Shown one piece after another: positions 1 through 64,000 of a stretch of DNA of 64,000 nt. Source of the stretch: Bacteroidales bacterium (lineage in GTDB: Bacteria > Bacteroidota > Bacteroidia > Bacteroidales > UBA3663). The DNA is taken from NCBI GenBank assembly GCA_045627865.1, contig JAZQOK010000004.1, positions 6,663 to 70,662 of the forward strand, in the 5' to 3' direction. Every line of letters starts with the position of its first letter. Position 1 is the stretch's first letter. The notes under the pieces were generated by a model. It saw only the letters and a program-made list of their open reading frames with translations, had not been told where the DNA came from and made no database searches. A program made the position numbers and the translations under genes.

Positions 1-1419
1 GTGCAAAGAGTCATACAGGGCAATGCCGCCCTCGTCGCTCTTGTTGTCACGATGCCAACCGACCCACAGGCGATGTTGACTGTCAAGCATCATGGCTCGC
101 GCACCCATGCCACTCTGTCGACCGCCCATTTCGCTGATAAAATCAAATTCCTTGTTGCTGAAGGCAAAATAGCAGAAACCTACTTCGTCGATATTGCCCC
201 ATAGGTTGTGCTGCTTGTCGATAGCGCCACTGCGGATGTAGAACGAGAGACGTCTACGTCGTCCGTTCTCGTAGGTGTAAGCCTGTTCCAGCCGGTCGTT
301 GCTGTCATCGTAGAAGGACAAAGGAAGGCTGCCTCCAGGTTGTATCCAAACGGTGCCATAATCATCTTCGAATGCAAATTGGAAAGCTGCCGTCGTCGCC
401 TCGACTGGTTGTCCGTGGTAGGGAATGGTTCGAAGTTTGTCCTCCTCGATCAGATATACCTGATCTTCGTTGCCCAACAGCCAGAGACGATGGTGAGAGT
501 CTTCGAAGGTGTAGCGTAAGATCGCTGCGCTGAAGGGGTAGGTTTGTGACTCACTCCGGCCCTCTCCGCTCAGAGAGGGAGAGAATATTGAGACATGTCC
601 ACGTTGGGAGAGGAGGATGCGTCCGTCGGACAGTAGTTGCATATCCTCAATCTCTGCCGGAAGGTGAATCTGCTGGTCAATGAGCTCCTGTGTTGCATAG
701 TCATATCGATAGAGGCGTTCACGAGTGGCAAGATAGGTTTGATTCCCCTGGCTGACCATGAAACGATAAACTTCCTCTCCGACGCTTTGCCCAAGATTGT
801 GGATATAGGCTCCGACATTCGTTAATATCCATTCATTGCCCAGACTATCCTCCTTGATGTTGTAGACCTTTTCGAAACAGAAAGGTAGTGTGGTCTTCGA
901 AACTTCCCATTGGCTATGTCCCTTTTCTGTGATGCGGTTGAAGGTGCTGTCTCCGTCGAAGGTCCAGATAGCACCATTGTTTAAGGTGTATAGCTGAAGA
1001 GCGATGTTCCCATGTTCAGTAAGAGGATTGCAGAAACAGTTGCGTTCGGTGTCGAAAACATAGCAATGACGGCCGTAGGTCGAGACCCAGATATTGCCCT
1101 GCTTCGAGAGCAGCAGTCGCATCACGCGGTGGTTCTCGATGTGGACACTGTCTCCTGGATAGGTCTTGTAGAGCCTTGTCTGTCGTCCATCGAAACGCAC
1201 CAATCCATCCCATGTCCCGAACCAGATGTAACCATTGCCATCTTGCACGAAATGGGATATTTTGGATTGCGAGATCTTGTCCTGGGTAGGGTAAAGCTTG
1301 ACATTCAATGCCGAACAGACTCCATTGTCAGCACTCGCTTGTGTGGCGAATGTAGCCGAAATGAGCAGACACAATATGTGCTGTCCGCATTTTTTTGCAA
1401 TCGTAAAAATCTTCTTCAA
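1..1419 (-). CDS. Hybrid two-component sensor-like protein, N-terminal periplasmic beta-propeller part (3' end lies beyond the window edge)
   Basis: The frame is open from position 1 up to a TAG at 1444-1446. It is missing from the ORF track only because no stop lies inside the window. Hand translation gives a signal-like start, LKKIFTIAKKCGQHILCLLISATFATQASA. It continues ...SHFVQDGNGYIWFGTWDGLVRFDG...GNIWVSTYG...HRLWLLG...HRLWVGW, which are repeated aromatic/Gly propeller motifs typical of Bacteroidota HTCS sensors. The only plausible in-frame start is TTG at 1419. Kinase and receiver domains are not visible. Confidence 0.55.
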   Translation of the reverse strand, partial: MKKIFTIAKKCGQHILCLLISATFATQASADNGVCSALNVKLYPTQDKISQSKISHFVQDGNGYIWFGTWDGLVRFDGRQTRLYKTYPGDSVHIENHRVMRLLLSKQGNIWVSTYGRHCYVFDTERNCFCNPLTEHGNIALQLYTLNNGAIWTFDGDSTFNRITEKGHSQWEVSKTTLPFCFEKVYNIKEDSLGNEWILTNVGAYIHNLGQSVGEEVYRFMVSQGNQTYLATRERLYRYDYATQELIDQQIHLPAEIEDMQLLSDGRILLSQRGHVSIFSPSLSGEGRSESQTYPFSAAILRYTFEDSHHRLWLLGNEDQVYLIEEDKLRTIPYHGQPVEATTAAFQFAFEDDYGTVWIQPGGSLPLSFYDDSNDRLEQAYTYENGRRRRLSFYIRSGAIDKQHNLWGNIDEVGFCYFAFSNKEFDFISEMGGRQSGMGARAMMLDSQHRLWVGWHRDNKSDEGGIALYDSLH

Positions 1420-1484
1420 TTTATTAGCGCTTTTTAGTATAGTCTAAAGAATGTTTTTGTTAGCGGGAACAAGGTTCCAGAAAC

Positions 1485-3485
1485 TTATTTCTTGGATTTG
1501 TTCTTCTCTTCCTTCAACTTCTTGACATAGGCTTTGTACATTTCGTGCCAATTGCGACCATGGGTGTTGAAGTAGAGTTCGCATTTGTCTTTGGCCATAC
1601 CGAAGATTTCTGAAATCTCCTTCATGGTCTTATAATCGATGGCCATCTCGCGTGCCTCGCAAAGGTAGGCATTGCAGACACTGTCTTCGAGAGCGGTCAT
1701 GTTAGGAACGATGTTGTGATAACCCTTGAGGGTGAAAGCCACCTTGCCGATGGTGTATTGGTCGAGGATGCAGATGACCTGTTCCTCGGTCAATTCCTGA
1801 CGAAGACCATTCATCAATGTCTCGTGGATGGAACGAGGCTGGGCGCCGTCGGCAATGATCTGGAGATCAACAGGACGGAGACGTTCGCCTGTGCGAGGAT
1901 TGATGCCTTTCGGACAGTCATTGACATGGGCATTGTGCCACTCGGTAACCGCCTTCAGGTGGTTGTGGATCAGTTTGCGGACACGTGCTGTTTTTTCTGC
2001 ATCGTCGAGGTGCAGGCTATCTGCCCACTTCTGTGCTTTTTCCTGCAAGCCAGCTGCCCATCGGAGGTCGAAGTAGGTTTGACGAGCCTCTTTGTCGAGG
2101 TTTTCTTCGATGAGGGCTTTGATATTGGAGTGTGCTCCGGTAGGGAACTTCTCGATGCTGCCGAAGCTTTGGAGGGCAGCTTCGGTCTCTATGGTTACCT
2201 TGCTTTCGTCCTGCATCTGTTTGGGCAAGTTCCAAATTGAAGCAAAGAAATCGTAAACTGGCTGACGTTTGCTGAGCTTGAAGTCGTGACGCTCGCCTGG
2301 GAGGAAAACGTTCTGAAGCTGGTCTTCGGCTCCATAGAACCCATAGATACGCTTCAGGAATGGAACTTCGAGCGTTGGATGTGTGTGTGTCCAATCTCCT
2401 TCGTCGCCTACCATCATGACTGGTTTTGGTGCGAATGTGCCTAACAGCTCGGTCGCGCAGGTTCCGCCCCGGCTGTACATAATAGGCATACCGCTTTCGC
2501 AAGGACATCCGCCATCGAAATGACTGCAGATGGATACGACTGGGCAGCAGGCTGTGATGCGATCGTCAATCACAGCCATCAGTACGGCATGTGTGCCACC
2601 GCCTGAACCGCCATTGGTGCCTACTCGGGTCGAATCAACGTCTTTGCGGGTGAGGGCATAATCTAACAGACGGACGGCACAAAGGGCTTGCCATACATGA
2701 GCAAGACTAGATTGGTGAGCCGCTTTGCTGACCTGCATTTCTGATTCTCCCCAACCGAAGGTGTCGAAGCTGATGCAGATGGCTCCCATACGGGCCAATG
2801 TGCCGAAACGTGTCTGCAGGGCATCATTGTATCGTCCGTTGGCCCAATGTCCATTCGGGCAGATGATGACTGGATATTTACCCTGACGAGCTACCTGTTT
2901 CTTGGCGGTAGCGTTGTTTGGAATATAGATGGAACCGCAAGTGTAATAACCAGGAGTTAGTTCGAGCGCTATGTTCTGAACCGTGTAGCCATTCATTTTG
3001 CGGGCTTTGCCTAAGATAGGCTTGAGCTCAACGCATTTGGCGAGCAGGGAGTCGATACCGAGTCGTTCGCGTACCTCTCTGCGCAGACCTTCACGACGAG
3101 GTTCCCACTCCTCTTTGTTGCTATACAGCGATGAGAGATAGTTCAGTTTGGCTTCACCATCGGAGTCAAAGTGCCGCATGTACTCGTAAGGCTTGATCTT
3201 CCAGGTGTTCTTGCCCTGATTCCATGCCACGAAGTCGAAGATGCTAAGTACGTTTTTGAGCGATTCTTCCAGGCTCCACGGACGGATGCGGCTCTGTGCG
3301 TAGGGTACAACCAGACCGGTTGTGTCGACGTTGTACTTGAACTTGCACCCGAACTGTTCGCTCAGATCGTTCATAACGTCACTCAATGGTCGCTCCATCT
3401 TATTGTCTGATACAGGTTTGGTTTCGGCCAAGAGAGGAGCCGAAGCCAGCATCAAACTTATAATTCCAAAAACTATCTTTTTCAT
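1485..3485 (-). CDS. Secreted alpha/beta-hydrolase (acetylxylan-esterase-like) fused to a C-terminal DUF3826-like helical domain
   Basis: 666-aa ORF with an N-terminal signal peptide (MKKIVFGIISLMLASAPLLA). It carries a GGSGGG nucleophile-elbow-like motif in a hydrolase-like core. The C-terminal ~200 aa (KAQKWADSLHLDDAEKTARVRKLIHNHLKAVTEWH...) resemble DUF3826, which is found in pectin/RG-II loci. Confidence 0.6.
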   Translation of the reverse strand: MKKIVFGIISLMLASAPLLAETKPVSDNKMERPLSDVMNDLSEQFGCKFKYNVDTTGLVVPYAQSRIRPWSLEESLKNVLSIFDFVAWNQGKNTWKIKPYEYMRHFDSDGEAKLNYLSSLYSNKEEWEPRREGLRREVRERLGIDSLLAKCVELKPILGKARKMNGYTVQNIALELTPGYYTCGSIYIPNNATAKKQVARQGKYPVIICPNGHWANGRYNDALQTRFGTLARMGAICISFDTFGWGESEMQVSKAAHQSSLAHVWQALCAVRLLDYALTRKDVDSTRVGTNGGSGGGTHAVLMAVIDDRITACCPVVSICSHFDGGCPCESGMPIMYSRGGTCATELLGTFAPKPVMMVGDEGDWTHTHPTLEVPFLKRIYGFYGAEDQLQNVFLPGERHDFKLSKRQPVYDFFASIWNLPKQMQDESKVTIETEAALQSFGSIEKFPTGAHSNIKALIEENLDKEARQTYFDLRWAAGLQEKAQKWADSLHLDDAEKTARVRKLIHNHLKAVTEWHNAHVNDCPKGINPRTGERLRPVDLQIIADGAQPRSIHETLMNGLRQELTEEQVICILDQYTIGKVAFTLKGYHNIVPNMTALEDSVCNAYLCEAREMAIDYKTMKEISEIFGMAKDKCELYFNTHGRNWHEMYKAYVKKLKEEKNKSKK

Positions 3486-3569
3486 TCGTTCTTTGATTGA
3501 CTATATATAATTATGGCGCAAAGATATGAATTATGTGCGAGATTTCCAAAGAACATACCCACATAATCG

Positions 3570-4178
3570 TTATTTTTGCTCTTTTACTGCCTGTTGTGGT
3601 TCATTTCCTTGCTTTGTTGCCAAGGAGTGTGCCCATTTCCAGAAAATCTGGCCGAAGGCATAGACCTGAGAATCTTCGACGAATCCCAGTTTGCGGTAGA
3701 TACGCTGTGCCTCCTCATTGTCAGGATCGACCAGCAGGGTCGCCTTGTGGAAGCCTAATGCCTTGGCTCGTTCCAGCTGGGCCTGCATCAGTCGGAAGCC
3801 AATGCCCCTTTTGCGCCACTGTGGCATGACCGCCAATGAATCCATATAGTATTCGCCGGCGACGGCTTCATCCTCGGCATGCTCCAAATCCATCTCCTCG
3901 TGGCTCGGTTCGTGTCCCATCAAGGCTTCAAACAACGGGAAGGTTATCTGTCGCATCTCATGGTACTTGCCACCATCGTAGCAAAGGCAGAGACCAACTG
4001 GCGTATCACCTTCCCATGCAATCATGGCGTGACGATAGGAATACAATACGTCGGTGCGTTGACAGATCTTGGCGATGCCCTTCAGCATCGGCTCCTCTGG
4101 CATCATGTGGAGGGCCATGCAAATGCCACGAGCTACAAACTCGCAATCCTCAATTCTTGCATCACGTATTGTTTCCAT
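3570..4178 (-). CDS. GNAT family N-acetyltransferase
   Basis: 202 aa. It has the acetyl-CoA binding motif region QWRKRGIGFRLMQAQLERAKALGFHKATLLVDPDNEEAQRIYRKLGF. Confidence 0.8.
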   Translation of the reverse strand: METIRDARIEDCEFVARGICMALHMMPEEPMLKGIAKICQRTDVLYSYRHAMIAWEGDTPVGLCLCYDGGKYHEMRQITFPLFEALMGHEPSHEEMDLEHAEDEAVAGEYYMDSLAVMPQWRKRGIGFRLMQAQLERAKALGFHKATLLVDPDNEEAQRIYRKLGFVEDSQVYAFGQIFWKWAHSLATKQGNEPQQAVKEQK

Positions 4179-4206
4179 GGGTAGTTATGCTTTTGGAGAA
4201 GGAGGG

Positions 4207-7200
4207 TTAGCGGATAAACATAATCTCATTGGCAGAGGCCTTGATAGCGGCCTGACCATCGGCGGCAACCTTGAGGGAGCTGAGTTTCTGGAGCTCGCCA
4301 GACTTGCTTACCTTGTATAGCGTGTGCGAGCCAGGACGGAGCTTCAGGGTAGTCTCGCCCTCCTCGGTAAAATAGAGAAGAGAGGCGTTGTCATTGTTCA
4401 GCAGTTTGGCTACAGGAGCATCGGTAGGACGCATGGTGGCAAGTTCCTTGCGCAGAGAAGTATCCTGAATCTGGACATTACAGCCAGAACCGCCTGCCAT
4501 GAGGATGGCCCAGCCGAGGTCCGGATAGTTCTGCGCATAGAAGGTAACTGCTTTATCCGGATACTGAGAGGTGTACTCGTAAACGCTCTTATAAGCCTCG
4601 GCAAAACCAGTTTTCCCTACTGGTTGCTTTCGGATATGCTGTCGAGGAGCCATGTTGAGACCTCCTAACGGATCCCAGATCTCCTTGGGGTTACGTTTGT
4701 CGGGCTGACGGTAAAACCAGTATTGAATCTGGATGATGTCGATGGCTTTATTAAGCTTAGGATCGGCCAGAAGCGAATCCTGAACATCTTTGGTGCAGGC
4801 AAGGGCAACCTTGACGTCGTTACCGGTTTCAGCCTCCCATTCGGCAACGCATTCGAGCCAGAAACGGGTGAAGTGCAGAGGTCCGGTGTATTCGTTGCTG
4901 ATCAGATGAACGGCATTCGGACAATCGCGGAACTGTTCGAGGTTCTGACGAATGTATTGACGATGCAATTGTCGCATGGTAGGGTTCTGTTCGTCGTAGA
5001 ACCACTCTGCCACAAAGACTCGTTTATCGCCAGTGAAAGGAACCGGTTCGGGGAAGACGGTCTCATTGATGTTATTGACTGGACGCCAAGGCGAATCGAC
5101 CCAATGTGCTCCCGCTTCGAGGATGTTGTGCTGGAAGTAGTGCTCGTAGTAGAGCAGGCGGTCGGGCGCTTTTTGGCAGAACTCGCGCAGACGGTCATAG
5201 TACCATTGATTGGGTTGGGTGAGATCGTAGCGGGACAATCCCTCCCAGGCAGTTCCCTCGCCGCTGCGAGCCCAGGGCATTTCGTAAAATGGGGCCCAGC
5301 ATTCAGCATCACGGCGACGGATGCGTTCGTGGTCATCGCGACGACGGTCGTACCAAAGTCCGTAGCATTGATCGTAAGCCAGTATGCTCTTGTCCTGCAT
5401 ATAGGCGACTACGCTATCTACACGGTCTGTCAAGCCTAGGCCTTCACGATCAGGAACAAAGCGGGTTAAGGCAGGCTGTGCTTTCTTTTCGAGATAGTTT
5501 GGGCGAAGCTTGCCGTTCCACCAAGGGGCATCGTATTTGCCGCCCAGAGCCAATTGATCATTTAGGAGCATCTTTCCATGGGTAATCTCGAACGATGTTT
5601 TAAGATTATTGGCTGCTGAAGCTTTCGTCTTAGGGAACTTGGTCTTGGCAGATTCGTCCTTAGCGAAAAGTTCCTTCGTCTGAATGTCTTGAATCCACTT
5701 TTCAAGCGTCAGCCTTGGTATCTCGCGAGCCTCTTTGGCTGCAGCCATAGCAACCTCGACCGTTGGGCTGGAAGAGGCTTCTGTACTTCGGGGCAGGATA
5801 TAAGGGCTTGGGGCAACTATTGCCGAATTGTTCTCCTTCAATCTGGCTTCGAGTTGTCCGTAATACAAAGAACGTGGCGTTACATGGTTGTTGGTGGATT
5901 TCCAGATGCCGTTACCAACAAACTGACACCAGGTGCCATAGGCGCGGTTCACATTGACCGTGTCAGGACTTGAGCAGAGGATGCGGGCAGCTGTGCAGTT
6001 CCAGAAGATACCATTGGCAGCGGTCCAACCGGCACCATTATTATCCTGATTGATGTTTGCCATTACCAAATCGTGGCCATCAATATCAACAATATCCATC
6101 AGCAGCCCCGTGCTCCAGGCATCGACAGCACCACTATAGCTGAGGGCCTCACGTGCCTCACATTGAACGAAAGCGTTTGGCCCTGCAGCTCCCCAGCCAG
6201 TAGCAAAGGCATGCATGGCGTGGTCGGCCAGACAGCGTTGAACAAGCACTTGCTGTCCCATTACATAGAATGCATTGCGGCGATGGTTGGCCTCCTCGCT
6301 GACTGGGTTCTGGTAGAGGCAGTCCTGAATGGTAATACGTTGGGCGTCTGGCAAAACGATGACACCGCTACCAGCCAACTTCTGAAAGTTCACGTTACGT
6401 ACCCAGCAATCCTCGGCATGATCAATGCTAATGCCCGTCCAGAGGTGCAATTCGTCTTTGGGGTTGCTGCTTTGAATCTCTGCCTCGATGGTAAGTCCCT
6501 CGATGCCTACATGGTGAATGCGTCCATTATGGGCTACCGTTAGAGCATAAGCGTCGTCTGTTCCCCAGAACACTGGAATCGGAGCATCCAGTCCCTTGTC
6601 TGTGACTTTGCGACGGATGCAGACATCAACGTCTCCTGGTTTCCAACCCAAAGCACTGATGCCACCACCATAGATGTCGCATCCCAAATCTTTGATCCAT
6701 TCTTTGGTGCTTGGGTGAACAATCATCACCTCGCTGCCCGCTTTCAGTCCCTCGAAATTTTGGCCTGTAGTCTTGAGCGTATCGGTAGCAAAAGTGGTTT
6801 CCTGACCCTCGATGCAGATGGCTGGTTGGCGATTATTTCCTTGCATGACGAGCCGTGTCTTGTTGGTACCAGCGCCACGTAGTACAACGCCCTCGGCAGC
6901 AATTCGCAAACGGCCCGCGAGTATATAGTCGCCCGCTTCGAGTTGGATCGCACCACGTAATCCATTCTTTAGAGGCAGGGATGCAACCTGATTGATGGCA
7001 TTCTGCAGACGAAGTGTCTGGTCACCTTCTGTAAGTGCAAGATGCAGAACTGTAGGGACGCTTGGAAGTGAGTCTTCCGAAGCCATATATCCACAATAAG
7101 AATAATCAAAAGAAATCTCATCCAGCAAAGAGGCAGCCGAGGCATTGAGAGAGAATAATGCCAACGGGATGAGTGCTAAGTATCTCCACGTATGGTTCAT
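4207..7200 (-). CDS. Large secreted protein with an N-terminal right-handed beta-helix (pectate-lyase-fold-like) region and a C-terminal glycosidase-like domain of unknown family
   Basis: Long ORF. The start is placed at ATG 7200 (MNHTWRYLALIPLALFSLNASAA, a signal peptide) because a TACCTTTG -7 box on the minus strand (7224-7231) lies inside the longer ORF-track version. Function is inferred only from composition and context. Confidence 0.5.
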   Translation of the reverse strand: MNHTWRYLALIPLALFSLNASAASLLDEISFDYSYCGYMASEDSLPSVPTVLHLALTEGDQTLRLQNAINQVASLPLKNGLRGAIQLEAGDYILAGRLRIAAEGVVLRGAGTNKTRLVMQGNNRQPAICIEGQETTFATDTLKTTGQNFEGLKAGSEVMIVHPSTKEWIKDLGCDIYGGGISALGWKPGDVDVCIRRKVTDKGLDAPIPVFWGTDDAYALTVAHNGRIHHVGIEGLTIEAEIQSSNPKDELHLWTGISIDHAEDCWVRNVNFQKLAGSGVIVLPDAQRITIQDCLYQNPVSEEANHRRNAFYVMGQQVLVQRCLADHAMHAFATGWGAAGPNAFVQCEAREALSYSGAVDAWSTGLLMDIVDIDGHDLVMANINQDNNGAGWTAANGIFWNCTAARILCSSPDTVNVNRAYGTWCQFVGNGIWKSTNNHVTPRSLYYGQLEARLKENNSAIVAPSPYILPRSTEASSSPTVEVAMAAAKEAREIPRLTLEKWIQDIQTKELFAKDESAKTKFPKTKASAANNLKTSFEITHGKMLLNDQLALGGKYDAPWWNGKLRPNYLEKKAQPALTRFVPDREGLGLTDRVDSVVAYMQDKSILAYDQCYGLWYDRRRDDHERIRRRDAECWAPFYEMPWARSGEGTAWEGLSRYDLTQPNQWYYDRLREFCQKAPDRLLYYEHYFQHNILEAGAHWVDSPWRPVNNINETVFPEPVPFTGDKRVFVAEWFYDEQNPTMRQLHRQYIRQNLEQFRDCPNAVHLISNEYTGPLHFTRFWLECVAEWEAETGNDVKVALACTKDVQDSLLADPKLNKAIDIIQIQYWFYRQPDKRNPKEIWDPLGGLNMAPRQHIRKQPVGKTGFAEAYKSVYEYTSQYPDKAVTFYAQNYPDLGWAILMAGGSGCNVQIQDTSLRKELATMRPTDAPVAKLLNNDNASLLYFTEEGETTLKLRPGSHTLYKVSKSGELQKLSSLKVAADGQAAIKASANEIMFIR

Positions 7201-7223
7201 AAGATTTATATTATTATTTGCCG

Positions 7224-7231
7224 CAAAGGTA
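7224..7231 (-). promoter_or_regulatory. Bacteroidota -7 promoter box (TAnnTTTG)
   Basis: The reverse complement reads TACCTTTG, 24 nt upstream of ATG 7200. Confidence 0.5.
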
Positions 7232-7326
7232 GATAATTTTTGTAATCCTGCCAAATGTTTTGCCCTTTTTTTGATAAGGAGAGTCAAATATAGAAACGAA
7301 AATTTGGAGAATTGCAGGAAAAGCAG

Positions 7327-7334
7327 TACATTTG
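7327..7334 (+). promoter_or_regulatory. Bacteroidota -7 promoter box (TAnnTTTG) upstream of metY
   Basis: TACATTTG lies about 80 nt upstream of ATG 7415. Confidence 0.45.
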
Positions 7335-7414
7335 CGCCCGGAAAATTCGTGCGATATCGATACGTTTCGCTACGATAATAAAACCCGAAACCAAAACGAA
7401 ATCGATATAAAAAT

Positions 7415-8689
7415 ATGAAACAGAGCGTAGAGACCCTCTGCCTCCATGGCGGATGGAAGCCAGCAAAAGGCGAGGCACAGCAGTTGCCTATCTATCAGAG
7501 TACAACATTCCGTTACACTACCAGCGACGAGATGGCCCGTCTGTTCGACTTGAAGGATGAAGGCTATTTCTATACCCGTCTGGCCAATCCAACCAATGAC
7601 GCAGTTGCCAAGAAGATTGCAGCTATGGAGGGTGGTATCGGTGCAATGTTGACCTCTTCCGGTCAGGCTGCAAACCTCTATGCCGTATTCAATATCTGTG
7701 AGTGTGGCGGTCATGTGATTGCCAGCAATGCCATCTATGGCGGCACATTCAACCTCCTCGGTACGACCCTCAAGAAGATGGGCATCGAATGTACCTTCAT
7801 TGATACCGATTGGAGCGATGAACAGATCGAGGCTTGTTTCAAGGAGAATACCAAGTGTTTCTTCGGCGAGACCATCTCGAACCCTGGCGGTAATGTCTTC
7901 GATATTGAGCGTTTCGCCAAGATGGCTCACAAGCATGGTGTACCGCTGATTGTTGATAATACCTTTGCAACTCCAGTGAACTGCCGTCCATTTGAGTGGG
8001 GCGCTGATATCGTTACCCATTCTACCACCAAGTACATGGATGGTCATGGCTCGCAGGTTGGTGGTTGCGTGGTCGATAGCGGAAACTTCGATTGGGAGGC
8101 CAATGCGCCTAAGTTCCCAGGTTTGACAACTCCAGACGAGAGCTATCATGGCATTATCTATACCAAGCAGTTTGGCAAGATGGCTTATCTGACCAAGATG
8201 ACCAGCCAGCTGATGCGTGATATGGGCTCCATCCCTTCTCCACAGAACAGCTACCTCCTGAACCTCGGCCTTGAGAGCCTGGCTTGCCGCATGAAGCAGC
8301 ATTGTGCCAATGCCCGTGCTGTAGCAGAGTGGTTGAGCAAGAACCCAAAGGTAGGTTGGGTGAACTATTCTGATCTGCCAGGCAGCAAGTACCACGCTCT
8401 CCAGCAGAAGTATATGCCAAACGGTACCTGTGGCGTTATTGCCTTTGGTTTGAAGGGCACTCGTGAGGATGCCATCCGTTTTATGGATAACTTGCAGTTC
8501 ATTAGTATCGTTACCCATGTGGCCGATGCCCGCACCTGTGTGCTCCATCCAGCCAGCCATACACATCGTCAGATGTCGGACGAACAGCTCCGTGAAGCTG
8601 GTGTAGCCCCAGATCTGGTACGTCTCTCTGTCGGTATCGAAAATGTCGAGGATATCATCGCCGATCTTGAGCAGGCTATGAATAAGTAA
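7415..8689 (+). CDS. metY: O-acetylhomoserine aminocarboxypropyltransferase / sulfhydrylase (PLP-dependent Cys/Met metabolism family)
   Basis: 424 aa. Start ETLCLHGGWKP...PIYQSTTFRY, with the PLP-lysine motif HSTTKYMDGHG. Confidence 0.85.
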   Translation: MKQSVETLCLHGGWKPAKGEAQQLPIYQSTTFRYTTSDEMARLFDLKDEGYFYTRLANPTNDAVAKKIAAMEGGIGAMLTSSGQAANLYAVFNICECGGHVIASNAIYGGTFNLLGTTLKKMGIECTFIDTDWSDEQIEACFKENTKCFFGETISNPGGNVFDIERFAKMAHKHGVPLIVDNTFATPVNCRPFEWGADIVTHSTTKYMDGHGSQVGGCVVDSGNFDWEANAPKFPGLTTPDESYHGIIYTKQFGKMAYLTKMTSQLMRDMGSIPSPQNSYLLNLGLESLACRMKQHCANARAVAEWLSKNPKVGWVNYSDLPGSKYHALQQKYMPNGTCGVIAFGLKGTREDAIRFMDNLQFISIVTHVADARTCVLHPASHTHRQMSDEQLREAGVAPDLVRLSVGIENVEDIIADLEQAMNK

Positions 8690-8757
8690 CACTTGCAAGC
8701 CATTTGCAAAGTTCGCCAAATCAACTATTAATATTTTGATGTTTCGTAAAGTTTCAT

Positions 8758-8765
8758 TATCTTTG
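8758..8765 (+). promoter_or_regulatory. Bacteroidota -7 promoter box (TAnnTTTG) for the RND efflux operon
   Basis: TATCTTTG lies 21 nt upstream of ATG 8786. Confidence 0.5.
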
Positions 8766-8785
8766 CACCCGTAATTAATGCAAAG

Positions 8786-9988
8786 ATGATGAATATGAAA
8801 AGAAACACATACAATATCCGGAAGCAGGTAGAGCAAATCTCCCTGCTTCTGTTCGTATCTGCCTCGACGCTGTTGGCTGGTTGCCACGGACACGAGCATC
8901 ATGATGATCACGATCATGACCATGAGCACGAAGAACATGAGCATCACAGTGCCAATGGCGTAGAGTTCTCGCACGAGATGAGCGAATCCATTGATTTCGC
9001 AGTCGCTCCTGTAGAGATGCGCCAGATGGGCAACGTAATCCGTAGTGTAGCTAAGGTAATGCCTGCTCAGGGCGATGAAATGATTCTGACCGCCAAGGTG
9101 GATGGTATCGTGCGGTTGAGCAAAAGCGGATTGGCTTTGGGAACCGACCTTCGGGCGGGAGAGGCTATCTGCAGCATCAATGCTTCGGCTACGGCCGATA
9201 ATAATCTCGAGGCACAGCAAGAGCAGGCTAGGGCAGAGTGGCAACGTGCCAAGAGTGAATTGGAACGAATGGAGTCACTTCGTGCCGATCAGTTGGTGCT
9301 TGAAAGTGAATTACAGCGTGCCCGTGCCGACTATGCACAGGCTGAGGCTCAGTACAAGGCACTGCAGAAAGGCTTTGGTCTGGGGTTGCAGAGTGTCGCA
9401 GCTTCGCGTGCCGGGTTTCTGAAGGAGTTGCGTGTGCAGGAGGGTCAGTTTGTTCAGACGGGTGATGTTGTGGCGGTTGTAGCCCAGAACCAGCGTCTGC
9501 AGCTACAGGCGGAAGTTCCTGCTCGTCGTGCCTCGGATCTAAGGAAGACGATAGGTGCAACCCTCCGTCCAATGAATAGTTCCGATATACTCTCTCTTGA
9601 AGATCTGAATGGAAAATTGCTGGCTTATGGACGTCAGTCGGTGGGCAGTAGTTCCTTCCTGACGGTTTCGTTCGAAGTAGATGCCATCGACGACTTGGTG
9701 GTTGGTTCGATGGTAGATCTCTATATACATACGCAGGGCGAAAAAGAGTCGCTTTGTGTGCCAGCTTCCTCTGTGCTCGAGGAGATGGGCAACTATTTCG
9801 TCTATGTACAGGTGGAGCCTGAGTTCTACGAGAAACGTCAGGTGCGTATAGGTGCGACCGATGGTCTTTATACCGAGATCCTCTCTGGACTGGAGATTAA
9901 CCAGAAGGTGGTCAGTCGAGGCGCTGTCCTGGTAAAGTTGCAGCAGGCATCGGGTGGCATTGATCCACATAGCGGACATAATCATTAG
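8786..9988 (+). CDS. Efflux RND periplasmic adaptor (membrane-fusion) lipoprotein with a His/Asp-rich N-terminal metal-binding tract
   Basis: 400 aa with a lipobox LLAGC, followed by HGHEHHDDHDHDHEHEEHEHH. It has coiled-coil and beta-barrel MFP-like architecture and lies directly upstream of the RND pump gene. Confidence 0.8.
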   Translation: MMNMKRNTYNIRKQVEQISLLLFVSASTLLAGCHGHEHHDDHDHDHEHEEHEHHSANGVEFSHEMSESIDFAVAPVEMRQMGNVIRSVAKVMPAQGDEMILTAKVDGIVRLSKSGLALGTDLRAGEAICSINASATADNNLEAQQEQARAEWQRAKSELERMESLRADQLVLESELQRARADYAQAEAQYKALQKGFGLGLQSVAASRAGFLKELRVQEGQFVQTGDVVAVVAQNQRLQLQAEVPARRASDLRKTIGATLRPMNSSDILSLEDLNGKLLAYGRQSVGSSSFLTVSFEVDAIDDLVVGSMVDLYIHTQGEKESLCVPASSVLEEMGNYFVYVQVEPEFYEKRQVRIGATDGLYTEILSGLEINQKVVSRGAVLVKLQQASGGIDPHSGHNH

Positions 9989-10032
9989 ACCCTCTCCGCC
10001 CCTCAAGGGGCACCTCCCCCATAATGGGGAGG
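9988..10032 (+). repeat. GC-rich palindromic element, subtype 1, overlapping the TAG stop of the RND adaptor gene
   Basis: (TA)GACCCTCTCCGCCCCTCAAGGGGCACCTCCCCC-ATAA-TGGGGAGG. Confidence 0.9.
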
Positions 10033-10099
10033 AAAGTTACAACTGGAGGTCAATGGGTATTGATAAATAGAATAAGTACTTTTAATTCTCCTTGCATTC

Positions 10100-13000
10100 G
10101 TGATAGATAGAATAATATATTTTTCGTTGCACAATAGGGTAGCGGTGCTTGTAGGCGCCCTGCTCGTCATTCTGGGTGGCTTGTTTGCAGTCCAGAAGAT
10201 GGATATTGATGTCTTCCCGGACTTGACGGCACCCACAGTGGTGGTTATGACCGATTGCCGTGGTATGGCATCGGAGGAGGTGGAGCGTCTCGTGACCTTC
10301 CCGATCGAGACCGCTTTGAATGGTGCAACCAATGTGCGTCGCGTCAGAAGTGCCTCGAACTTCGGTAACTCTTTCGTTTGGGCAGAATTCGACTGGGGTA
10401 TGGATGTGTTCCGTGCCCGTCAGATCGTGAGTGAGAAGATGGTCACATTGGCTGAATCCTTGCCCGAAGGAATCACTCCGCAGCTAGCCCCACAGTCGAG
10501 TGTGATGGGAGAGATTCTTTTTGTCGGATTGCGCCTTTCAACCGGTAATGATACGCTTCGCAATGATAACCACGGAACCTCGATGATGGATCTTCGTTCT
10601 TTGGCCGACTGGGTCATTAAACCAGCTATCCTTTCAACGGGCGGAGTGAGTCAGGTGACCGTAATAGGTGGTGATTACAAACAATATCAGGTATTGGCAG
10701 ATCCGTTGCGAATGAAGGCCTACGGCGTTACGATGGATGTGCTGGAACAGGTTGTCCGAACCATGAGCCAGAATTGCGAAGGTGGCGTGATCCGCGACTT
10801 CGGCAATGAATATGCCCTGCGAGGCATTGGCCGTACCAACGATTTGGAGGAACTCCGAAACACTCCGATAGTAAACCTTAACCCTAACGATAACCCTAAC
10901 CTTAACAAATCGGTGTCCATTGTGCTATCGGATATTGCCGATGTGGTAATAGCTCCTGCTGTCAAGATGGGAACTGCCTCGATGGATGGTCAGCCAGCGG
11001 TTATCCTCTCTGTCAGCAAACAGCCGAACATCAACACGTTGGAGGTGACCCGTAAGATTGAGGAGAATCTGAACGAGATTCGTAAGTCGTTGCCAGAGGA
11101 TGTCGAACTCAATACACATGTATTCCGTCAGGCAGACTTTATCGAGGCTTCGGTTAATAACGTCGGACATTCACTCATCGAGGGTGCTATTCTTTGCATT
11201 ATTATATTGTTCCTTTTCTTGGGTTCTATCCGTACTACAATCATTTCGGTGCTTGCTATTCCGCTTTCATTGCTGGCAACTCTGATTGTGCTCTGGGCTT
11301 TGGATATGGAAATTAACACCATGACTCTGGGCGGTATGTGTATTGCCATTGGAAGTTTGGTAGATGATGCAATCATTGATGTCGAGAATGTCTATAAGCG
11401 GCTCCATAACGGCGGTTATTCGCATAACGAAAGCTACGTTGATGTCATCTTTAACGCCTCGAAAGAGATCCGTTCCAGCATCATGAATGCTACCCTGATT
11501 GTTATTGTCGCCTTTACTCCGATGTTCTTCCTGTCGGGCATGGAGGGCAGAATGCTCAAACCTCTGGGCATTACCTATATCATTGCTCTGGCGATGTCGC
11601 TCATTGTAGCGATGACGATTACTCCATTGCTTTGCCGACAGTTGTTGGTAAACAAGCGAGGTGAAGACGAAAATAACAGCTATGGTGAAAGGGTATTTGT
11701 CCATCGCATGAAGTCAGTTTACGAGCAATCGCTTCGTTGGGTATTGGATCATCCTCGTGGTGTATTGGGATCTACCATTGCGATGTTTGTCGTTTCAATC
11801 TTTGTTCTCTGTACGTTTGGCAGCAGCTTCCTGCCAGCCTTCAATGAAGGAGCATTGACAATCTCAGCTGTCTGCAAACCGGGTGTTTCGCTCGAAGAAA
11901 GTGATCATATCGGTCGATTGCTCGAGCAACGAATCCACGAGGTGGCGGAGGTGACCAGTACAAGCCGACGAACCGGCCGTGGCGAATTGGACGAGCACTC
12001 CCAAACTACCAATTCGTGCGAGATTGATGTTACTTTCGATGGTTCAGAAACCGGCCGTTCGGCAGAGGAGATTACACAGGATATCCGTCACGAGATGTCG
12101 CACGTTCCAGGTGTGGCTACTATCGTGGGTCAACCTTTGGGACATCGCATCGACCACATGATCAGTGGTACACGCGCATCGATTGCCATCAAACTGTTCG
12201 GTACAGACTTGAACGAGATGTATGCAACAGGTATGAAGATTAAACAGGCAATTGGAGAGATCGACGGATTGGTAGATGTGAATGTCGATCAGCAGGTTGA
12301 GACCCCACAATTGCACCTCCGTCCAAACCGTTTGGCTATGGCCCGTTATGGCATCTCTATGGAGAGTTTCAATCAGCTGGTGATTATGGGCTTCAGTGGC
12401 GAGAAGATTGGCGATATCTACGAAGGCCAGCGCTGTTATGATCTGGTGCTGCGTCTTGCCCCACAATACACAGGTAGTATCGAGGGTGTGCGCCAGGCGT
12501 TGATTGATACGGGCGATGGAGAGAAGGTTCCTCTGCAGGAGGTATGCGAGATTGTCTCGACCTCTGGCCCAAACAATATCTCGCGAGAGAATGTACAACG
12601 CAAACTTGTTATTGCGGCCAATGTGAGTGGACGAGATGTGGTCAGCGTGGTCGAAGATATTCAGCGTACCATCGATGCCGAGATTCATCTGCCCGAAGGT
12701 TATCGTTTGGAATATGGCGGACAGTTTGAAAGTTCTCGTAGTGCCACTCGTACATTGATTGTGGCTACGTTGCTGGCCCTCTGTATCATCTATCTGTTGC
12801 TTTATGCCGAGTTCAAGAGTTTTGCCCTCTCTGGCATCGTGATGTTAGGTTTGCCTTTGGCCCTGATTGGTGGTGTGCTGGCAATTGCTCTCTCTTCGTG
12901 GGTAATGAGTATTCCGAGCATCATTGGATTTATCACTCTGTTTGGCATTGCTACACGTAATGGAATCCTGCTCATCAGCCGTTATCGCCAAGGAGACATC

Positions 13001-13231
13001 ATAGCCGGTAGTATCGATCGTCTCAATCCTATTCTGATGACTGCTTTGACCTCTGCCCTGGCGCTGATTCCAATGATACTGGCCAGCGACAAGGCCGGCA
13101 ATGAGATCCAGTCGCCTATGGCTGTGGTCGTGCTGGGTGGTTTGATCTCTTCTACATTGTTGAATCTTTATGTAATGCCGATTATCTATGAAATATATCG
13201 CAAGCATACTACTCCTGCTGTTGCTGACTAA
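10100..13231 (+). CDS. CzcA/CusA-family heavy-metal efflux RND transporter
   Basis: 1043 aa with a GTG start. The N-terminus is typical (MIDRIIYFSLHNRVAVLVGALLVILGG), the protein has a 12-TM architecture, and it contains the GSLVDDAIIDVEN motif. Confidence 0.9.
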   Translation: MIDRIIYFSLHNRVAVLVGALLVILGGLFAVQKMDIDVFPDLTAPTVVVMTDCRGMASEEVERLVTFPIETALNGATNVRRVRSASNFGNSFVWAEFDWGMDVFRARQIVSEKMVTLAESLPEGITPQLAPQSSVMGEILFVGLRLSTGNDTLRNDNHGTSMMDLRSLADWVIKPAILSTGGVSQVTVIGGDYKQYQVLADPLRMKAYGVTMDVLEQVVRTMSQNCEGGVIRDFGNEYALRGIGRTNDLEELRNTPIVNLNPNDNPNLNKSVSIVLSDIADVVIAPAVKMGTASMDGQPAVILSVSKQPNINTLEVTRKIEENLNEIRKSLPEDVELNTHVFRQADFIEASVNNVGHSLIEGAILCIIILFLFLGSIRTTIISVLAIPLSLLATLIVLWALDMEINTMTLGGMCIAIGSLVDDAIIDVENVYKRLHNGGYSHNESYVDVIFNASKEIRSSIMNATLIVIVAFTPMFFLSGMEGRMLKPLGITYIIALAMSLIVAMTITPLLCRQLLVNKRGEDENNSYGERVFVHRMKSVYEQSLRWVLDHPRGVLGSTIAMFVVSIFVLCTFGSSFLPAFNEGALTISAVCKPGVSLEESDHIGRLLEQRIHEVAEVTSTSRRTGRGELDEHSQTTNSCEIDVTFDGSETGRSAEEITQDIRHEMSHVPGVATIVGQPLGHRIDHMISGTRASIAIKLFGTDLNEMYATGMKIKQAIGEIDGLVDVNVDQQVETPQLHLRPNRLAMARYGISMESFNQLVIMGFSGEKIGDIYEGQRCYDLVLRLAPQYTGSIEGVRQALIDTGDGEKVPLQEVCEIVSTSGPNNISRENVQRKLVIAANVSGRDVVSVVEDIQRTIDAEIHLPEGYRLEYGGQFESSRSATRTLIVATLLALCIIYLLLYAEFKSFALSGIVMLGLPLALIGGVLAIALSSWVMSIPSIIGFITLFGIATRNGILLISRYRQGDIIAGSIDRLNPILMTALTSALALIPMILASDKAGNEIQSPMAVVVLGGLISSTLLNLYVMPIIYEIYRKHTTPAVAD

Positions 13232-14351
13232 CGGCACACAGGCACAGGATTTCTCTGCTATCCTGCAAAGCATCGAGGCGAAGAGTACCCGCCTTGAGGT
13301 GGCTCGTGTCGAAGCCGAGGCACAGAAAACCGAGAGCCGGGAAATTTCTGCTCTGGCCGATCCGGAAGTGGGCTTTAACTACCTCTTCGGTCGGGATGGT
13401 ATAGGCAATCGCTGGGACCTGAATGTATCGCAGTCTATCGACTTCCCTTCTGTTATAGCTCATAAGCGTAAGTTGGTTCGCGAACTGCAGCGTGTTAGTG
13501 ATCTGCAGTACCTCTCAACCCGACAGCAGATTCTTCTGGCTGCGCGTAAACTCTGTATCGAGGTGGTCTATTGCAATGCTATGATGGAACACCTGAACGA
13601 AGATCTTGAGGAGACTCAGGCTATGTCGGAGGCTTACGAAAAACTTTTCGAGAAGGGTGAGGCTACTATCATTGATCGAAATAAGGCCCACCAGGCAGTC
13701 CTGCTCTTTCATGCCGAGTACAATGAGTTTCTGGCGATGAAGGAGAACCTGTTGTCGGAACTGAAGTGTCTGAATGGCGGAGAAGTTGTGCAGATTGATG
13801 ACTCTGTTTTTGTACATAATCCATTGTCTCCTGATTTCGATCAGTGGCTATCGGAGCATCTCGAACAGCATCCGGATATGATGTTGGCTCAAGGCGAAAA
13901 GGAGGCAAGTGAACAGAGTTTGAAGATGGAACGTAGCAAGTGGGCCCCAGCTTTGCGCGTCGGATACATGGGCGAGTTTGCACGTGACGAGAAGTATCAG
14001 GGTCCATCGGTGGGTATCTCGTTACCTTTGTGGCGCAATAGCCGTAGCGTAAAGGCGGCCCGTTTGCATCTGTCGGCCGCCGAGACGGCTGTAGCAGATA
14101 CCCGAATGCATCTTGAGACACAACTTCAGAATGTTTATAGGGAAGCCCTCCATTTGCAGGAAACCTATCAGCAATTCCACAAACATCTGACGCATTGCGA
14201 TAATACCGCACTTTTGCAGAAAAGCCTTGAGGCTGGGCAGATTACATTGTTAACCTACCTGCAGGAACTCCAGTATGTGCATGAGATGCATGAGAAGCTG
14301 ATGGAGACAGAAAGGGATCTTGAGCTCCGCAAGGCAGAACTGATGTTCTGA
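13188..14351 (+). CDS. TolC-family outer-membrane efflux protein
   Basis: 387 aa with a signal peptide (MKYIASILLLLLLTNGTQA) and an alpha-helical repeat composition. It overlaps the 3' end of the pump gene by 44 nt. Confidence 0.75.
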   Translation: MKYIASILLLLLLTNGTQAQDFSAILQSIEAKSTRLEVARVEAEAQKTESREISALADPEVGFNYLFGRDGIGNRWDLNVSQSIDFPSVIAHKRKLVRELQRVSDLQYLSTRQQILLAARKLCIEVVYCNAMMEHLNEDLEETQAMSEAYEKLFEKGEATIIDRNKAHQAVLLFHAEYNEFLAMKENLLSELKCLNGGEVVQIDDSVFVHNPLSPDFDQWLSEHLEQHPDMMLAQGEKEASEQSLKMERSKWAPALRVGYMGEFARDEKYQGPSVGISLPLWRNSRSVKAARLHLSAAETAVADTRMHLETQLQNVYREALHLQETYQQFHKHLTHCDNTALLQKSLEAGQITLLTYLQELQYVHEMHEKLMETERDLELRKAELMF

Positions 14352-14500
14352 TGCATTTCTGATCCTGAAAATGTGCAAAAACGTGTTGGAAATCGTTGAA
14401 ATAGAGCAATATTTTGACGAATAACGTTTAAATGTAAACGAAAACTATTGTTTTTTGCATTTTTTTAGGAAAAAAATTTGGAAATGTTATCAAAACCTTA

Positions 14501-14508
14501 TATCTTTG
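14501..14508 (+). promoter_or_regulatory. Bacteroidota -7 promoter box (TAnnTTTG)
   Basis: TATCTTTG lies about 50 nt upstream of the micro-ORF ATG at 14560. Confidence 0.45.
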
Positions 14509-14559
14509 CGGCGGAAAAACAAACAATTTTACCACTGCTATTATAAACCAAATTATTCT

Positions 14560-14640
14560 ATGAAAGAACATTTGATTCTATGGGCCGCTTTTTTGGTAAC
14601 CTTACCAATCATGGCTATTACCATGGTACTTAAAGGTTAA
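14560..14640 (+). CDS. Candidate 26-aa hydrophobic micro-protein
   Basis: Sequence MKEHLILWAAFLVTLPIMAITMVLKG, with one predicted TM helix. It has its own -7 box upstream and a hairpin terminator downstream. No homology can be judged. Confidence 0.3.
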   Translation: MKEHLILWAAFLVTLPIMAITMVLKG

Positions 14641-14699
14641 CCAACCAAAAACACTCTTTGTTCGATTTGAACAATCTTTTGGGATTAGAAAAAAGCTAG

Positions 14700-14739
14700 C
14701 AAATCCGTCTTTCCAGGTGAAAGGCGGATTTGTCTTTTT
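14700..14739. terminator. Bidirectional intrinsic terminator
   Basis: 14-bp stem CAAATCCGTCTTTC / GAAAGGCGGATTTG with one G-U pair and a 5-nt loop. It is followed by TCTTTTT on the plus strand and by a T-run (revcomp of GAAAAAAGCTAG) on the minus strand. It sits between the convergent micro-ORF and GH43 genes. Confidence 0.7.
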
Positions 14740-14758
14740 GTTGGCTAATGGCTAGTGG

Positions 14759-15754
14759 CTATAGGCTATTGGCCGATGGTCCGTGTGCTGGAACTGTGTT
14801 GTTTTTGACTTTTGTGCTGTCGATGGTTGGAATAACCTTGCGGATTGAGCCATCAGGATTGTAGAAGAGAGAATCAACACAGACGTTGCGACGTACTCCG
14901 CAGTGGAAGTTCGGAGCTTTGTAGCGACTGATGTCGGCAGTGTGGTAGAAGAGATAATCCTGTCCCTTATAATTGACGATGGAATGGTGGTTCGTGCCAC
15001 TATTGACTGGATCTAGAATGACACCCTGGTAGGTGTAAGGACCCAGTGGCGAGTTCGAAGTGCAGTAGGAGATTCGAGGCTCATGGCCAAAGAAAGGTCC
15101 GTCGGAGTAAGACATATAGTAGGTGTCGCTGCGTTTGTGTACCCAGATGGCCTCGAAAAACTCTTTGACACCCTCGATGATGTAGACACCATGATTTCCA
15201 CCCGAATGGTCGTATGAGATCATGTCATCGTTCAACTTGACAGCACAGACGGTGTTTTGCCCCATGAATAGATAGGCTTGTCCATCGGTGTCGATGAAGA
15301 CGCAAGGATCGATGAAGTCTCGGTCACAGATCACACCTGGGGTGTCGATGCTGATCAGCGGATGTCCCAATGGGTCCTGGAAGGGACCATGAGGCGTATC
15401 GCTGACAGCTACACCAATGTGTTTCTTGTCGGTGGGGTAGTAGAGATAGTATTTCCCGTTGTGTTTGATGCAATCAGGCGCCCAAGCCTCTTTCTTGGCC
15501 CAGGTGGTCTGTGTCGTTGGATTGAAGATGACTCCCCAATCCTTCCACTCTTTCATATCGGTGGTTGAATAGACGTGGTAATCCTCCATCGAGAACTTGG
15601 CAGCATCGTCCTTGTCGTGGCTCGGATAGACCCACAACGTATCACCGAATACGTGTGCCGAAGGATCGGCCGAATACATGTGCGTGATGATGGGATTCTG
15701 TGCGGCAAGCGTGTTGGCAAGGAATGCCATTGTGAGTAATACTATTTGTTTCAT
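14759..15754 (-). CDS. Glycoside hydrolase family 43 (beta-xylosidase/alpha-L-arabinofuranosidase type)
   Basis: Start placed at ATG 15754 (MKQIVLLTMAFLANTLAAQNP, a signal peptide). GH43-like N-terminus NPIITHMYSADPSAHVFGDTLWVYPSHD. Confidence 0.8.
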   Translation of the reverse strand: MKQIVLLTMAFLANTLAAQNPIITHMYSADPSAHVFGDTLWVYPSHDKDDAAKFSMEDYHVYSTTDMKEWKDWGVIFNPTTQTTWAKKEAWAPDCIKHNGKYYLYYPTDKKHIGVAVSDTPHGPFQDPLGHPLISIDTPGVICDRDFIDPCVFIDTDGQAYLFMGQNTVCAVKLNDDMISYDHSGGNHGVYIIEGVKEFFEAIWVHKRSDTYYMSYSDGPFFGHEPRISYCTSNSPLGPYTYQGVILDPVNSGTNHHSIVNYKGQDYLFYHTADISRYKAPNFHCGVRRNVCVDSLFYNPDGSIRKVIPTIDSTKVKNNTVPAHGPSANSL

Positions 15755-15784
15755 GTTCTGTGCAAATGTGATTTGAATCGGATG

Positions 15785-15792
15785 CAAAGATA
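15785..15792 (-). promoter_or_regulatory. Bacteroidota -7 promoter box (TAnnTTTG) for GH43
   Basis: The reverse complement reads TATCTTTG, about 30 nt upstream of ATG 15754. Confidence 0.5.
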
Positions 15793-15834
15793 AAGTTTTT
15801 TTGCGAGATATTTGGTTATTCAATCGAAAAAATG

Positions 15835-15842
15835 TACCTTTG
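15835..15842 (+). promoter_or_regulatory. Bacteroidota -7 promoter box (TAnnTTTG)
   Basis: TACCTTTG. It lies inside the ORF-track version of the next ORF, which argues for a downstream start. Confidence 0.4.
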
Positions 15843-15874
15843 CAGAAAATAAATCATTTCAAAACCTGTTTTCA

Positions 15875-16123
15875 TTGGCAATTACGAAAGAATCGATCGA
15901 GACAGCCTACTGTTTCCTGCATCAGAAAGAGCGTGTCTTTCGCTACTCCACTATGGATTGGCAGAAAGAGGACATTGAGTATGCTATTGCACAATATGTG
16001 GACAGCATGCCTCCCGAACTGTATGCACAGCTTGCTGCCGACCGTAAGGATTATCTGCTGGATCATGCCCGATTCTTCGACGACATGAACGATGCCCTCG
16101 AGCAGTTGGAACAGATGCTATAA
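15875..16123 (+). CDS. Small conserved hypothetical protein
   Basis: The ORF-track ORF is 15812-16123. The promoter box at 15835 suggests a TTG start at 15875 (LAITKESIETAYCFLHQKER...). There is no recognisable domain. Confidence 0.4.
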   Translation: MAITKESIETAYCFLHQKERVFRYSTMDWQKEDIEYAIAQYVDSMPPELYAQLAADRKDYLLDHARFFDDMNDALEQLEQML

Positions 16124-16130
16124 AACAAAA

Positions 16131-16161
16131 AGTTGCTCCCAATCGGAAGCAACTTTTTTTT
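16131..16161. terminator. Bidirectional intrinsic terminator
   Basis: Hairpin AGTTGCTCC-CAATC-GGAAGCAACT followed by T8. An A-run lies upstream, giving a T-run on the other strand. It sits between convergent genes. Confidence 0.65.
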
Positions 16162-17821
16162 ATTTCTTGTTGTCGTTCTCGCGAATCTCTACACGGCGAA
16201 TCTTGCCGGAGATGGTCTTGGGGAGTTCATCGACGAATTCGATGACGCGAGGATACTTGTAGGGAGCAGTTTCGCGCTTGACGTGATCCTGCAGCTCCTT
16301 GATGAGATCTTCGCCAGCCTTAGCCTTCCACTCAGCACCCAAGACGATGGTTGCCTTGACTACCTGTCCGCGAATTTCGTCAGGTACGCCGGTGATGGCA
16401 CACTCAACAACTGCAGGGTGACTCATGAGGGCAGACTCGACCTCGAATGGACCGATGCGGTAGCCCGATGACTTGATGACATCGTCGGCACGGCTGACGA
16501 ACCAGAAGTAACCCTGCTCGTCGTAGTTAACAACGTCGCCAGTATAATAGATGCCGTTGTTGTGAGCCTTCTGGGTAAGTTCAGGATTGCGGTAGTATTC
16601 CTTGAAGAGGCCCAATGGCTTGCCGTTAGGGGTGCGGATGATCAGCTGGCCGTTCTCGCCTGGAGCAACGCGGTTGCCCTCTGCATCCACAACATCGATG
16701 TCGAACTGAGGATTGCGAACACCCATGGAACCTGGATGTGGCTCTACCCAAGGATAGGTGCCAACCACGAGGGTGGTTTCGGTTTGTCCGAAGGATTCGT
16801 AGATCATGATGCCTGTCTTTTCTTTCCACTCAAGGAAGACGTTCGGGTTCAATGCCTCGCCTGCTGTGGTGCAGTACTCCAAGGCCGAAAGATCGTACTT
16901 GGAGAGATCTTCACGAATCATGAAACGATAGACGGTAGGTGGCGCACAGAACGAAGTGACCTTGAAGTCTGCCATAACCTGCAACATGTTCTCTGGGATG
17001 AAACGTCCCTCGAAGTCATAGACAAAGACGGTGGCTCCGGCAATCATCTGACCATAGAACTTGCCCCAAACGGCCTTGCCCCAACCGGTGTCGGCTACAG
17101 TGAGATGCAAACTGCCTTCGTGTACGTTGTGCCAGTATTTGCCGGTCAGGATGTGAGCGAGCGGATAGGTGTAATCGTGCATCACCATCTTGGGTTCGCC
17201 CGAGGTTCCCGAGGTGAAATACATCAGGAAGTTGTCGGTGGTTTCGTTCTGACCCTTCTGGCTGACGAAATCTGGAGCCATCATGGCACCCTGCCAATAG
17301 TTCTCCCAACCCTGCAGGACAACAGGACCGATTGAGATACAATGCTGCAACGAAGGACAGAAGGCACGGGCTGCGGTGATGTTGCGAAGTATCTGGTCAT
17401 CGCCTACGGCAACGATGGCCTTGATTTCGGCTTCGTGGCAGCGGTAGATGATATCTTTGTCGGTCAACAGGTGTGTGGCAGGAATGGCAACTGCGCCAAT
17501 CTTGTGGAGGGCAACCATGGTAATCCACCATTCCAGACGACGCTTCAAGATGAGCATGACGCAATCGCCGCGCTTGATGCCTAATGTCAGGAAATAGCTG
17601 GCAACCTGGTCGGAATAACGCTTGTAATCTGCATAATTGAGATGCTTGACCTCTCCCTGGTCATTGGTCCAAAGTATGGCCTCTTTGGTCGGATCGGATT
17701 CAGCATAGGAATCGACCACGTCGTAGCCAAAGTTGAAGTGCTCGGGAATAATGACTTGGTAATTCTTCATAAAGTCCTCGTAGTCGGAGAACTGTGTTTG
17801 TTTAAGGAAACGTTCAAGCAT
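16160..17821 (-). CDS. AMP-forming acyl-CoA synthetase (AMP-binding enzyme family)
   Basis: Start placed at ATG 17821 (MLERFLKQTQF...). AMP-binding motifs are present: YFTSGTSGEPK, YGQTE, GDVVNYDEQGYFWFVSRADDVIKSSGYRIGPFEVE and PKTISGKIRR. Confidence 0.85.
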   Translation of the reverse strand: MLERFLKQTQFSDYEDFMKNYQVIIPEHFNFGYDVVDSYAESDPTKEAILWTNDQGEVKHLNYADYKRYSDQVASYFLTLGIKRGDCVMLILKRRLEWWITMVALHKIGAVAIPATHLLTDKDIIYRCHEAEIKAIVAVGDDQILRNITAARAFCPSLQHCISIGPVVLQGWENYWQGAMMAPDFVSQKGQNETTDNFLMYFTSGTSGEPKMVMHDYTYPLAHILTGKYWHNVHEGSLHLTVADTGWGKAVWGKFYGQMIAGATVFVYDFEGRFIPENMLQVMADFKVTSFCAPPTVYRFMIREDLSKYDLSALEYCTTAGEALNPNVFLEWKEKTGIMIYESFGQTETTLVVGTYPWVEPHPGSMGVRNPQFDIDVVDAEGNRVAPGENGQLIIRTPNGKPLGLFKEYYRNPELTQKAHNNGIYYTGDVVNYDEQGYFWFVSRADDVIKSSGYRIGPFEVESALMSHPAVVECAITGVPDEIRGQVVKATIVLGAEWKAKAGEDLIKELQDHVKRETAPYKYPRVIEFVDELPKTISGKIRRVEIRENDNKK

Positions 17822-17865
17822 TGTCGTAATTGTATTAATTGTCCAACCTTTGTGGTTTGACGATG

Positions 17866-17873
17866 CAAATATA
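17866..17873 (-). promoter_or_regulatory. Bacteroidota -7 promoter box (TAnnTTTG) for the acyl-CoA synthetase
   Basis: The reverse complement reads TATATTTG, 45 nt upstream of ATG 17821. Confidence 0.45.
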
Positions 17874-18100
17874 CACATTATTATTATATATGCAAACACT
17901 CTATATTATGAACGGCTCCTTTTTATTTTTCTTTTTGATTTTTGGGAATGTGTTTTGAAGTACGATTCTAAGATTTTAACAAAAAATAAGATTTCGGCTC
18001 TTTTGAGATGCCTTTCTGTCTCTTTTTTCTGGTAAAAATGGCAAAAAGTATTAAAAGGATTAACAATTGTTGTCGTAGTTCCCTTTGGTTTTGTCGTTTT

Positions 18101-18278
18101 GTTGCTCCCGAAGTTTTCGGAACGAGCAAAATTTGCGTCGCGTTGCTCCCGAAGTTTTCGGAACGAACAAAACTCGCGTCGCGTTGCTCCCGAAGTTTTC
18201 GGAACGAGCAAAACTCGCGTCGCGTTGCTCCCGAAGTTTTCGGAACGAGCAAAACTCGTGTCGCGTTGCTCCCGAAGT
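18101..18278. repeat. 41-bp tandem repeat, 4 full copies plus a 14-nt partial copy; each unit contains a bulged hairpin
   Basis: The unit is GTTGCTCCCGAAGTTTTCGGAACGAGCAAAACTCGCGTCGC, with copies starting at 18101, 18142, 18183, 18224 and 18265 (partial). Copies differ by only 1-4 substitutions. Within each unit TTGCTC pairs with GAGCAA and CCGAA pairs with TTCGG. Confidence 0.95.
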
Positions 18279-18396
18279 GTGTGGAAGTGTAAGGTGTTTC
18301 TCGTCTTAATAATAAAAGTAAGTTATCAAATCCTCTATATTCGGGAATAATCAGTGCCTGCTTGGTGCCTCAGTTTTCTTATCTCCAAACTCAGTT

Positions 18397-19290
18397 TTAT
18401 AGGGAGAACCATATCATGCATTTGGCTATGAAGATCAAGACTAGCTGGTGTGTTAGGAAAATTTCAAAGGTATAATTGCCCAGAGAAACCATATAGGGAT
18501 GACAGAGGAGACGATTGATGAAAGGTGAGAAGGAATGATGATTGGCGATGACTAAACAGATAAAAGGCCAAAAGACCAATGCGTTGCATAACTGTGATGG
18601 CAAGTAGGGATAGGCACATAGAGAAGCTATGATGCCCAATAATCCAAGATAAGCAAGAAGAGTGGCGTGGAGTGGCTTAGACGATGATGGGTGTTGTTCC
18701 TGCTGCGGCCTGCTCCACAGAAAAAGGGCCATACCGAGAGCAAAATCGACAAGCCGGATTGGCGGGAAGACATAGAGCCAGGCGTTGACCTTGCCGGCAG
18801 GGACGACGGAAGCGACCCAAAGATAACAGGCCAGAAGCAAGAAAATACCGTATCGCGCTTTGACCAACCTATAAAGCCATGGCAAGGTCAGCCACGCCAG
18901 AAATAGCGCGGAGAGAAACCAGCCCACGGCATTTCCGCCGAAATAGAACTGCGGATCGGGAATCCAGCTTTGCACAAGAAACAGAGACGGCACAGCATGG
19001 AACAAATGATCAAGATTATGCATCAGCAACTCTGCAATAATCCAGGTTATGAAATAAAGAGGATAGGTGCGTTTGAGATTGTTAAGTAGGTAATCCCGAT
19101 GGCTGAAAGTAGCGTCCTCTAACTGCGAGTGCCGGCTCCTCATGGTGACATATCCACTTAACAAGAAGAAAAAAGCCACGCCACAATCTCCACCGGCATC
19201 GAATGAAGGGAAACCGATCACCGATAGGTGAGAGGCGACAATCAGTAGCATAAACAGCAATCGGAGAGACTGTATCTGAGGGATTTTCAT
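18397..19290 (-). CDS. Acyltransferase family 3 membrane protein (O-acyltransferase)
   Basis: 297 aa, polytopic. The N-terminus is typical: MKIPQIQSLRLLFMLLIVASHL...GVAFFFLLSGY. Confidence 0.75.
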   Translation of the reverse strand: MKIPQIQSLRLLFMLLIVASHLSVIGFPSFDAGGDCGVAFFFLLSGYVTMRSRHSQLEDATFSHRDYLLNNLKRTYPLYFITWIIAELLMHNLDHLFHAVPSLFLVQSWIPDPQFYFGGNAVGWFLSALFLAWLTLPWLYRLVKARYGIFLLLACYLWVASVVPAGKVNAWLYVFPPIRLVDFALGMALFLWSRPQQEQHPSSSKPLHATLLAYLGLLGIIASLCAYPYLPSQLCNALVFWPFICLVIANHHSFSPFINRLLCHPYMVSLGNYTFEIFLTHQLVLIFIAKCMIWFSL

Positions 19291-19318
19291 TAATAATTCG
19301 TTTGAATTTCAAACAATA

Positions 19319-19343
19319 CCCCAGAAACGCTTTGCTTCTGGGG
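19319..19343 (-). terminator. Hairpin terminator downstream of the antiporter gene
   Basis: CCCCAGAA-9 nt-TTCTGGGG is a perfect 8-bp stem. Flanking CAAACAATA/TATTGTTTG sequences extend it, and T-rich sequence follows on the minus strand. Confidence 0.5.
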
Positions 19344-19374
19344 TAGTTTGTATTGTTTGTTGTTTAGCCGGAGC

Positions 19375-20670
19375 TTAGAAGAAGATCAACTGAACGATGA
19401 TGTAGATTGGCAGGAAGATGATCAACGAATACTTGGCCATGTAGCCGAAGAATGAAGGCATCTTTATGCCGCTCTGCTCAGCAATCGACTTGACCATGAA
19501 GTTAGGACCATTGCCGATGTAGGTCAATGCGCCGAAGAATACAGCACCCACGGAGATAGCGCCGAGGAAGGCCTCACTGGCAAGACCAGGAATGCTTGCG
19601 TTCTCAGGAGCCATGGAATTGAAGACCATGGCAGTTGGTGCATTGTCAAGGAAGGCAGAGAGAATACCTGTGCAATAGAGGTACTGCCAAGGCTGTGAAA
19701 GAACCTCCTGAATCTGAGTCTTCATTTCGCCGAGGAACATCAGGGCTGGGGTCATGGTAGCGAAGATGCCGACGAATACACAAGCCACTTCGAGGATTGG
19801 TGTCCAAGAGAAGTTATTGTCCAGACGTGTCTGCTTCTTGGTGGTCAACATACTTGCAACGATGATGGCAATGAATACCCACTCACGGAGTAACTTGATG
19901 TAGAAAGGAGCGTGATGGTCAGCCATGCACTCGATGTACTTGCCATTGATGAACATAGTAGAGGCGATGACGCAAAGCAACCAGAAGATATTAATCAAAC
20001 CACCGAAAGAGATGGCTGTAGTTTGCGAATTGTCTGCCTCGAGGTTCTCCTTGGGTTCCTTCTTATAATAATATGTATCCATGCAGAAATAGGTAGCCAG
20101 CAACAGGATGCCAGTAACAGCCCACTCAGGGGTAAGGCTGAAGAACCAGGTGAAGTCAGCGCCCTTTTGGAAAAGAAGGAACAACGGCGGGTCACCTAGT
20201 GGAGTCAAAAGTCCACCGCAGTTGGCTACGACTGCAATAAAGAACATGATGGTGTGTACCTTGTACTTGCGCTCGGAGATGGTCTGAATCAGCAGACGGA
20301 TCAAGAGCATGGCAGCACCGGTAGTGCCCATGAAAGATGCCAACACCCAACCGATAGCCAGGATGATAGTGTTGGTGATTGGCTTGGCCTTGAGGTCTCC
20401 CTTGATGCGGATACCGCCGGTGGTAACGAACAATGCCATGAGCAAAAGGATGAACGGCACGTAGTCGTAAATCATCTGATGCTCCAACTCGTGGCTCATG
20501 CCGTTGGCGCAGAGCCAAATTGCTACAGGTACGCCCAGAATGAGCGAAACGTAGAGCTTGTGCAGATTGTGTTCCCACCACTCCTCCAACTTGGTGAGTG
20601 GCAATATGGCGATGCAAAGGAGCATGACCACAAAGGGAATCAACATCCACGCAGGAATTAAGTGTTCCAT
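19375..20670 (-). CDS. NhaD/ArsB/CitMHS-superfamily ion transporter (sodium:proton antiporter-like)
   Basis: 431 aa with about 11-12 TM helices. N-terminus MEHLIPAWMLIPFVVMLLCIAILPL...EWWEHNLHKLY. Confidence 0.65.
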   Translation of the reverse strand: MEHLIPAWMLIPFVVMLLCIAILPLTKLEEWWEHNLHKLYVSLILGVPVAIWLCANGMSHELEHQMIYDYVPFILLLMALFVTTGGIRIKGDLKAKPITNTIILAIGWVLASFMGTTGAAMLLIRLLIQTISERKYKVHTIMFFIAVVANCGGLLTPLGDPPLFLLFQKGADFTWFFSLTPEWAVTGILLLATYFCMDTYYYKKEPKENLEADNSQTTAISFGGLINIFWLLCVIASTMFINGKYIECMADHHAPFYIKLLREWVFIAIIVASMLTTKKQTRLDNNFSWTPILEVACVFVGIFATMTPALMFLGEMKTQIQEVLSQPWQYLYCTGILSAFLDNAPTAMVFNSMAPENASIPGLASEAFLGAISVGAVFFGALTYIGNGPNFMVKSIAEQSGIKMPSFFGYMAKYSLIIFLPIYIIVQLIFF

Positions 20671-20671
20671 A

Positions 20672-20717
20672 GGACCCTTCCCCGGCCCCTCCCATTTCGC
20701 TTCGCTAGGGAGGGGAG
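20672..20717 (+). repeat. GC-rich palindromic element, long subtype; G-rich arm abuts the antiporter start codon
   Basis: GGACCCTTCCCCGGCCCCTCCC-ATTTCGCTTCGCTA-GGGAGGGGAG. Together with the adjacent AT-rich/GGTAAC segment (to about 20770) it is homologous to 54000-54094 and 56375-56461. Confidence 0.8.
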
Positions 20718-20817
20718 TAGTTACCTTCTACTTACGGGGATTAATTTTGGTAATTATTAATAATTGTTGTTTGTTTTGTTTTATTGAGAATTTCGACCCA
20801 TGTCTTGTCGCAATACA

Positions 20818-20852
20818 CTCCCTCCCTTCTCAAGGGAGGGTTGGGGTGGGTC
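20818..20852 (-). repeat. GC-rich palindromic element, subtype 2, 4 nt after the lepA stop
   Basis: CTCCCTCCC-TTCTCAA-GGGAGGG-TTGGGGTGGGTC. The reverse complement begins GACCCACCCCAACCCTCCC. Confidence 0.85.
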
Positions 20853-20856
20853 TTTC

Positions 20857-22698
20857 TTAGTCGAGTTTCAAAACTGCAAGGAATGCTGTCTGAGGTACTT
20901 CGACTTTGCCAATCTGCTTCATGCGCTTCTTGCCTCGTTTCTGAGCCTCGAGCAGTTTGCGCTTACGGCTGACGTCACCACCATAACACTTGGCGGTTAC
21001 ATCCTTGCGCACCTGCTTGATGGTTTCGCGGGCAATGATCTTGGCACCGATGGCAGCCTGTACTGCTACATCAAACTGCTGACGAGGGATGAGTTCTTTC
21101 AGCTTCTCGCACATGCGACGACCGAAACGCTCTGCATTGTCAACGTGAGTCAGGGTGCTGAGTGCATCGACCTGTTCGCCGTTGAGAAGGATATCGAGCT
21201 TGATCAGCTTCGATGGACGGAAGTCGTGGATGTAGTAATCGAACGAAGCATAACCCTTCGAGATGGATTTGAGCTTGTCGTAGAAATCGATGACGATTTC
21301 GCCCAAAGGCAGGTCGAAGTAGATCTCGACGCGGTTGCCCGAGATGTACTTCTGTTCCACCAGTACGCCACGTTTGTCGAGGCAGAGCTTCATGATGCCA
21401 CCGATGAACTCTGTTTGTGTAATGATGGTGGCACGGATAAATGGCTCCTCGATATGCTCGATGGCCATGATGTCCGGCATGCCCGATGGGTTGTGGATTT
21501 CGGATTCAACGCCATGTTTGTCGAAAATCTTATAGGATACGTTCGGCACCGTAGTGATGACATCCATATTGAACTCACGACCCAGACGTTCCTGGACAAT
21601 CTCCATGTGGAGCAAACCGAGGAAGCCGCAACGGAAACCGAAACCGAGGGCCAACGAAGACTCCGGTACAAACGAGAGCGAGGCATCGTTAAGCTGCAGC
21701 TTCTCGAGCGAAGCACGCAGGTCTTCGTAATCTTCTGGGTCGATAGGATAGACACCGGCGAAGACCATAGGTTTGACCTCCTCGAATCCGGCAATCGCCT
21801 TGTCGCAAGGACGTGCCTGATGGGTAATGGTGTCACCCACCTTCACTTCGGTCGATGTCTTGATACCCGAGCAGATGTAACCTACGTCACCGCACTTGAC
21901 CTCGGCACGAGGTTCCATGTCCATACGGAGGATACCAACCTCGTCTGCATCATATTCGCTGCCGGTATTGACGAACTTGACCTTGTCGCCCTTCTTCATC
22001 GAACCATTCACGATCTTGAAGTAACCGATCACACCCTTATAGCTGTTGAATACTGAATCAAAGATCAAAGCCTGCAATGGAGCCTCCGGGTCGCCCGAAG
22101 GAGCAGGAACTCGTTCGACGATAGCCTCCAGGATCTCAGGAACACCGAGGCCAGTTTTGCCCGAAGCACGGAGAATCTCTTCGCGCTTACAGCCAAGCAG
22201 GTCGATGATTTCGTCCTCAACGAGTTCGGGCATGGCCGAATCCAAGTCGCACTTGTTGATGATTGGAATGATCTCGAGGTTATGGTCGATGGCCATGTAG
22301 AGGTTCGAGATGGTCTGTGCCTGAATGCCCTGCGTACCATCCACGATGAGCAGAGCGCCCTCGCAAGCGGCAATCGAACGTGAAACCTCGTACGAGAAAT
22401 CGACGTGGCCAGGGGTATCAATCAGGTTCAGAATATATTTGCCTGCCTCTTGTTGCTGGCCGATGTGCATGATCTGTTCCTCCTCGTTCAGTTGGCGAGG
22501 GGTGTAGTTGTAATCCATCTGGATGGCGTGGCTCTTGATGGTGATACCACGTTCGCGTTCCAGATCCATGTTGTCGAGTATCTGAGCTTGCATGTCGCGC
22601 TCGGCTACGGTCTTGGTACATTCCAGAAGGCGGTCGGCCAAAGTGGATTTACCGTGGTCAATGTGTGCGATGATGCAGAAGTTGCGGATATTCTTCAT
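20857..22698 (-). CDS. lepA: Translation elongation factor 4 (LepA)
   Basis: 613 aa. Start [25 protein letters not shown], followed by [11 protein letters not shown] and a LepA C-terminal domain. Confidence 0.95.
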
Positions 22699-22738
22699 AT
22701 TTTGTTTCGCGTTGTTTACGTTGTTATTGTTGTTTGCG

Positions 22739-23740
22739 TTATTTACGTTGCTGTTGTTCCCAGTCCAAGGCTGTTATGCCCTCAGGATGTTCGTGGTCGA
22801 AGAACTTCTCTGTCTGGAGAAAAGCTTCGTTACCCACACTGCGTTCGTAGTCGATGTGCCCCTGTCGGCTATGTTTCCATCGGTCATGCGACCAAAGCCA
22901 GTAACTTGGTTGCTCTTTGATGTTTGCCTCCAGTCGACGGCAATACTCTTCGGTGATCCAATGATCAGGCATGTGCTTCGAATCGTTGGTCATCAGCTGG
23001 AACTCGGCTACGTAACGACCACGGCGTTTGCGGCGTACGTGGATGTAGTAGCAATCCATATCCATCTTACGGGCGATGCGTTCAGCACCATCCAATACCG
23101 GAGTATCGATGCCGAAGAAAGGTAACCAGTAGTTGATGTTGTTCCATTTCGGTGCCTGATCGGCTATGAAGCCCACAACCACAGGAACACCCTCTTTCTG
23201 ATATTTGACGATGTGGCGGAGCGACTCCTGCATCTTGATGTTCGTCGAACCGGTTCGTTCGCGTACATAGCCCATCAGCCGGTCCATGGCCTTGTTCTTG
23301 AGCGGATGGTAGAGCTGCAGGCATTTGCCTACCTGTGGATCCACCCAAAGTGGCAGAGAAGAGATCCACTCCCAGTTGCAATAATGGCCCAGATAGCAGG
23401 CGCATGACTTGCCTTCGCGCAGCGACTGATGCAGTCGGTCCAATCCCTTAAACTCCATGCGATAGCGAAGTTCGGATTTCGAGATGGAGAAGAACTTGAT
23501 AGCTTCGACGATATAGTCGCAGAAGAAGAGATAGAATCGGCGTTCGATCTTGTTGCGGCGATGCTGGCTCGATTCCGGGAAGGCTCGTTTCAGATTCTCT
23601 CTAACGATGTTGCGTCGATAACGGATCACATAGCGCAAGAACAGATATAGGATGTTCGCTCCCAGGTAATGGAAGACCATCGGTAGCACCGAAAGGAGCC
23701 ACCAGAATCCGAACATGATATAATAGAGAATCTTGTGCAT
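22739..23740 (-). CDS. Lysophospholipid/lipid A late acyltransferase (LpxL/HtrB-like)
   Basis: 333 aa. N-terminal TM segment plus ...[17 protein letters not shown]..., typical of the lauroyl/myristoyl acyltransferase family. Confidence 0.7.
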
Positions 23741-23745
23741 AGAGA

Positions 23746-24936
23746 TCAGAAGATTGGTAGTTTAAGAACCTGCTCGATGACAGGTGCCATGTCGTAATAC
23801 TTGTATTGGGCAAGACGTCCGCCGAAGAGGATTGTGCCTTTCTGTCCCACCTGAATGGTGTTGGCGTCAATCTCCTCCGGGAACAGAATGCCCGATTGGT
23901 GTGCCAATGCACGGTACTGGGCAACAAGATCGTTGTTGCGGTTGTCGTTGACTGGATAGAACGGCTCCATGCCCGGTTCGTATTCGGTCGAATACTCCTC
24001 GCTGATTACCGTCTTCGGACAATCATAAACCTCCTGTCCGAACATCTCGAAATGTTTGTGTTCGATGACGCGGGTGTAAGGTTCGTTGTGGCTCGTGTAG
24101 TTGACCACGGCATTGCCCTGATAGTTTGGGGTGTCCTCCGTGCGTGTCTTGAAGGTGACGGTGCGCCAATCCAATCGTCCCAGTTGATAGTCGAAGAATT
24201 CGTCGATGGCGCCTGTATAAACCAGATTGTCGGCCACTTCCTGCCAATGGTCACGCAACGAGAAGAAATCTTTTCTGGTTTCGGTATCGATGCCATCCAG
24301 CAATTGTCCAATAAGGGCATTGTAGCCACCAATCGGGATGCCCTGAAAGCGGTCGTTGAAATAGTTGTTGTCGAAGATCAGACGAACCGGGAGACGCTTG
24401 ATGATAAAGGCAGGCAGCTCCTTGCAATCTCTGCCCCATTGCTTCTCGGTGTACTCCTTGATCAGTTTTTCGAAGATATCGCGTCCCACCAGACAGAGTG
24501 CCTGTTCCTCGAGGTTTCTTGGTTCCTCGATTCCCGCTTCCTGAAGTTTCGCCATAGCCTCCTTGCGCTGCTCCTCGATGCGGGCTTGGGCTTGCGCCGG
24601 AGTATGAACATCTGGCCACATACGGTTGAAGGTGTTCATGTTGAAGGGGAGGTTATAGAGCTCCCCCTTGTAGTTGGCAACCGGGCAGTTGGTGTAGCGG
24701 TTGAATTCCACAAGCGAGTTCACGAAATCCCAAACCTCTTTGTTGTTGGTATGGAAGATGTGTGCGCCGTATTTGTGCACGTTGATGTTCTCGACCTTAT
24801 CGCAATAGACATTGCCACCCAGCTGCGGACGTTTGTCGATGACAAGGCATCTCTTGCCCGCCCTCTTCGCCCGATAGGCAAAGGTGGCACCAAACAAACC
24901 AGATCCTACAATCAGATAATCGTATTTTGGTTTCAT
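23746..24936 (-). CDS. glf: UDP-galactopyranose mutase
   Basis: Start placed at ATG 24936 (MKPKYDYLIVGSGLFGATFA, the FAD-binding GxGxxG motif). Also ...GGNVYC...NVHKYGAHIFHT. Confidence 0.9.
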   Translation of the reverse strand: MKPKYDYLIVGSGLFGATFAYRAKRAGKRCLVIDKRPQLGGNVYCDKVENINVHKYGAHIFHTNNKEVWDFVNSLVEFNRYTNCPVANYKGELYNLPFNMNTFNRMWPDVHTPAQAQARIEEQRKEAMAKLQEAGIEEPRNLEEQALCLVGRDIFEKLIKEYTEKQWGRDCKELPAFIIKRLPVRLIFDNNYFNDRFQGIPIGGYNALIGQLLDGIDTETRKDFFSLRDHWQEVADNLVYTGAIDEFFDYQLGRLDWRTVTFKTRTEDTPNYQGNAVVNYTSHNEPYTRVIEHKHFEMFGQEVYDCPKTVISEEYSTEYEPGMEPFYPVNDNRNNDLVAQYRALAHQSGILFPEEIDANTIQVGQKGTILFGGRLAQYKYYDMAPVIEQVLKLPIF

Positions 24937-25041
24937 TACAGTAGAGATGCTTTTTCGTTTCGAAACTTTATAAATCCGCGCGCAAAGGTACAAAATTATA
25001 AGCAGAAATCAAAACAAATTGCGGAGAAAAGTGTTTCTCGC

Positions 25042-25965
25042 TTATATTTTCTTGTATTTCGGTTTCGCCAAACCTAATGTCCAAAGCAATTTATTGATAT
25101 GCTTTTCGAACCAGTCGCCCCATTTGCGGACAGGTTTATAGTGGGCGAAAGGAGTTGCTGCCAGATACTCTGCGTACAACTTGGCCAGTGGATGGTAGCA
25201 CTTGTAATCCCAAGGTTTGTGTCCGCCGGTGTAGTGTAGGATGGCTGGCGTCCTAAGGTTTGCGTCCACCTCGGGGATGAGATGCTGTGGGAGGAATTTG
25301 CGGCGACGACGATAGAATCCGTCTTGCATGTTGTACCGGACAGGCAACCATATCTTGCGATTGTAAAAAATGCCGTTCAGGATGTCCTGATCGTTGTATT
25401 TGAGTACCTCCTTGTATTGACGGATAAAATCCAGCGAGAGCTGCGAAACGTTCATCTCCCGCCAACGATCCATGTTGATGAGAAGTACACCGGCGTTGAA
25501 GTAAGAATAGCTGGCCGGATAGCCCAATCTTTCATCCTTGATGCCGTTCAATGCCCACATATCTTCGACCACACCGACCACAGCATCGCCCATGTCGAAA
25601 CGCCAGAGTTCGTCCAAGTTGTCTGTAACGAGCAAGTCGCAGTCGATGTAGAGTGCCCGATGGATTTCGGCCGGAAGGACATCGCTCATGAAGCAGCGGT
25701 AGAAGGTGGCTGTCGAGATGTGTCCCGTCAGTTGTGGCAGATTGCTTTCGACCCAGTTTCTGTCTAAGGTGTAGAAGGAAACCGGTAGGTCCAGCGACGA
25801 TGAATAACTGGTGATTGCCTTTTCGGTGTCGGATTTCAGTCCTGCGGAAAGTATATGTATATGGAACGGTGTTTCGGGGTTGTTCTTTCGCAGCGAACAT
25901 ACCGTTGTCATATAAGGCATCACATAGTTATCGTCAATATTGCAAATGATATGAATAGTGTCCAT
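25042..25965 (-). CDS. Glycosyltransferase family 8 (LPS alpha-1,3-glycosyltransferase-like)
   Basis: 307 aa. MDTIHIICNIDDNYVMPYMTTVCSL..., a DxD motif (YIDCDLLV) and HYTGGHKPW. Confidence 0.8.
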   Translation of the reverse strand: MDTIHIICNIDDNYVMPYMTTVCSLRKNNPETPFHIHILSAGLKSDTEKAITSYSSSLDLPVSFYTLDRNWVESNLPQLTGHISTATFYRCFMSDVLPAEIHRALYIDCDLLVTDNLDELWRFDMGDAVVGVVEDMWALNGIKDERLGYPASYSYFNAGVLLINMDRWREMNVSQLSLDFIRQYKEVLKYNDQDILNGIFYNRKIWLPVRYNMQDGFYRRRRKFLPQHLIPEVDANLRTPAILHYTGGHKPWDYKCYHPLAKLYAEYLAATPFAHYKPVRKWGDWFEKHINKLLWTLGLAKPKYKKI

Positions 25966-26128
25966 ACACGCTTGTATTTTTGTGCAAAGATAGATATTTT
26001 ATAGGTGAAATCAAAACAAAAGGGCTGAAAAACATCGTGAAGGAGTGAAATTCATGTACATTTGTTGCAAATGCAGATTTTTTTGCATAACTTTGCCGCA
26101 ATAATCAATTGAATACGCGTACAATTCT

Positions 26129-27145
26129 ATGAATCTGTTCCTCAAAATACAGTTCAATAACAAGGCCAAGAATGACATCGATGTTCTGATGGGCCAAAGC
26201 GGTTTCCGTAATGTCGCCGTAGGCTCCGAATGGCATGGTAAAGTGGCCCGTTTCTTCGCTAAATTATTATCGGTCTTCCTGCTCGTCTTCCGGGTTCATC
26301 GCGGCGATGTGCTTCTCGTTCAATATCCCTTCAAGAAGTATTATCCAACCCTCTGCCGCATTGCCCACATGCGTGGCGCTAAGGTTGTAACCCTGATTCA
26401 TGATCTGGGATGTTTTCGTCGTAAGAAGCTGACTGTCACCGACGAGGTTAAGAAACTCAGCATGACCGATGTGCTTATTGTTCACAATGAGTCGATGCAG
26501 CAGTTCCTGTCAGATCATGGTTATCAGCGTCCGATGCTCACCTTGGATATTTTCGATTACCTGGCTCCTGAAGAGCCGGTAGCAACTCCGGTACATGCCG
26601 AGGGTTCCCCATGGTCCGTTGTCTATGCCGGAAGCCTTGCCGAACGCAAGAATAAGTTCCTCTATCTGCTCGACGAAGCCTTGCCTGCCGATTGTGCCTG
26701 GAAGCTCTATATTCATGGCAAGGGCTTGGACGAAGAGAAAGCCGCCCATTGGCAGCATATCGAGGCACGAGGTTTCATCAAATCCGACGATTTCGTGCGC
26801 GATTCCATCGGCCATTTCGGTTTGGTGTGGGATGGTTCTTCGATCGAGGAGTGTGCCGGTGACTGGGGTGTTTACCTCAAGGTCAACAATCCGCACAAGA
26901 CCTCTTTCTACCTGCGCAGTGGCAAACCTGTCATCATGTGGCGTGAGGCTGCTCTTTCGGCCTTCGTCGAACGTGAGGGCGTAGGTATCGTGGTCGGTTC
27001 GTTGACCGAATTGAACGAGCGTCTGCAGCAGCTCTCAGCCGCCGAATACGAGGCGATGGTCAACCGTGTACAGCGAGTCCGCAAGCAGTTGGCTGCGGGG
27101 TATTATTTCAACGAGGCATATCTCCAAGCGCTCAAATTGCTGTAA
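26129..27145 (+). CDS. WbbI-like beta-galactofuranosyltransferase
   Basis: 338 aa. The segment FGLVWDGSSIEECAGDWGVYLKVNNPHKTSFYLRSGKPVIMWREAALSAFVEREGVGIVVGSL matches my recollection of the E. coli WbbI family signature (FGLIWDG...NNPHKTS). The gene lies next to glf. Confidence 0.65.
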   Translation: MNLFLKIQFNNKAKNDIDVLMGQSGFRNVAVGSEWHGKVARFFAKLLSVFLLVFRVHRGDVLLVQYPFKKYYPTLCRIAHMRGAKVVTLIHDLGCFRRKKLTVTDEVKKLSMTDVLIVHNESMQQFLSDHGYQRPMLTLDIFDYLAPEEPVATPVHAEGSPWSVVYAGSLAERKNKFLYLLDEALPADCAWKLYIHGKGLDEEKAAHWQHIEARGFIKSDDFVRDSIGHFGLVWDGSSIEECAGDWGVYLKVNNPHKTSFYLRSGKPVIMWREAALSAFVEREGVGIVVGSLTELNERLQQLSAAEYEAMVNRVQRVRKQLAAGYYFNEAYLQALKLL

Positions 27146-27148
27146 GGT

Positions 27149-28213
27149 ATGAAGGTTATTGTTGTCGAATTCGGTAACTGGCACGATGAATGCCTGTATT
27201 CCCCTTGCCTCATGTTCTCGAAAATGGGCTATGAGGTGGTTTTGGCGGCCAATAGCAAGTTGCGTGGACGAATTGAGCAGGAACTGCAGCCGGTAACTGT
27301 CGAGCAGCATTATTTCGACTTCGGAACCCGTCTTGTGGATTTGAAGGTGCTTTGGCAATTCCGTAAGTTTGTGATTGAGAGTGGCGCCGATGCCCTCCAC
27401 ATCAATACTGCCCAGGGAACCCTGGCGTGGAAGTTCTTTCTCCTGCCATTGCCACGCCGCATCAAGGTGAGTGGTGTGATGCACAATGTCGCCAAACTGC
27501 GTAGCAGCTCCGGACAGAAGTTCATTACCCGTCGCATTGACCGATACATGTTGCTCAGCGACTTGCTGATTCCCGCCTACAAGGCCTCGGGCTGTACCGT
27601 GCCATACGTGGTTAACTATGCCATCTTCCGTGCCCAAAATGGGGCGTTGGATGCCCACGTACAGAAGCCTGCCGACGAACTTTGGCTGGTTGTGCCAGGT
27701 GCGGTCAATTACCATCGTCGTGACTACGAGGCATTGCTGCACCTTGACCTGCCCTCGTCGGTGAAGATCATCATTCTGGGAAATATCAATAAGGAGGATG
27801 GATTGGTATTCAAGGCTCAATTAGAGGCAATGCCTGCGGATTATCAGTCGCATTTCGTGCTGTTTGATAAGTTTGTGCCCAACGAGACTTTCGATGCCTA
27901 CATGTCGCAGTGTGATTTCCTGTTGCCGCTGGTTCATACCAGTCGTGGCGGATTGGGCAAATACCTTACTGACAAGATTTCTGGAACCTACAACCTGGCG
28001 GTCATTCACCGCAAACCGATGTTGTGTCCGCAGACGCTCAACGGCCATGGCGATATGCACGATGTTGCTTTGTTCTATGCGTCGGAGGAGCCCGAGGCCC
28101 TCTCTGCCTTGCTGCGGTTAGAGAAGTTCGATACCCGTGGTTTATTCCAGTCGGAGAAGTGGAGCGAGCGTTATCAGCTCCAGCAGATGCGAGCTGCTTT
28201 TAGTGGTCGATAA
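27149..28213 (+). CDS. Putative GT-B-fold glycosyltransferase (divergent GT1/GT4-like)
   Basis: 354 aa. It is co-directional with, and 3 nt downstream of, the WbbI-like gene inside the LPS-core cluster. No canonical motif is recognised with certainty. Confidence 0.4.
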   Translation: MKVIVVEFGNWHDECLYSPCLMFSKMGYEVVLAANSKLRGRIEQELQPVTVEQHYFDFGTRLVDLKVLWQFRKFVIESGADALHINTAQGTLAWKFFLLPLPRRIKVSGVMHNVAKLRSSSGQKFITRRIDRYMLLSDLLIPAYKASGCTVPYVVNYAIFRAQNGALDAHVQKPADELWLVVPGAVNYHRRDYEALLHLDLPSSVKIIILGNINKEDGLVFKAQLEAMPADYQSHFVLFDKFVPNETFDAYMSQCDFLLPLVHTSRGGLGKYLTDKISGTYNLAVIHRKPMLCPQTLNGHGDMHDVALFYASEEPEALSALLRLEKFDTRGLFQSEKWSERYQLQQMRAAFSGR

Positions 28214-28216
28214 AGA

Positions 28217-28972
28217 TTAGTGGCGTTTCTTGAATCGTCTCAGGAACGCCTTCTTTTGTTCAAAACGGTTAACTGCATCGTTAACCTCTTTCAATGCCTG
28301 ATTTTCGTCCCATTGGCGAAGTCGGGCATAATTTCGTATGATCAGTTCCATGACCTGACGGTTGTGCGTCAGACGGAACAGGTTGTCGAGCGACTCCTTG
28401 CGGTTTGCCGGACGACCCAGGAACTTCGAGCGGTTCACATCGATTACCGCGAAGTGGTAGTTGCCATCGCCCTCCTGGTGCCATAGGAAGTTCGAGAGAT
28501 TGGTGTCGCCATGCAGGAAGCCCTTTTCGTGCAGCGTGACCAGATATTGCGCCAATGCCTCGGTGAGCGGCTCTTTACCTTCGAAGTCAGGTTCCAGCAG
28601 TACCCAGCAAGAACGGTCATTGTTCTCGGTGCTTGCAAAGTAATATTGACGTACCCAACCGAAGGCATTACGCAGGGTCAATGCGCCCAGCGGACGAGGG
28701 GTATCGATGCCCATAGCCAGCAGTTGTTCGGCGAAGAGGTAAGCCTTCTCTGCCTTGTTGTGCCAGAAGGTGCTGTAACTGAGGCCCTGGAAGAAGTTCG
28801 GACGTTTGTAGCGTTTCACGATGATCGATGCCGGCAATCCCTCCGACGTTTGCGAGAAACGGCGGATCTGGTTTCTTTTGTCGTAGAGAATCTCACCCTT
28901 GCCATCGGCAAAGTTCTTGGGGAGGCTCTCCATGAAGGAGTGCATCTTATCGTCGCAACTCAAACAATACAT
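28217..28972 (-). CDS. Lipopolysaccharide kinase family protein (Kdo/WaaP-type)
   Basis: 251 aa. Kinase catalytic-loop-like GFLHGDTNLSNFLW, plus VIDVNRSKF. Confidence 0.75.
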   Translation of the reverse strand: MYCLSCDDKMHSFMESLPKNFADGKGEILYDKRNQIRRFSQTSEGLPASIIVKRYKRPNFFQGLSYSTFWHNKAEKAYLFAEQLLAMGIDTPRPLGALTLRNAFGWVRQYYFASTENNDRSCWVLLEPDFEGKEPLTEALAQYLVTLHEKGFLHGDTNLSNFLWHQEGDGNYHFAVIDVNRSKFLGRPANRKESLDNLFRLTHNRQVMELIIRNYARLRQWDENQALKEVNDAVNRFEQKKAFLRRFKKRH

Positions 28973-28993
28973 TGGCTTTTACTTTACAGCGGG

Positions 28994-29800
28994 TTAGAGA
29001 TGTTGGATGCCGTTTGGGGTCTTGATGACGTGTGCCTCGCGGGTGTGCTTGCGAATAGCACGGTTTGTGGCCATGGTTTCAGGCGTCTTGTACGGACGCT
29101 TGTGGTCCAGGTGCATGACGATGGCTGAATATCTGATCTGGATTGATTTGATGCCGAGGTTCCAGAGTCGTTCGCCAAACTCGCGATCCTGTCCGCCGTA
29201 GTGCATATCCTGGTTGTAGCCATTGATTTCGAGCATATCCTTGCGCCAGCCGGAGGCGTTGCAGCCGTTCCAGGAAGCGGCAGCTGGGGTGATGTGATTC
29301 ATGAACCAGGCATAGCCTCTGCTGCGGAACAGCTTGGTGAGTTTGAACGAGAGGGGTTGTCCCTTGCTGCGCAGCCAGCTGATGTTGAATACCTCCTTCG
29401 AGAGGATCTCCTTCTCGGTTACCTGTTGGGTGACAGGCATCGTCATCTTGAAGTAACCACCCGAAAGGAAATACCCCGGACGGGCATACTGCTCGTGTAC
29501 CGCAACGAAGTCTTCGCGTGGGATGCAATCCTGGTCGGTGAAAATCAGATAGTCAGCTTCGGCGGCTACCAGTGCCTTGTTCAGGATTTCGCTCTTCTGG
29601 AAACCACGGTCCTCGTGCCATACGTGCTTGATGGGCAGACGGTCGCGATAGCTGTCAATCAGCTGTCTGGTTTCCTCTTTCGAACCATCGTCGGCAATGA
29701 CTACTTCGTCCACCTTGCGTGTCTGATGACAATAGCCCTCGAGTGTCAGTTTGAGATACTCGGGCTTGTTGTAGGTCGAGATTACTACTCCGATTTTCAT
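28994..29800 (-). CDS. Glycosyltransferase family 2
   Basis: 268 aa. MKIGVVISTYNKPEYLKLTLEGYCHQT...VVIADDGS...FTDQDCIP. Confidence 0.85.
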   Translation of the reverse strand: MKIGVVISTYNKPEYLKLTLEGYCHQTRKVDEVVIADDGSKEETRQLIDSYRDRLPIKHVWHEDRGFQKSEILNKALVAAEADYLIFTDQDCIPREDFVAVHEQYARPGYFLSGGYFKMTMPVTQQVTEKEILSKEVFNISWLRSKGQPLSFKLTKLFRSRGYAWFMNHITPAAASWNGCNASGWRKDMLEINGYNQDMHYGGQDREFGERLWNLGIKSIQIRYSAIVMHLDHKRPYKTPETMATNRAIRKHTREAHVIKTPNGIQHL

Positions 29801-29832
29801 AGCGGTAGGGGGATATGGTTTATGGTTTGGTG

Positions 29833-30732
29833 TTACTTGATTTTGTCAAACCCTTCGCCGAAGACACCGTGGCAGAAGCTTTGTGAAACCATGGCGTTCG
29901 GGTCGATGGCCTTGATGAGGTTGAAGAGGTACTGGCTCTCGTATTTGCGGCAGAGGACCATCACCACCTTGACTGGTTGTTTGCTGTACCAGCCCTGTCC
30001 GTCGAGGATGGTCACACCGCGGTTCATCTGTTGGTTGATGGCATCAGCCATCACTTCGTAGCGCTTTGAGATGATCAGGAACTGAACCGTCTGGCGGTTA
30101 CCATTCACGACATAATCCAGCATGATGCTTGCCGACACGGTGAAGGCTACGCCATACACAATCAGCTCGGCCGATTGGAACAGGATGTAGCTGGAGCAGA
30201 TGATCGTGATGTCGAGGAACTGCATGATTCGGCCCATGCTCATGCGGCTGTATTTATTGACGAGTGCCACGATGATGTCGGTGCCGCCGGTCGAACCATT
30301 GTGGGCGAAGACGATGCCCAAACCGCCGCCACCCATCAGGGCTCCGATCAATACATGCATGAAACGGTCTTCGCCCGGTGTGATGAGCGGGAAGGCTTCG
30401 AAGACGTTCTGCAGGATACCAACCATGGCCGAGAGTATCGTTACGCCTACGATGGTGCGGATAACGAATTGCCGGCTGAGTGCCTTGAACGAAATCAGGA
30501 GGAGCACTACGTTGATTGCCCAGATGGTGATAGCTGGGGAGATGGAGAAGGCATAGTAAAGCAGCGACGATATACCAGTCACTCCTCCCTGTACCAATTT
30601 TTCGGGCAATAAGAAAGCCGTAAAGCCGACGGCATAAAGACTGATGCCCAGAAAGATGAAGATGTAATCTTTGATGTATTGGGCACGAGTGCGTCTGTTG
30701 ACTAATTCCAGTAGATTTGCCATATTATTCAA
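29833..30732 (-). CDS. YitT-family membrane protein (DUF2179 C-terminal domain)
   Basis: 299 aa. ...FLGISLYAVGFTAFLLPEKLVQGGVTGISSLLYY..., typical of the YitT family. Confidence 0.75.
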   Translation of the reverse strand: MNNMANLLELVNRRTRAQYIKDYIFIFLGISLYAVGFTAFLLPEKLVQGGVTGISSLLYYAFSISPAITIWAINVVLLLISFKALSRQFVIRTIVGVTILSAMVGILQNVFEAFPLITPGEDRFMHVLIGALMGGGGLGIVFAHNGSTGGTDIIVALVNKYSRMSMGRIMQFLDITIICSSYILFQSAELIVYGVAFTVSASIMLDYVVNGNRQTVQFLIISKRYEVMADAINQQMNRGVTILDGQGWYSKQPVKVVMVLCRKYESQYLFNLIKAIDPNAMVSQSFCHGVFGEGFDKIK

Positions 30733-30779
30733 TTATTGCGTGCAAATATACTGAATAATTTTTCAGCCGCCAAAAAATG

Positions 30780-31481
30780 TCAGAAGAATTTATATTGAAT
30801 ACCAATCCCTAAGCACAATATGTCACTCAAAGTTATCTTTTCGTTGGGGATAGCAGAGATTACGGCGAGGTCGTAGGTTGAGAGAAGCCCATAGAGCGAA
30901 ACTTTGTCGTAGTGCGAGCGTTTGTCTTTGGGAACATTGAACGACAGGCGGCTGCCGATGCCGAAATGTACTCTCACTTTCGACGAGAAACGGTAATAGT
31001 CGCCGCCATTGTATTTGTTGGGTTCGTGCACCCAAAATTCATCGTCGAAGATTGAGTTGATGAAAACTGAGCAGTAGAAGGGTTCGATCGAGGCAAAGGC
31101 ACGGCGGTTCCATTGGAGTTTCTCGCCCAGGGTGCCGATGCCCTCGGTATCTGCCCAGCTGCGAGGGCCCAGGCCGATGCTCCAGGGGATATAGTTCTCG
31201 CGCAGGGTGAAGGTGAGATCCCACTTCTGGGTATCGTATTTCGGCAGGAATCCCACATGGATGGTGGTTTCCCACTGGTCGCGTTTGCCATAATCCCAGC
31301 CGAAGCCTGCCGATATCAATCCGATGTCGCCGGCATACTGTACGCATCCGATGTTTGGAATCAGCTTCATCCAACGCCTTTGGATGTGATCGACGCGCAG
31401 TTCGTGGCTTGTCATCTCAGCGCACAATGGAGTGATGCCAAGCCATAGCAACAGGTTAAAAATCAGTAGTCTCGATCTCAT
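30780..31481 (-). CDS. Hypothetical outer-membrane beta-barrel protein
   Basis: Start placed at ATG 31481 (MRSRLLIFNLLLWLGITPLCA, a signal peptide). The C-terminus is ...GIGIQYKFF, an aromatic OMP signature. It overlaps the upstream gene by 26 nt. Confidence 0.5.
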   Translation of the reverse strand: MRSRLLIFNLLLWLGITPLCAEMTSHELRVDHIQRRWMKLIPNIGCVQYAGDIGLISAGFGWDYGKRDQWETTIHVGFLPKYDTQKWDLTFTLRENYIPWSIGLGPRSWADTEGIGTLGEKLQWNRRAFASIEPFYCSVFINSIFDDEFWVHEPNKYNGGDYYRFSSKVRVHFGIGSRLSFNVPKDKRSHYDKVSLYGLLSTYDLAVISAIPNEKITLSDILCLGIGIQYKFF

Positions 31482-32295
31482 AGTTGTTGTCTTTGATAGT
31501 AATTGAATAGTATTGTCGCTTGGCGATGTCGCCGATGCCGTAGAAGAGGATGCCATCGTCGAAGAGCTCCAACGTTTGCGTGTGGTGATTGTGCCCATTC
31601 AGCACAAATGGGTTCGGGAACATGCGCAGATAGCGGTCGAAGGGGAGGTTCACGTTGTTGTTGAACTGTTCATCGCCCGGACGGGAGTGCATCACGACGA
31701 TGGTGCGGGTGATGCTGTCGGGGTACTGCCGGTTGAGCTCGGTTATGTACGAAATCTCCCGTTCGAGGAAGTCAAAGTCGGGAATCGGTGTGGTGTAATC
31801 CAGCTCGAGGGCGACGGTGTTGAGCATCTCGAAGCGTGCGTGTCCGACGGTGAAGGAGTAGTTCAGCTCGCCGAACATCTCGCGGTAGATACTCTCTCCG
31901 TGGCCCAGATAGTCGTGGTTGCCGATGATGGTCAGCCAGGGCATGCGGAGGTTCTTGAGGCAATCTCTCATCCATTCGAACTCGCGGGTCAGTCCGAAGT
32001 CGGTCATGTCACCACCATGCAGCACGAAGTCGATGTCGCTGCATCGGTTGATGGCGGCCACTGCTTCGTCGGTTTCATCGTATCTGCGCTGGGTATCGCT
32101 GATGAAAGCGAACTTGAATTCATTGCCGAGGTGCTGGCTCTCCAATCTGTAGAGATTCTTCTGGGTCAGATGCGTCTCTCCCTTGATCTTGCCCTCATAC
32201 GGATGGCTTTCCAGCAGGTCACAACCTGTTAGCAAAGCGAGGCTCCATAGCCAAAAAAATATGTACATTTGCGGTTTCATGCCGCAAATGTACAT
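31456..32295 (-). CDS. Calcineurin-like metallophosphoesterase lipoprotein
   Basis: 279 aa with lipobox LLTGC. Motifs: FAFISDTQ, HGGDMTDFG, GNHD and GHNHH. An alternative start lies at 32280. Confidence 0.8.
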   Translation of the reverse strand: MYICGMKPQMYIFFWLWSLALLTGCDLLESHPYEGKIKGETHLTQKNLYRLESQHLGNEFKFAFISDTQRRYDETDEAVAAINRCSDIDFVLHGGDMTDFGLTREFEWMRDCLKNLRMPWLTIIGNHDYLGHGESIYREMFGELNYSFTVGHARFEMLNTVALELDYTTPIPDFDFLEREISYITELNRQYPDSITRTIVVMHSRPGDEQFNNNVNLPFDRYLRMFPNPFVLNGHNHHTQTLELFDDGILFYGIGDIAKRQYYSITIKDNNYEIETTDF

Positions 32296-32357
32296 ACATT
32301 AATTGTTATTAGCAAGAGAAATTAACCAAATTTGGCAATTTCTTCACTGAATTTCGT

Positions 32358-32389
32358 CCCCTCCCTTTACGGGAGGGTTAGGGTGGGTC
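32358..32389 (-). repeat. GC-rich palindromic element, subtype 2, overlapping the leuS TAG stop
   Basis: CCCCTCCC-TTTAC-GGGAGGG-TTAGGGTGGGTC. On the leuS strand it reads TAGACCCACCCTAACCCTCCC..., with the G of the TAG stop being the first base of the element. Confidence 0.85.
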
Positions 32390-35256
32390 TATTTGGTCAC
32401 AATATTAACGATCTTCTTCGGAACGAAGATGAACTTCAAGATTTCCTTGCCATCAATCCAGCGTTGAGCCTCCTCGGTAGCCAGAACAGCCGCCTTGACC
32501 GCCTCGGCATCAGCATCAGCAGGGAGGTCGATGGTGAAGCGCATCTTACCACCAATCTGTACTGGGTACTTGACGGTGCTCTCGATGAGGTACTTCTCCT
32601 CGCATACAGGCCACTTGGCATCACAAACCGATGTGGTGTTGCCCAACTGGTGCCAGAGTTCCTCGGCAATGTGTGGAGCAAATGGAGCGATCAGCACGAC
32701 GAGTTGTTCGAGGATTGCCTTGCTGCTGCACTTCTGCTGGGTCAGCTCATTGACTGCCACCATGAAGGCTGAGATAGCGGTATTGTACGAGAACTGCTCG
32801 ATGTCGCCAGTAACCTTCTTGATCAGCTTATGGAGCGACTTGAGGTTCTCGGCCGATGGCTCTGCGTCGGTTACCTTGCTGCAGTTAGCGTCAACGTCAG
32901 CGTCGCCGTTAGCGTTGAAGAGGTTCCAGAACTTCTTCAGGAAACGGAAGGCACCATCGATGCCTGCTGTATCCCAAGGCTTAGACTGCTCGATAGGACC
33001 GAGGAACATCTCGTAGATACGAAGGGTATCGGCACCATACTTCTCGCAGATATCGTCTGGGTTAACCACATTGTACTTCGACTTCGACATCTTCTCAACA
33101 GCAGCGGTGGTCAGGAACTTGCCATCCTTGTTGCAGATTACCTCAGCGTCGTTGAACTCAGGACGCCAAGCCTTGAATGCCTCAACGTCCATGTCGAGGT
33201 TATTCACGAAGTTCACATCAACGTGGATTGGATCACATTGGCCATACTCAGCAGCGATGTCGGCGCTCACGAACTTGTTGGTGCCACTCACACGCATAGC
33301 GAAACGGCTTGAACCCTGAATCATACCCTGGTTGATGAGCTTCTTGAATGGCTCCTCGCTCTTCACCACGTTGATGTCCTTCAGGAACTTGTTCCAGAAA
33401 CGAGAGTAGATCAAGTGGCCGGTAGCATGCTCTGAACCGCCCAGATAGAGATCTACATTATCCCAGTACTGGTTAGCCTCCTCGCTCACGAGGGCCTCGT
33501 TGTTCTGAGGATCGGTATAGCGGGTGTAGTAGGCCGATGAACCAGCGAAGCCTGGCATAGTGCAGAGTTCCAATGGGAAGATGCTCTTGTTGTCGATCAA
33601 AGACTTGCTGACCACCTTCTTGTTCGTTTCGTCCCAAGCCCAAAGATCGGCATTGCCCAATGGTGGTTCGCCGTTCTTGTTTGGCTTGAAGTCCGAAACC
33701 TCAGGCAACTCCAATGGCAGGCACTCGGTTGGCAAGGTGTAAGGCATACCCTCTTTGTAATAAACAGGGAATGGCTCACCCCAGTAACGCTGACGGCTGA
33801 AGATAGCGTCGCGCAGACGGTAGTTGACCTTCACGCGGCCGATCTTCTTCTCGGTCACATATTTCTTCATGGCAGCGATGCTCTCCTTGACCTGCAGGCC
33901 ATTGAGGTTGATCTCTGCGTTGGCGGAATTCTTCATCACGCCCTCCTTGGCATCGAAGCTGCCCTCGTTGAGGTCGTAGTCACCCTCGATGAGCGGAATG
34001 ATAGGGAGGTTAAAGTGCTTGGCGAAAGCCCAGTCACGAGAGTCGTGAGCAGGAACAGCCATGATGGCACCTGTACCATAGCCGGCCAATACATATTCAG
34101 AAACCCAGATAGGGATATTCTCTCCTGTGATTGGGTTGATGGCGTATGCGCCGGTGAAGACACCAGTCACCTCGTGAGCTGCCTGACGGTCACGCTCGGT
34201 CTTGCGCTTGCAAGCCTCGAGGTAGGCCTCAACCTCGGCCTTCTTGTCCGAGGTAACCACCTGCTGCACATACTTGCTCTCTGGAGCGAGTACCATGAAG
34301 GTAACACCAAACATCGTATCGGCACGGGTTGTGAAGATGGTGAACTCCAGGCCATCCTGAGTGGCAGGATTGTCGTTCTTGACCACCTTGAACTGAGCCT
34401 CAGTACCCTCGCTACGGCCAATCCAGTTCTTCTGGGTCTCCTTGATGGAATCACTCCAGTCGATGGTCTCCAATCCATCCAACAGACGCTGTGCATAAGC
34501 AGAAACGCGCAAGCACCACTGGCGCATTACCTTCTGTTTAACAGGGAAACCTCCACGTTCTGAGACGCCGTTTACAACCTCGTCGTTGGCCAAAACGGTA
34601 CCTAATTCCGGACACCAGTTGACCATGGTCTCGCCCAAGTAGGCGATACGGTAGTTCATCAGGGTCTGCTGTTTCTCGACCTCGCTCATAGCCTTCCACT
34701 CGTCGGCGGTAAAGCTGAGTTCCTTGGTGCAAGCCATGTCTAATCCCTCGGTACCCTTCTGTTCGAAGCGCTTTACGAGTTCGCTGATTGGTTTGGCGCA
34801 CTGACACTTGTTGCAATAGCAGCTGTTGAACATCTGAGCGAAAGCCCATTGGGTCCACTTGTAGTAACCAGGCTCGCAAGTGCGGACCTCACGGTTCCAG
34901 TCGAAGCAGAAGCCGATACGGTCCAACTGCTCGCGATAGCGGGCGATGTTCTTCTCGGTGGTGATGGCAGGATGCTGACCTGTTTGGATAGCATACTGTT
35001 CTGCTGGCAGACCATAGGCATCGTAGCCCATTGGGTGCAGTACATTGAAGCCACAGAGACGCTTGTAGCGAGAGAAGATATCGCTGGCAATGTAGCCAAG
35101 AGGGTGACCTACGTGAAGGCCTGCTCCCGAAGGATATGGGAACATGTCGAGCACATAGAACTTTGGACGGCTTGGGTCGATTTCAACCTTGTAGGTCTTC
35201 TGCTCTCTCCAACGCTGTTGCCAGGTTTGTTCGATTTCTTTGAAATTGTATTCCAT
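32389..35256 (-). CDS. leuS: Leucine--tRNA ligase
   Basis: 955 aa. Class I signatures are present: HVGHPLGY (HIGH-type) and KMSKSK. Length and architecture are typical of LeuS. Confidence 0.95.
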
Positions 35257-35379
35257 ATATGATGTTGTTTTGTTCTTTTGTTGTTTTGCTATATAACAGA
35301 GAACGTGAACGTTAAAAAGCGCGCAAATATATATATTTAAAACGAAAAAGGCAAAGATTTTCGCAAAAAAGTGAAAAAC

Positions 35380-36351
35380 TTAGCCTTTTCTTTTTAATAA
35401 TACATATAGAATGACCGGTATGCCGAACAGCGGAGTGAGTGCATTGATCGGTAACGACTGACCTTGATCTGGCCAACTGCTGATCCACAGACAGAGCAGA
35501 CAACAGAGTGATCCCAGCAGCATCGAGGCGGGTAGGAGGGTGCGATGGTTGTCGGTCTTGAATAGCAAACGGGCCATGTGTGGGATGCTGAGTCCGACAA
35601 AGGCGATGGGGCCGCACCAAGCAGTCGTTGTGGCGCAAAGGAGGCCGGTAACCAGCAGAATGCCCCAACGGACATGCGAGATCGAAACACCCAAGTTGAG
35701 TGCATATAGTTCGCCCATCATCCAACCATTTAAGGGTCGTATTAAGCTAATTGCACCCACAAGACCAATCGTAATGAGTCCGCCATAGATGGCCAGAGAG
35801 CCCATGCCCACTTGTTGGAAGGTACCCATGCCCCACAGAAGCAAGGCTTGTACACCATCGGCCGAAGCCTGATAGTTCAATAAGGTCAATATGGCACTGG
35901 TCAAATAACTCAATAGAATGCCCACAATCAACAGGGTGACCGTCTGTCGGACCAGTTTGCTGATAGCAAGCAATAACAATAGCACAAAGAACGCCCCAGC
36001 AAATGAGGCTCCTACCAATCCGAATCCTACCTGAACTCCAGTCAACAGAATGACGATGGCTACAGCGAGGTTGGCACCACTCGTGATTCCAAGGATTGAG
36101 GGACCCGCCAACGGATTACGGAAATAGCTTTGCAGCAAAAGTCCTGCAACGCCCAATCCGGCACCGGTCAAGAGAGCGGTTACCATGGCAGGAAAACGCA
36201 TCTCCCAGATGATGTATTGCCAACTGCTTTGCGATCCCTTGTTGCCTATCAATATGGAGAATACCTCCTCTGCCGGAATCGAAACCGATCCCGTAAAGAG
36301 ACAGGCAAATGCTGCCACAATGATTGCAAACGAGATGATGCTATATTTCAA
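35380..36351 (-). CDS. FecCD-family ABC transporter permease (iron-chelate/heme/B12 type)
   Basis: 323 aa with about 9-10 TM helices. FecCD-type motifs are present (...LLGASFAGAFFVLLL..., PIAFVGLSIPHMARLL). Confidence 0.8.
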   Translation of the reverse strand: MKYSIISFAIIVAAFACLFTGSVSIPAEEVFSILIGNKGSQSSWQYIIWEMRFPAMVTALLTGAGLGVAGLLLQSYFRNPLAGPSILGITSGANLAVAIVILLTGVQVGFGLVGASFAGAFFVLLLLLAISKLVRQTVTLLIVGILLSYLTSAILTLLNYQASADGVQALLLWGMGTFQQVGMGSLAIYGGLITIGLVGAISLIRPLNGWMMGELYALNLGVSISHVRWGILLVTGLLCATTTAWCGPIAFVGLSIPHMARLLFKTDNHRTLLPASMLLGSLCCLLCLWISSWPDQGQSLPINALTPLFGIPVILYVLLKRKG

Positions 36352-36353
36352 AA

Positions 36354-36632
36354 TTAGAACTCGAACTTCTCGATCTTCATGTTTCCGGCTTCCTTAATAA
36401 TGGCAACGCATTCCTTGAATTCGCGAGTTTCTGAGTGTTTGGCAAGTGATTCCTCATCCTTCCATGTTTCACAGATCAAGAAAACCTGACAACGGGTTTC
36501 GCTCGAGAAAACGTCATAGGCAATGCAGCCTTCATGTTTTTGTGACTTCATAGTTAGAGTAGTGGCTGCATCCATGGCTTTGTCATAGGATGCAGCATTG
36601 TTCGCTTCGAAGAAACAATTCAATCGAATCAT
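36354..36632 (-). CDS. Antibiotic-biosynthesis-monooxygenase (ABM) domain protein
   Basis: 92 aa. The ferredoxin-like ABM pattern is present (IRLNCFFEA...EGCIAYDVF...ETWKDEESLAKH). Its stop lies 3 nt upstream of the permease start. Confidence 0.7.
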   Translation of the reverse strand: MIRLNCFFEANNAASYDKAMDAATTLTMKSQKHEGCIAYDVFSSETRCQVFLICETWKDEESLAKHSETREFKECVAIIKEAGNMKIEKFEF

Positions 36633-36768
36633 GATGATATTTGTTTAGTTTAGAATTGGCTATTCCTGCACTTTGTTTTTGGGGCGGCAAAGATAATGAC
36701 ATTTTTCAAGATTCCAAAGGATTTCCTGAAATTTAACATGGTTTCTATATTTTTGGCCCACAAAAAGC

Positions 36769-37206
36769 TTATTGATTGAAAGTTTCGATGAATTTGTCCA
36801 ATAAAGGAACCAGTTCTTGTAGCTCGTCGATCGACATACCACAGTTGACCACTTGTTGGGCCAAACAATTAGGCACCTCTTTGATCTGCTCCTCCAGTTG
36901 CTTTCCGGTCCGAGTCAGCGAGACGATTCGCTGACGACTGTCAGCCATACTCTTTTGTCGGATAATCAGCCCCTGCTTCTCCATGCGCTGGAGGAGCGGT
37001 GTGACCGTATTGGTCTCCAGATGCAGACGTTCGGTTATCTCTGAGATGACGAGATTGTCCTTCTCCCACAAGACCATCAGGACGAGGTATTGTGGATAGG
37101 TGATTCCGAACTTCTGGAAGTAGGGGGTGTAGGATGAGGTGACCAGACGTGCTGCTGTATAGAGTCGGAAGCAAAGCTGGTTGTCTAATTTGAGCTGCGG
37201 GTACAT
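36769..37206 (-). CDS. MarR-family transcriptional regulator, OhrR-like
   Basis: 145 aa. A conserved N-terminal Cys lies in LDNQLCFRLY. The winged-helix region is ITYPQYLVLMVLWEKDNLVISEITERLHLETNTVTPLLQRMEKQGLI. Confidence 0.8.
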   Translation of the reverse strand: MYPQLKLDNQLCFRLYTAARLVTSSYTPYFQKFGITYPQYLVLMVLWEKDNLVISEITERLHLETNTVTPLLQRMEKQGLIIRQKSMADSRQRIVSLTRTGKQLEEQIKEVPNCLAQQVVNCGMSIDELQELVPLLDKFIETFNQ

Positions 37207-37210
37207 GGAC

Positions 37211-37405
37211 TTATTTGTTGCACTTGAACTGATACTTGTCGCAGATTGATTGACGCTCCTCTTCGCTCAATGAAGCGAGATAGCCCTTCCAACCTGGACA
37301 GAAGTTAATGTGCCAACGCCAGAAACGGCCTAAGAGGGATTTTGGGTTGTTGTCATACTTTGCACGGAATTTGCAGTTTGCACAAGGTTTTTCGTTTGTT
37401 GCCAT
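37211..37405 (-). CDS. Small Cys-rich protein of unknown function (64 aa, 5 Cys including an N-terminal CxxC)
   Basis: MATNEKPCANCKFRAKYDNNPKSLLGRFWRWHINFCPGWKGYLASLSEEERQSICDKYQFKCNK. It is tightly packed between the MarR gene and the membrane-protein gene, with 2-4 nt spacers. Confidence 0.5.
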   Translation of the reverse strand: MATNEKPCANCKFRAKYDNNPKSLLGRFWRWHINFCPGWKGYLASLSEEERQSICDKYQFKCNK

Positions 37406-37407
37406 AA

Positions 37408-37659
37408 TTAATTTGTTTTATTGTTCCACCAATTTTTCAATCGCTTGACTCCCTCGACTCCAATAATGGTCAGACCTGTGTATTGGAAGGTCTTGGCTAA
37501 GCCAAAGAAGAGGACCCAAAGTCCCGCTTTCGCTTCTGCGCTAATCGGCAAAGCCATCTGTGCGAACGAGATGATATAACATGGTACGCAAAGCAGCAGA
37601 ATGATTACGCCTGTGCGAAACGAGAAGCGACGGAGGAAGGATTGAATTTTCTCTTTCAT
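37408..37659 (-). CDS. Small two-TM membrane protein (transporter-suffix-domain-like)
   Basis: 83 aa with two hydrophobic helices. It lies 3 nt downstream of the gpx stop. Confidence 0.5.
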   Translation of the reverse strand: MKEKIQSFLRRFSFRTGVIILLLCVPCYIISFAQMALPISAEAKAGLWVLFFGLAKTFQYTGLTIIGVEGVKRLKNWWNNKTN

Positions 37660-37662
37660 TAC

Positions 37663-38214
37663 TTAAAGCCATTTCTGGATTTCTGCCTCGATCTGTTTTG
37701 GGGTGACAGTAGGAGCAAAGCGCTTTACTACATTGCCATTGCGATCCACCAGGAACTTCTCGAAGTTCCACTTGATGTCCTCCTTCTTCGTACTCTTGCC
37801 ATTGATGCGAGAGGTGAGGGATATCAACGCACTCATCAGCCAGCTGCCACTACCTTCTCGATTGCTTTTGGCTTTCTTGAGGTAGGTGTAGAGTGGAGAC
37901 TCGTTCTCGCCATTCACATCGATCTTCTTGAAACGAGGGAAGGTGGTGTCGTATTTGGCCGAACAGAAGGAGTTGATCTCCTCGTCATTGCCCTTGGCTT
38001 GCTCCATAAACTGGTTGCAAGGGAAGTCTAAGATCACGAAACCATCCTCTTTGTGATTTCTATAAAGCTGCTCGAGAGCCTCATATTGAGGGGTCAGTCC
38101 GCAAGCGGTAGCGGTGTTGACAATAAGCAGAACCTGGTTCTTGTACTCATTGAGCGAAACCTCGATGTCTTGACGGTTTTCGCGCTTCATTACTTTGATG
38201 TCGTAAATACTCAT
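37663..38214 (-). CDS. Glutathione peroxidase family protein
   Basis: 183 aa. VLLIVNTATACGLTPQYEALEQLY...GFVILDFPCNQF... and WNFEKFLVDRNG are GPx signatures with a Cys active site. Confidence 0.9.
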   Translation of the reverse strand: MSIYDIKVMKRENRQDIEVSLNEYKNQVLLIVNTATACGLTPQYEALEQLYRNHKEDGFVILDFPCNQFMEQAKGNDEEINSFCSAKYDTTFPRFKKIDVNGENESPLYTYLKKAKSNREGSGSWLMSALISLTSRINGKSTKKEDIKWNFEKFLVDRNGNVVKRFAPTVTPKQIEAEIQKWL

Positions 38215-38220
38215 TGTTGT

Positions 38221-38236
38221 AATATCGTTTACGATT
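38221..38236. promoter_or_regulatory. Candidate operator half-palindrome (weaker copy)
   Basis: AATATCGTTTACGATT lies between the -7 box and the gpx ATG. It is related to the perfect inverted repeat at 38310-38325. Confidence 0.3.
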
Positions 38237-38288
38237 AATTGTTGATATTCTCCTGTCTGATTTATTCCAAAATCATTAATTGACGCTG

Positions 38289-38296
38289 CAAAGATA
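38289..38296 (-). promoter_or_regulatory. Bacteroidota -7 promoter box (TAnnTTTG) for the gpx operon
   Basis: The reverse complement reads TATCTTTG, about 75 nt upstream of ATG 38214. Confidence 0.5.
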
Positions 38297-38309
38297 AGGA
38301 TGAATATTT

Positions 38310-38325
38310 ATATCGCAAACGATAT
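38310..38325. promoter_or_regulatory. Candidate MarR/OhrR operator (inverted repeat ATATCG-N4-CGATAT)
   Basis: A perfect 6-bp inverted repeat separated by 4 nt, 14-30 nt upstream of the -7 box of the operon that ends with the MarR gene. Confidence 0.35.
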
Positions 38326-38391
38326 TTGGTAAATTTTGTAATTGTTTTATGTATAGTATTTGTTTTGTTCGTTAGTTGATATCTGCAGCTC

Positions 38392-39471
38392 TCAAATCTT
38401 TCCTTTTAGAGATTCGATTACTGCATGTTGCAAGTTTTGTTTGGCCACATCCGGCCTCATCAGTTCAGCCAATGGACGATGATCATTGGCATTGATGCTA
38501 GCTGCCAGATGGAAGGCTTGGGCCAATTGACCATGCGGATCCTCGATGGCGCCCGATAGTAGGATAATGGGGACATCTGCTTTTTGACAACGTTTCAGCA
38601 GGCCATGTGGCACTTTCCCCATTAGAGTCTGTTCGTCCGATTTCCCTTCGCCGGTCAATACCCAATCCGTCTCGTTTAGCTGCTGATCGAAACCGACAAT
38701 GTCCAACAGAATATCGATGCCCGACTTCAATTCGGCATGCAGATAGGCCATCAGTCCGAACCCCAAGCCTCCAGCGGCTCCTGCTCCTGGGTGTTCCATC
38801 ATCTCACGGGTAGCAATACCCTTGGCCACAGCCTCTTCTGCGAAAGTTCTTAGACGTGATTCGAGCATGGGTATCATCTCTGGGGTAGCCCCTTTTTGGG
38901 GAGCAAAGATGGCTGAGGCACCCATGGGACCACAAAGTGGGTTGGTTACATCGCAGGCCACTGTGATGGGCGGAAGTTCGTTGTTCTTCACTCCTTGATC
39001 ACGAATTGCCTGTAGCATCCCCATGCCTCCATCGTTGGTTGCACTACCACCAATACCCATGATGATCTGCTTGGCTCCTCGACGGAACGCATCCACGAGC
39101 ATTTCACCTACGCCATAGGTGGTGGTCAGCATCGGGTTACGTCGGTCGATGGGCACCAGCGGCAAGCCGCAGGTCGAAGCCATCTCCATGTAGGCCGTTC
39201 TGCCGTCGGCCGAGATGATGTATTCGGCCGTGACAGGTTCCATGAGCGGTCCGTGGGCGCGGAGGCAGATGCTCTGCAGCTGTACGTCGTGAACAGCCGA
39301 CATGTAGCCCTTCACGGCATGGACCAACCCCTCGCCGCCATCGCTCATCGGAATCTCGATGACCTGCGTCGAGGGGTGTGAGGAACGGATGGCCTCGGCC
39401 GCCGTCTGGCAAGCCACTTCGGCACTGAGGCATCCCTTGAACGAATCGAAAGCAACTACAATCTTTGGCAT
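38392..39471 (-). CDS. Glycerate kinase
   Basis: 359 aa. KIVVAFDSFKGCLSA...MSDGGEG are glycerate kinase family signatures. Its ATG overlaps the GH20 stop (TAATG). Confidence 0.85.
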   Translation of the reverse strand: MPKIVVAFDSFKGCLSAEVACQTAAEAIRSSHPSTQVIEIPMSDGGEGLVHAVKGYMSAVHDVQLQSICLRAHGPLMEPVTAEYIISADGRTAYMEMASTCGLPLVPIDRRNPMLTTTYGVGEMLVDAFRRGAKQIIMGIGGSATNDGGMGMLQAIRDQGVKNNELPPITVACDVTNPLCGPMGASAIFAPQKGATPEMIPMLESRLRTFAEEAVAKGIATREMMEHPGAGAAGGLGFGLMAYLHAELKSGIDILLDIVGFDQQLNETDWVLTGEGKSDEQTLMGKVPHGLLKRCQKADVPIILLSGAIEDPHGQLAQAFHLAASINANDHRPLAELMRPDVAKQNLQHAVIESLKGKI

Positions 39472-41009
39472 TACTCCTTCTTGGTGCTATACTTGTATCC
39501 CAGCTTCTTGTAGTGCTGTTTCAGCCAGGGGAGTCGCTCCATGAACTGATCGTAGTTGCGCTGCTCCTTCGGCATCCACTGTGCCTCGCAGAGAGCCGCC
39601 AGTCGGGGCAGAAGCATCCACTCGGCCTGCTGCGGATAGGCAATGTACTCTGACCACAGATTGGCCTGACAGCCCTTGATGTGTTTGGCCTGTTCGGGGG
39701 TCAATGACTCCGGTACCACAGGGATATTGTAGGCACGGCTGAGCGGTACATAGGCATCGAAGCTGAATGGCTCGTACTCATGGTTCTTGCTCTGATAGAA
39801 GTTCAGATAGCAGTAGTCGATCGGGGTCATGACGACATCGTGGCCTGTCTGGGCGGCAGCAATACCACCGTCCAAACCGCGCCAGGACATGATGGCCGCA
39901 GTCTGGCTGGCACCACCCTCCAGCACCTCGTCCCAGCCGATCATGGAACGGCCGTGCTCCTTGAGGAACTTCTCGGCTTCGCCCATCAGCCAGCATTGTA
40001 GCTGATTCTCGGCTGTGAGACCATCGTGAGTCTTGATGCCCAATGCCTGGATCTTGGCCTGGCACTTCGGGCATTGTTCCCAACGCAGCTTCGGACATTC
40101 ATCGCCACCAAGGTGTATGAGTTCCGATGGGAAGACGTCGATCAGCTCCTGCAGGACATCGCAGATGAAGGTCAGCACCTTCGGATTGCCGGCACAGAGC
40201 ACATCGTCGGCCACGCCCCAGATGCTCCAGACCTCGTAAGGACCACCGGTGCAACCCAGTTCAGGATAGCTGGCCAATGCAGCCACCATGTGGCCCGGCA
40301 GATCGACCTCAGGAACGATTGTGATGTGACGCTCGGCGGCATAACGGACCAGTTCGCGGCACTCCTCCTGGGTGTAGAATCCGGCATGGGGGGTGTCGTC
40401 GTAGATCGGCAGATTGTGTCCAATCACGGTATGCTTACGCACCGAACCCACTTCGGTCAGACGTGGATACTTCTTGACCTCGAAACGCCAGCCCTGGTCG
40501 TCGGTAATGTGCCAATGCAAGCGGTTGCAACCATGCAACGCTGCTATGTCAACATACTTCTTGAGCCACTCGAGCGGGAAATAATGACGGGAGCAGTCGA
40601 TGTGTATGCCGCGATATGGGAACTCCGGTGCATCCTGGATCCTGACATAAGGTAATTGGTAACTCTCGGTCAGCTCCGACAGTGAAGCCTGTTCCAGCTG
40701 CAGGGACTTGCGCAGTGTCTGCTGTGCGTAAAACAGGCCAGCCTCGGTCTTGGCCGTGATGCTGACGCCTTTCTTGTCGACTACGATTTCGTAAGCCTCG
40801 TCCGGATTCGGATACGAAGCCCAGTGCTTCTCTTTCTCGTTGATGCGCATTCGGATGGCCGATGCGGCATTCTCGGGCGATAAGACGAAATTCCCCTCTC
40901 GCAGCTCGATGCTGCGAGGCAGAGGAATCGTCTGATAATTAGCTACCGTCTGGGCCGAGGCCAGCGCCATGGCACCAAACGATAGCAATAGGATAGATAA
41001 TCTCTTCAT
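39471..41009 (-). CDS. Beta-N-acetylhexosaminidase (GH20)
   Basis: 512 aa with a signal peptide. It contains YRGIHIDCSRHYF, HWHITDDQGWR and the DLPGH..GGDE region. Confidence 0.9.
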   Translation of the reverse strand: MKRLSILLLSFGAMALASAQTVANYQTIPLPRSIELREGNFVLSPENAASAIRMRINEKEKHWASYPNPDEAYEIVVDKKGVSITAKTEAGLFYAQQTLRKSLQLEQASLSELTESYQLPYVRIQDAPEFPYRGIHIDCSRHYFPLEWLKKYVDIAALHGCNRLHWHITDDQGWRFEVKKYPRLTEVGSVRKHTVIGHNLPIYDDTPHAGFYTQEECRELVRYAAERHITIVPEVDLPGHMVAALASYPELGCTGGPYEVWSIWGVADDVLCAGNPKVLTFICDVLQELIDVFPSELIHLGGDECPKLRWEQCPKCQAKIQALGIKTHDGLTAENQLQCWLMGEAEKFLKEHGRSMIGWDEVLEGGASQTAAIMSWRGLDGGIAAAQTGHDVVMTPIDYCYLNFYQSKNHEYEPFSFDAYVPLSRAYNIPVVPESLTPEQAKHIKGCQANLWSEYIAYPQQAEWMLLPRLAALCEAQWMPKEQRNYDQFMERLPWLKQHYKKLGYKYSTKKE

Positions 41010-41212
41010 TACTTTACGAGGATCTTAGTGCACTTGCCATTCTCGGCATAGTCGGAGGCTTTGCCCGATGCGGTGTAGGAACCGATGTTCTCGAAGGTTA
41101 CATTCAATCGGCCGTACGATTGGGCCCTGAAGTAATCATTGACCGAGCCGTTCTCGCCCATGTGGTTGGAGGTGTTTAATCGTTCGCATATTACAAAAAG
41201 ACATATAACCAC
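41009..41212 (-). pseudogene. Possible remnant of an M6-like (immune-inhibitor-A type) metalloprotease gene
   Basis: A 67-aa ORF contains NGSVNDYFRAQSYGRLNVTFENIGSYT, which resembles the N-terminal conserved block of M6-family peptidases that are about 10 times longer. Its stop overlaps the GH20 ATG (TAATG). Confidence 0.3.
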
Positions 41213-41380
41213 TATTTTTCGCGCAAAAATAGCAAAATATATTCATTGTTTTCTGCTTTTAATAAAAAAGACGTATATTTGCATTGATTTTATACTATTG
41301 TATCTACTTTTGATACCTCATCGAGTCAAATTTACTCTCTATTAATTCTCTGCAAAAAGAACATCCGTACAGCATGAGTA

Positions 41381-41416
41381 CAAAACAAACGAGGCACCTC
41401 GTAATGAGATGCCTCG
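41381..41416 (-). terminator. Intrinsic terminator downstream of the large surface-protein gene
   Basis: 11-bp stem CGAGGCACCTC / GAGATGCCTCG with one mismatch and a 5-nt loop. On the minus strand it is followed by TTTGTTTTG. A second hairpin, CGGTAACA-N7-TGTTACCG, lies at 41434-41456. Confidence 0.6.
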
Positions 41417-41474
41417 ATTTTATTTATGGATTCCGGTAACATAGTAACTGTTACCGAAATGAGAGACTGTCAGG

Positions 41475-44400
41475 TTACTTGATCATCTGACCAGCAGCGT
41501 TGAAGGTGCGGCCATTTTTAACGATGATGAATTTGCCATTGATCATGTACTTGCCGTCCTTGACTGAAGCTGCAGCGTTGATGTTAGAGAGAGCAACGAG
41601 ATCGGTGAAGGTTACGGTAGCCTTGCAAGCCTGATAGAGTGCATTGATCTTGATGTAGATGGTCTGCTCTACCTGACCCTCGTTGTCGTAAATGCCAGTG
41701 TAACCAGTGCCCTGATACTCGATCTGAGACTCGGTCTCGCCAACGATCATGTAAGCTGATGGATAACCATCGAATGCAATGGTCATCTTCTTGCCAGCAG
41801 GAACTACGATGCTGTAGTAGTTAGCCAAACCACCATTGGCAATGCCTGCGATCTCGTTTTCGCCCTCTACGAGAACCTTAGCGGTAGCCATGGTCTCGCC
41901 CTCAGCATAGTCGCGGATTGAGAGGGTGAAGGTCTTGCCGGTAGCATCTTCCTGAGCAGTCAACTTGATGTTGAGAACATCGCCCTCCTTAACTTCGATC
42001 GATGAACCATAGCTGTATGACTTCTCACCAATGGTAACACCACCCATCACGTAACCGAGGTTAGAGAGGTCGAGCTTAACGACACCATCCTTGGTAGCGG
42101 TGTAAACATAGTAAGTATAGCTGTACTGGTAGGTTACAGGATCCATAACGCCCTGAGCAGGACCCTGAACTGGCTCGTCGGCGATGATGACGATTGGGTT
42201 CTCTTCTGTGCCAACTGGAGCAGGGATGTCAACTACGCAAGCATAAGCGCAGACGATAGCAGGAGCACCCCAGTTGTTCTCGGCCTTAACACCCTTCAGG
42301 TACTTGTAGTCAGCGATGTTGACTGAGTAGATGCCAGGAGCTGCGATGCCATAACGCTGGGTGAAGTCTGCTGTCTCGAATACTGAATCTGGGTGAGCAT
42401 AGAGGGTTACAACCTGATTCTTGACATCATCCCAGAACCAAACGCGGAGAGCAAGACCGTCGGTGGCAACGCTGCCGCCTGTGCTGCCCTCGGTGATAAC
42501 AAACGAGAGCTTCTCGTAGTCAGCGATGTTTACGTGGGTAGCCTCGTTGCTGCCGTCGCCGTCGCCGAATGACTCACCCTGAACTGCGAGAGTCTTTGGA
42601 TAAGTTACTGAGTTTGCCCAGTTGGTGTTGGTGCCGGTCAACTCCTTGAGGTCGATATTGCCCTCTGGGAGTTCTGCCATCATCTGGAGGAGAAGGTAAG
42701 CGGCCTCAGCATCGGTGAGCACCTTGAGCTGCTCGGCAGAGATGAGTGCCTTAGCGTCGTCGTTGAGTGTCTGGTAAGCTGCACGAGCCTCCTCGATGCG
42801 AGCCTTGCATTCGTCGGTGAACTCAACGGTACCGATAGCGTTGATCTTGTTGACTACGATAGCAGCAAGTACCTCGTTGAAGTCACCATCGAAGGTGTGG
42901 ATCTCGAGAGCGTAGAGACGTGTGCGGTTGTTGAGGGTGAGCTTGAGGTCACCCGTGCTCATGGCGATAGCGGTACGAGTCTGCTTTGAGGTCGAAGACT
43001 CGGTGATGCCCTCCATGAGGTCGCCAGTGATGACAGCTGCGTTGTCCTTGTTGTTCGAGCTCATCAGGAGCACGAGAGTATCACCTGCATTGATCTGTGG
43101 GATAGTCATATCGACAGTACCCTGCATCTGCATGTAGTACTCACCAGTTACACCGATCAGAATCTTGTCGGCTGCAGCCTTGAACTTAAGACCAGCGGTA
43201 AGACCGAGTGGTGATTCGCCGAGGAGGAGCTCCTCATTGTCGGTAGCAAGAGCATAAGAGTAGCGACCCTTTGAACTTGCGTTCCAGTGTGCTGCATCGT
43301 CGGCAATCTCTGGGTAGTTCTTGCCGTTAGAGAAGGTCCATGTACGTGGGCCAGCCTCCTTGACGGTCCAAGATGCTGAGAATTCAGTATTGAAATCACC
43401 GTTGGCATCCTTGAACATACCAGCAGGGATATTCAGGGTGTAGGTGCCAGGGGTATGGAGCATGTGATCCTCTGAGTCGAAGGTGAAACGAGCATAAACG
43501 GTTGTTGCGCCCTCCTCGCCCTCATAACCATATACATAGGCGTTGCCACCTACAGGCTGGTTGTTGGCATCGGTCAGGGTGATGTTACCCTCGTTGAGCG
43601 CGGTGATAGCGTTAGCTGCGGTGATTGAGAAGTTGTAAGCGAGTGCCTCAACCTCTGCGTCAGGAGCAACGTCTGCACCATTGACTACAGCGGTGATATC
43701 GAATGGCTGTGGAGTGCGAGTCTCCTTGATGGTCCAAGAGGCAGTGAACTCGGTGTTGAGTGCATTGTTGGCTGCCTTGAACATGCCAGCAGGAACGTGA
43801 ATGGTGTAGGTGCCAGGAGTGTGGAGGCAGTGATCCTCCGAATCGAAGGTGAAACGAGCATAAACGGTTGTTGCACCCTCCTCGCCCTCGTATCCAAATA
43901 CATAGGCGTTGCCACCTACAGGCTGGTTGTTGGCATCGGTCAGGGTGATGTTGCCCTCGTTGAGACCAGTGATAGCGCTGGCTGCAGTGATTGAGAAGTT
44001 GTAGTTGAGTGCCTCAACCTCCGAACCTGACTCAACTTCATAACCGTTAACAACTGAGGTGATAGCGAATGGTTCTACTGTCTCGCTCTCGATGATTACC
44101 CACTTTACAACGGCTGCTGCATTAGGGGCGCCATTCTCATCAACGAAAGTACCCTCTGGGATGTTGAGTACATAGGTGCCTGGGGTGGTGAAGTAATACT
44201 GCTGGAGTGCCATGAAACGGATATAAGCAGATTCTGCACCGAATGCCAGTACGCTTGCAGCACCGAAGTCCTTGCTGCTGTCTTCGAACAGCGAAAGGGT
44301 TGGGGTAGCGGTGCCCTGTGAGAGCTGCTTGCCAGTGGCGGTGATTGTGAACTGGTAGGCAATGCCGTCGGCCGAAGCCTCGACACCCATGATTGAACCA

Positions 44401-44894
44401 GCTACGCCGTTGTTTTCAACCGATGTCAAAGTGAATGGCTCTGCAGAACCACCACCGATGTTGGCATTCAATTCGATGGTTGGGATGTAGGCTTCTGCGT
44501 CATCGACCATGAATGTGCCATAATCCTCGATGTAGAGCTTGGTTGTGCCGGCAGGAATAGCTGCAGTATAACCATCCAAAGCTATGAATCCATCCAGGGT
44601 AATCTTGTTGCCCTCGATGGTGCAGGTTGAGCCATAGGCAATACTCCACACACCATACATCGCAGAGCCATCTTTGTTACCCAAGACCAGATAGGCTGCA
44701 TCTTCTTCGCCAAGAGCGACAATAGAGGTTGCACCTGGAAGTGTGATCTGCAGGCCGTTGAGATCCTCAAGGCTTGTTACAACTTGGTCGTCCATCGAGG
44801 TGGTGACAGTTTCTCCGTCCCACGCTGTGGCTTTCGCGAAAATACTCGTAATAGCCATGATGGATACCATGAAAAGAGATAAAATTTTTTTCAT
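41475..44894 (-). CDS. Large secreted cell-surface protein with tandem ~122-aa repeats and a C-terminal beta-rich tail resembling a T9SS sorting domain
   Basis: Start placed at ATG 44894 (MKKILSLFMVSIMAITSIFA, a signal peptide), with a TATTTTTG -7 box on the minus strand at 44972-44979. Two near-identical repeats (...NEGNITLTDANNQPVGGNAYV.GYEGEEGATTVYARFTFDSEDH.LHTPGTYT...) are accompanied by a diverged third copy. The C-terminus is ...KDGKYMINGKFIIVKNGRTFNAAGQMIK. Confidence 0.7.
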   Translation of the reverse strand: MKKILSLFMVSIMAITSIFAKATAWDGETVTTSMDDQVVTSLEDLNGLQITLPGATSIVALGEEDAAYLVLGNKDGSAMYGVWSIAYGSTCTIEGNKITLDGFIALDGYTAAIPAGTTKLYIEDYGTFMVDDAEAYIPTIELNANIGGGSAEPFTLTSVENNGVAGSIMGVEASADGIAYQFTITATGKQLSQGTATPTLSLFEDSSKDFGAASVLAFGAESAYIRFMALQQYYFTTPGTYVLNIPEGTFVDENGAPNAAAVVKWVIIESETVEPFAITSVVNGYEVESGSEVEALNYNFSITAASAITGLNEGNITLTDANNQPVGGNAYVFGYEGEEGATTVYARFTFDSEDHCLHTPGTYTIHVPAGMFKAANNALNTEFTASWTIKETRTPQPFDITAVVNGADVAPDAEVEALAYNFSITAANAITALNEGNITLTDANNQPVGGNAYVYGYEGEEGATTVYARFTFDSEDHMLHTPGTYTLNIPAGMFKDANGDFNTEFSASWTVKEAGPRTWTFSNGKNYPEIADDAAHWNASSKGRYSYALATDNEELLLGESPLGLTAGLKFKAAADKILIGVTGEYYMQMQGTVDMTIPQINAGDTLVLLMSSNNKDNAAVITGDLMEGITESSTSKQTRTAIAMSTGDLKLTLNNRTRLYALEIHTFDGDFNEVLAAIVVNKINAIGTVEFTDECKARIEEARAAYQTLNDDAKALISAEQLKVLTDAEAAYLLLQMMAELPEGNIDLKELTGTNTNWANSVTYPKTLAVQGESFGDGDGSNEATHVNIADYEKLSFVITEGSTGGSVATDGLALRVWFWDDVKNQVVTLYAHPDSVFETADFTQRYGIAAPGIYSVNIADYKYLKGVKAENNWGAPAIVCAYACVVDIPAPVGTEENPIVIIADEPVQGPAQGVMDPVTYQYSYTYYVYTATKDGVVKLDLSNLGYVMGGVTIGEKSYSYGSSIEVKEGDVLNIKLTAQEDATGKTFTLSIRDYAEGETMATAKVLVEGENEIAGIANGGLANYYSIVVPAGKKMTIAFDGYPSAYMIVGETESQIEYQGTGYTGIYDNEGQVEQTIYIKINALYQACKATVTFTDLVALSNINAAASVKDGKYMINGKFIIVKNGRTFNAAGQMIK
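43390..44121. repeat. Intragenic tandem duplication, 2 x 366 bp
   Basis: GGTGCCAGG recurs at 43443 and 43809, a period of 366 bp. About 130 nt around GAAGGTGAAACGAGCATAAACGGTTGTTGC...GGTCAGGGTGATGTT is nearly identical between the copies. Confidence 0.85.
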
Positions 44895-45350
44895 TGTATC
44901 GAAAAAATTAATTAATGAATAATAGATATAGAGAATTATTATTGTTTGCGGCTTGTAATTAAAAAACGATGCAAAAATACAGAAAATATTCAAAAAGACC
45001 TAATATTTTGAAAAAAATCTTTATATTGTCGCATGTTTTTGTCTTTTATATTTGAGATTTGTCATGTTTGACTGTTCTATAATTCAAGAAAGAAAAAAGG
45101 AAAACCGTTGCCGATTTTCCTTTTCCTCGCTTGAATTAACAAACGGAGCGTTTTTCATTGTGGGTAAGATCTAAAGTAAAATACTAAAAACTAAAACTGA
45201 AAACACATTTGGGCTAAACATCATGGTTATTTTTTTAAGGTGGTGCAAAGATAGGGGGATTTTCTGAGCCCACCAAAAAAAAAGATATGCTCTACAACAC
45301 AACAACCGATTGTTCTGCTGTAGAACATATAAAAAAGATACTATTTTGAA

Positions 45351-46001
45351 TTATTTCTTTGGCTTTCCTACCGGATTGTTCATGATTGGGAGCTGCTTTT
45401 CGGTCAAACCGAGCAGTTTGCGAATGGCATCGGTGTCGTGGGTAGCACGAGGTACTGTGACCAGACCGACGGCCTGGCAATAGAGGTTAATGTTCTCGCT
45501 CACATTGCCTGCATCGACACATCCCATCATGAGTGCCTGCTGATCGTTGGAACCGAACTTGTCGAAGTCAATAACCATGAGCAGGGATACTGGAGCATCC
45601 ATTACAAAGTCTTGCTTGAAGCTACCCTGCTTGCCTGCAATCAGCGCACGATGATCGCCCTGAGCCTTCGGGGTTAGCGTGTTGGCAACGGCATCGTATT
45701 CGAATACGCCCTCTTTCTGAAAGAGGAAAAGACGTATCTCGCGTTTGTTGCGGGCTGTAGGAGCTGTGCGGTGCTCCTTGTCACGGCTCATGCCGCAAGC
45801 CGCCCAGCAGAGGTCGCTCAGCTCTTGCTGCGAGAGTGGAGTAGCAGCATATTCGCGTACGGAGTGACGCGTCTGCAATGCCTCGACTACGGACATCGAC
45901 TGAGCCTTCATGTTTGGTTTCGGCAGATTGATTATCTGTTGTGCAAAGGCACTTGTACCCATCAGCAACAGAGATAGCAGAAGAATGTTCTTCGTTTTCA
46001 T
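45351..46001 (-). CDS. Nitroreductase-family protein with signal peptide
   Basis: 216 aa. MKTKNILLLSLLLMGTSAFA is followed by ...TRHSVREYAATPLSQQELSDLCWAACG, a nitroreductase fold signature. Confidence 0.75.
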   Translation of the reverse strand: MKTKNILLLSLLLMGTSAFAQQIINLPKPNMKAQSMSVVEALQTRHSVREYAATPLSQQELSDLCWAACGMSRDKEHRTAPTARNKREIRLFLFQKEGVFEYDAVANTLTPKAQGDHRALIAGKQGSFKQDFVMDAPVSLLMVIDFDKFGSNDQQALMMGCVDAGNVSENINLYCQAVGLVTVPRATHDTDAIRKLLGLTEKQLPIMNNPVGKPKK

Positions 46002-46024
46002 AATGTAGTGTGTTTAAAGGATTA

Positions 46025-47200
46025 TTATTGTTCAACTTTCGGTAGTTGACGGAAGTAAATAAGCGAATCGGTTTCGCCCAAACGGATGTGTCGCATCTCG
46101 GTGAGGATACGTTCGGGGTGGAAGGGGGCGACTTCGAAATAATCGGAACGGGCGGTGTTACAACCATAGACCTGTCCCGTCTGTGCCGCCTTGAACTGGC
46201 CATACAGCGGATTCTGGGCAAGCAGTGAGGCAAGTGTCCAGCTGGCTTCTGTGTCAAAGTATTTGAATACCCACACGTCGGCATCGCTGGCTTGTGCATA
46301 GACCGCTTCGGCTGATAATGCCAACGACCCACCATGCGTATCGTCGGCCCAAGGATACTGGAATCCAGCATCCTGATAGATCCAACTGGCCGAGCTGCGT
46401 CCGCCCGGAACATACCAGGTGGCGCCGTAGGGGAGGTCTGAGAGGATGGACCCCCCGTCCCCCTTTAGGGGGAGATCTGAGCTGTCGTTTTGGGATGCTA
46501 TGTTGTTATATTTTGTTTCGATTTCATTGAATAGCTGGTCGGCTTCGGCCGCTTTGTTGACAAGGCGGCCATAGAAGCGCATCCATTCGGCTCGGCCCAG
46601 GGGAGAGGTCTCCTGATAGTCGGCACAATAGATGATGGGAATCTGGGGTAGGATGGCGGTGATCATGGCTTGCGAGCCGGCATCGTAGGGGGTGACCCAG
46701 ATTGCCTCGCTGTTGGCCGAAAGGATAATCTCTGGGTTAGGTGCCATGCTACCTCCCGCCTCGACAATACGACCCGATTCCAATTGGGCCAGAACCTGCG
46801 GATTGAGGATATACTCGGCATCGCACAATACACCGACACAGTCGAGGGCTTGCAGCTCGGCATAGAGCGAGGCATGGCACGAGGCGGTCAACGTCTGTTG
46901 CCGGAGCGGAGTGTGCAGGGTCTGGATCCGTCCGTATTGCGCTTCGATTTCGTCCAGTTCTTCGTCGCTGAGGGTATCGCCCGGGATGAGCAGATACTGC
47001 ATGGCGATACGTTCGGGTTGCCACGGATTGAGGATGCGGCACAGGGTCATGCCATTGTCCAAGTCCTGCATCTGCAGGAGCGAGGCGTAGCGGGTCGATG
47101 CGCCGGTTTGCTGGAGTGGCTCTTCGGGGGTGCGTTGGTGGCAAGCCGAATTCACTCCGACCACGCAAAGAAGTAACAATCGATAGGCGGTTTTTCTCAT
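46025..47200 (-). CDS. ABC-transporter periplasmic binding lipoprotein (BtuF/FhuD-like, Peripla_BP_2)
   Basis: Start placed at ATG 47200 (MRKTAYRLLLLCVVGVNSAC, a lipobox). The architecture is that of an iron-chelate/B12 binding protein. It contains an in-frame palindromic-element insertion at 46448-46474. Confidence 0.65.
   Translation of the reverse strand: MRKTAYRLLLLCVVGVNSACHQRTPEEPLQQTGASTRYASLLQMQDLDNGMTLCRILNPWQPERIAMQYLLIPGDTLSDEELDEIEAQYGRIQTLHTPLRQQTLTASCHASLYAELQALDCVGVLCDAEYILNPQVLAQLESGRIVEAGGSMAPNPEIILSANSEAIWVTPYDAGSQAMITAILPQIPIIYCADYQETSPLGRAEWMRFYGRLVNKAAEADQLFNEIETKYNNIASQNDSSDLPLKGDGGSILSDLPYGATWYVPGGRSSASWIYQDAGFQYPWADDTHGGSLALSAEAVYAQASDADVWVFKYFDTEASWTLASLLAQNPLYGQFKAAQTGQVYGCNTARSDYFEVAPFHPERILTEMRHIRLGETDSLIYFRQLPKVEQ
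46448..46474 (+). repeat. GC-rich palindromic element, short form, inside a coding sequence
   Basis: GGACCCCCCGTCCCCC-TTTA-GGGGGAG. It is flanked by direct repeats GGAGGTCTGAG (46432-46442) and GGAGATCTGAG (46471-46481), spaced 39 nt apart. Confidence 0.85.
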
Positions 47201-47363
47201 TGTTGTGCGTTGTTTGGGTGCAAAGTTGCTTATTTTTTGTGAGATGACCAAACAAAACGACGTTATTTTTAATTTTATCGTCGGTTTTTAAACCTTTCGA
47301 CGATGCCTTTGTCCTACTCATATTATTATATATAATGGTTATATTTAATTTCTGCTTATTGTA

Positions 47364-50198
47364 ATGAATTTTCGTTTCCTGTTGACCGTCATGTTGGCTG
47401 CGACAGCCATGTTGACTAATGCCCAATCCAAGTACACGATCAAGGGCTCTGTTATCGACAAAGAGACCAACGAGGCGCTGATGGGTGCAAACATCCAGGT
47501 GCTTGCTTTGCCTGACAGTACGCTTAAGACCGGCGCCATGGCCGACGATATGGGCGCCTTTACCATTCACAATTTGAACAAGGCTAAGTATGTGCTCAAG
47601 GTTTCGTTTATGGGTTACATTACCCGTACCATCCCGCTCAACCTGGCCGAGAAGAAATCGCACCAGGTGGATCTGGGTTATCTGACCCTGAACAGCGACA
47701 GCAAGATGCTACAGGAGGCTGTGGTGACGACAGCCGTGGCCAGGGTGCAGGTGTCGGGCGACTCCATCCAATTCAATGCTGCTGCCTACCGCACGCCCCA
47801 GGGTTCGACACTCGAGGCTTTGGTCAAGCAGTTGCCGGGTGCTGAGGTGGACGATGACGGCAACATCACCATCAATGGTAAGACCGTCAGCAAGATCTTG
47901 GTGGATGGCAAGGAGTTCTTCCTGAACGACAAGACCATCGCCATGAAGAATATCCCCGTCGATATCATCGATAAGATCAAGGCCTACGACAAGAAGAGCG
48001 ATATGGCCCGTATCACCGGTGTGGACGATGGTGAGGAGGAGACCGTACTCGACCTTTCGGTCAAGAAGGGCATGAAGAACGGTTGGTTCGGTAATGCTAC
48101 CGCTGGCGTTGGTACAGAGCATCGATACAATGCCCGTGGCTTAGTGAACCACTTCAACGATAATGCCAACGTCTCTGTTTTGGGCAATGGCCGTAATGTG
48201 CCGGATCGTCAGGGCTGGCGTCGTGCCAATGGCTTGAATAGCCACAAGGAGGGAGGCATGAACTTCGCTTCGAAGAATGTCAACATGGAAACCGGTGGCT
48301 CGGTAACCTATAAATACGACGGCTCGGATCTGTTGAGCGAATCGAACACGCAGGAGCTGAATGCCATCGAAGGCGCTTACAAGAAGAGCCGCAGCCAATC
48401 GTTTGGCAGCAACAACGGCCTCGATGCCCAGTTCAAGATGGAGTGGCGTCCGGATTCGATGACCACCATCCTGTTCCGTCCGAACTTCAGCTACAACCAG
48501 AAGAATAGCATGGCAGTCAGCCGCAACGGTTCCTACAACGAGGATGTTGCCAACATGGATCAGGAGGAGATCGAGGCTCTGGTCGAGGCTGTGCTGCAGA
48601 GCCGTCGCCGTTCGCAGTCGCATACCAATACGACCAATGCTTCGGGCGAATTGCAATGGACACGTAAGTTCCACAAGCCGGGACGAAATGTGACCTTACG
48701 CGTGAATGGAGACTACTCACATAGCGAGAGCAAGGACCTCTCGGCTGCCTATATGCTGGATAACGACAAGGCGGCTCCGGTGCTGAATAACCGCTATAAC
48801 CTCACACCATCCTACAATTATCATCTGACCGGTATGTTCGTGTATAGCGAGCCTATTGCCGACCGTCTCTATTTGAACTTCACCTATCGTTATACCTACG
48901 GCTACAGCAAGAGCGACCGTCAGGCATTCGTCTATGCCCCAGAGGCTTATACTGCTTTGGCTGACCAACTGTTGTCCAGCCGCTATGATGTGGAGGAGGT
49001 GCTGCGAGTGATGCGTGAGGCAGATTACAAGATGCGCGATTCGCTCGAGTTGAGCCGCTTCTCGGAGTACCGTAACTACAACCAGCGTATCGGTTTGCAG
49101 TTGCGTCAGGTGCGCGAGAAGTATAATGCTACCGTTGGTGTCAATGCCTTCCCTCAGCGCACTCAGCTTGACTATCGCTATATGGGTAAGGAGTTCCCTG
49201 AGGTGAGCCGTCAGGTGCTGAATTTTGCCCCTTACATGAACATGAAGGTGAACTTCAGCAAGACTACCAACCTGCAGATGCGTTACAATGGCCGCTCGCG
49301 TCAGCCTTCGATGACTGACCTGCTCGACATCTACGACGATTCGAACCCGGAACGCATTACTCGTGGTAATTCGGGCCTGAAACCTTCGTTCGAACACTCA
49401 TGGAACGCTAACTACAACGGCTACAAGCCCGAGACACAGCGTGGCCTCTGGAGCTGGTTCTATGGTAGCGCTACCCGCAACAGTTTCGCCAACAAGCAGA
49501 CCTATTGCAAGAGTGGTGTGACCATTACTGAACCTATCAACATCAACGGCAACTGGAACATGGGTGGCGGTTTGGGCGCCAACATCGGCTTGGGCAAGGA
49601 GAAGCATTGGTCCGTGGGCGGTAATGTGGGAGGCGGTTTTACGCAGAATGTGGGTATTTTCGCCAATATTGATTCTATCGGAGATCCTGGTATCGATACC
49701 AAGACCATTACCCGCACGTCTCGTTTTAATGTGCGTTCGAATGTGGCTTACCGCAACGAATTTGTGAGCGTGGAGGTGTTGGGTAACTTCAACGAGGAGT
49801 ATGCTCGCAACAATGTGAACAAGTCGGCCAACCGTAATGCCCAGAACTTCTGGTATGGTACCGATATGCGTTTTAATATGCCTTGGAACATGGAGATTGC
49901 CACCGATCTGCGTATGAACAGTCGTCGTGGCTATGTCCAAAAGGATATGAATACCGACGAACTGCTCTGGAATGCCTCCATCTCGCAATCGTTCCTCAAG
50001 GGAAATGCCTTGACCATCAAGGGCGAGATCTACGACATTCTGGGACAACAGACAGCCATCAGCCGTTCGGTTTCGGCCAATGCCATTAGCGACTCGCGCA
50101 CGAACAGTATTTATCAGTATGGATTGATCAGCGTAATCTACCGTTTCTCAGTCTTTGCTGGCAAGAATACAATGGGTACTGCGCAAGAGAGGAGGTAA
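47364..50198 (+). CDS. TonB-dependent-receptor-like outer-membrane beta-barrel protein with an N-terminal carboxypeptidase-regulatory-like domain
   Basis: 944 aa with a signal peptide. The N-terminus is KYTIKGSVIDKETNEALMGANIQVL.... A plug-like region (...GSTLEALVKQLPGAEVDDDGNITINGK) is followed by a long beta-rich C-terminus. Confidence 0.75.
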   Translation: MNFRFLLTVMLAATAMLTNAQSKYTIKGSVIDKETNEALMGANIQVLALPDSTLKTGAMADDMGAFTIHNLNKAKYVLKVSFMGYITRTIPLNLAEKKSHQVDLGYLTLNSDSKMLQEAVVTTAVARVQVSGDSIQFNAAAYRTPQGSTLEALVKQLPGAEVDDDGNITINGKTVSKILVDGKEFFLNDKTIAMKNIPVDIIDKIKAYDKKSDMARITGVDDGEEETVLDLSVKKGMKNGWFGNATAGVGTEHRYNARGLVNHFNDNANVSVLGNGRNVPDRQGWRRANGLNSHKEGGMNFASKNVNMETGGSVTYKYDGSDLLSESNTQELNAIEGAYKKSRSQSFGSNNGLDAQFKMEWRPDSMTTILFRPNFSYNQKNSMAVSRNGSYNEDVANMDQEEIEALVEAVLQSRRRSQSHTNTTNASGELQWTRKFHKPGRNVTLRVNGDYSHSESKDLSAAYMLDNDKAAPVLNNRYNLTPSYNYHLTGMFVYSEPIADRLYLNFTYRYTYGYSKSDRQAFVYAPEAYTALADQLLSSRYDVEEVLRVMREADYKMRDSLELSRFSEYRNYNQRIGLQLRQVREKYNATVGVNAFPQRTQLDYRYMGKEFPEVSRQVLNFAPYMNMKVNFSKTTNLQMRYNGRSRQPSMTDLLDIYDDSNPERITRGNSGLKPSFEHSWNANYNGYKPETQRGLWSWFYGSATRNSFANKQTYCKSGVTITEPININGNWNMGGGLGANIGLGKEKHWSVGGNVGGGFTQNVGIFANIDSIGDPGIDTKTITRTSRFNVRSNVAYRNEFVSVEVLGNFNEEYARNNVNKSANRNAQNFWYGTDMRFNMPWNMEIATDLRMNSRRGYVQKDMNTDELLWNASISQSFLKGNALTIKGEIYDILGQQTAISRSVSANAISDSRTNSIYQYGLISVIYRFSVFAGKNTMGTAQERR

Positions 50199-50286
50199 AA
50201 TTATCCTAAAATGGGCAAAAATGAAGAAAAATGCCCGAAATTTGAAAAAAACTTTGAATTTTTGTTGGAGATATGAAAATAATCCA

Positions 50287-50294
50287 TATCTTTG
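50287..50294 (+). promoter_or_regulatory. Bacteroidota -7 promoter box (TAnnTTTG) for the trp operon leader
   Basis: TATCTTTG lies 29 nt upstream of the leader-peptide ATG. Confidence 0.55.
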
Positions 50295-50322
50295 CACCCG
50301 AAAAATTAAAAATCAAAACAAA

Positions 50323-50364
50323 ATGACAATAGTAAGCGCATATTGGTGGTGGCGTTGCTCATAA
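50323..50364 (+). CDS. trp operon leader peptide (13 aa, three consecutive Trp codons)
   Basis: ATG ACA ATA GTA AGC GCA TAT TGG TGG TGG CGT TGC TCA TAA translates to MTIVSAYWWWRCS. It lies between the promoter box and an intrinsic terminator, 125 nt upstream of trpB. Confidence 0.75.
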   Translation: MTIVSAYWWWRCS

Positions 50365-50414
50365 CTTAATCGTTGTGGGTTGCAACCCTATGCACTTAAA
50401 GCAATATAGAAAAG

Positions 50415-50449
50415 GGCTTGCGAGACACAGCGTCTTGCGAGCCTTTTTT
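50415..50449 (+). terminator. Intrinsic (attenuator) terminator in the trp leader
   Basis: 12-bp stem GGCTTGCGAGAC / GTCTTGCGAGCC with two G-U pairs and the 5-nt loop ACAGC. It is followed by T6, 40 nt upstream of the trpB ATG. Confidence 0.75.
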
Positions 50450-50488
50450 GTTTAATTTTAATTCCGGACAATCCGGGTTAATAAGATT

Positions 50489-51682
50489 ATGAAAACTTAT
50501 AACGTTGATGAAAACGGCTACTATGGCCAGTTCGGTGGAGCCTACATTCCAGAGATTCTCTACAAGACCGTCGAGGATCTGAAGAAGGCTTATTTGCCAA
50601 TTATTGAGAGCAAGGAGTTCCAGGATGAATATCGTGCCCTTTTGAAGGACTATGTGGGCCGTCCGTCGCCACTCTATTTCGCTAAGCGAATGAGCGAGAA
50701 GTATGGTTGTCAGCTCTACCTGAAACGTGAGGACTTGAACCATACCGGAGCACACAAGATCAATAATGCCATCGGACAGATTCTGATTGCCAAGAAGATG
50801 GGCAAGAAGCGTATCGTGGCTGAGACCGGTGCCGGACAGCATGGTGTGGCTACCGCTACCGTATGTGCGCTGATGGATATTCCTTGTCGTGTCTATATGG
50901 GTGCCACGGATGTGGCTCGTCAGCGTCCGAATGTGGAGCGTATGCGTATGCTGGGTGCTGAGGTTTTCCCTGTCGAGAGCGGCAACAAGACCCTCAAGGA
51001 TGCGACCAATGAGGCTATTCGCGACTGGTGCTGCCATCCAGCCGATACATTCTATATTATTGGTTCGACCGTAGGCCCACACCCTTATCCTGACATGGTG
51101 GCTCGTCTGCAGGCAATCATCAGCGAGGAGATCAAGTGGCAACTCCAGGAGAAGATCGGTCGTGACTATCCGGATTACCTGATGGCTTGTGTGGGCGGTG
51201 GTTCGAATGCTGCCGGTACCATCTACCACTACATCGACGACGAACGTGTGAAACTCGTGCTCGGTGAAGCTGGCGGTATGGGTTATGAGACAGCCGAAAC
51301 AGCCGCTTCGATCACCATCGGTACAGTAGGTATCCTGCACGGTAGCCGCATCAAACTCATGCAAACCGAGGATGGTCAGATCATCGAACCTTATTCCATC
51401 TCTGCCGGTTTGGATTATCCAGGCACAGGTCCAATCCATTGTAATCTGGCTGATCAGGGTCGCGCCAAGGTATTGCCTATCAACGACGATGAGGCGCTTC
51501 GTGCAGCCTTCGAGTTGACCCGCATGGAGGGTATCATCCCAGCACTTGAATCCAGCCATGCTTTGGCCATGTTGCCTAAGATGAAGCATCTCTTCAAGCC
51601 TGAGGATGTAGTCGTACTGACTGTCTCTGGCCGTGGCGACAAGGACCTTGAAACCTACTTGAAGCACAAAGAGACCCTCTAA
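50489..51682 (+). CDS. trpB: Tryptophan synthase beta chain
   Basis: 397 aa. GQFGGAYIPE...LNHTGAHKINNA (PLP-Lys)...GGGSNA. Confidence 0.95.
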   Translation: MKTYNVDENGYYGQFGGAYIPEILYKTVEDLKKAYLPIIESKEFQDEYRALLKDYVGRPSPLYFAKRMSEKYGCQLYLKREDLNHTGAHKINNAIGQILIAKKMGKKRIVAETGAGQHGVATATVCALMDIPCRVYMGATDVARQRPNVERMRMLGAEVFPVESGNKTLKDATNEAIRDWCCHPADTFYIIGSTVGPHPYPDMVARLQAIISEEIKWQLQEKIGRDYPDYLMACVGGGSNAAGTIYHYIDDERVKLVLGEAGGMGYETAETAASITIGTVGILHGSRIKLMQTEDGQIIEPYSISAGLDYPGTGPIHCNLADQGRAKVLPINDDEALRAAFELTRMEGIIPALESSHALAMLPKMKHLFKPEDVVVLTVSGRGDKDLETYLKHKETL

Positions 51683-51700
51683 ATCTCCCTTTAGGGAGAC
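51673..51700 (+). repeat. Degenerate short-form palindromic element spanning the trpB stop
   Basis: GACCCTCTAAA-TCTCCC-TTT-AGGGAGA-C is followed by TTTTT. The GACCCTCT terminus is shared with the family. Confidence 0.5.
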
Positions 51701-51728
51701 TTTTTGGAAGTTACATAAGAACTAAGAA

Positions 51729-53174
51729 ATGACAATGTTCAAATATCATACAGCATCGAAAACGATACTTGGCGATCTTTGTACTCCGGTATCTGTATAT
51801 CTGAAGGTCCGCGATGCCTATCCGCAGTCGGCTCTGATGGAGTCGAGCGATTATCATGGGGGCGAAAATGCCAAGTCCTTCATCGGCTTGCATCCGATTG
51901 CCAGCGTTTCGATCGCACATGGCGTAGGTATTGCCAAGTTCCCCGATGGAACCGAGATCTCGCACCCAATCACCAAGGAATATGGTTCGGCTCAGGTGAT
52001 CAACGACTTCCTGGCTTCGTTCGAGGTATCGGGCGAAAAGAGCAACTACTGCGGTTTGTTCGGCTATACTTCGTTCAACGCAGTACGTTATTTCGAAAAC
52101 ATCAACGTGAAGGATGAGACCCAGTCGGAGAATGATGCACCTGATCTGCTCTATATATTATATAAAGATGTAGTGGTGTTCGACCATTTCCGCAACGAAA
52201 TGATCCTGATCGAGCTCTTGAGCGAGGGCGAGGAGGATGACCTGGATCAGTTGGAACGTGACTGCCAGAGCCGTGCTTATCAGACCTACGATTTCCATCC
52301 GGTGGGTGACTATTGGTCAACTTTGACCGACGACGAACATCGTGCCAACATCCGCAAGGGAATCCAGCATTGTCTGCGTGGTGATGTGTTCCAGATTGTT
52401 CTGTCGCGACGTTTCAAGCAGAAGTACGAGGGCGATGACTTCAAACTCTACCGTGCGTTGCGTAGCATCAACCCAAGTCCATATCTGTTCTACTTTGATT
52501 TCGGCGGCTTCCGTATCTTCGGCTCAAGTCCTGAGACCCATTGCCGTATAGAAAAGACCCCCCTGCCCCCTTTAGGGGGAGAAGGAACCTCCCAGACAAG
52601 ATATACCGCCTACATCGATCCGATTGCGGGTACAACCAAACGTACTGGTAATGCGGAGCAGGACCGACAGAATGCCCTCTATCTGAAGAATGATCCGAAG
52701 GAGAATGCCGAGCATGTGATGCTGGTGGATCTGGCTCGTAATGACCTGAGCCGTAACTGCCATGGTGTGCATGTGGACTTCTACAAGGATATGCAGTTCT
52801 ACAGTCATGTGATTCACTTGGTGAGTCGTGTGAGTGGCGAGTTGGACGAAGGTGCTGATCCAATCAAGGCCTTCATCGATACTTTCCCTGCAGGAACCCT
52901 GAGTGGCGCTCCTAAGGTTCGAGCCATGCAGCTCATTAGCGAATATGAACCACACAACCGTGGCGCTTATGGCGGCTGTATCGGATTCATCGGCTTCGAC
53001 AAGAGCCTCAATCAGGCCATCACGATCCGCACTTTCGTGTCTCGCAACAACGAACTCTGGTTCCAGGCGGGTGGCGGTATCGTTGCCAAGAGCGATGTAG
53101 AATATGAACTTCAGGAGGTGAACAATAAGTTGGGTGCCCTCCGTAAGGCAATCTTAATGGCAGAGAAGCTATAG
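51729..53174 (+). CDS. trpE: Anthranilate synthase component I
   Basis: 481 aa. LVDLARNDLSR, GTLSGAPKVRAMQLI and GGGIVAKSD are present. It contains an in-frame palindromic-element insertion at 52556-52581. Confidence 0.95.
   Translation: MTMFKYHTASKTILGDLCTPVSVYLKVRDAYPQSALMESSDYHGGENAKSFIGLHPIASVSIAHGVGIAKFPDGTEISHPITKEYGSAQVINDFLASFEVSGEKSNYCGLFGYTSFNAVRYFENINVKDETQSENDAPDLLYILYKDVVVFDHFRNEMILIELLSEGEEDDLDQLERDCQSRAYQTYDFHPVGDYWSTLTDDEHRANIRKGIQHCLRGDVFQIVLSRRFKQKYEGDDFKLYRALRSINPSPYLFYFDFGGFRIFGSSPETHCRIEKTPLPPLGGEGTSQTRYTAYIDPIAGTTKRTGNAEQDRQNALYLKNDPKENAEHVMLVDLARNDLSRNCHGVHVDFYKDMQFYSHVIHLVSRVSGELDEGADPIKAFIDTFPAGTLSGAPKVRAMQLISEYEPHNRGAYGGCIGFIGFDKSLNQAITIRTFVSRNNELWFQAGGGIVAKSDVEYELQEVNNKLGALRKAILMAEKL
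52556..52581 (+). repeat. GC-rich palindromic element, short form, inside the trpE coding sequence
   Basis: GACCCCCCTGCCCCC-TTTA-GGGGGAG is translated as (K)TPLPPLGGE. It is almost identical to the copy at 46448-46474. Confidence 0.85.
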
Positions 53175-53223
53175 ACCCTCTCCGCCCCACAAGGGGGCAC
53201 CTCCCCCTTAATGGGGAGGGGAG
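53174..53223 (+). repeat. GC-rich palindromic element, subtype 1, overlapping the trpE TAG stop
   Basis: (TA)GACCCTCTCCGCCCCACAAGGGGGCACCTCCCCC-TTAA-TGGGGAGGGGAG. It is about 90% identical to 9988-10032. Confidence 0.9.
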
Positions 53224-53273
53224 TATGGTTGATGCTGGCAAGAGGGAAATATAGTTGAATTATAAATAAAAAT

Positions 53274-53930
53274 TTGATGAATAATAACGACAATAAAATA
53301 CAAACTATTTCTCCCTCCCCATTAAGGGGGAGGGCTGGGGAGAGGGTCTCAGTCGTCATCATCGACAACTACGATTCGTTTACCTACAACCTCTCGCACC
53401 TGGTCAAGGAGCTTGGTGCCGAAGTGACTGTGTATCGTAACGATCAGTTCCAGATGGAGCAGTTGGAAGCTTTCGACAAGATCATCCTTTCTCCAGGCCC
53501 AGGCATTCCATGTGAGGCAGGATTGTTGCTCGACGTGATTAAGGCATACGCCGGCAAGAAACCAATTCTGGGCGTTTGTCTCGGACATCAGGCCATCGGC
53601 GAGAGCTTCGGCGGCACGTTGACCAACATCGGACAGGTCATGCATGGTGTGGCAACTCCATGTCACATCACTAAAGATGACTATCTCTTCGAGGGTTTGT
53701 CTAAGGATCTTGAGATTGGCCGTTACCACTCGTGGGTAGTTGATCAGCAGAACTTCCCGGATTGCCTGGAGGTAACCTCCGTGTCGGACGAGGGTTACAT
53801 CATGTCGCTCCGTCACAAGGAATACGACATCCGTGGCATCCAGTATCATCCTGAGTCTGTATTGACTCCTGATGGCAAGGCTATATTGAAGAATTGGCTA
53901 TATGGACCCTCCCCCGAACCCCTCCCATAA
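53274..53930 (+). CDS. trpG: Anthranilate synthase component II (glutamine amidotransferase)
   Basis: 218 aa. The core is VVIIDNYDSFTYNL...GVCLGHQAIG...IQYHPES. The first ~25 and last 8 codons are encoded by palindromic-element sequence. Confidence 0.9.
   Translation: MMNNNDNKIQTISPSPLRGRAGERVSVVIIDNYDSFTYNLSHLVKELGAEVTVYRNDQFQMEQLEAFDKIILSPGPGIPCEAGLLLDVIKAYAGKKPILGVCLGHQAIGESFGGTLTNIGQVMHGVATPCHITKDDYLFEGLSKDLEIGRYHSWVVDQQNFPDCLEVTSVSDEGYIMSLRHKEYDIRGIQYHPESVLTPDGKAILKNWLYGPSPEPLP
53311..53348 (-). repeat. GC-rich palindromic element, subtype 1, reverse orientation, inside the trpG 5' coding region
   Basis: CTCCCTCCCC-ATTAA-GGGGGAGGG-CTGGGGAGAGGGTC. It is the inverted partner of 53174-53223. 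Confidence 0.9.
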
Positions 53931-53950
53931 TGGAGGGGAGAGGTTTGAAA
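53905..53950 (+). repeat. GC-rich palindromic element, subtype 2, containing the trpG stop codon
   Basis: GACCCTCCCCCGAACCCCTCCC-ATAATG-GAGGGGAGAGGTTTGAAA. The TAA stop (53928-53930) lies in the hairpin loop. The GAGAGGTTTGAAA tail is shared with 56278-56321. Confidence 0.9.
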
Positions 53951-54022
53951 CGTGTGGTCGAATTCCTAATGGAGCAATCCAATACCTAAATAATTAACAA
54001 TTGACAATTAATAATTAACAAT

Positions 54023-54094
54023 GTTACCAATCCCCCGATAGCAATAGGTAACTGCTCCCTCCCCCTAAAGGGGGTCGGGGGTCCGGGGTGGGTC
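54023..54094 (-). repeat. GC-rich palindromic element, long subtype, ending 3 nt before ATG 54098
   Basis: GTTACCAATCCCCCGATAGCAATAGGTAAC-TGCTCCCTCCCCC-TAAA-GGGGG-TCGGGGGTCCGGGGTGGGTC. It is about 90% identical to 56388-56461. Confidence 0.95.
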
Positions 54095-54097
54095 TTT

Positions 54098-54292
54098 ATG
54101 AAACAATTTTTCTGCAATTTGCTAGCTACAGTAGTTTGCTTTTCTGTTGGCTTTGTGATCATTCACTATTTGTTCGTTTGGTTCGGTTGGAGTCAGTCAG
54201 AACCACTCCTCAATACTTTGGCTTATGGTGCAGGAATGGGTGTGTTATACCAGATTACCATTAGTCTATATTATTTAATCAAGAAAAAATGA
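54098..54292 (+). CDS. Small two-TM membrane protein of unknown function embedded in the trp operon
   Basis: 64 aa: MKQFFCNLLATVVCFSVGFVIIHYLFVWFGWSQSEPLLNTLAYGAGMGVLYQITISLYYLIKKK. Its stop overlaps the trpD start (ATGA at 54289-54292). Confidence 0.5.
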   Translation: MKQFFCNLLATVVCFSVGFVIIHYLFVWFGWSQSEPLLNTLAYGAGMGVLYQITISLYYLIKKK

Positions 54293-55284
54293 AACAATAC
54301 CTTTTGAAACTCATCGCTGGTGAAACCCTCTCACAGGAGGAGACCCACCAGATCATGCTCAACATCGTTCAGGAGCAATACAACGTACAACAGATTGCAG
54401 CTTTGCTGATGGCTCTGCAAACCCGTGGAGCAACCGTCGATGAATTGCTTGGCTTCCGTCAGGGTCTTCTCGAAACGGGTAAATATATTAATGTAGAGGA
54501 TTATAATACACTCGATATTGTCGGTACCGGTGGCGATGGTAAGAATACCTTCAACATCTCGACCTGTTCGGCTTTCGTCATAGCTGGTGCTGGCTACAAA
54601 GTCTCGAAGCATGGCAACGGAGGAGCCACTTCTGTATCGGGTGCATCGAATGTACTGGAGGGTCATGGCGTGAAGTTCACCGACGACGAAAGCAAGTTGC
54701 GTCGTTCGTTGGAGGAGGCTGGTATCTGCTATTTCCATGCTCCTTTGTTCGCCTATGGCATGAAGTTCGTGGGCCCTACCCGTAAGGCTTTGGCTGTGCC
54801 TACTTGCTTCAATCTGCTGGGCCCATTGGTAAACCCTTGTCATCCGAAGAATTCGTTGCACGGTACTGCCAATCAGAGCCAGTTGCGTCTCTATACCAAT
54901 ATTCACCAGAAGATCGGCGATAACTATGGTGTAGTTACCTCTTACGATGGCTACGACGAAATCTCCCTCACCTCGGGCTTCAAGATCTGCACCAATAATT
55001 TCGAAAAGGTGCTCACTCCTGTCGATCTGGGCTTGAAGTATGTCAAGCAGGAGGAGATCTTTGGTGGCAATACTGCAGCCGATGCCATGAAGATCTTCGA
55101 TGCTGTGCTGGATGGTTCAGCTACCGAGGCTCAGAAGAACGTGGTGATTGCTAATGCTGCCTGCGGTATCAGCGTGATGAACATGAACCTCTCGATGGAG
55201 GATTCGGTTGCTGCTGCCCGCGAATCGTTGGAGAGTGGCAAGGCTCTTCAGGTATTCAAGAAGTTCGTTGAGATTAACAGTTAA
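54289..55284 (+). CDS. trpD: Anthranilate phosphoribosyltransferase
   Basis: 331 aa. DIVGTGGDGKNTFNIST...KHGNGGATS. Confidence 0.95.
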   Translation: MKQYLLKLIAGETLSQEETHQIMLNIVQEQYNVQQIAALLMALQTRGATVDELLGFRQGLLETGKYINVEDYNTLDIVGTGGDGKNTFNISTCSAFVIAGAGYKVSKHGNGGATSVSGASNVLEGHGVKFTDDESKLRRSLEEAGICYFHAPLFAYGMKFVGPTRKALAVPTCFNLLGPLVNPCHPKNSLHGTANQSQLRLYTNIHQKIGDNYGVVTSYDGYDEISLTSGFKICTNNFEKVLTPVDLGLKYVKQEEIFGGNTAADAMKIFDAVLDGSATEAQKNVVIANAACGISVMNMNLSMEDSVAAARESLESGKALQVFKKFVEINS

Positions 55285-55295
55285 AAGCCCCACAC

Positions 55296-55324
55296 GACCC
55301 CCTCCCAGCCTCCCCGTGGGGAGG
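55296..55324 (+). repeat. GC-rich palindromic element, subtype 3, 11 nt after the trpD stop
   Basis: GACCCCCTCCCAGCCTCCCC-GT-GGGGAGG. It is identical to the reverse complement of 57144-57172. Confidence 0.9.
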
Positions 55325-55384
55325 AGTGGGTAGATAGAATGGGTGTTCGGTTATTTATATAATAGTTAAACGATAAATCACTTA

Positions 55385-55436
55385 CCCTCCAGTGGTGTCA
55401 AAAAACTCCTCCCCTCGGGGAGGTCGGGAGGGGGTC
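55385..55436 (-). repeat. GC-rich palindromic element, subtype 3, ending 2 nt before the trpC ATG
   Basis: CCCTCCAGTGGTGTCAAAAAACTCCTCCCC-TC-GGGGAGGTCGGGAGGGGGTC. It is about 85% identical to 57121-57172. Confidence 0.9.
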
Positions 55437-55438
55437 CT

Positions 55439-56278
55439 ATGAAAGATATTCTCGAAGAAATAGTAGCCAACAAACGTGAGGAGCTGGCTGTAGCGATCAG
55501 CGATCTGCCGTTGGAGACGTTGAAGAAGTTCACCGAGCAGAAGATCGCTCGCGATGGCGCTCTGAAACTCCGTTCCATGCGACAGAGTCTGGCTCAGTCG
55601 CAGAGCGGTATAATCGCCGAGTTCAAACGCAAGAGCCCAAGCAAGGGCTGGATTCATGCCGATGTTGAACCCGAAGATGTAGTGCCTAAGTATGCCGAAG
55701 GTGGTGCTTCGGCCAGCAGCATCCTGACCGACGAGAAATACTTCGGCGGTAAACTGGAGTTCATTCAGCGAGTACGAGATCTGGCTCCAAATCTGCCTCT
55801 GCTTCGCAAGGAATTTATCATCGACGAATATCAGCTCTACGAGGCTCGTCTGGTTGGTGCTGATGCTGTGCTGCTTATTGCGGCCGATCTGCATCCTGCT
55901 CAATATGGAGAACTCTTGCAAGTGGCACATAGTTTGGGCTTGGAGGTTCTGCTCGAGGTGCATGACTCTGCCGAACTGGAGTATCTGAAGGCTGGTGTGC
56001 CAGACATGTTGGGTGTCAACAACCGTTCGTTGGGTACTTTCCATACCGATGTGCAGCACAGTTTCGATATTGCGATCGAGATGCAACGTGCGGTCAAGGA
56101 GTTGTGTTTGTCGGACGAAGAGGCTCCGCTGTTGGTCAGCGAATCGGGTATCGGCAATCCTTCGGTTGTCAAACTGTTGCGTGAGAAGGGCTTCCGTGGC
56201 TTCCTGATCGGAGAGTGCTTCATGAAGGAGGCTGATCCAGGTCTTGCTCTGAAAGAGTTTATCCAGCAGACCTTATAG
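55439..56278 (+). CDS. trpC: Indole-3-glycerol-phosphate synthase
   Basis: 279 aa. IIAEFKRKSPSKG...LRKEFIIDEYQLYEAR...LLEVH. Confidence 0.95.
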   Translation: MKDILEEIVANKREELAVAISDLPLETLKKFTEQKIARDGALKLRSMRQSLAQSQSGIIAEFKRKSPSKGWIHADVEPEDVVPKYAEGGASASSILTDEKYFGGKLEFIQRVRDLAPNLPLLRKEFIIDEYQLYEARLVGADAVLLIAADLHPAQYGELLQVAHSLGLEVLLEVHDSAELEYLKAGVPDMLGVNNRSLGTFHTDVQHSFDIAIEMQRAVKELCLSDEEAPLLVSESGIGNPSVVKLLREKGFRGFLIGECFMKEADPGLALKEFIQQTL

Positions 56279-56321
56279 ACCCACCCCTAACCCTCCCTCG
56301 TTGGGAGGGAGAGGTTTGAAA
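56278..56321 (+). repeat. GC-rich palindromic element, subtype 2, overlapping the trpC TAG stop
   Basis: (TA)GACCCACCCCTAACCCTCCC-TCGTT-GGGAGGGAGAGGTTTGAAA. Confidence 0.9.
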
Positions 56322-56350
56322 TAATGGGTCAAAATTATTCTCTATACCTT

Positions 56351-56366
56351 GTGGGTGGAGAGGGTC
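56351..56366 (-). repeat. Truncated subtype-1 terminus in reverse orientation
   Basis: GTGGGTGGAGAGGGTC followed by TA. The reverse complement, TAGACCCTCTCCACCCAC, matches the start of the 53174 copy. Confidence 0.7.
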
Positions 56367-56387
56367 TATTTTAGTAAATAATAACTT

Positions 56388-56461
56388 GTTACCAATCCCT
56401 CGATAGCAATAGGTAACTGCTCCCTCCCCCTAAAGGGGGGCGGGGGGTCCGGGGGTGAGTC
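56388..56461 (-). repeat. GC-rich palindromic element, long subtype, ending 2 nt before the trpF ATG
   Basis: GTTACCAATCCCTCGATAGCAATAGGTAAC-TGCTCCCTCCCCC-TAAA-GGGGGG-CGGGGGGTCCGGGGGTGAGTC. Confidence 0.95.
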
Positions 56462-56463
56462 TT

Positions 56464-57105
56464 ATGATTGTAAAAGTTTGCGGCATGACAAGTGCCGATA
56501 ATATAAAAGCTGTGGAGGCTGTATTGGCCGATACACAAGCAACTGAGAAGTGGATGGGTTTCATCTTCTGGGAGCCATCGAAACGTAATTGTGCCACCAA
56601 GCCCGATTATCTGCCCGTGGATTGCAAACGCGTAGGCGTGTTTGTGAATGCAGAGGTCGAGGAGGTTGTGAAACGTGCGGTGGAGTTCGGTTTGACCCAC
56701 ATCCAGTTGCATGGCGACGAGAACCGCCAGTACATCATGGCTTTGCGTCAGGCTCTGGCTGCTGCCAACAACAAATGCGTCATCATCAAGGCGTTGAGTC
56801 TGAAGGTAGCCAACGATGTTGAAAAGTGCGAACCCTACGTCGGCTTTGTCGATTACTTCCTGTTCGATACGCCAACCACAGGCCGTGGCGGTAGCGGTAA
56901 CAGCTTCGACTGGAAACTGCTGGAGGGTTACCGCATGATGACTCCTTTCATTCTGAGCGGTGGCATCGGATTGGATAGTGTCGAATCTCTCAAACAGTTC
57001 AGTCATCCCTGTTGGGAGGGCATCGACCTCAACTCTAAGTTTGAGTCGGCTCCAGGCATCAAGGATGCAAAGAAACTTCGTGAATTTATAGTAAATATCA
57101 ATTAA
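56464..57105 (+). CDS. trpF: Phosphoribosylanthranilate isomerase
   Basis: Start placed at ATG 56464 (MIVKVCGMTS...) rather than the GTG at 56455, which lies inside the repeat. Also ...HIQLHGDE.... Confidence 0.9.
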   Translation: MIVKVCGMTSADNIKAVEAVLADTQATEKWMGFIFWEPSKRNCATKPDYLPVDCKRVGVFVNAEVEEVVKRAVEFGLTHIQLHGDENRQYIMALRQALAAANNKCVIIKALSLKVANDVEKCEPYVGFVDYFLFDTPTTGRGGSGNSFDWKLLEGYRMMTPFILSGGIGLDSVESLKQFSHPCWEGIDLNSKFESAPGIKDAKKLREFIVNIN

Positions 57106-57120
57106 ATATAAAACCATTTG

Positions 57121-57172
57121 CCCTCCAGTGGTGTCATTAAACACCTCCCCACGGGGAGGCTGGGAGGGGGTC
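57121..57172 (-). repeat. GC-rich palindromic element, subtype 3, ending 3 nt before the trpA ATG
   Basis: CCCTCCAGTGGTGTCATTAAACACCTCCCC-AC-GGGGAGGCTGGGAGGGGGTC. Confidence 0.9.
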
Positions 57173-57175
57173 TTT

Positions 57176-57952
57176 ATGAATAGAATCAATCAACTTTTTG
57201 CCAATAAACCACAGAATCTTTTGAGTCTGTATTTCTGTGCCGGAGCTCCTACGCTCGATGGTACAGCCGATGTGATCCGTACGCTCGAGAAGAACGGAAT
57301 CTCGATGATCGAGGTGGGTGTGCCATTCTCAGATCCTATGGCCGATGGTCCTGTGATCCAGGAGGCAGCTACCAAGGCTTTGCGCAACGGTATGTCGTTG
57401 CGTCTGCTGTTCGACCAACTGAAGGATATTCGTCAGGATGTCACCATTCCTCTGATCCTGATGGGTTATCTGAACCCAGTCATGCAGTATGGCTTCGATA
57501 ACTTCTGCAAGAAGTGTAATGAAGTGGGCATCGATGGCGTGATCATTCCAGATCTGCCATTCAAGGACTATATGGAGGAGTATAAGCCTATTGCCGACAA
57601 GTACGATATTCGTATTATCATGCTCATTACTCCAGAGACCAGCGAAGAAAGAATCCGCTTCATCGACCAGAATACCGATGGTTTCATCTACATGGTCTCT
57701 TCTGCCGCCATTACGGGTGCGCAGAAGGAGTTCAACGATGCCAAGCAGGCCTACTTCAACAAGGTACATGCCATGAACCTCCAGCATCCAACCATGATCG
57801 GTTTCGGTATCTCCAACAAACAGACCCTTGAGTCGGCTCAGGCTAATGCCAATGGTGCCATCATCGGTTCGAAGTTCGTGCAGTTGCTGGATGCTGCCAA
57901 TGGCGATGCACAAGTCGCTATCGACCAGCTTTATGATGCATTAAAGCAATAA
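57176..57952 (+). CDS. trpA: Tryptophan synthase alpha chain
   Basis: Start placed at ATG 57176 (MNRINQLFANK...) rather than the GTG at 57128, which lies inside the repeat. Also EVGVPFSDPMADGPVIQ. Confidence 0.95.
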   Translation: MNRINQLFANKPQNLLSLYFCAGAPTLDGTADVIRTLEKNGISMIEVGVPFSDPMADGPVIQEAATKALRNGMSLRLLFDQLKDIRQDVTIPLILMGYLNPVMQYGFDNFCKKCNEVGIDGVIIPDLPFKDYMEEYKPIADKYDIRIIMLITPETSEERIRFIDQNTDGFIYMVSSAAITGAQKEFNDAKQAYFNKVHAMNLQHPTMIGFGISNKQTLESAQANANGAIIGSKFVQLLDAANGDAQVAIDQLYDALKQ

Positions 57953-58041
57953 AAAACGTCAATTTTTTTTCAAAATTAACAAATTTATCAGCATTATTGT
58001 CTTTTTTTAAGTTTTTTTGCATTGTTAATGGAAAAAATGCC

Positions 58042-58049
58042 TATCTTTG
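58042..58049 (+). promoter_or_regulatory. Bacteroidota -7 promoter box (TAnnTTTG)
   Basis: TATCTTTG lies about 93 nt upstream of ATG 58142. Confidence 0.45.
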
Positions 58050-58141
58050 CGTCGTGAAGATTTAACATCTTGACGTCTTGACGTCTTGTACCAAATAATG
58101 CATATCCAATCACAATAATAATGTTTATAAATTCTAAGATT

Positions 58142-58891
58142 ATGAAAAAAGTTTTTTTCTCGCTGATGGCCCTTGCAGCTGTTAGTCTCGGTTTTGTTGC
58201 TTGTGATGCAGATGACGCAATCATGGGAAAACTCATTGAACTTGTTGCTCCTAAGTATTCTAATCAAGCAGGTGTGTATGAGTCAGAGGATGGTTTTACC
58301 ATTGAGTTGACCGAAAGTGGTAATTATATCTATACAGGCGCATCTAATTCTGAAGCTGCTGCTGTTCGTGGTGCAGGTGTTCAGATTTACACGGGTACCT
58401 TTACCGTAACTGCGGATGATGAGATCATCCTTGAAGGTGATATTAAGGGTAACGTCAAGAATGGAAAGGTTGAAATCACTGAGGTTGGTGGTGACGCTGC
58501 CAAGATTTCTTTGCACAAGAAGGATAATGTCACTATGGACGATTCTGAGGAGGCAATGAAGCTCTGCCGTACTTGGAATGTAGAGGAGAAGGCAGAAGTT
58601 GATGGCAAGCGTGTCACAATCTCTGATGCTGCTTATGCAAAGTACTTCGGTTCTTATGGCTATCCAAAGCAGCTTATCATCTCTCGTGCTGGTACTTTCT
58701 GCGTTGTATGCGCTAATACCACCTACGCTGGTACCTGGAAGCTGAATGGCAAAGGTAAGATGATTGTTGAGGGTACTCCATTGGAGAAGGGTATTCCTTA
58801 CAACATCGGTGAGAAGGTTACAATTGACTTCGCCATGGTTGATGGTGGTACAAAGCATGTCGTTAAGGCAACTCTCAACGAGGTTAAGTAA
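58142..58891 (+). CDS. Hypothetical lipoprotein
   Basis: Start placed at ATG 58142 (MKKVFFSLMALAAVSLGFVAC, a lipobox). The mature part is beta-rich and no domain is recognised. Confidence 0.55.
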   Translation: MKKVFFSLMALAAVSLGFVACDADDAIMGKLIELVAPKYSNQAGVYESEDGFTIELTESGNYIYTGASNSEAAAVRGAGVQIYTGTFTVTADDEIILEGDIKGNVKNGKVEITEVGGDAAKISLHKKDNVTMDDSEEAMKLCRTWNVEEKAEVDGKRVTISDAAYAKYFGSYGYPKQLIISRAGTFCVVCANTTYAGTWKLNGKGKMIVEGTPLEKGIPYNIGEKVTIDFAMVDGGTKHVVKATLNEVK

Positions 58892-58908
58892 TAAGATTTG
58901 AAATATTG

Positions 58909-58951
58909 TTCTGGGGAATGCTCCATTTTGAGTAGTCCCCAGAATCTTTTT
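58909..58951 (+). terminator. Intrinsic terminator
   Basis: TTCTGGGGA-18 nt-TCCCCAGAA forms a 9-bp stem, followed by TCTTTTT. Confidence 0.6.
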
Positions 58952-59030
58952 ATAAACCACTAATTGATGATTTTAAATGATTTATTACATATTGTCATTT
59001 AGCCATCATCATAATAATTGAAGATATAAT

Positions 59031-59930
59031 ATGATCAAGAAATTATTCTTTCTGTCGTTGGCAGCCTCTATCGCGATGACCGGTTTTTCGCAGAATGAGA
59101 ATATGGAGGCGTTCAAGCATCTGGGCATTGGCGCTGAGATAGGCTTGATGGGTGCTGGTATTCAGGTTTCTATGCCAGTTGTGAGCAATCACCTCGTTGC
59201 AGTTGTTGGCTTCAATAGCTATAGACTTTATGGCCTGGATAAGATTGATTATGATTTTGACCTCTCTTCTGGCCGTATCAACGATGGTATCCTAAAGTTG
59301 AACAAGGAGATCGACGACCACAATGCAAAGAATGGTACCTCTATCAGAAGGGTCTCTCATTCTTTGCCTGACGAATTCACCATTTCGCTGAATGCCAAGA
59401 TTAATCCAAACGTCAAGGTTCTTGTAGAATGGTATCCTTCGGAAAATCATACCTTCCATCTGACAGGTGGTTTGATGTTCGGTTCAAAGTCTTTCCTGTC
59501 AATCTCTGGTGAGGCCGATGAAAATGTTCAGCGTCTTTATACAGATGCCGTTCAAGTTCAGAAAGATGCATGGGATGCAGGAGCCATTGCTAAAAGCGAT
59601 AACTTCATTTTCGACAAACTTAGTTACTCAGTCGATCACAAAACCTATGCCATCAAAGAGCGCGTAAAGGTGGCTTGTGATTTGCAAACCAATGCTGTCA
59701 AACCATACTTCGGTATTGGTTTTGGCCGTTCAATCCCGAACCATCGCGTTGGTGTGCAGTTCGAGATGGGAGCTTGGTATCATGGCAAATTCTCGATCGA
59801 TAGCCCTAATGAAGTCCCTTTTGATGAGTATGCTGATTTGAACGAAGATGTTGACGACATCATCAAAGTCGTCAAGGGAATTGCTTTCTGGCCACAGATG
59901 ACACTTCGTCTGACAGGTCGTATTTTCTAA
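59031..59930 (+). CDS. Hypothetical outer-membrane beta-barrel protein
   Basis: 299 aa with signal peptide MIKKLFFLSLAASIAMTGFS and a C-terminal ...LRLTGRIF aromatic signature. Confidence 0.5.
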   Translation: MIKKLFFLSLAASIAMTGFSQNENMEAFKHLGIGAEIGLMGAGIQVSMPVVSNHLVAVVGFNSYRLYGLDKIDYDFDLSSGRINDGILKLNKEIDDHNAKNGTSIRRVSHSLPDEFTISLNAKINPNVKVLVEWYPSENHTFHLTGGLMFGSKSFLSISGEADENVQRLYTDAVQVQKDAWDAGAIAKSDNFIFDKLSYSVDHKTYAIKERVKVACDLQTNAVKPYFGIGFGRSIPNHRVGVQFEMGAWYHGKFSIDSPNEVPFDEYADLNEDVDDIIKVVKGIAFWPQMTLRLTGRIF

Positions 59931-59945
59931 CATTCAAAACAACGA

Positions 59946-61373
59946 ATGACTCAAGCAGAATTGAATGCCCAGGTGGCATCTCAATATAACGATGAACGCA
60001 GCAAGCAGTTGGCTACCCAACCGGTAGGCCGACTGCTTCTGCAGTTTGCTACCCCCAGCATTATTGCTATGGCAGCCAGTAGCATCTACAACTTGTGCGA
60101 TAGTATTTTCATTGGACAAGGTTGTGGAAAGTTGGCAATTGCAGGTTTAGCCTTGACTTTTCCACTCATGAACATTAGTGCCGCCTTCGGTGCTATGGCA
60201 GGTGTGGGTGGCGCAGCTCAGACCTCAATCCGTATGGGTGAGGGCAATCAACGTCAGGCGTTGATGATTTTCGGTAATGTGATTCGTTTGGATCTTACCA
60301 TTGGCATCATCCTGACTACTTTGGGTCTTTTGTTCATTGATCCGATCCTCCGTCTTTTTGGAGCCAGCGATGCCACTCTTCCTTATGCTCGCGATTACAT
60401 GCAGATTATTCTGATCGGTAATATCATCACCCATACGTTTTTGGGTATGAACGACCAGTTGCGAGCTATCGGTAATCCTCGGCAGGCGATGATTGCCCAG
60501 TTGATTGCCGTATTCAGTAACATTGTGCTCGACGCCCTGTTTATCTTCGGATTCGGATGGGGCATGCGTGGTGCCGCTTTGGCAACCATTCTCGGACAAT
60601 TGCTGGCTTGGATCTATAATTTCCGGTTCTTTTTGGACAAGAGCCGATTTGTGCACTTCAGCAAGGAGGGTCTGATCTTCCGTTGGGACATCATCAAGGA
60701 GATCCTGTCCATTGGTTTGAGCCCATTCTCGTTGAATCTTTGTGCCTGTATTGTCGTCATCCTGATTAACCGGACCTTGGTGGCTCAGGGTGGGGCCGAT
60801 GGCGATGCCTATGTGGGTGTCTATGGAATCGTGAATCGTGTAGCCATGTTGTTGGTCATGTGCATTATGGGCTTTGGTCAGGGCATGCAGCCAATTGTCG
60901 GATTCAATATGGGTGCCAGACTCTTCCATCGTGTGGTCGGTACCTTGAAGTTCGCTTATATGCTGGCTACTTTCATCATGACGGCTGGCTATGTGCTGAT
61001 TGCAGTTTTTGCCCGTCAGATGGCTGGCTTCTTTACCACCGATCCCGAGATGATTGCCCTTTGTGTGCCTGCCATCCGCATAGTGCTCTGCATGTTCCCA
61101 TTAGTGGGTGGGCAGATGATTTCCAATACCTTCTTCCAATCTATTCGTCAGGCAAAGAAGAGCATCTTCCTTTCGACCACACGACAGATGGTCTTCCTTG
61201 TCCCTCTGCTTCTTTTCTTGCCCGATGTCTTTGTCGATAAGGGATGGAATGGAGTGTATGCTGTCTGGTGTGCCATGCCTATTTCGGATTTGATTTCAGC
61301 TGTCCTGGCAGGAACCCTGCTTTACTTCCAGCTCAGGAAGTTCAACCGACTCATCGCTTTGTCGTTAAAATAA
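59946..61373 (+). CDS. MATE-family efflux transporter
   Basis: 475 aa with 12 predicted TM helices. The N-terminal MatE pattern is present (LLLQFATPSIIAMAASSIYNLCDSIFIGQG). Confidence 0.85.
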   Translation: MTQAELNAQVASQYNDERSKQLATQPVGRLLLQFATPSIIAMAASSIYNLCDSIFIGQGCGKLAIAGLALTFPLMNISAAFGAMAGVGGAAQTSIRMGEGNQRQALMIFGNVIRLDLTIGIILTTLGLLFIDPILRLFGASDATLPYARDYMQIILIGNIITHTFLGMNDQLRAIGNPRQAMIAQLIAVFSNIVLDALFIFGFGWGMRGAALATILGQLLAWIYNFRFFLDKSRFVHFSKEGLIFRWDIIKEILSIGLSPFSLNLCACIVVILINRTLVAQGGADGDAYVGVYGIVNRVAMLLVMCIMGFGQGMQPIVGFNMGARLFHRVVGTLKFAYMLATFIMTAGYVLIAVFARQMAGFFTTDPEMIALCVPAIRIVLCMFPLVGGQMISNTFFQSIRQAKKSIFLSTTRQMVFLVPLLLFLPDVFVDKGWNGVYAVWCAMPISDLISAVLAGTLLYFQLRKFNRLIALSLK

Positions 61374-61388
61374 TAAACTTATAATCTC

Positions 61389-62288
61389 ATGAAAAAGAAA
61401 TTTTGTGGTGTGGTAGTGCCGATGGTTACTCCCGTTACTCCACAGGGAAACCTCGATGTTGAGGCTGTTGTTAGAATTATCTCTCTGTTCGTCAAGAATC
61501 AAGTCAATCCATTGCTGATGGGAACCACCGGCGAGGGTAACTCTGTGAGCCAGGCTGATGCCCGTCTGATGGTCGAAACTGCCGTCAAGGCCGCTCAAGG
61601 CAAGATTACCGTCTATGCAGGTCTGACCGGTTGCTGCATCAGCGAACAGATGAAGCAGGTCGATGCCTTCACCCAAGCTGGAGCCGATGTGATTGTGGCT
61701 ACTTTGCCTTCGTACTATGCGCTCACCCCCGAACAGATGTACACCTACTATAAGAATCTGGCTGACTACAGTTCGAAGCCGGTCATGCTCTATAATATCC
61801 TGGCGACTACCCACATGACCATTCCTGTCGATGTGGTCAAGCAGCTGGCTGATCATCCGAACATCGTTGGTCTCAAGGATAGCGAACGTGATCTGGAACG
61901 TATGGCACAATGTATTGCCATCAGCAAGGATCGTGCCGACTTCAGTTACTTCTGCGGATGGGCTGCCCAGAGCCAGTACAGCTTGTCGTTGGGTGGCGAT
62001 GGTATCGTGCCCAGTACCGGTAACTTTACTCCTGGCATGTTCCGCGATTTGTACGAAGCAGCCGTTGCCGGCAACATGGACAAGGCGATTGAGCTCCAGA
62101 ACACAACCAACGAGATTGCCAAGATCTATCAGGCAGGTCGTACCTTAGGCCAGTCTTTGACCGCCCTCAAAGTGATGATGCAGACCGAGGGCCTCTGTAC
62201 TCCAGATATGCTGGCTCCATTGACCCGTCTGTCGGCCGAAGAGGAGGCTGAGATTGCTGCCAAAGCTAAGTCAACCGTTCATTATTAA
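61389..62288 (+). CDS. Dihydrodipicolinate synthase/N-acetylneuraminate lyase family aldolase
   Basis: 299 aa. GVVVPMVTPV...GTTGEG...IVGLKDS, containing the Schiff-base Lys. Confidence 0.8.
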   Translation: MKKKFCGVVVPMVTPVTPQGNLDVEAVVRIISLFVKNQVNPLLMGTTGEGNSVSQADARLMVETAVKAAQGKITVYAGLTGCCISEQMKQVDAFTQAGADVIVATLPSYYALTPEQMYTYYKNLADYSSKPVMLYNILATTHMTIPVDVVKQLADHPNIVGLKDSERDLERMAQCIAISKDRADFSYFCGWAAQSQYSLSLGGDGIVPSTGNFTPGMFRDLYEAAVAGNMDKAIELQNTTNEIAKIYQAGRTLGQSLTALKVMMQTEGLCTPDMLAPLTRLSAEEEAEIAAKAKSTVHY

Positions 62289-62316
62289 TTCTTAATACCA
62301 TCCTCCCCTATGAATT

Positions 62317-62340
62317 CCCCCTAAAGGGGGTTAGGGGGTC
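62317..62340 (-). repeat. GC-rich palindromic element, short form, ending 5 nt before the symporter ATG
   Basis: CCCCC-TAAA-GGGGG-TTAGGGGGTC. The reverse complement is GACCCCCTAACCCCCTTTAGGGGG. Confidence 0.85.
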
Positions 62341-62345
62341 TTACT

Positions 62346-63893
62346 ATGTTACACCTTATTGATTATATCATCGTTATTTTCAGTATCCTGCTGGCTATTG
62401 GTATGGGTGTCTATTTTGCCCATCGGCAGAAGGATACCTCTGCCTACTTCAAGGGTAGTGGCAAGGTTCCTGCCTGGGCAGTAGGCATCTCGATATTCGC
62501 GACCTTGATTTCGAGTGTGACCTTCCTCGCCTATCCAGGTGCTGCCTACAAGGGCAATTGGATCATGCTCGTACAGGGTCTGATGGTCCCTATTGTGCTA
62601 TTGGCCTTGATTGGGGTGCTTGTGCCCTTGTTCCGTAATCTGATACATTTGTCGACCTACGAGTATTTTGAACGTCGTTTTGGTGCTCCAGCTCGCTATT
62701 ATAGTTCTGTTGCTTTTGTGTTGACACACTTCACGAAGATGGGTTCTGTGTTCTATCTCGTAGCAATGGCCATTGCTGCCTTTATGAACATCGATATCTA
62801 TGTTGTGATTGGTGTATTGGGCGTCACTATTATCGTCTTGACTCTTCTGGGAGGCATGGAGGCTATTATCTGGATGGATGTTGTGCAGGGTGGCTTGCTC
62901 ATTGGTGGCGGCTTGCTCTGTCTGGGCCTGCTCCTGAGTGGCATCAATACCCCTTATGGTCCTGCAGAGATTATCGGCAAGGCATGGGAGAGTGGGAAGA
63001 TTGATGTCGGTCCCTATGACTTCAACTTTGTCGAAACCACCTTCTGGGTAATGGTACTTAATGGCATCTTCTATGCCCTGCAGAAATATGGTACCGATCA
63101 GACCATCGTGCAAAGATATCTGACCGCCAACAGCGATCATGAGGCCAAGAAAGCGGCCTATATCGGCGTTTTCCTGAGCGTTCCGGTTTGGACTATGTTC
63201 ATGCTGGTCGGATCGCTCCTGTGGGCCTATTATCAGTTCTCTCCCGATGCAGCTATCGAGGGCATGAAACCCGATGCGGTCTTCCCACATTTCATCTCAA
63301 CACAGTTGCCGGTTGGCGTAAGAGGTATTATTATTGCCGCAATTGCTGCCGCTGCGATCTCATCGTTGGATTCTGATCTGAACTGTCTTTCGGCCATTGC
63401 TGTCCAGGATTATCTGGTCAAGCTTCGTCCGAATATGACCGACAAACAGAAACTCGTGGCTGGACGTTGGGCGGTGGTCATTGCAGGCTTGGGAGCCATC
63501 GGTATTGCGATTGCCTACTATCAGACCAATGGAGGAGCTGTCTTGAATACCATCTTCGGCTTCTATGCCATCTTCTCGGCAGGCATTGTCGGCATCTTCC
63601 TGTTGGGTCTTTGTTCGAAACATGCCAACAGCAAGGGACTCTATGTCGGACTGGTAGCCTGTATCCTCTTTACGGCTTGGGGTACGTTGATCTATCCGAT
63701 CAACAAGTATATGATGGGTGTCTATAGTCACCTGATTGTGCTTGTAGTCGGTTATTTGGCCTCTTTGTGTTTCCGTCATACCGAGGCCCACGACGAACTG
63801 ACCATCTATGGATTCTTGGGCAAGGGTCATCGTGAAGTCTGGAAGAAAGCAACCAAGAAGGTTGCCCATTTGGAAAACCATAAAAACAAGTGA
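62346..63893 (+). CDS. Sodium:solute symporter (SSS) family transporter
   Basis: 515 aa with about 13 TM helices. The N-terminal pattern is typical of the SSS family (...GKVPAWAVGISIFATLISSVTFLAYPG). Confidence 0.85.
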   Translation: MLHLIDYIIVIFSILLAIGMGVYFAHRQKDTSAYFKGSGKVPAWAVGISIFATLISSVTFLAYPGAAYKGNWIMLVQGLMVPIVLLALIGVLVPLFRNLIHLSTYEYFERRFGAPARYYSSVAFVLTHFTKMGSVFYLVAMAIAAFMNIDIYVVIGVLGVTIIVLTLLGGMEAIIWMDVVQGGLLIGGGLLCLGLLLSGINTPYGPAEIIGKAWESGKIDVGPYDFNFVETTFWVMVLNGIFYALQKYGTDQTIVQRYLTANSDHEAKKAAYIGVFLSVPVWTMFMLVGSLLWAYYQFSPDAAIEGMKPDAVFPHFISTQLPVGVRGIIIAAIAAAAISSLDSDLNCLSAIAVQDYLVKLRPNMTDKQKLVAGRWAVVIAGLGAIGIAIAYYQTNGGAVLNTIFGFYAIFSAGIVGIFLLGLCSKHANSKGLYVGLVACILFTAWGTLIYPINKYMMGVYSHLIVLVVGYLASLCFRHTEAHDELTIYGFLGKGHREVWKKATKKVAHLENHKNK

Positions 63894-63902
63894 TTTTGAC
63901 TT

Positions 63903-64000
63903 ATGAATACAGTTACATTAAAACAACCTCAGCGCATGGTGTTCGGTACAGGATGCCTTTCACAGTTCGCTGATGAATATATCAAGTTTGGTTTTAAGCA
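63903..64000 (+). CDS. Probable iron-containing alcohol dehydrogenase family protein (5' fragment; continues past the window)
   Basis: MNTVTLKQPQRMVFGTGCLSQFADEYIKFGFK. Only 32 codons are visible, and the pattern resembles the N-terminus of Fe-ADH family proteins. Confidence 0.35.
   Translation, partial: MNTVTLKQPQRMVFGTGCLSQFADEYIKFGFK

Follow-up and report, generated by a model that had tools for sequence, protein, structure and literature searches.

Repeat elements at the junctions of a trp operon

The window, by which we mean the whole 64-kb stretch of DNA that was analysed, carries a trp operon that reads trpB, trpE, trpG, trpD, trpC, trpF and trpA; the junctions between neighboring genes are abbreviated below in the form E-G or D-C. 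A sequence-only reading of this DNA had pointed out that six start codons, in the trp operon and elsewhere, are immediately preceded by the end of a G-rich element. All six ends are present, with GGGTC or GAGTC lying 2-5 nt 5' of a real or plausible ATG, and to these we can add a possible seventh case:

54098, plus strand: GGGTC-TTT-ATG, small ORF
55439, plus strand: GGGTC-CT-ATG, trpC
56464, plus strand: GAGTC-TT-ATG, trpF
57176, plus strand: GGGTC-TTT-ATG, trpA
62346, plus strand: GGGTC-TTACT-ATG, symporter
20670, minus strand: GGGTC-CT-ATG, CitMHS_2 transporter
ORF 9539-9985, minus strand: GGGTC-TA-ATG, possible seventh case

The start codons hold in five of the six originally cited cases. 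At TrpC, MKDILEEIVANKR or a near variant opens 120 homologues. In trpF and trpA, conservation across orthologous loci extends to the first codons whether the element is present or absent, and the first codons of the symporter are conserved in a relative (L001) whose junction is element-free. The minus-strand gene at 20670, which had been labeled an antiporter, is real, and the label is to be replaced by CitMHS_2 transporter, as residues 5-431 of the product match profile positions 4-448. The weak case is the small ORF of 64 aa. Its single protein match in the database is 100% identical and is encoded on a pair of short contigs, one of 273 nt and one of 1236 nt, and its match to DUF6404 is sub-threshold. 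The ORF at 9539-9985 is uncertain as a seventh case; it had no Pfam match, and the promoter motif described below was not found upstream of it. Gene starts outside the trp operon are longest-ORF calls.

A family of palindromic repeats

The G-rich sequence in front of these start codons is a terminus shared by a family of palindromic, apparently mobile repeats in this Prevotella-like bacterium. Copies were identified with a rule-based finder. To count as a copy, a pyrimidine arm had to be followed by a loop, a purine arm and a tail rich in G with G(G/A/T)GTC at its end. There are 16 strict copies in the 64-kb window versus 0-1 in Markov-simulated windows, and about 19 copies by eye, three of which are weaker than the strict ones. 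A covariance model was also attempted and dropped: in a MAFFT alignment of 34 units, the C arms were out of register because loop lengths vary.

Each unit consists of a 6-9-bp CCCTCCC/GGGAGGG hairpin followed, after 2-3 nt, by a second G-rich tract and, as its terminus, GGGTC(T); the opposite strand reads (A)GACCC... Units are found singly or paired as the 27-37-nt inverted ends of modules of 70-190 nt with an AT-rich core, and the complementarity of these terminal arms is 86-97%. At least three module types recur, namely L, R1 (which holds the original copy at 54098) and R2. GGGTC is followed by T at 43 of 61 ends, whatever the context, and the flanks are A/T-rich. The copies in the window are:

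51673..51699, plus strand: single unit at the 3' end of trpB that contains its stop codon, TAA (51680-51682)
52556..52590, plus strand: in-frame unit inside trpE
53174..53348, plus strand: inverted-end element in the trpE-trpG spacer; the trpE stop TAG overlaps its first G
53905..54094, plus strand: composite of an L module and an R1 module in the spacer between trpG and the small ORF
54010..54094, plus strand: R1 module, ending 3 nt before ATG 54098
55296..55436, plus strand: 141-nt element between trpD (stop 55284) and trpC (ATG 55439)
56278..56366, plus strand: L-type element with inverted ends, beginning on the trpC stop (TAG-ACCC)
56376..56461, plus strand: second R1 module (D8); its GAGTC end is 2 nt 5' of trpF ATG 56464
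57106..57175, plus strand: R2 module that takes up the whole gap between the trpF stop and the trpA start (ATG 57176)
62302..62340, plus strand: short unit, 5 nt before the symporter (SSF) ATG 62346
548..583, minus strand: possible degenerate copy inside an ORF with Reg_prop repeats; loose scan only, negative with the strict finder
9988..10060, minus strand: double-hairpin unit (D17), ending 2 nt before the ATG of ORF 9539-9985
20673..20852, minus strand: 180-nt composite in the spacer that runs from the lepA stop (20857-20859) to the ATG of the CitMHS_2 transporter gene (20670)
32357..32389, minus strand: single unit (D18); its GACCC end overlaps the TAG stop of leucyl-tRNA synthetase
46449..46475, minus strand: in-frame unit in a periplasmic-binding-protein gene

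The R1 module before the small ORF is the right half of the composite at 53905-54094. It is made up of an AT-rich head (AATAATTAACAATG), a TTACC..GGTAAC stem, a CCCCC-TAAA-GGGGG hairpin and a G tail (GGGGGTCCGGGGTGGGTC) that is a canonical G-quadruplex motif, and a 93% identical copy lies at 56387-56453 (family D8). The trpG frame enters this composite and ends inside it at TAA 53928-53930. The 141-nt element at D-C has 37-nt inverted ends (GACCCCCTCCCAGCCTCCCC...GGGGAGGTCGGGAGGGGGTC) that are 86% complementary (I1); its predicted fold is a closed domain of -81 kcal/mol, while the hairpin predicted for the E-G element reaches -86.6 kcal/mol. The R2 module at F-A, which reads ATATAAAACC..CCCTCCAGTGGT..CCTCCCC-ACG-GGGGAGG-CT-GGGAGGGGGTCTTT, matches 55356-55436 at 79% (D6). 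An orthologous copy of the L-type element at 56278-56366 is present in a relative, L010. In the minus-strand composite, 4 nt separate the lepA stop from GACCC and 2 nt separate GGGTC from the transporter ATG. The short unit at the symporter lies downstream of a DHDPS-family gene that belongs to the same operon.

Our element census took in about 200 kb, in which trp operons are over-represented. Copies were found in the relatives L001, L002, L192, L006 and L010, and none were found in the fetched loci of L004, L193 and L194. Rfam covariance models gave no match in the window at gathering thresholds, and at E<=1 they returned only spurious eukaryotic models (four miRNA-precursor hairpins and one snoRNA). 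Literature searches yielded unrelated eukaryotic papers only for the terminal 11-mers and no relevant result for Prevotella MITEs. A metagenome scan with an R2-internal pattern, CCCTCCAGTGGTN{5,14}CCTCCCC, gave 59 chance matches and no elements in a collection that does not hold the L001 contig. A genome collection was also scanned with an R2 tail pattern. On inspection, a complementary C-rich arm was present upstream in about 100 of the roughly 135 matches listed, and as the tail and the G arm were both in the query, this C-rich arm is the sole independent evidence. The matches listed were spread over many phyla, and a locus often had more than one of them.

Leaders and spacing of the element-adjacent genes

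The sequence-only reading had described G/C hairpins upstream of these genes instead of the A/U-rich leaders seen elsewhere. We confirmed this by comparing the 7 element-adjacent genes with 40 others. The MFE of the region from -50 to +20 was -22.8 kcal/mol for the element-adjacent genes versus -8.1 kcal/mol for the others. In the region from -20 to -1, the A+U content was 0.31 versus 0.68 and the content of A alone was 0.10 versus 0.41 (Mann-Whitney p of about 4e-5 to 1e-4 for MFE, opening energy and A+U). The fold z-scores of the leaders relative to dinucleotide shuffles did not reach significance because separate G and C runs fold strongly in any order; absolute energies and the comparison with other genes are the informative fold measures.

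The premise that initiation in Bacteroidota does without Shine-Dalgarno pairing and depends on low secondary structure is sound. Bacteroidia ribosomes are reported to sequester their anti-Shine-Dalgarno sequence and to be blind to Shine-Dalgarno sequences in the mRNA, with initiation being adjusted through mRNA structure and A residues upstream of the start (PMC6847099, PMC7797042, PMC13000453). The element-adjacent leaders are therefore genuinely anomalous.

Their consistent spacing and orientation are also non-random, as had been proposed. Seven of about 20 outer ends lie 2-5 nt upstream of a start, for which P is about 1e-15 under random placement and about 5e-9 if placement is uniform within intergenic DNA, both estimates being based on a curated gene list.

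Placement at starts, at stops and within coding sequences

All 16 strict copies fall into three classes: those at starts (7), those at or over stops (6) and those in frame within coding sequences (3). In the start class, the GGGTC end lies 2-5 nt 5' of the start codon. In the stop class, the GACCC end has offsets of +4, -1, -1, -26, +11 and -1 relative to the stop, and the junction TAG-ACCC was seen three times. Tight spacing is thus not specific to starts, as the termini adjoin stops as often.

The in-frame copies add short peptides. The TrpE insert of about 8-11 residues (TPLPPLGGEGTS) lies in a loop before the PIAGT motif and is absent from the orthologues of L001, L002 and L004, and the insert in the binding protein adds about 6 residues (LPLKGDGG). 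TrpG carries 24-26 extra N-terminal residues that are translated from the right arm of the element at 53174..53348, and its GATase domain starts at residue 27. Here the element-end GTC occupies the position of the ancestral trpG ATG, where relatives have a CTATGA overlap, and the sole remaining in-frame start is ATG 53277 in the AT-rich core of the element. Among TrpC homologues, we observed at least four different element-encoded C-terminal tails.

All six well-supported start cases are internal operon junctions. When the elements are subtracted, the spacers measure about 0-13 nt at most junctions and about 20 nt at the symporter. The larger intergenic regions of the window, which add up to roughly 4.5 kb, contain few elements, while all six of its trp junctions are occupied.

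Two further roles were considered for the elements. A function as promoter carrier was rejected: the Bacteroidetes -7 promoter motif TAnnTTTG is absent from every element-bearing spacer, and it marks the expected promoters elsewhere, at 50287 (trp operon) and at 58042 (the operon that ends with the symporter). A role as intrinsic terminator was not supported either, as the G ends are followed by only 2-3 T and then the ATG. In a search for a stem plus at least five U, the only sense-strand match was a weak one at the trpB-stop unit (51684-51699), and 55408-55423 matched on the opposite strand.

Empty sites in related operons

As a comparison set, we fetched orthologous trp operons from relatives. 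In L001, whose TrpC is 88% identical, the E-G junction (ATGA) and the D-C junction (an 8-nt spacer, TAAAGACCCCGATG) are empty; the inserts of the window at these two sites measure 174 and 154 nt. L001 has insertions of its own at G-D, C-F and F-A, each of which ends 2-3 nt 5' of the ATG, and those at G-D and F-A belong to a subfamily different from that of the window copy at the same junction. In L006, neither E-G (ATGA) nor G-D, where trpG and trpD overlap (ATGA), holds an element. Element-free overlaps were also found between trpF and trpA in L194 (ATGA) and between trpB and trpE in L004 (17 nt). The empty sites at E-G, D-C, G-D and F-A show either an overlap or a spacer of 8-12 nt. The junctions of L004, L193 and L194 are compact, overlapping, 12-47 nt long or occupied by unrelated repeats.

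Different subfamilies therefore fill the same junction in different lineages, at the same offset of 2-3 nt. The offsets of all events are 1, 2, 2, 2, 2, 2, 2, 3, 3, 3, 3, 3, 3, 5, 5, 6, 12 and 17 nt, with a sharp peak at 2-3 nt. At the D-C junction, 11 nt lie on the stop side versus 2 nt on the start side. Going by these presence/absence comparisons, the repeat family appears to be mobile.

No consistent target-site duplication was found among those checked at the insertions (TA, 3-nt and others). TA flanks both sides of the element at 56278-56366 only, and the flanks of the other elements mismatch and are merely A/T-rich. No ORF with the HUH...Y motifs of a transposase or RAYT was present in the window or in any fetched locus, and no outward-facing pair of ends surrounded a transposase-sized ORF in the loci examined. 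A Bacteroidetes RAYT is the leading candidate for the mobilising enzyme.

The C-F spacers of the window and L010 are 96% identical, while the fourfold sites of trpC are 46% identical. The high-identity tract, which spans 56190-56610, extends into both coding regions and indicates a putative recombination mosaic. Because it runs into coding sequence, the identity of the C-F spacer is not evidence of constraint.

Insertion at short junctions versus an initiation signal

The explanation that we judge likely is that these elements are selfish REP/REPIN- or MITE-like repeats inserted at short operon junctions, and that their spacing arises mainly from insertion and tolerance, with no initiation function needed. 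Modules would insert repeatedly into very short AT-rich gaps between co-transcribed ORFs, at junctions that were ancestrally an ATGA overlap or a spacer of about 8-13 nt. One terminus would then come to lie on or beside the upstream stop and the other 2-3 nt from the downstream ATG, and some copies would fall just inside ORFs and be translated in frame. As the ancestral spacers measure only -4 to about 13 nt, an insertion would be expected to end within a few nucleotides of the ATG. The consistent orientation would follow from the inverted-repeat build of the modules, in which the outer end always points towards the ORF.

Random insertion into short spacers does not fully explain the peak of offsets at 2-3 nt, so that site specificity or selection is needed in addition. 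The peak persists where there is more room, as at the D-C junction and at the symporter with its spacer of about 20 nt. Together, the mode of the offsets, the scarcity of elements in larger intergenic DNA and the occupancy of every trp junction in the window suggest a preference for A/T-rich junctions, selection, or both. Insertion may prefer or target A/T-rich junctions of a stop and a start.

The alternative raised by the sequence-only reading is that the G-rich arm acts on initiation as a positive or regulated signal. Held at a fixed distance from the AUG by selection, it could resemble a Shine-Dalgarno sequence or be a structured standby or landing site for ribosomes. Several observations are consistent with such a signal: the mode of 2-3 nt recurs across independent insertions; at starts, it is always the G strand that faces the AUG and never the C strand; and the genes are intact despite very unfavorable leaders. 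In the R2-type tails at trpC and trpA, GGAGG lies 7-8 nt 5' of the AUG, like a Shine-Dalgarno sequence, and Bacteroidia ribosomes without bS21 can use such sequences (PMC13000453). However, this GGAGG is predicted to be paired in the hairpin, it is missing from the R1-type tails (54098 and 56464) and before 62346, and Shine-Dalgarno pairing is reportedly not used in the host phylum, its Bacteroidia ribosomes being blind to such sequences (PMC7797042). Moreover, orthologous genes do without the element at empty sites, the mirror end is found equally at stops, copies occur in frame within coding sequences, and one insertion deleted a start codon, that of trpG. A dedicated initiation signal is therefore not supported, and we regard it as improbable.

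Predicted folds and the tolerance of insertions

The whole spacer is predicted to form a closed domain at six of seven junctions in the window and at five of ten junctions in relatives. For these six and five cases, shuffling the spacer gave an equally closed fold in 2-16% and 0-26% of trials, respectively. In the closed folds of the window, the first paired base lies at most 11 nt after the stop, sometimes overlapping it, and the last paired base lies at most 2 nt before the AUG. The predicted energies of the junction folds range from -26 to -87 kcal/mol.

One possibility suggested by this geometry is that insertions are tolerated since the transcribed module would fold on itself and bring stop and start back to within about 5-15 nt of each other. 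A terminating ribosome would melt the 5' strand of the closing stem and leave the 3' strand, with the AUG, exposed. Judging from the predicted folds, and leaving aside the uncertain ORF at 9985, a closed hairpin may in this way preserve the translational coupling of the ancestral junction across the insertion.

A stronger version would have the modules built to be translationally transparent, the base of the hairpin setting the stop beside the AUG so that terminating ribosomes re-initiate across it. In this version, GGAGG-bearing tails may also give rise to selective translation by ribosomes without bS21. We find it hard to credit that the modules were built for this; if they were, they would constitute a bacterial counterpart of termination-dependent ribosome shunting or a case of strict structure-gated coupling.

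Another possibility is that the elements have been domesticated as RNA elements of the REP/ERIC type, which would set operon expression ratios by blocking exonucleases or by serving as RNase processing sites. Such a role is compatible with a selfish origin. The well-supported copies all lie in transcribed operon junctions that lack a promoter motif of their own, their predicted hairpins are very stable, and transcription termination and mRNA stabilization are among the roles that have been hypothesised for REPs (PMC3733652). On the other hand, presence and absence turn over rapidly between close lineages, and the spacer identity with L010 at C-F falls in the mosaic tract that reaches coding sequence. 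We consider domestication unlikely.

It could also be speculated that the elements switch between a hairpin and a G-quadruplex, with four G tracts separated by 1-3-nt loops forming an mRNA toggle that gates initiation. All eight canonical quadruplex motifs of the window are inside these elements, as compared to about one expected. Two are on the mRNA strand directly 5' of an AUG (54070-54092 and 20675-20693), and a third motif (53326-53346) lies in the translated extension of trpG. Half of the motifs are antisense and at stop codons, however; the R2-type tails have only 2-tier potential, and the complementary C arm competes for pairing. A toggle of this kind is highly improbable.

Relation to known repeat systems

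Under the preferred explanation of selfish repeats inserted at short operon junctions, the closest known systems are REP/REPIN sequences, the MITEs of operon spacers and the palindromic elements of Rickettsia (RPEs). Like REPs and REPINs, the elements are many short imperfect palindromes that occur both as singlets and as head-to-head inverted dimers folding into a long hairpin; the inverted doublets here are those at 55296-55436, 53174-53348, 56278-56366 and 20673-20852. As with REPs, they lie in transcribed operon spacers with occasional in-frame copies and have no obvious target-site duplication, and in-frame REP insertions are known (PMC6006769). In the CGTC REP families, stems of 8-9 bp open with two positions that nearly always hold complementary A-T residues, and a CCA tail is present (PMC3733652). 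In contrast, the hairpins described here lack a GTAG or CGTC tetranucleotide at their foot. They have GACCC/GGGTC termini instead, with a G/C tract between terminus and stem; their arms are homopurine/homopyrimidine, and a second pair of G tracts, together with the GGGTC(T) end, lies 9-15 nt from the stem. The family is outside both REP super-families described in that paper (PMC3733652).

No RAYT gene was seen in the window or the fetched loci. Most members of RAYT subclass 2.6 come from Bacteroidetes, and the genes of this subclass are reported to have atypical hairpins on their flanks, with further copies elsewhere in the genome (PMC6006769). By analogy, this subclass would be the best lead for the mobilising enzyme, and the family may be cargo of the poorly understood RAYTs of Bacteroidetes.

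The elements also resemble MITEs in having terminal inverted repeats, an AT-rich core and a length of 70-190 nt. MITEs of operon spacers include the ERIC/IRU elements of enterobacteria and the Correia elements of Neisseria. Further likenesses are co-transcription with the flanking genes, folding into a hairpin, and presence/absence polymorphism between relatives. Unlike MITEs, the elements show no consistent duplication such as TA, they have a modular build from L, R1 and R2, and their termini lie directly on stop and start codons; no parent insertion sequence was seen in the loci examined.

Like RPEs, some copies are in-frame palindromes that add short peptides without destroying the protein, and we found such additions in trpE, in the binding-protein gene, at the N-terminus of TrpG and at the C-termini of TrpC. 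The elements differ from RPEs in that there is no sequence relationship, the phylum is another one and most copies are at gene boundaries. Some Rickettsia palindromic elements have been filed as CGTC REPs (PMC3733652).

Consequences for annotation and for the study of initiation

These repeats explain odd spacers in Prevotella-like genomes. They also account for false extensions at N- and C-termini and for short insertions within conserved proteins. The architecture of the unit was seen in many phyla among the matches listed in the genome-collection scan. The trp operon of the window also provides a natural experiment, in which essential biosynthetic genes lie 2-3 nt behind very stable predicted GC hairpins or quadruplex motifs while the corresponding insertion is absent from close relatives. 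A comparison of such strains could weigh the contribution of an open, A-rich leader against that of coupling to the upstream ORF in Bacteroidota initiation.

A leader peptide of the trp operon, ..AYWWWR.S, is conserved in six lineages; in five of these six it lies just 3' of a TAnnTTTG promoter motif. In the window, the trp leader peptide is followed by a strong terminator-like hairpin. With its own promoter, a WWW leader peptide and a terminator-like hairpin, tryptophan control is probably exerted at the leader and not at the junction elements.

Repeat elements and rearrangement in the trp operon

Every one of the six junctions of the trp operon (50489-57952) carries repeat elements of the mobile palindromic family, whereas among the remaining same-strand junctions of the window (about 40) only about 4 do, which makes this operon a hot spot for the elements. 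In two lineages that lack them (L193 and L194), several trp junctions hold short repeats of unrelated kinds, tandem or palindromic, such as TTTGTCC and CTCTAAGGA runs. A different palindromic insert (AAAAGGAGTAAAAGGGAC...GTCCCTTTTACTCC) was found in the trpD-trpC junction of a further lineage, in both of its loci:

L002, 6852-7000, palindromic insert
L192, 6770-7000, palindromic insert

As a closed fold between the stop and the start codon is predicted for this insert too, more than one repeat family is involved in filling the junctions with hairpin elements.

The small ORF between trpG and trpD begins with 10 nt (ATGAAACAAT, 54098-54107) that match the first 10 nt of trpD (54289-54298) exactly, and the small-ORF stop overlaps the trpD ATG (ATGA). 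Because trpD follows directly in the relatives, with no small ORF between, the 191-bp segment flanked by this 10-bp direct repeat is an insertion into the extreme 5' end of trpD. The insert makes a two-helix membrane peptide that is found only in the window lineage.

Compared to the closest relative, L010, identity across 54880-57140 is strongly mosaic:

trpD 3' part, 95-100% identity
trpD-trpC spacer, 50-60% identity
trpC, 65-88% identity
56190-56610, 93-98% identity
56910-57090, 93-100% identity

The pattern points to frequent homologous recombination. Repeat elements lie close to some edges of the identity tracts.

G-quadruplex motifs and distribution of the repeat build

Using the canonical definition of a G-quadruplex motif, (G3+N1-7)x3 G3+, we found eight in the window. 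All eight fall within repeat units, where about one was expected.

G-quadruplex motifs of the window, each in a repeat unit
20675-20693
20834-20850
32371-32387
53326-53346
53907-53926
54070-54092
55288-55315
56280-56297

The G arm and tail of a repeat unit together make four G tracts with loops of 1-3 nt (for example GGGAGGGTTGGGGTGGG), and therefore each unit could switch between hairpin and quadruplex.

Among the matches listed from the genome-collection scan (L011-L130), the build of C-rich arm CCTCCCCC, loop, GGGGGAGG, 2-3 nt and GGGAGGGGGTC occurs in many phyla, the taxa including Alpha- and Gammaproteobacteria, Chloroflexota, Dormiibacterota, Patescibacteria, Spirochaetota and Synergistaceae, often with two to three copies per 8-kb locus. 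Because the scan pattern already contained the tail and the G arm, the C arm alone counts as independent evidence. These data point to the hairpin-plus-tail build as a REP-like type of repeat that is very widespread.

The trp operon leader

Upstream of trpB, whose ATG lies 40 nt 3' of the terminator-like hairpin, the leader contains, in order:

50287, promoter motif TATCTTTG
50323-50364, leader peptide MTIVSAYWWWRCS, 13 codons with three Trp codons in a row
50409-50449, terminator-like hairpin of 18 bp with a T run

The ..AYWWWR.S leader peptide is kept upstream of trpB in all six lineages examined (the window, L002, L004, L192, L193 and L194), and the arrangement looks like classical leader-peptide attenuation. 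The leader resembles the 'Bacteroid-trp' leader motif, but Rfam scans gave no match.

Other repeats in the window

A 41-nt unit (GTTGCTCCCGAAGTTTTCGGAACGAGCAAAACTCGCGTCGC) is present in about six tandem copies at 18060-18305, within a 518-nt intergenic region, and each unit has its own small palindrome. A CRISPR array was ruled out here because the units have no spacers. Separately, a 300-nt direct repeat, 85% identical (43350-43649 and 43716-44015), lies inside a 1139-aa ORF (41475-44894, minus strand) and is presumably an internal domain duplication.
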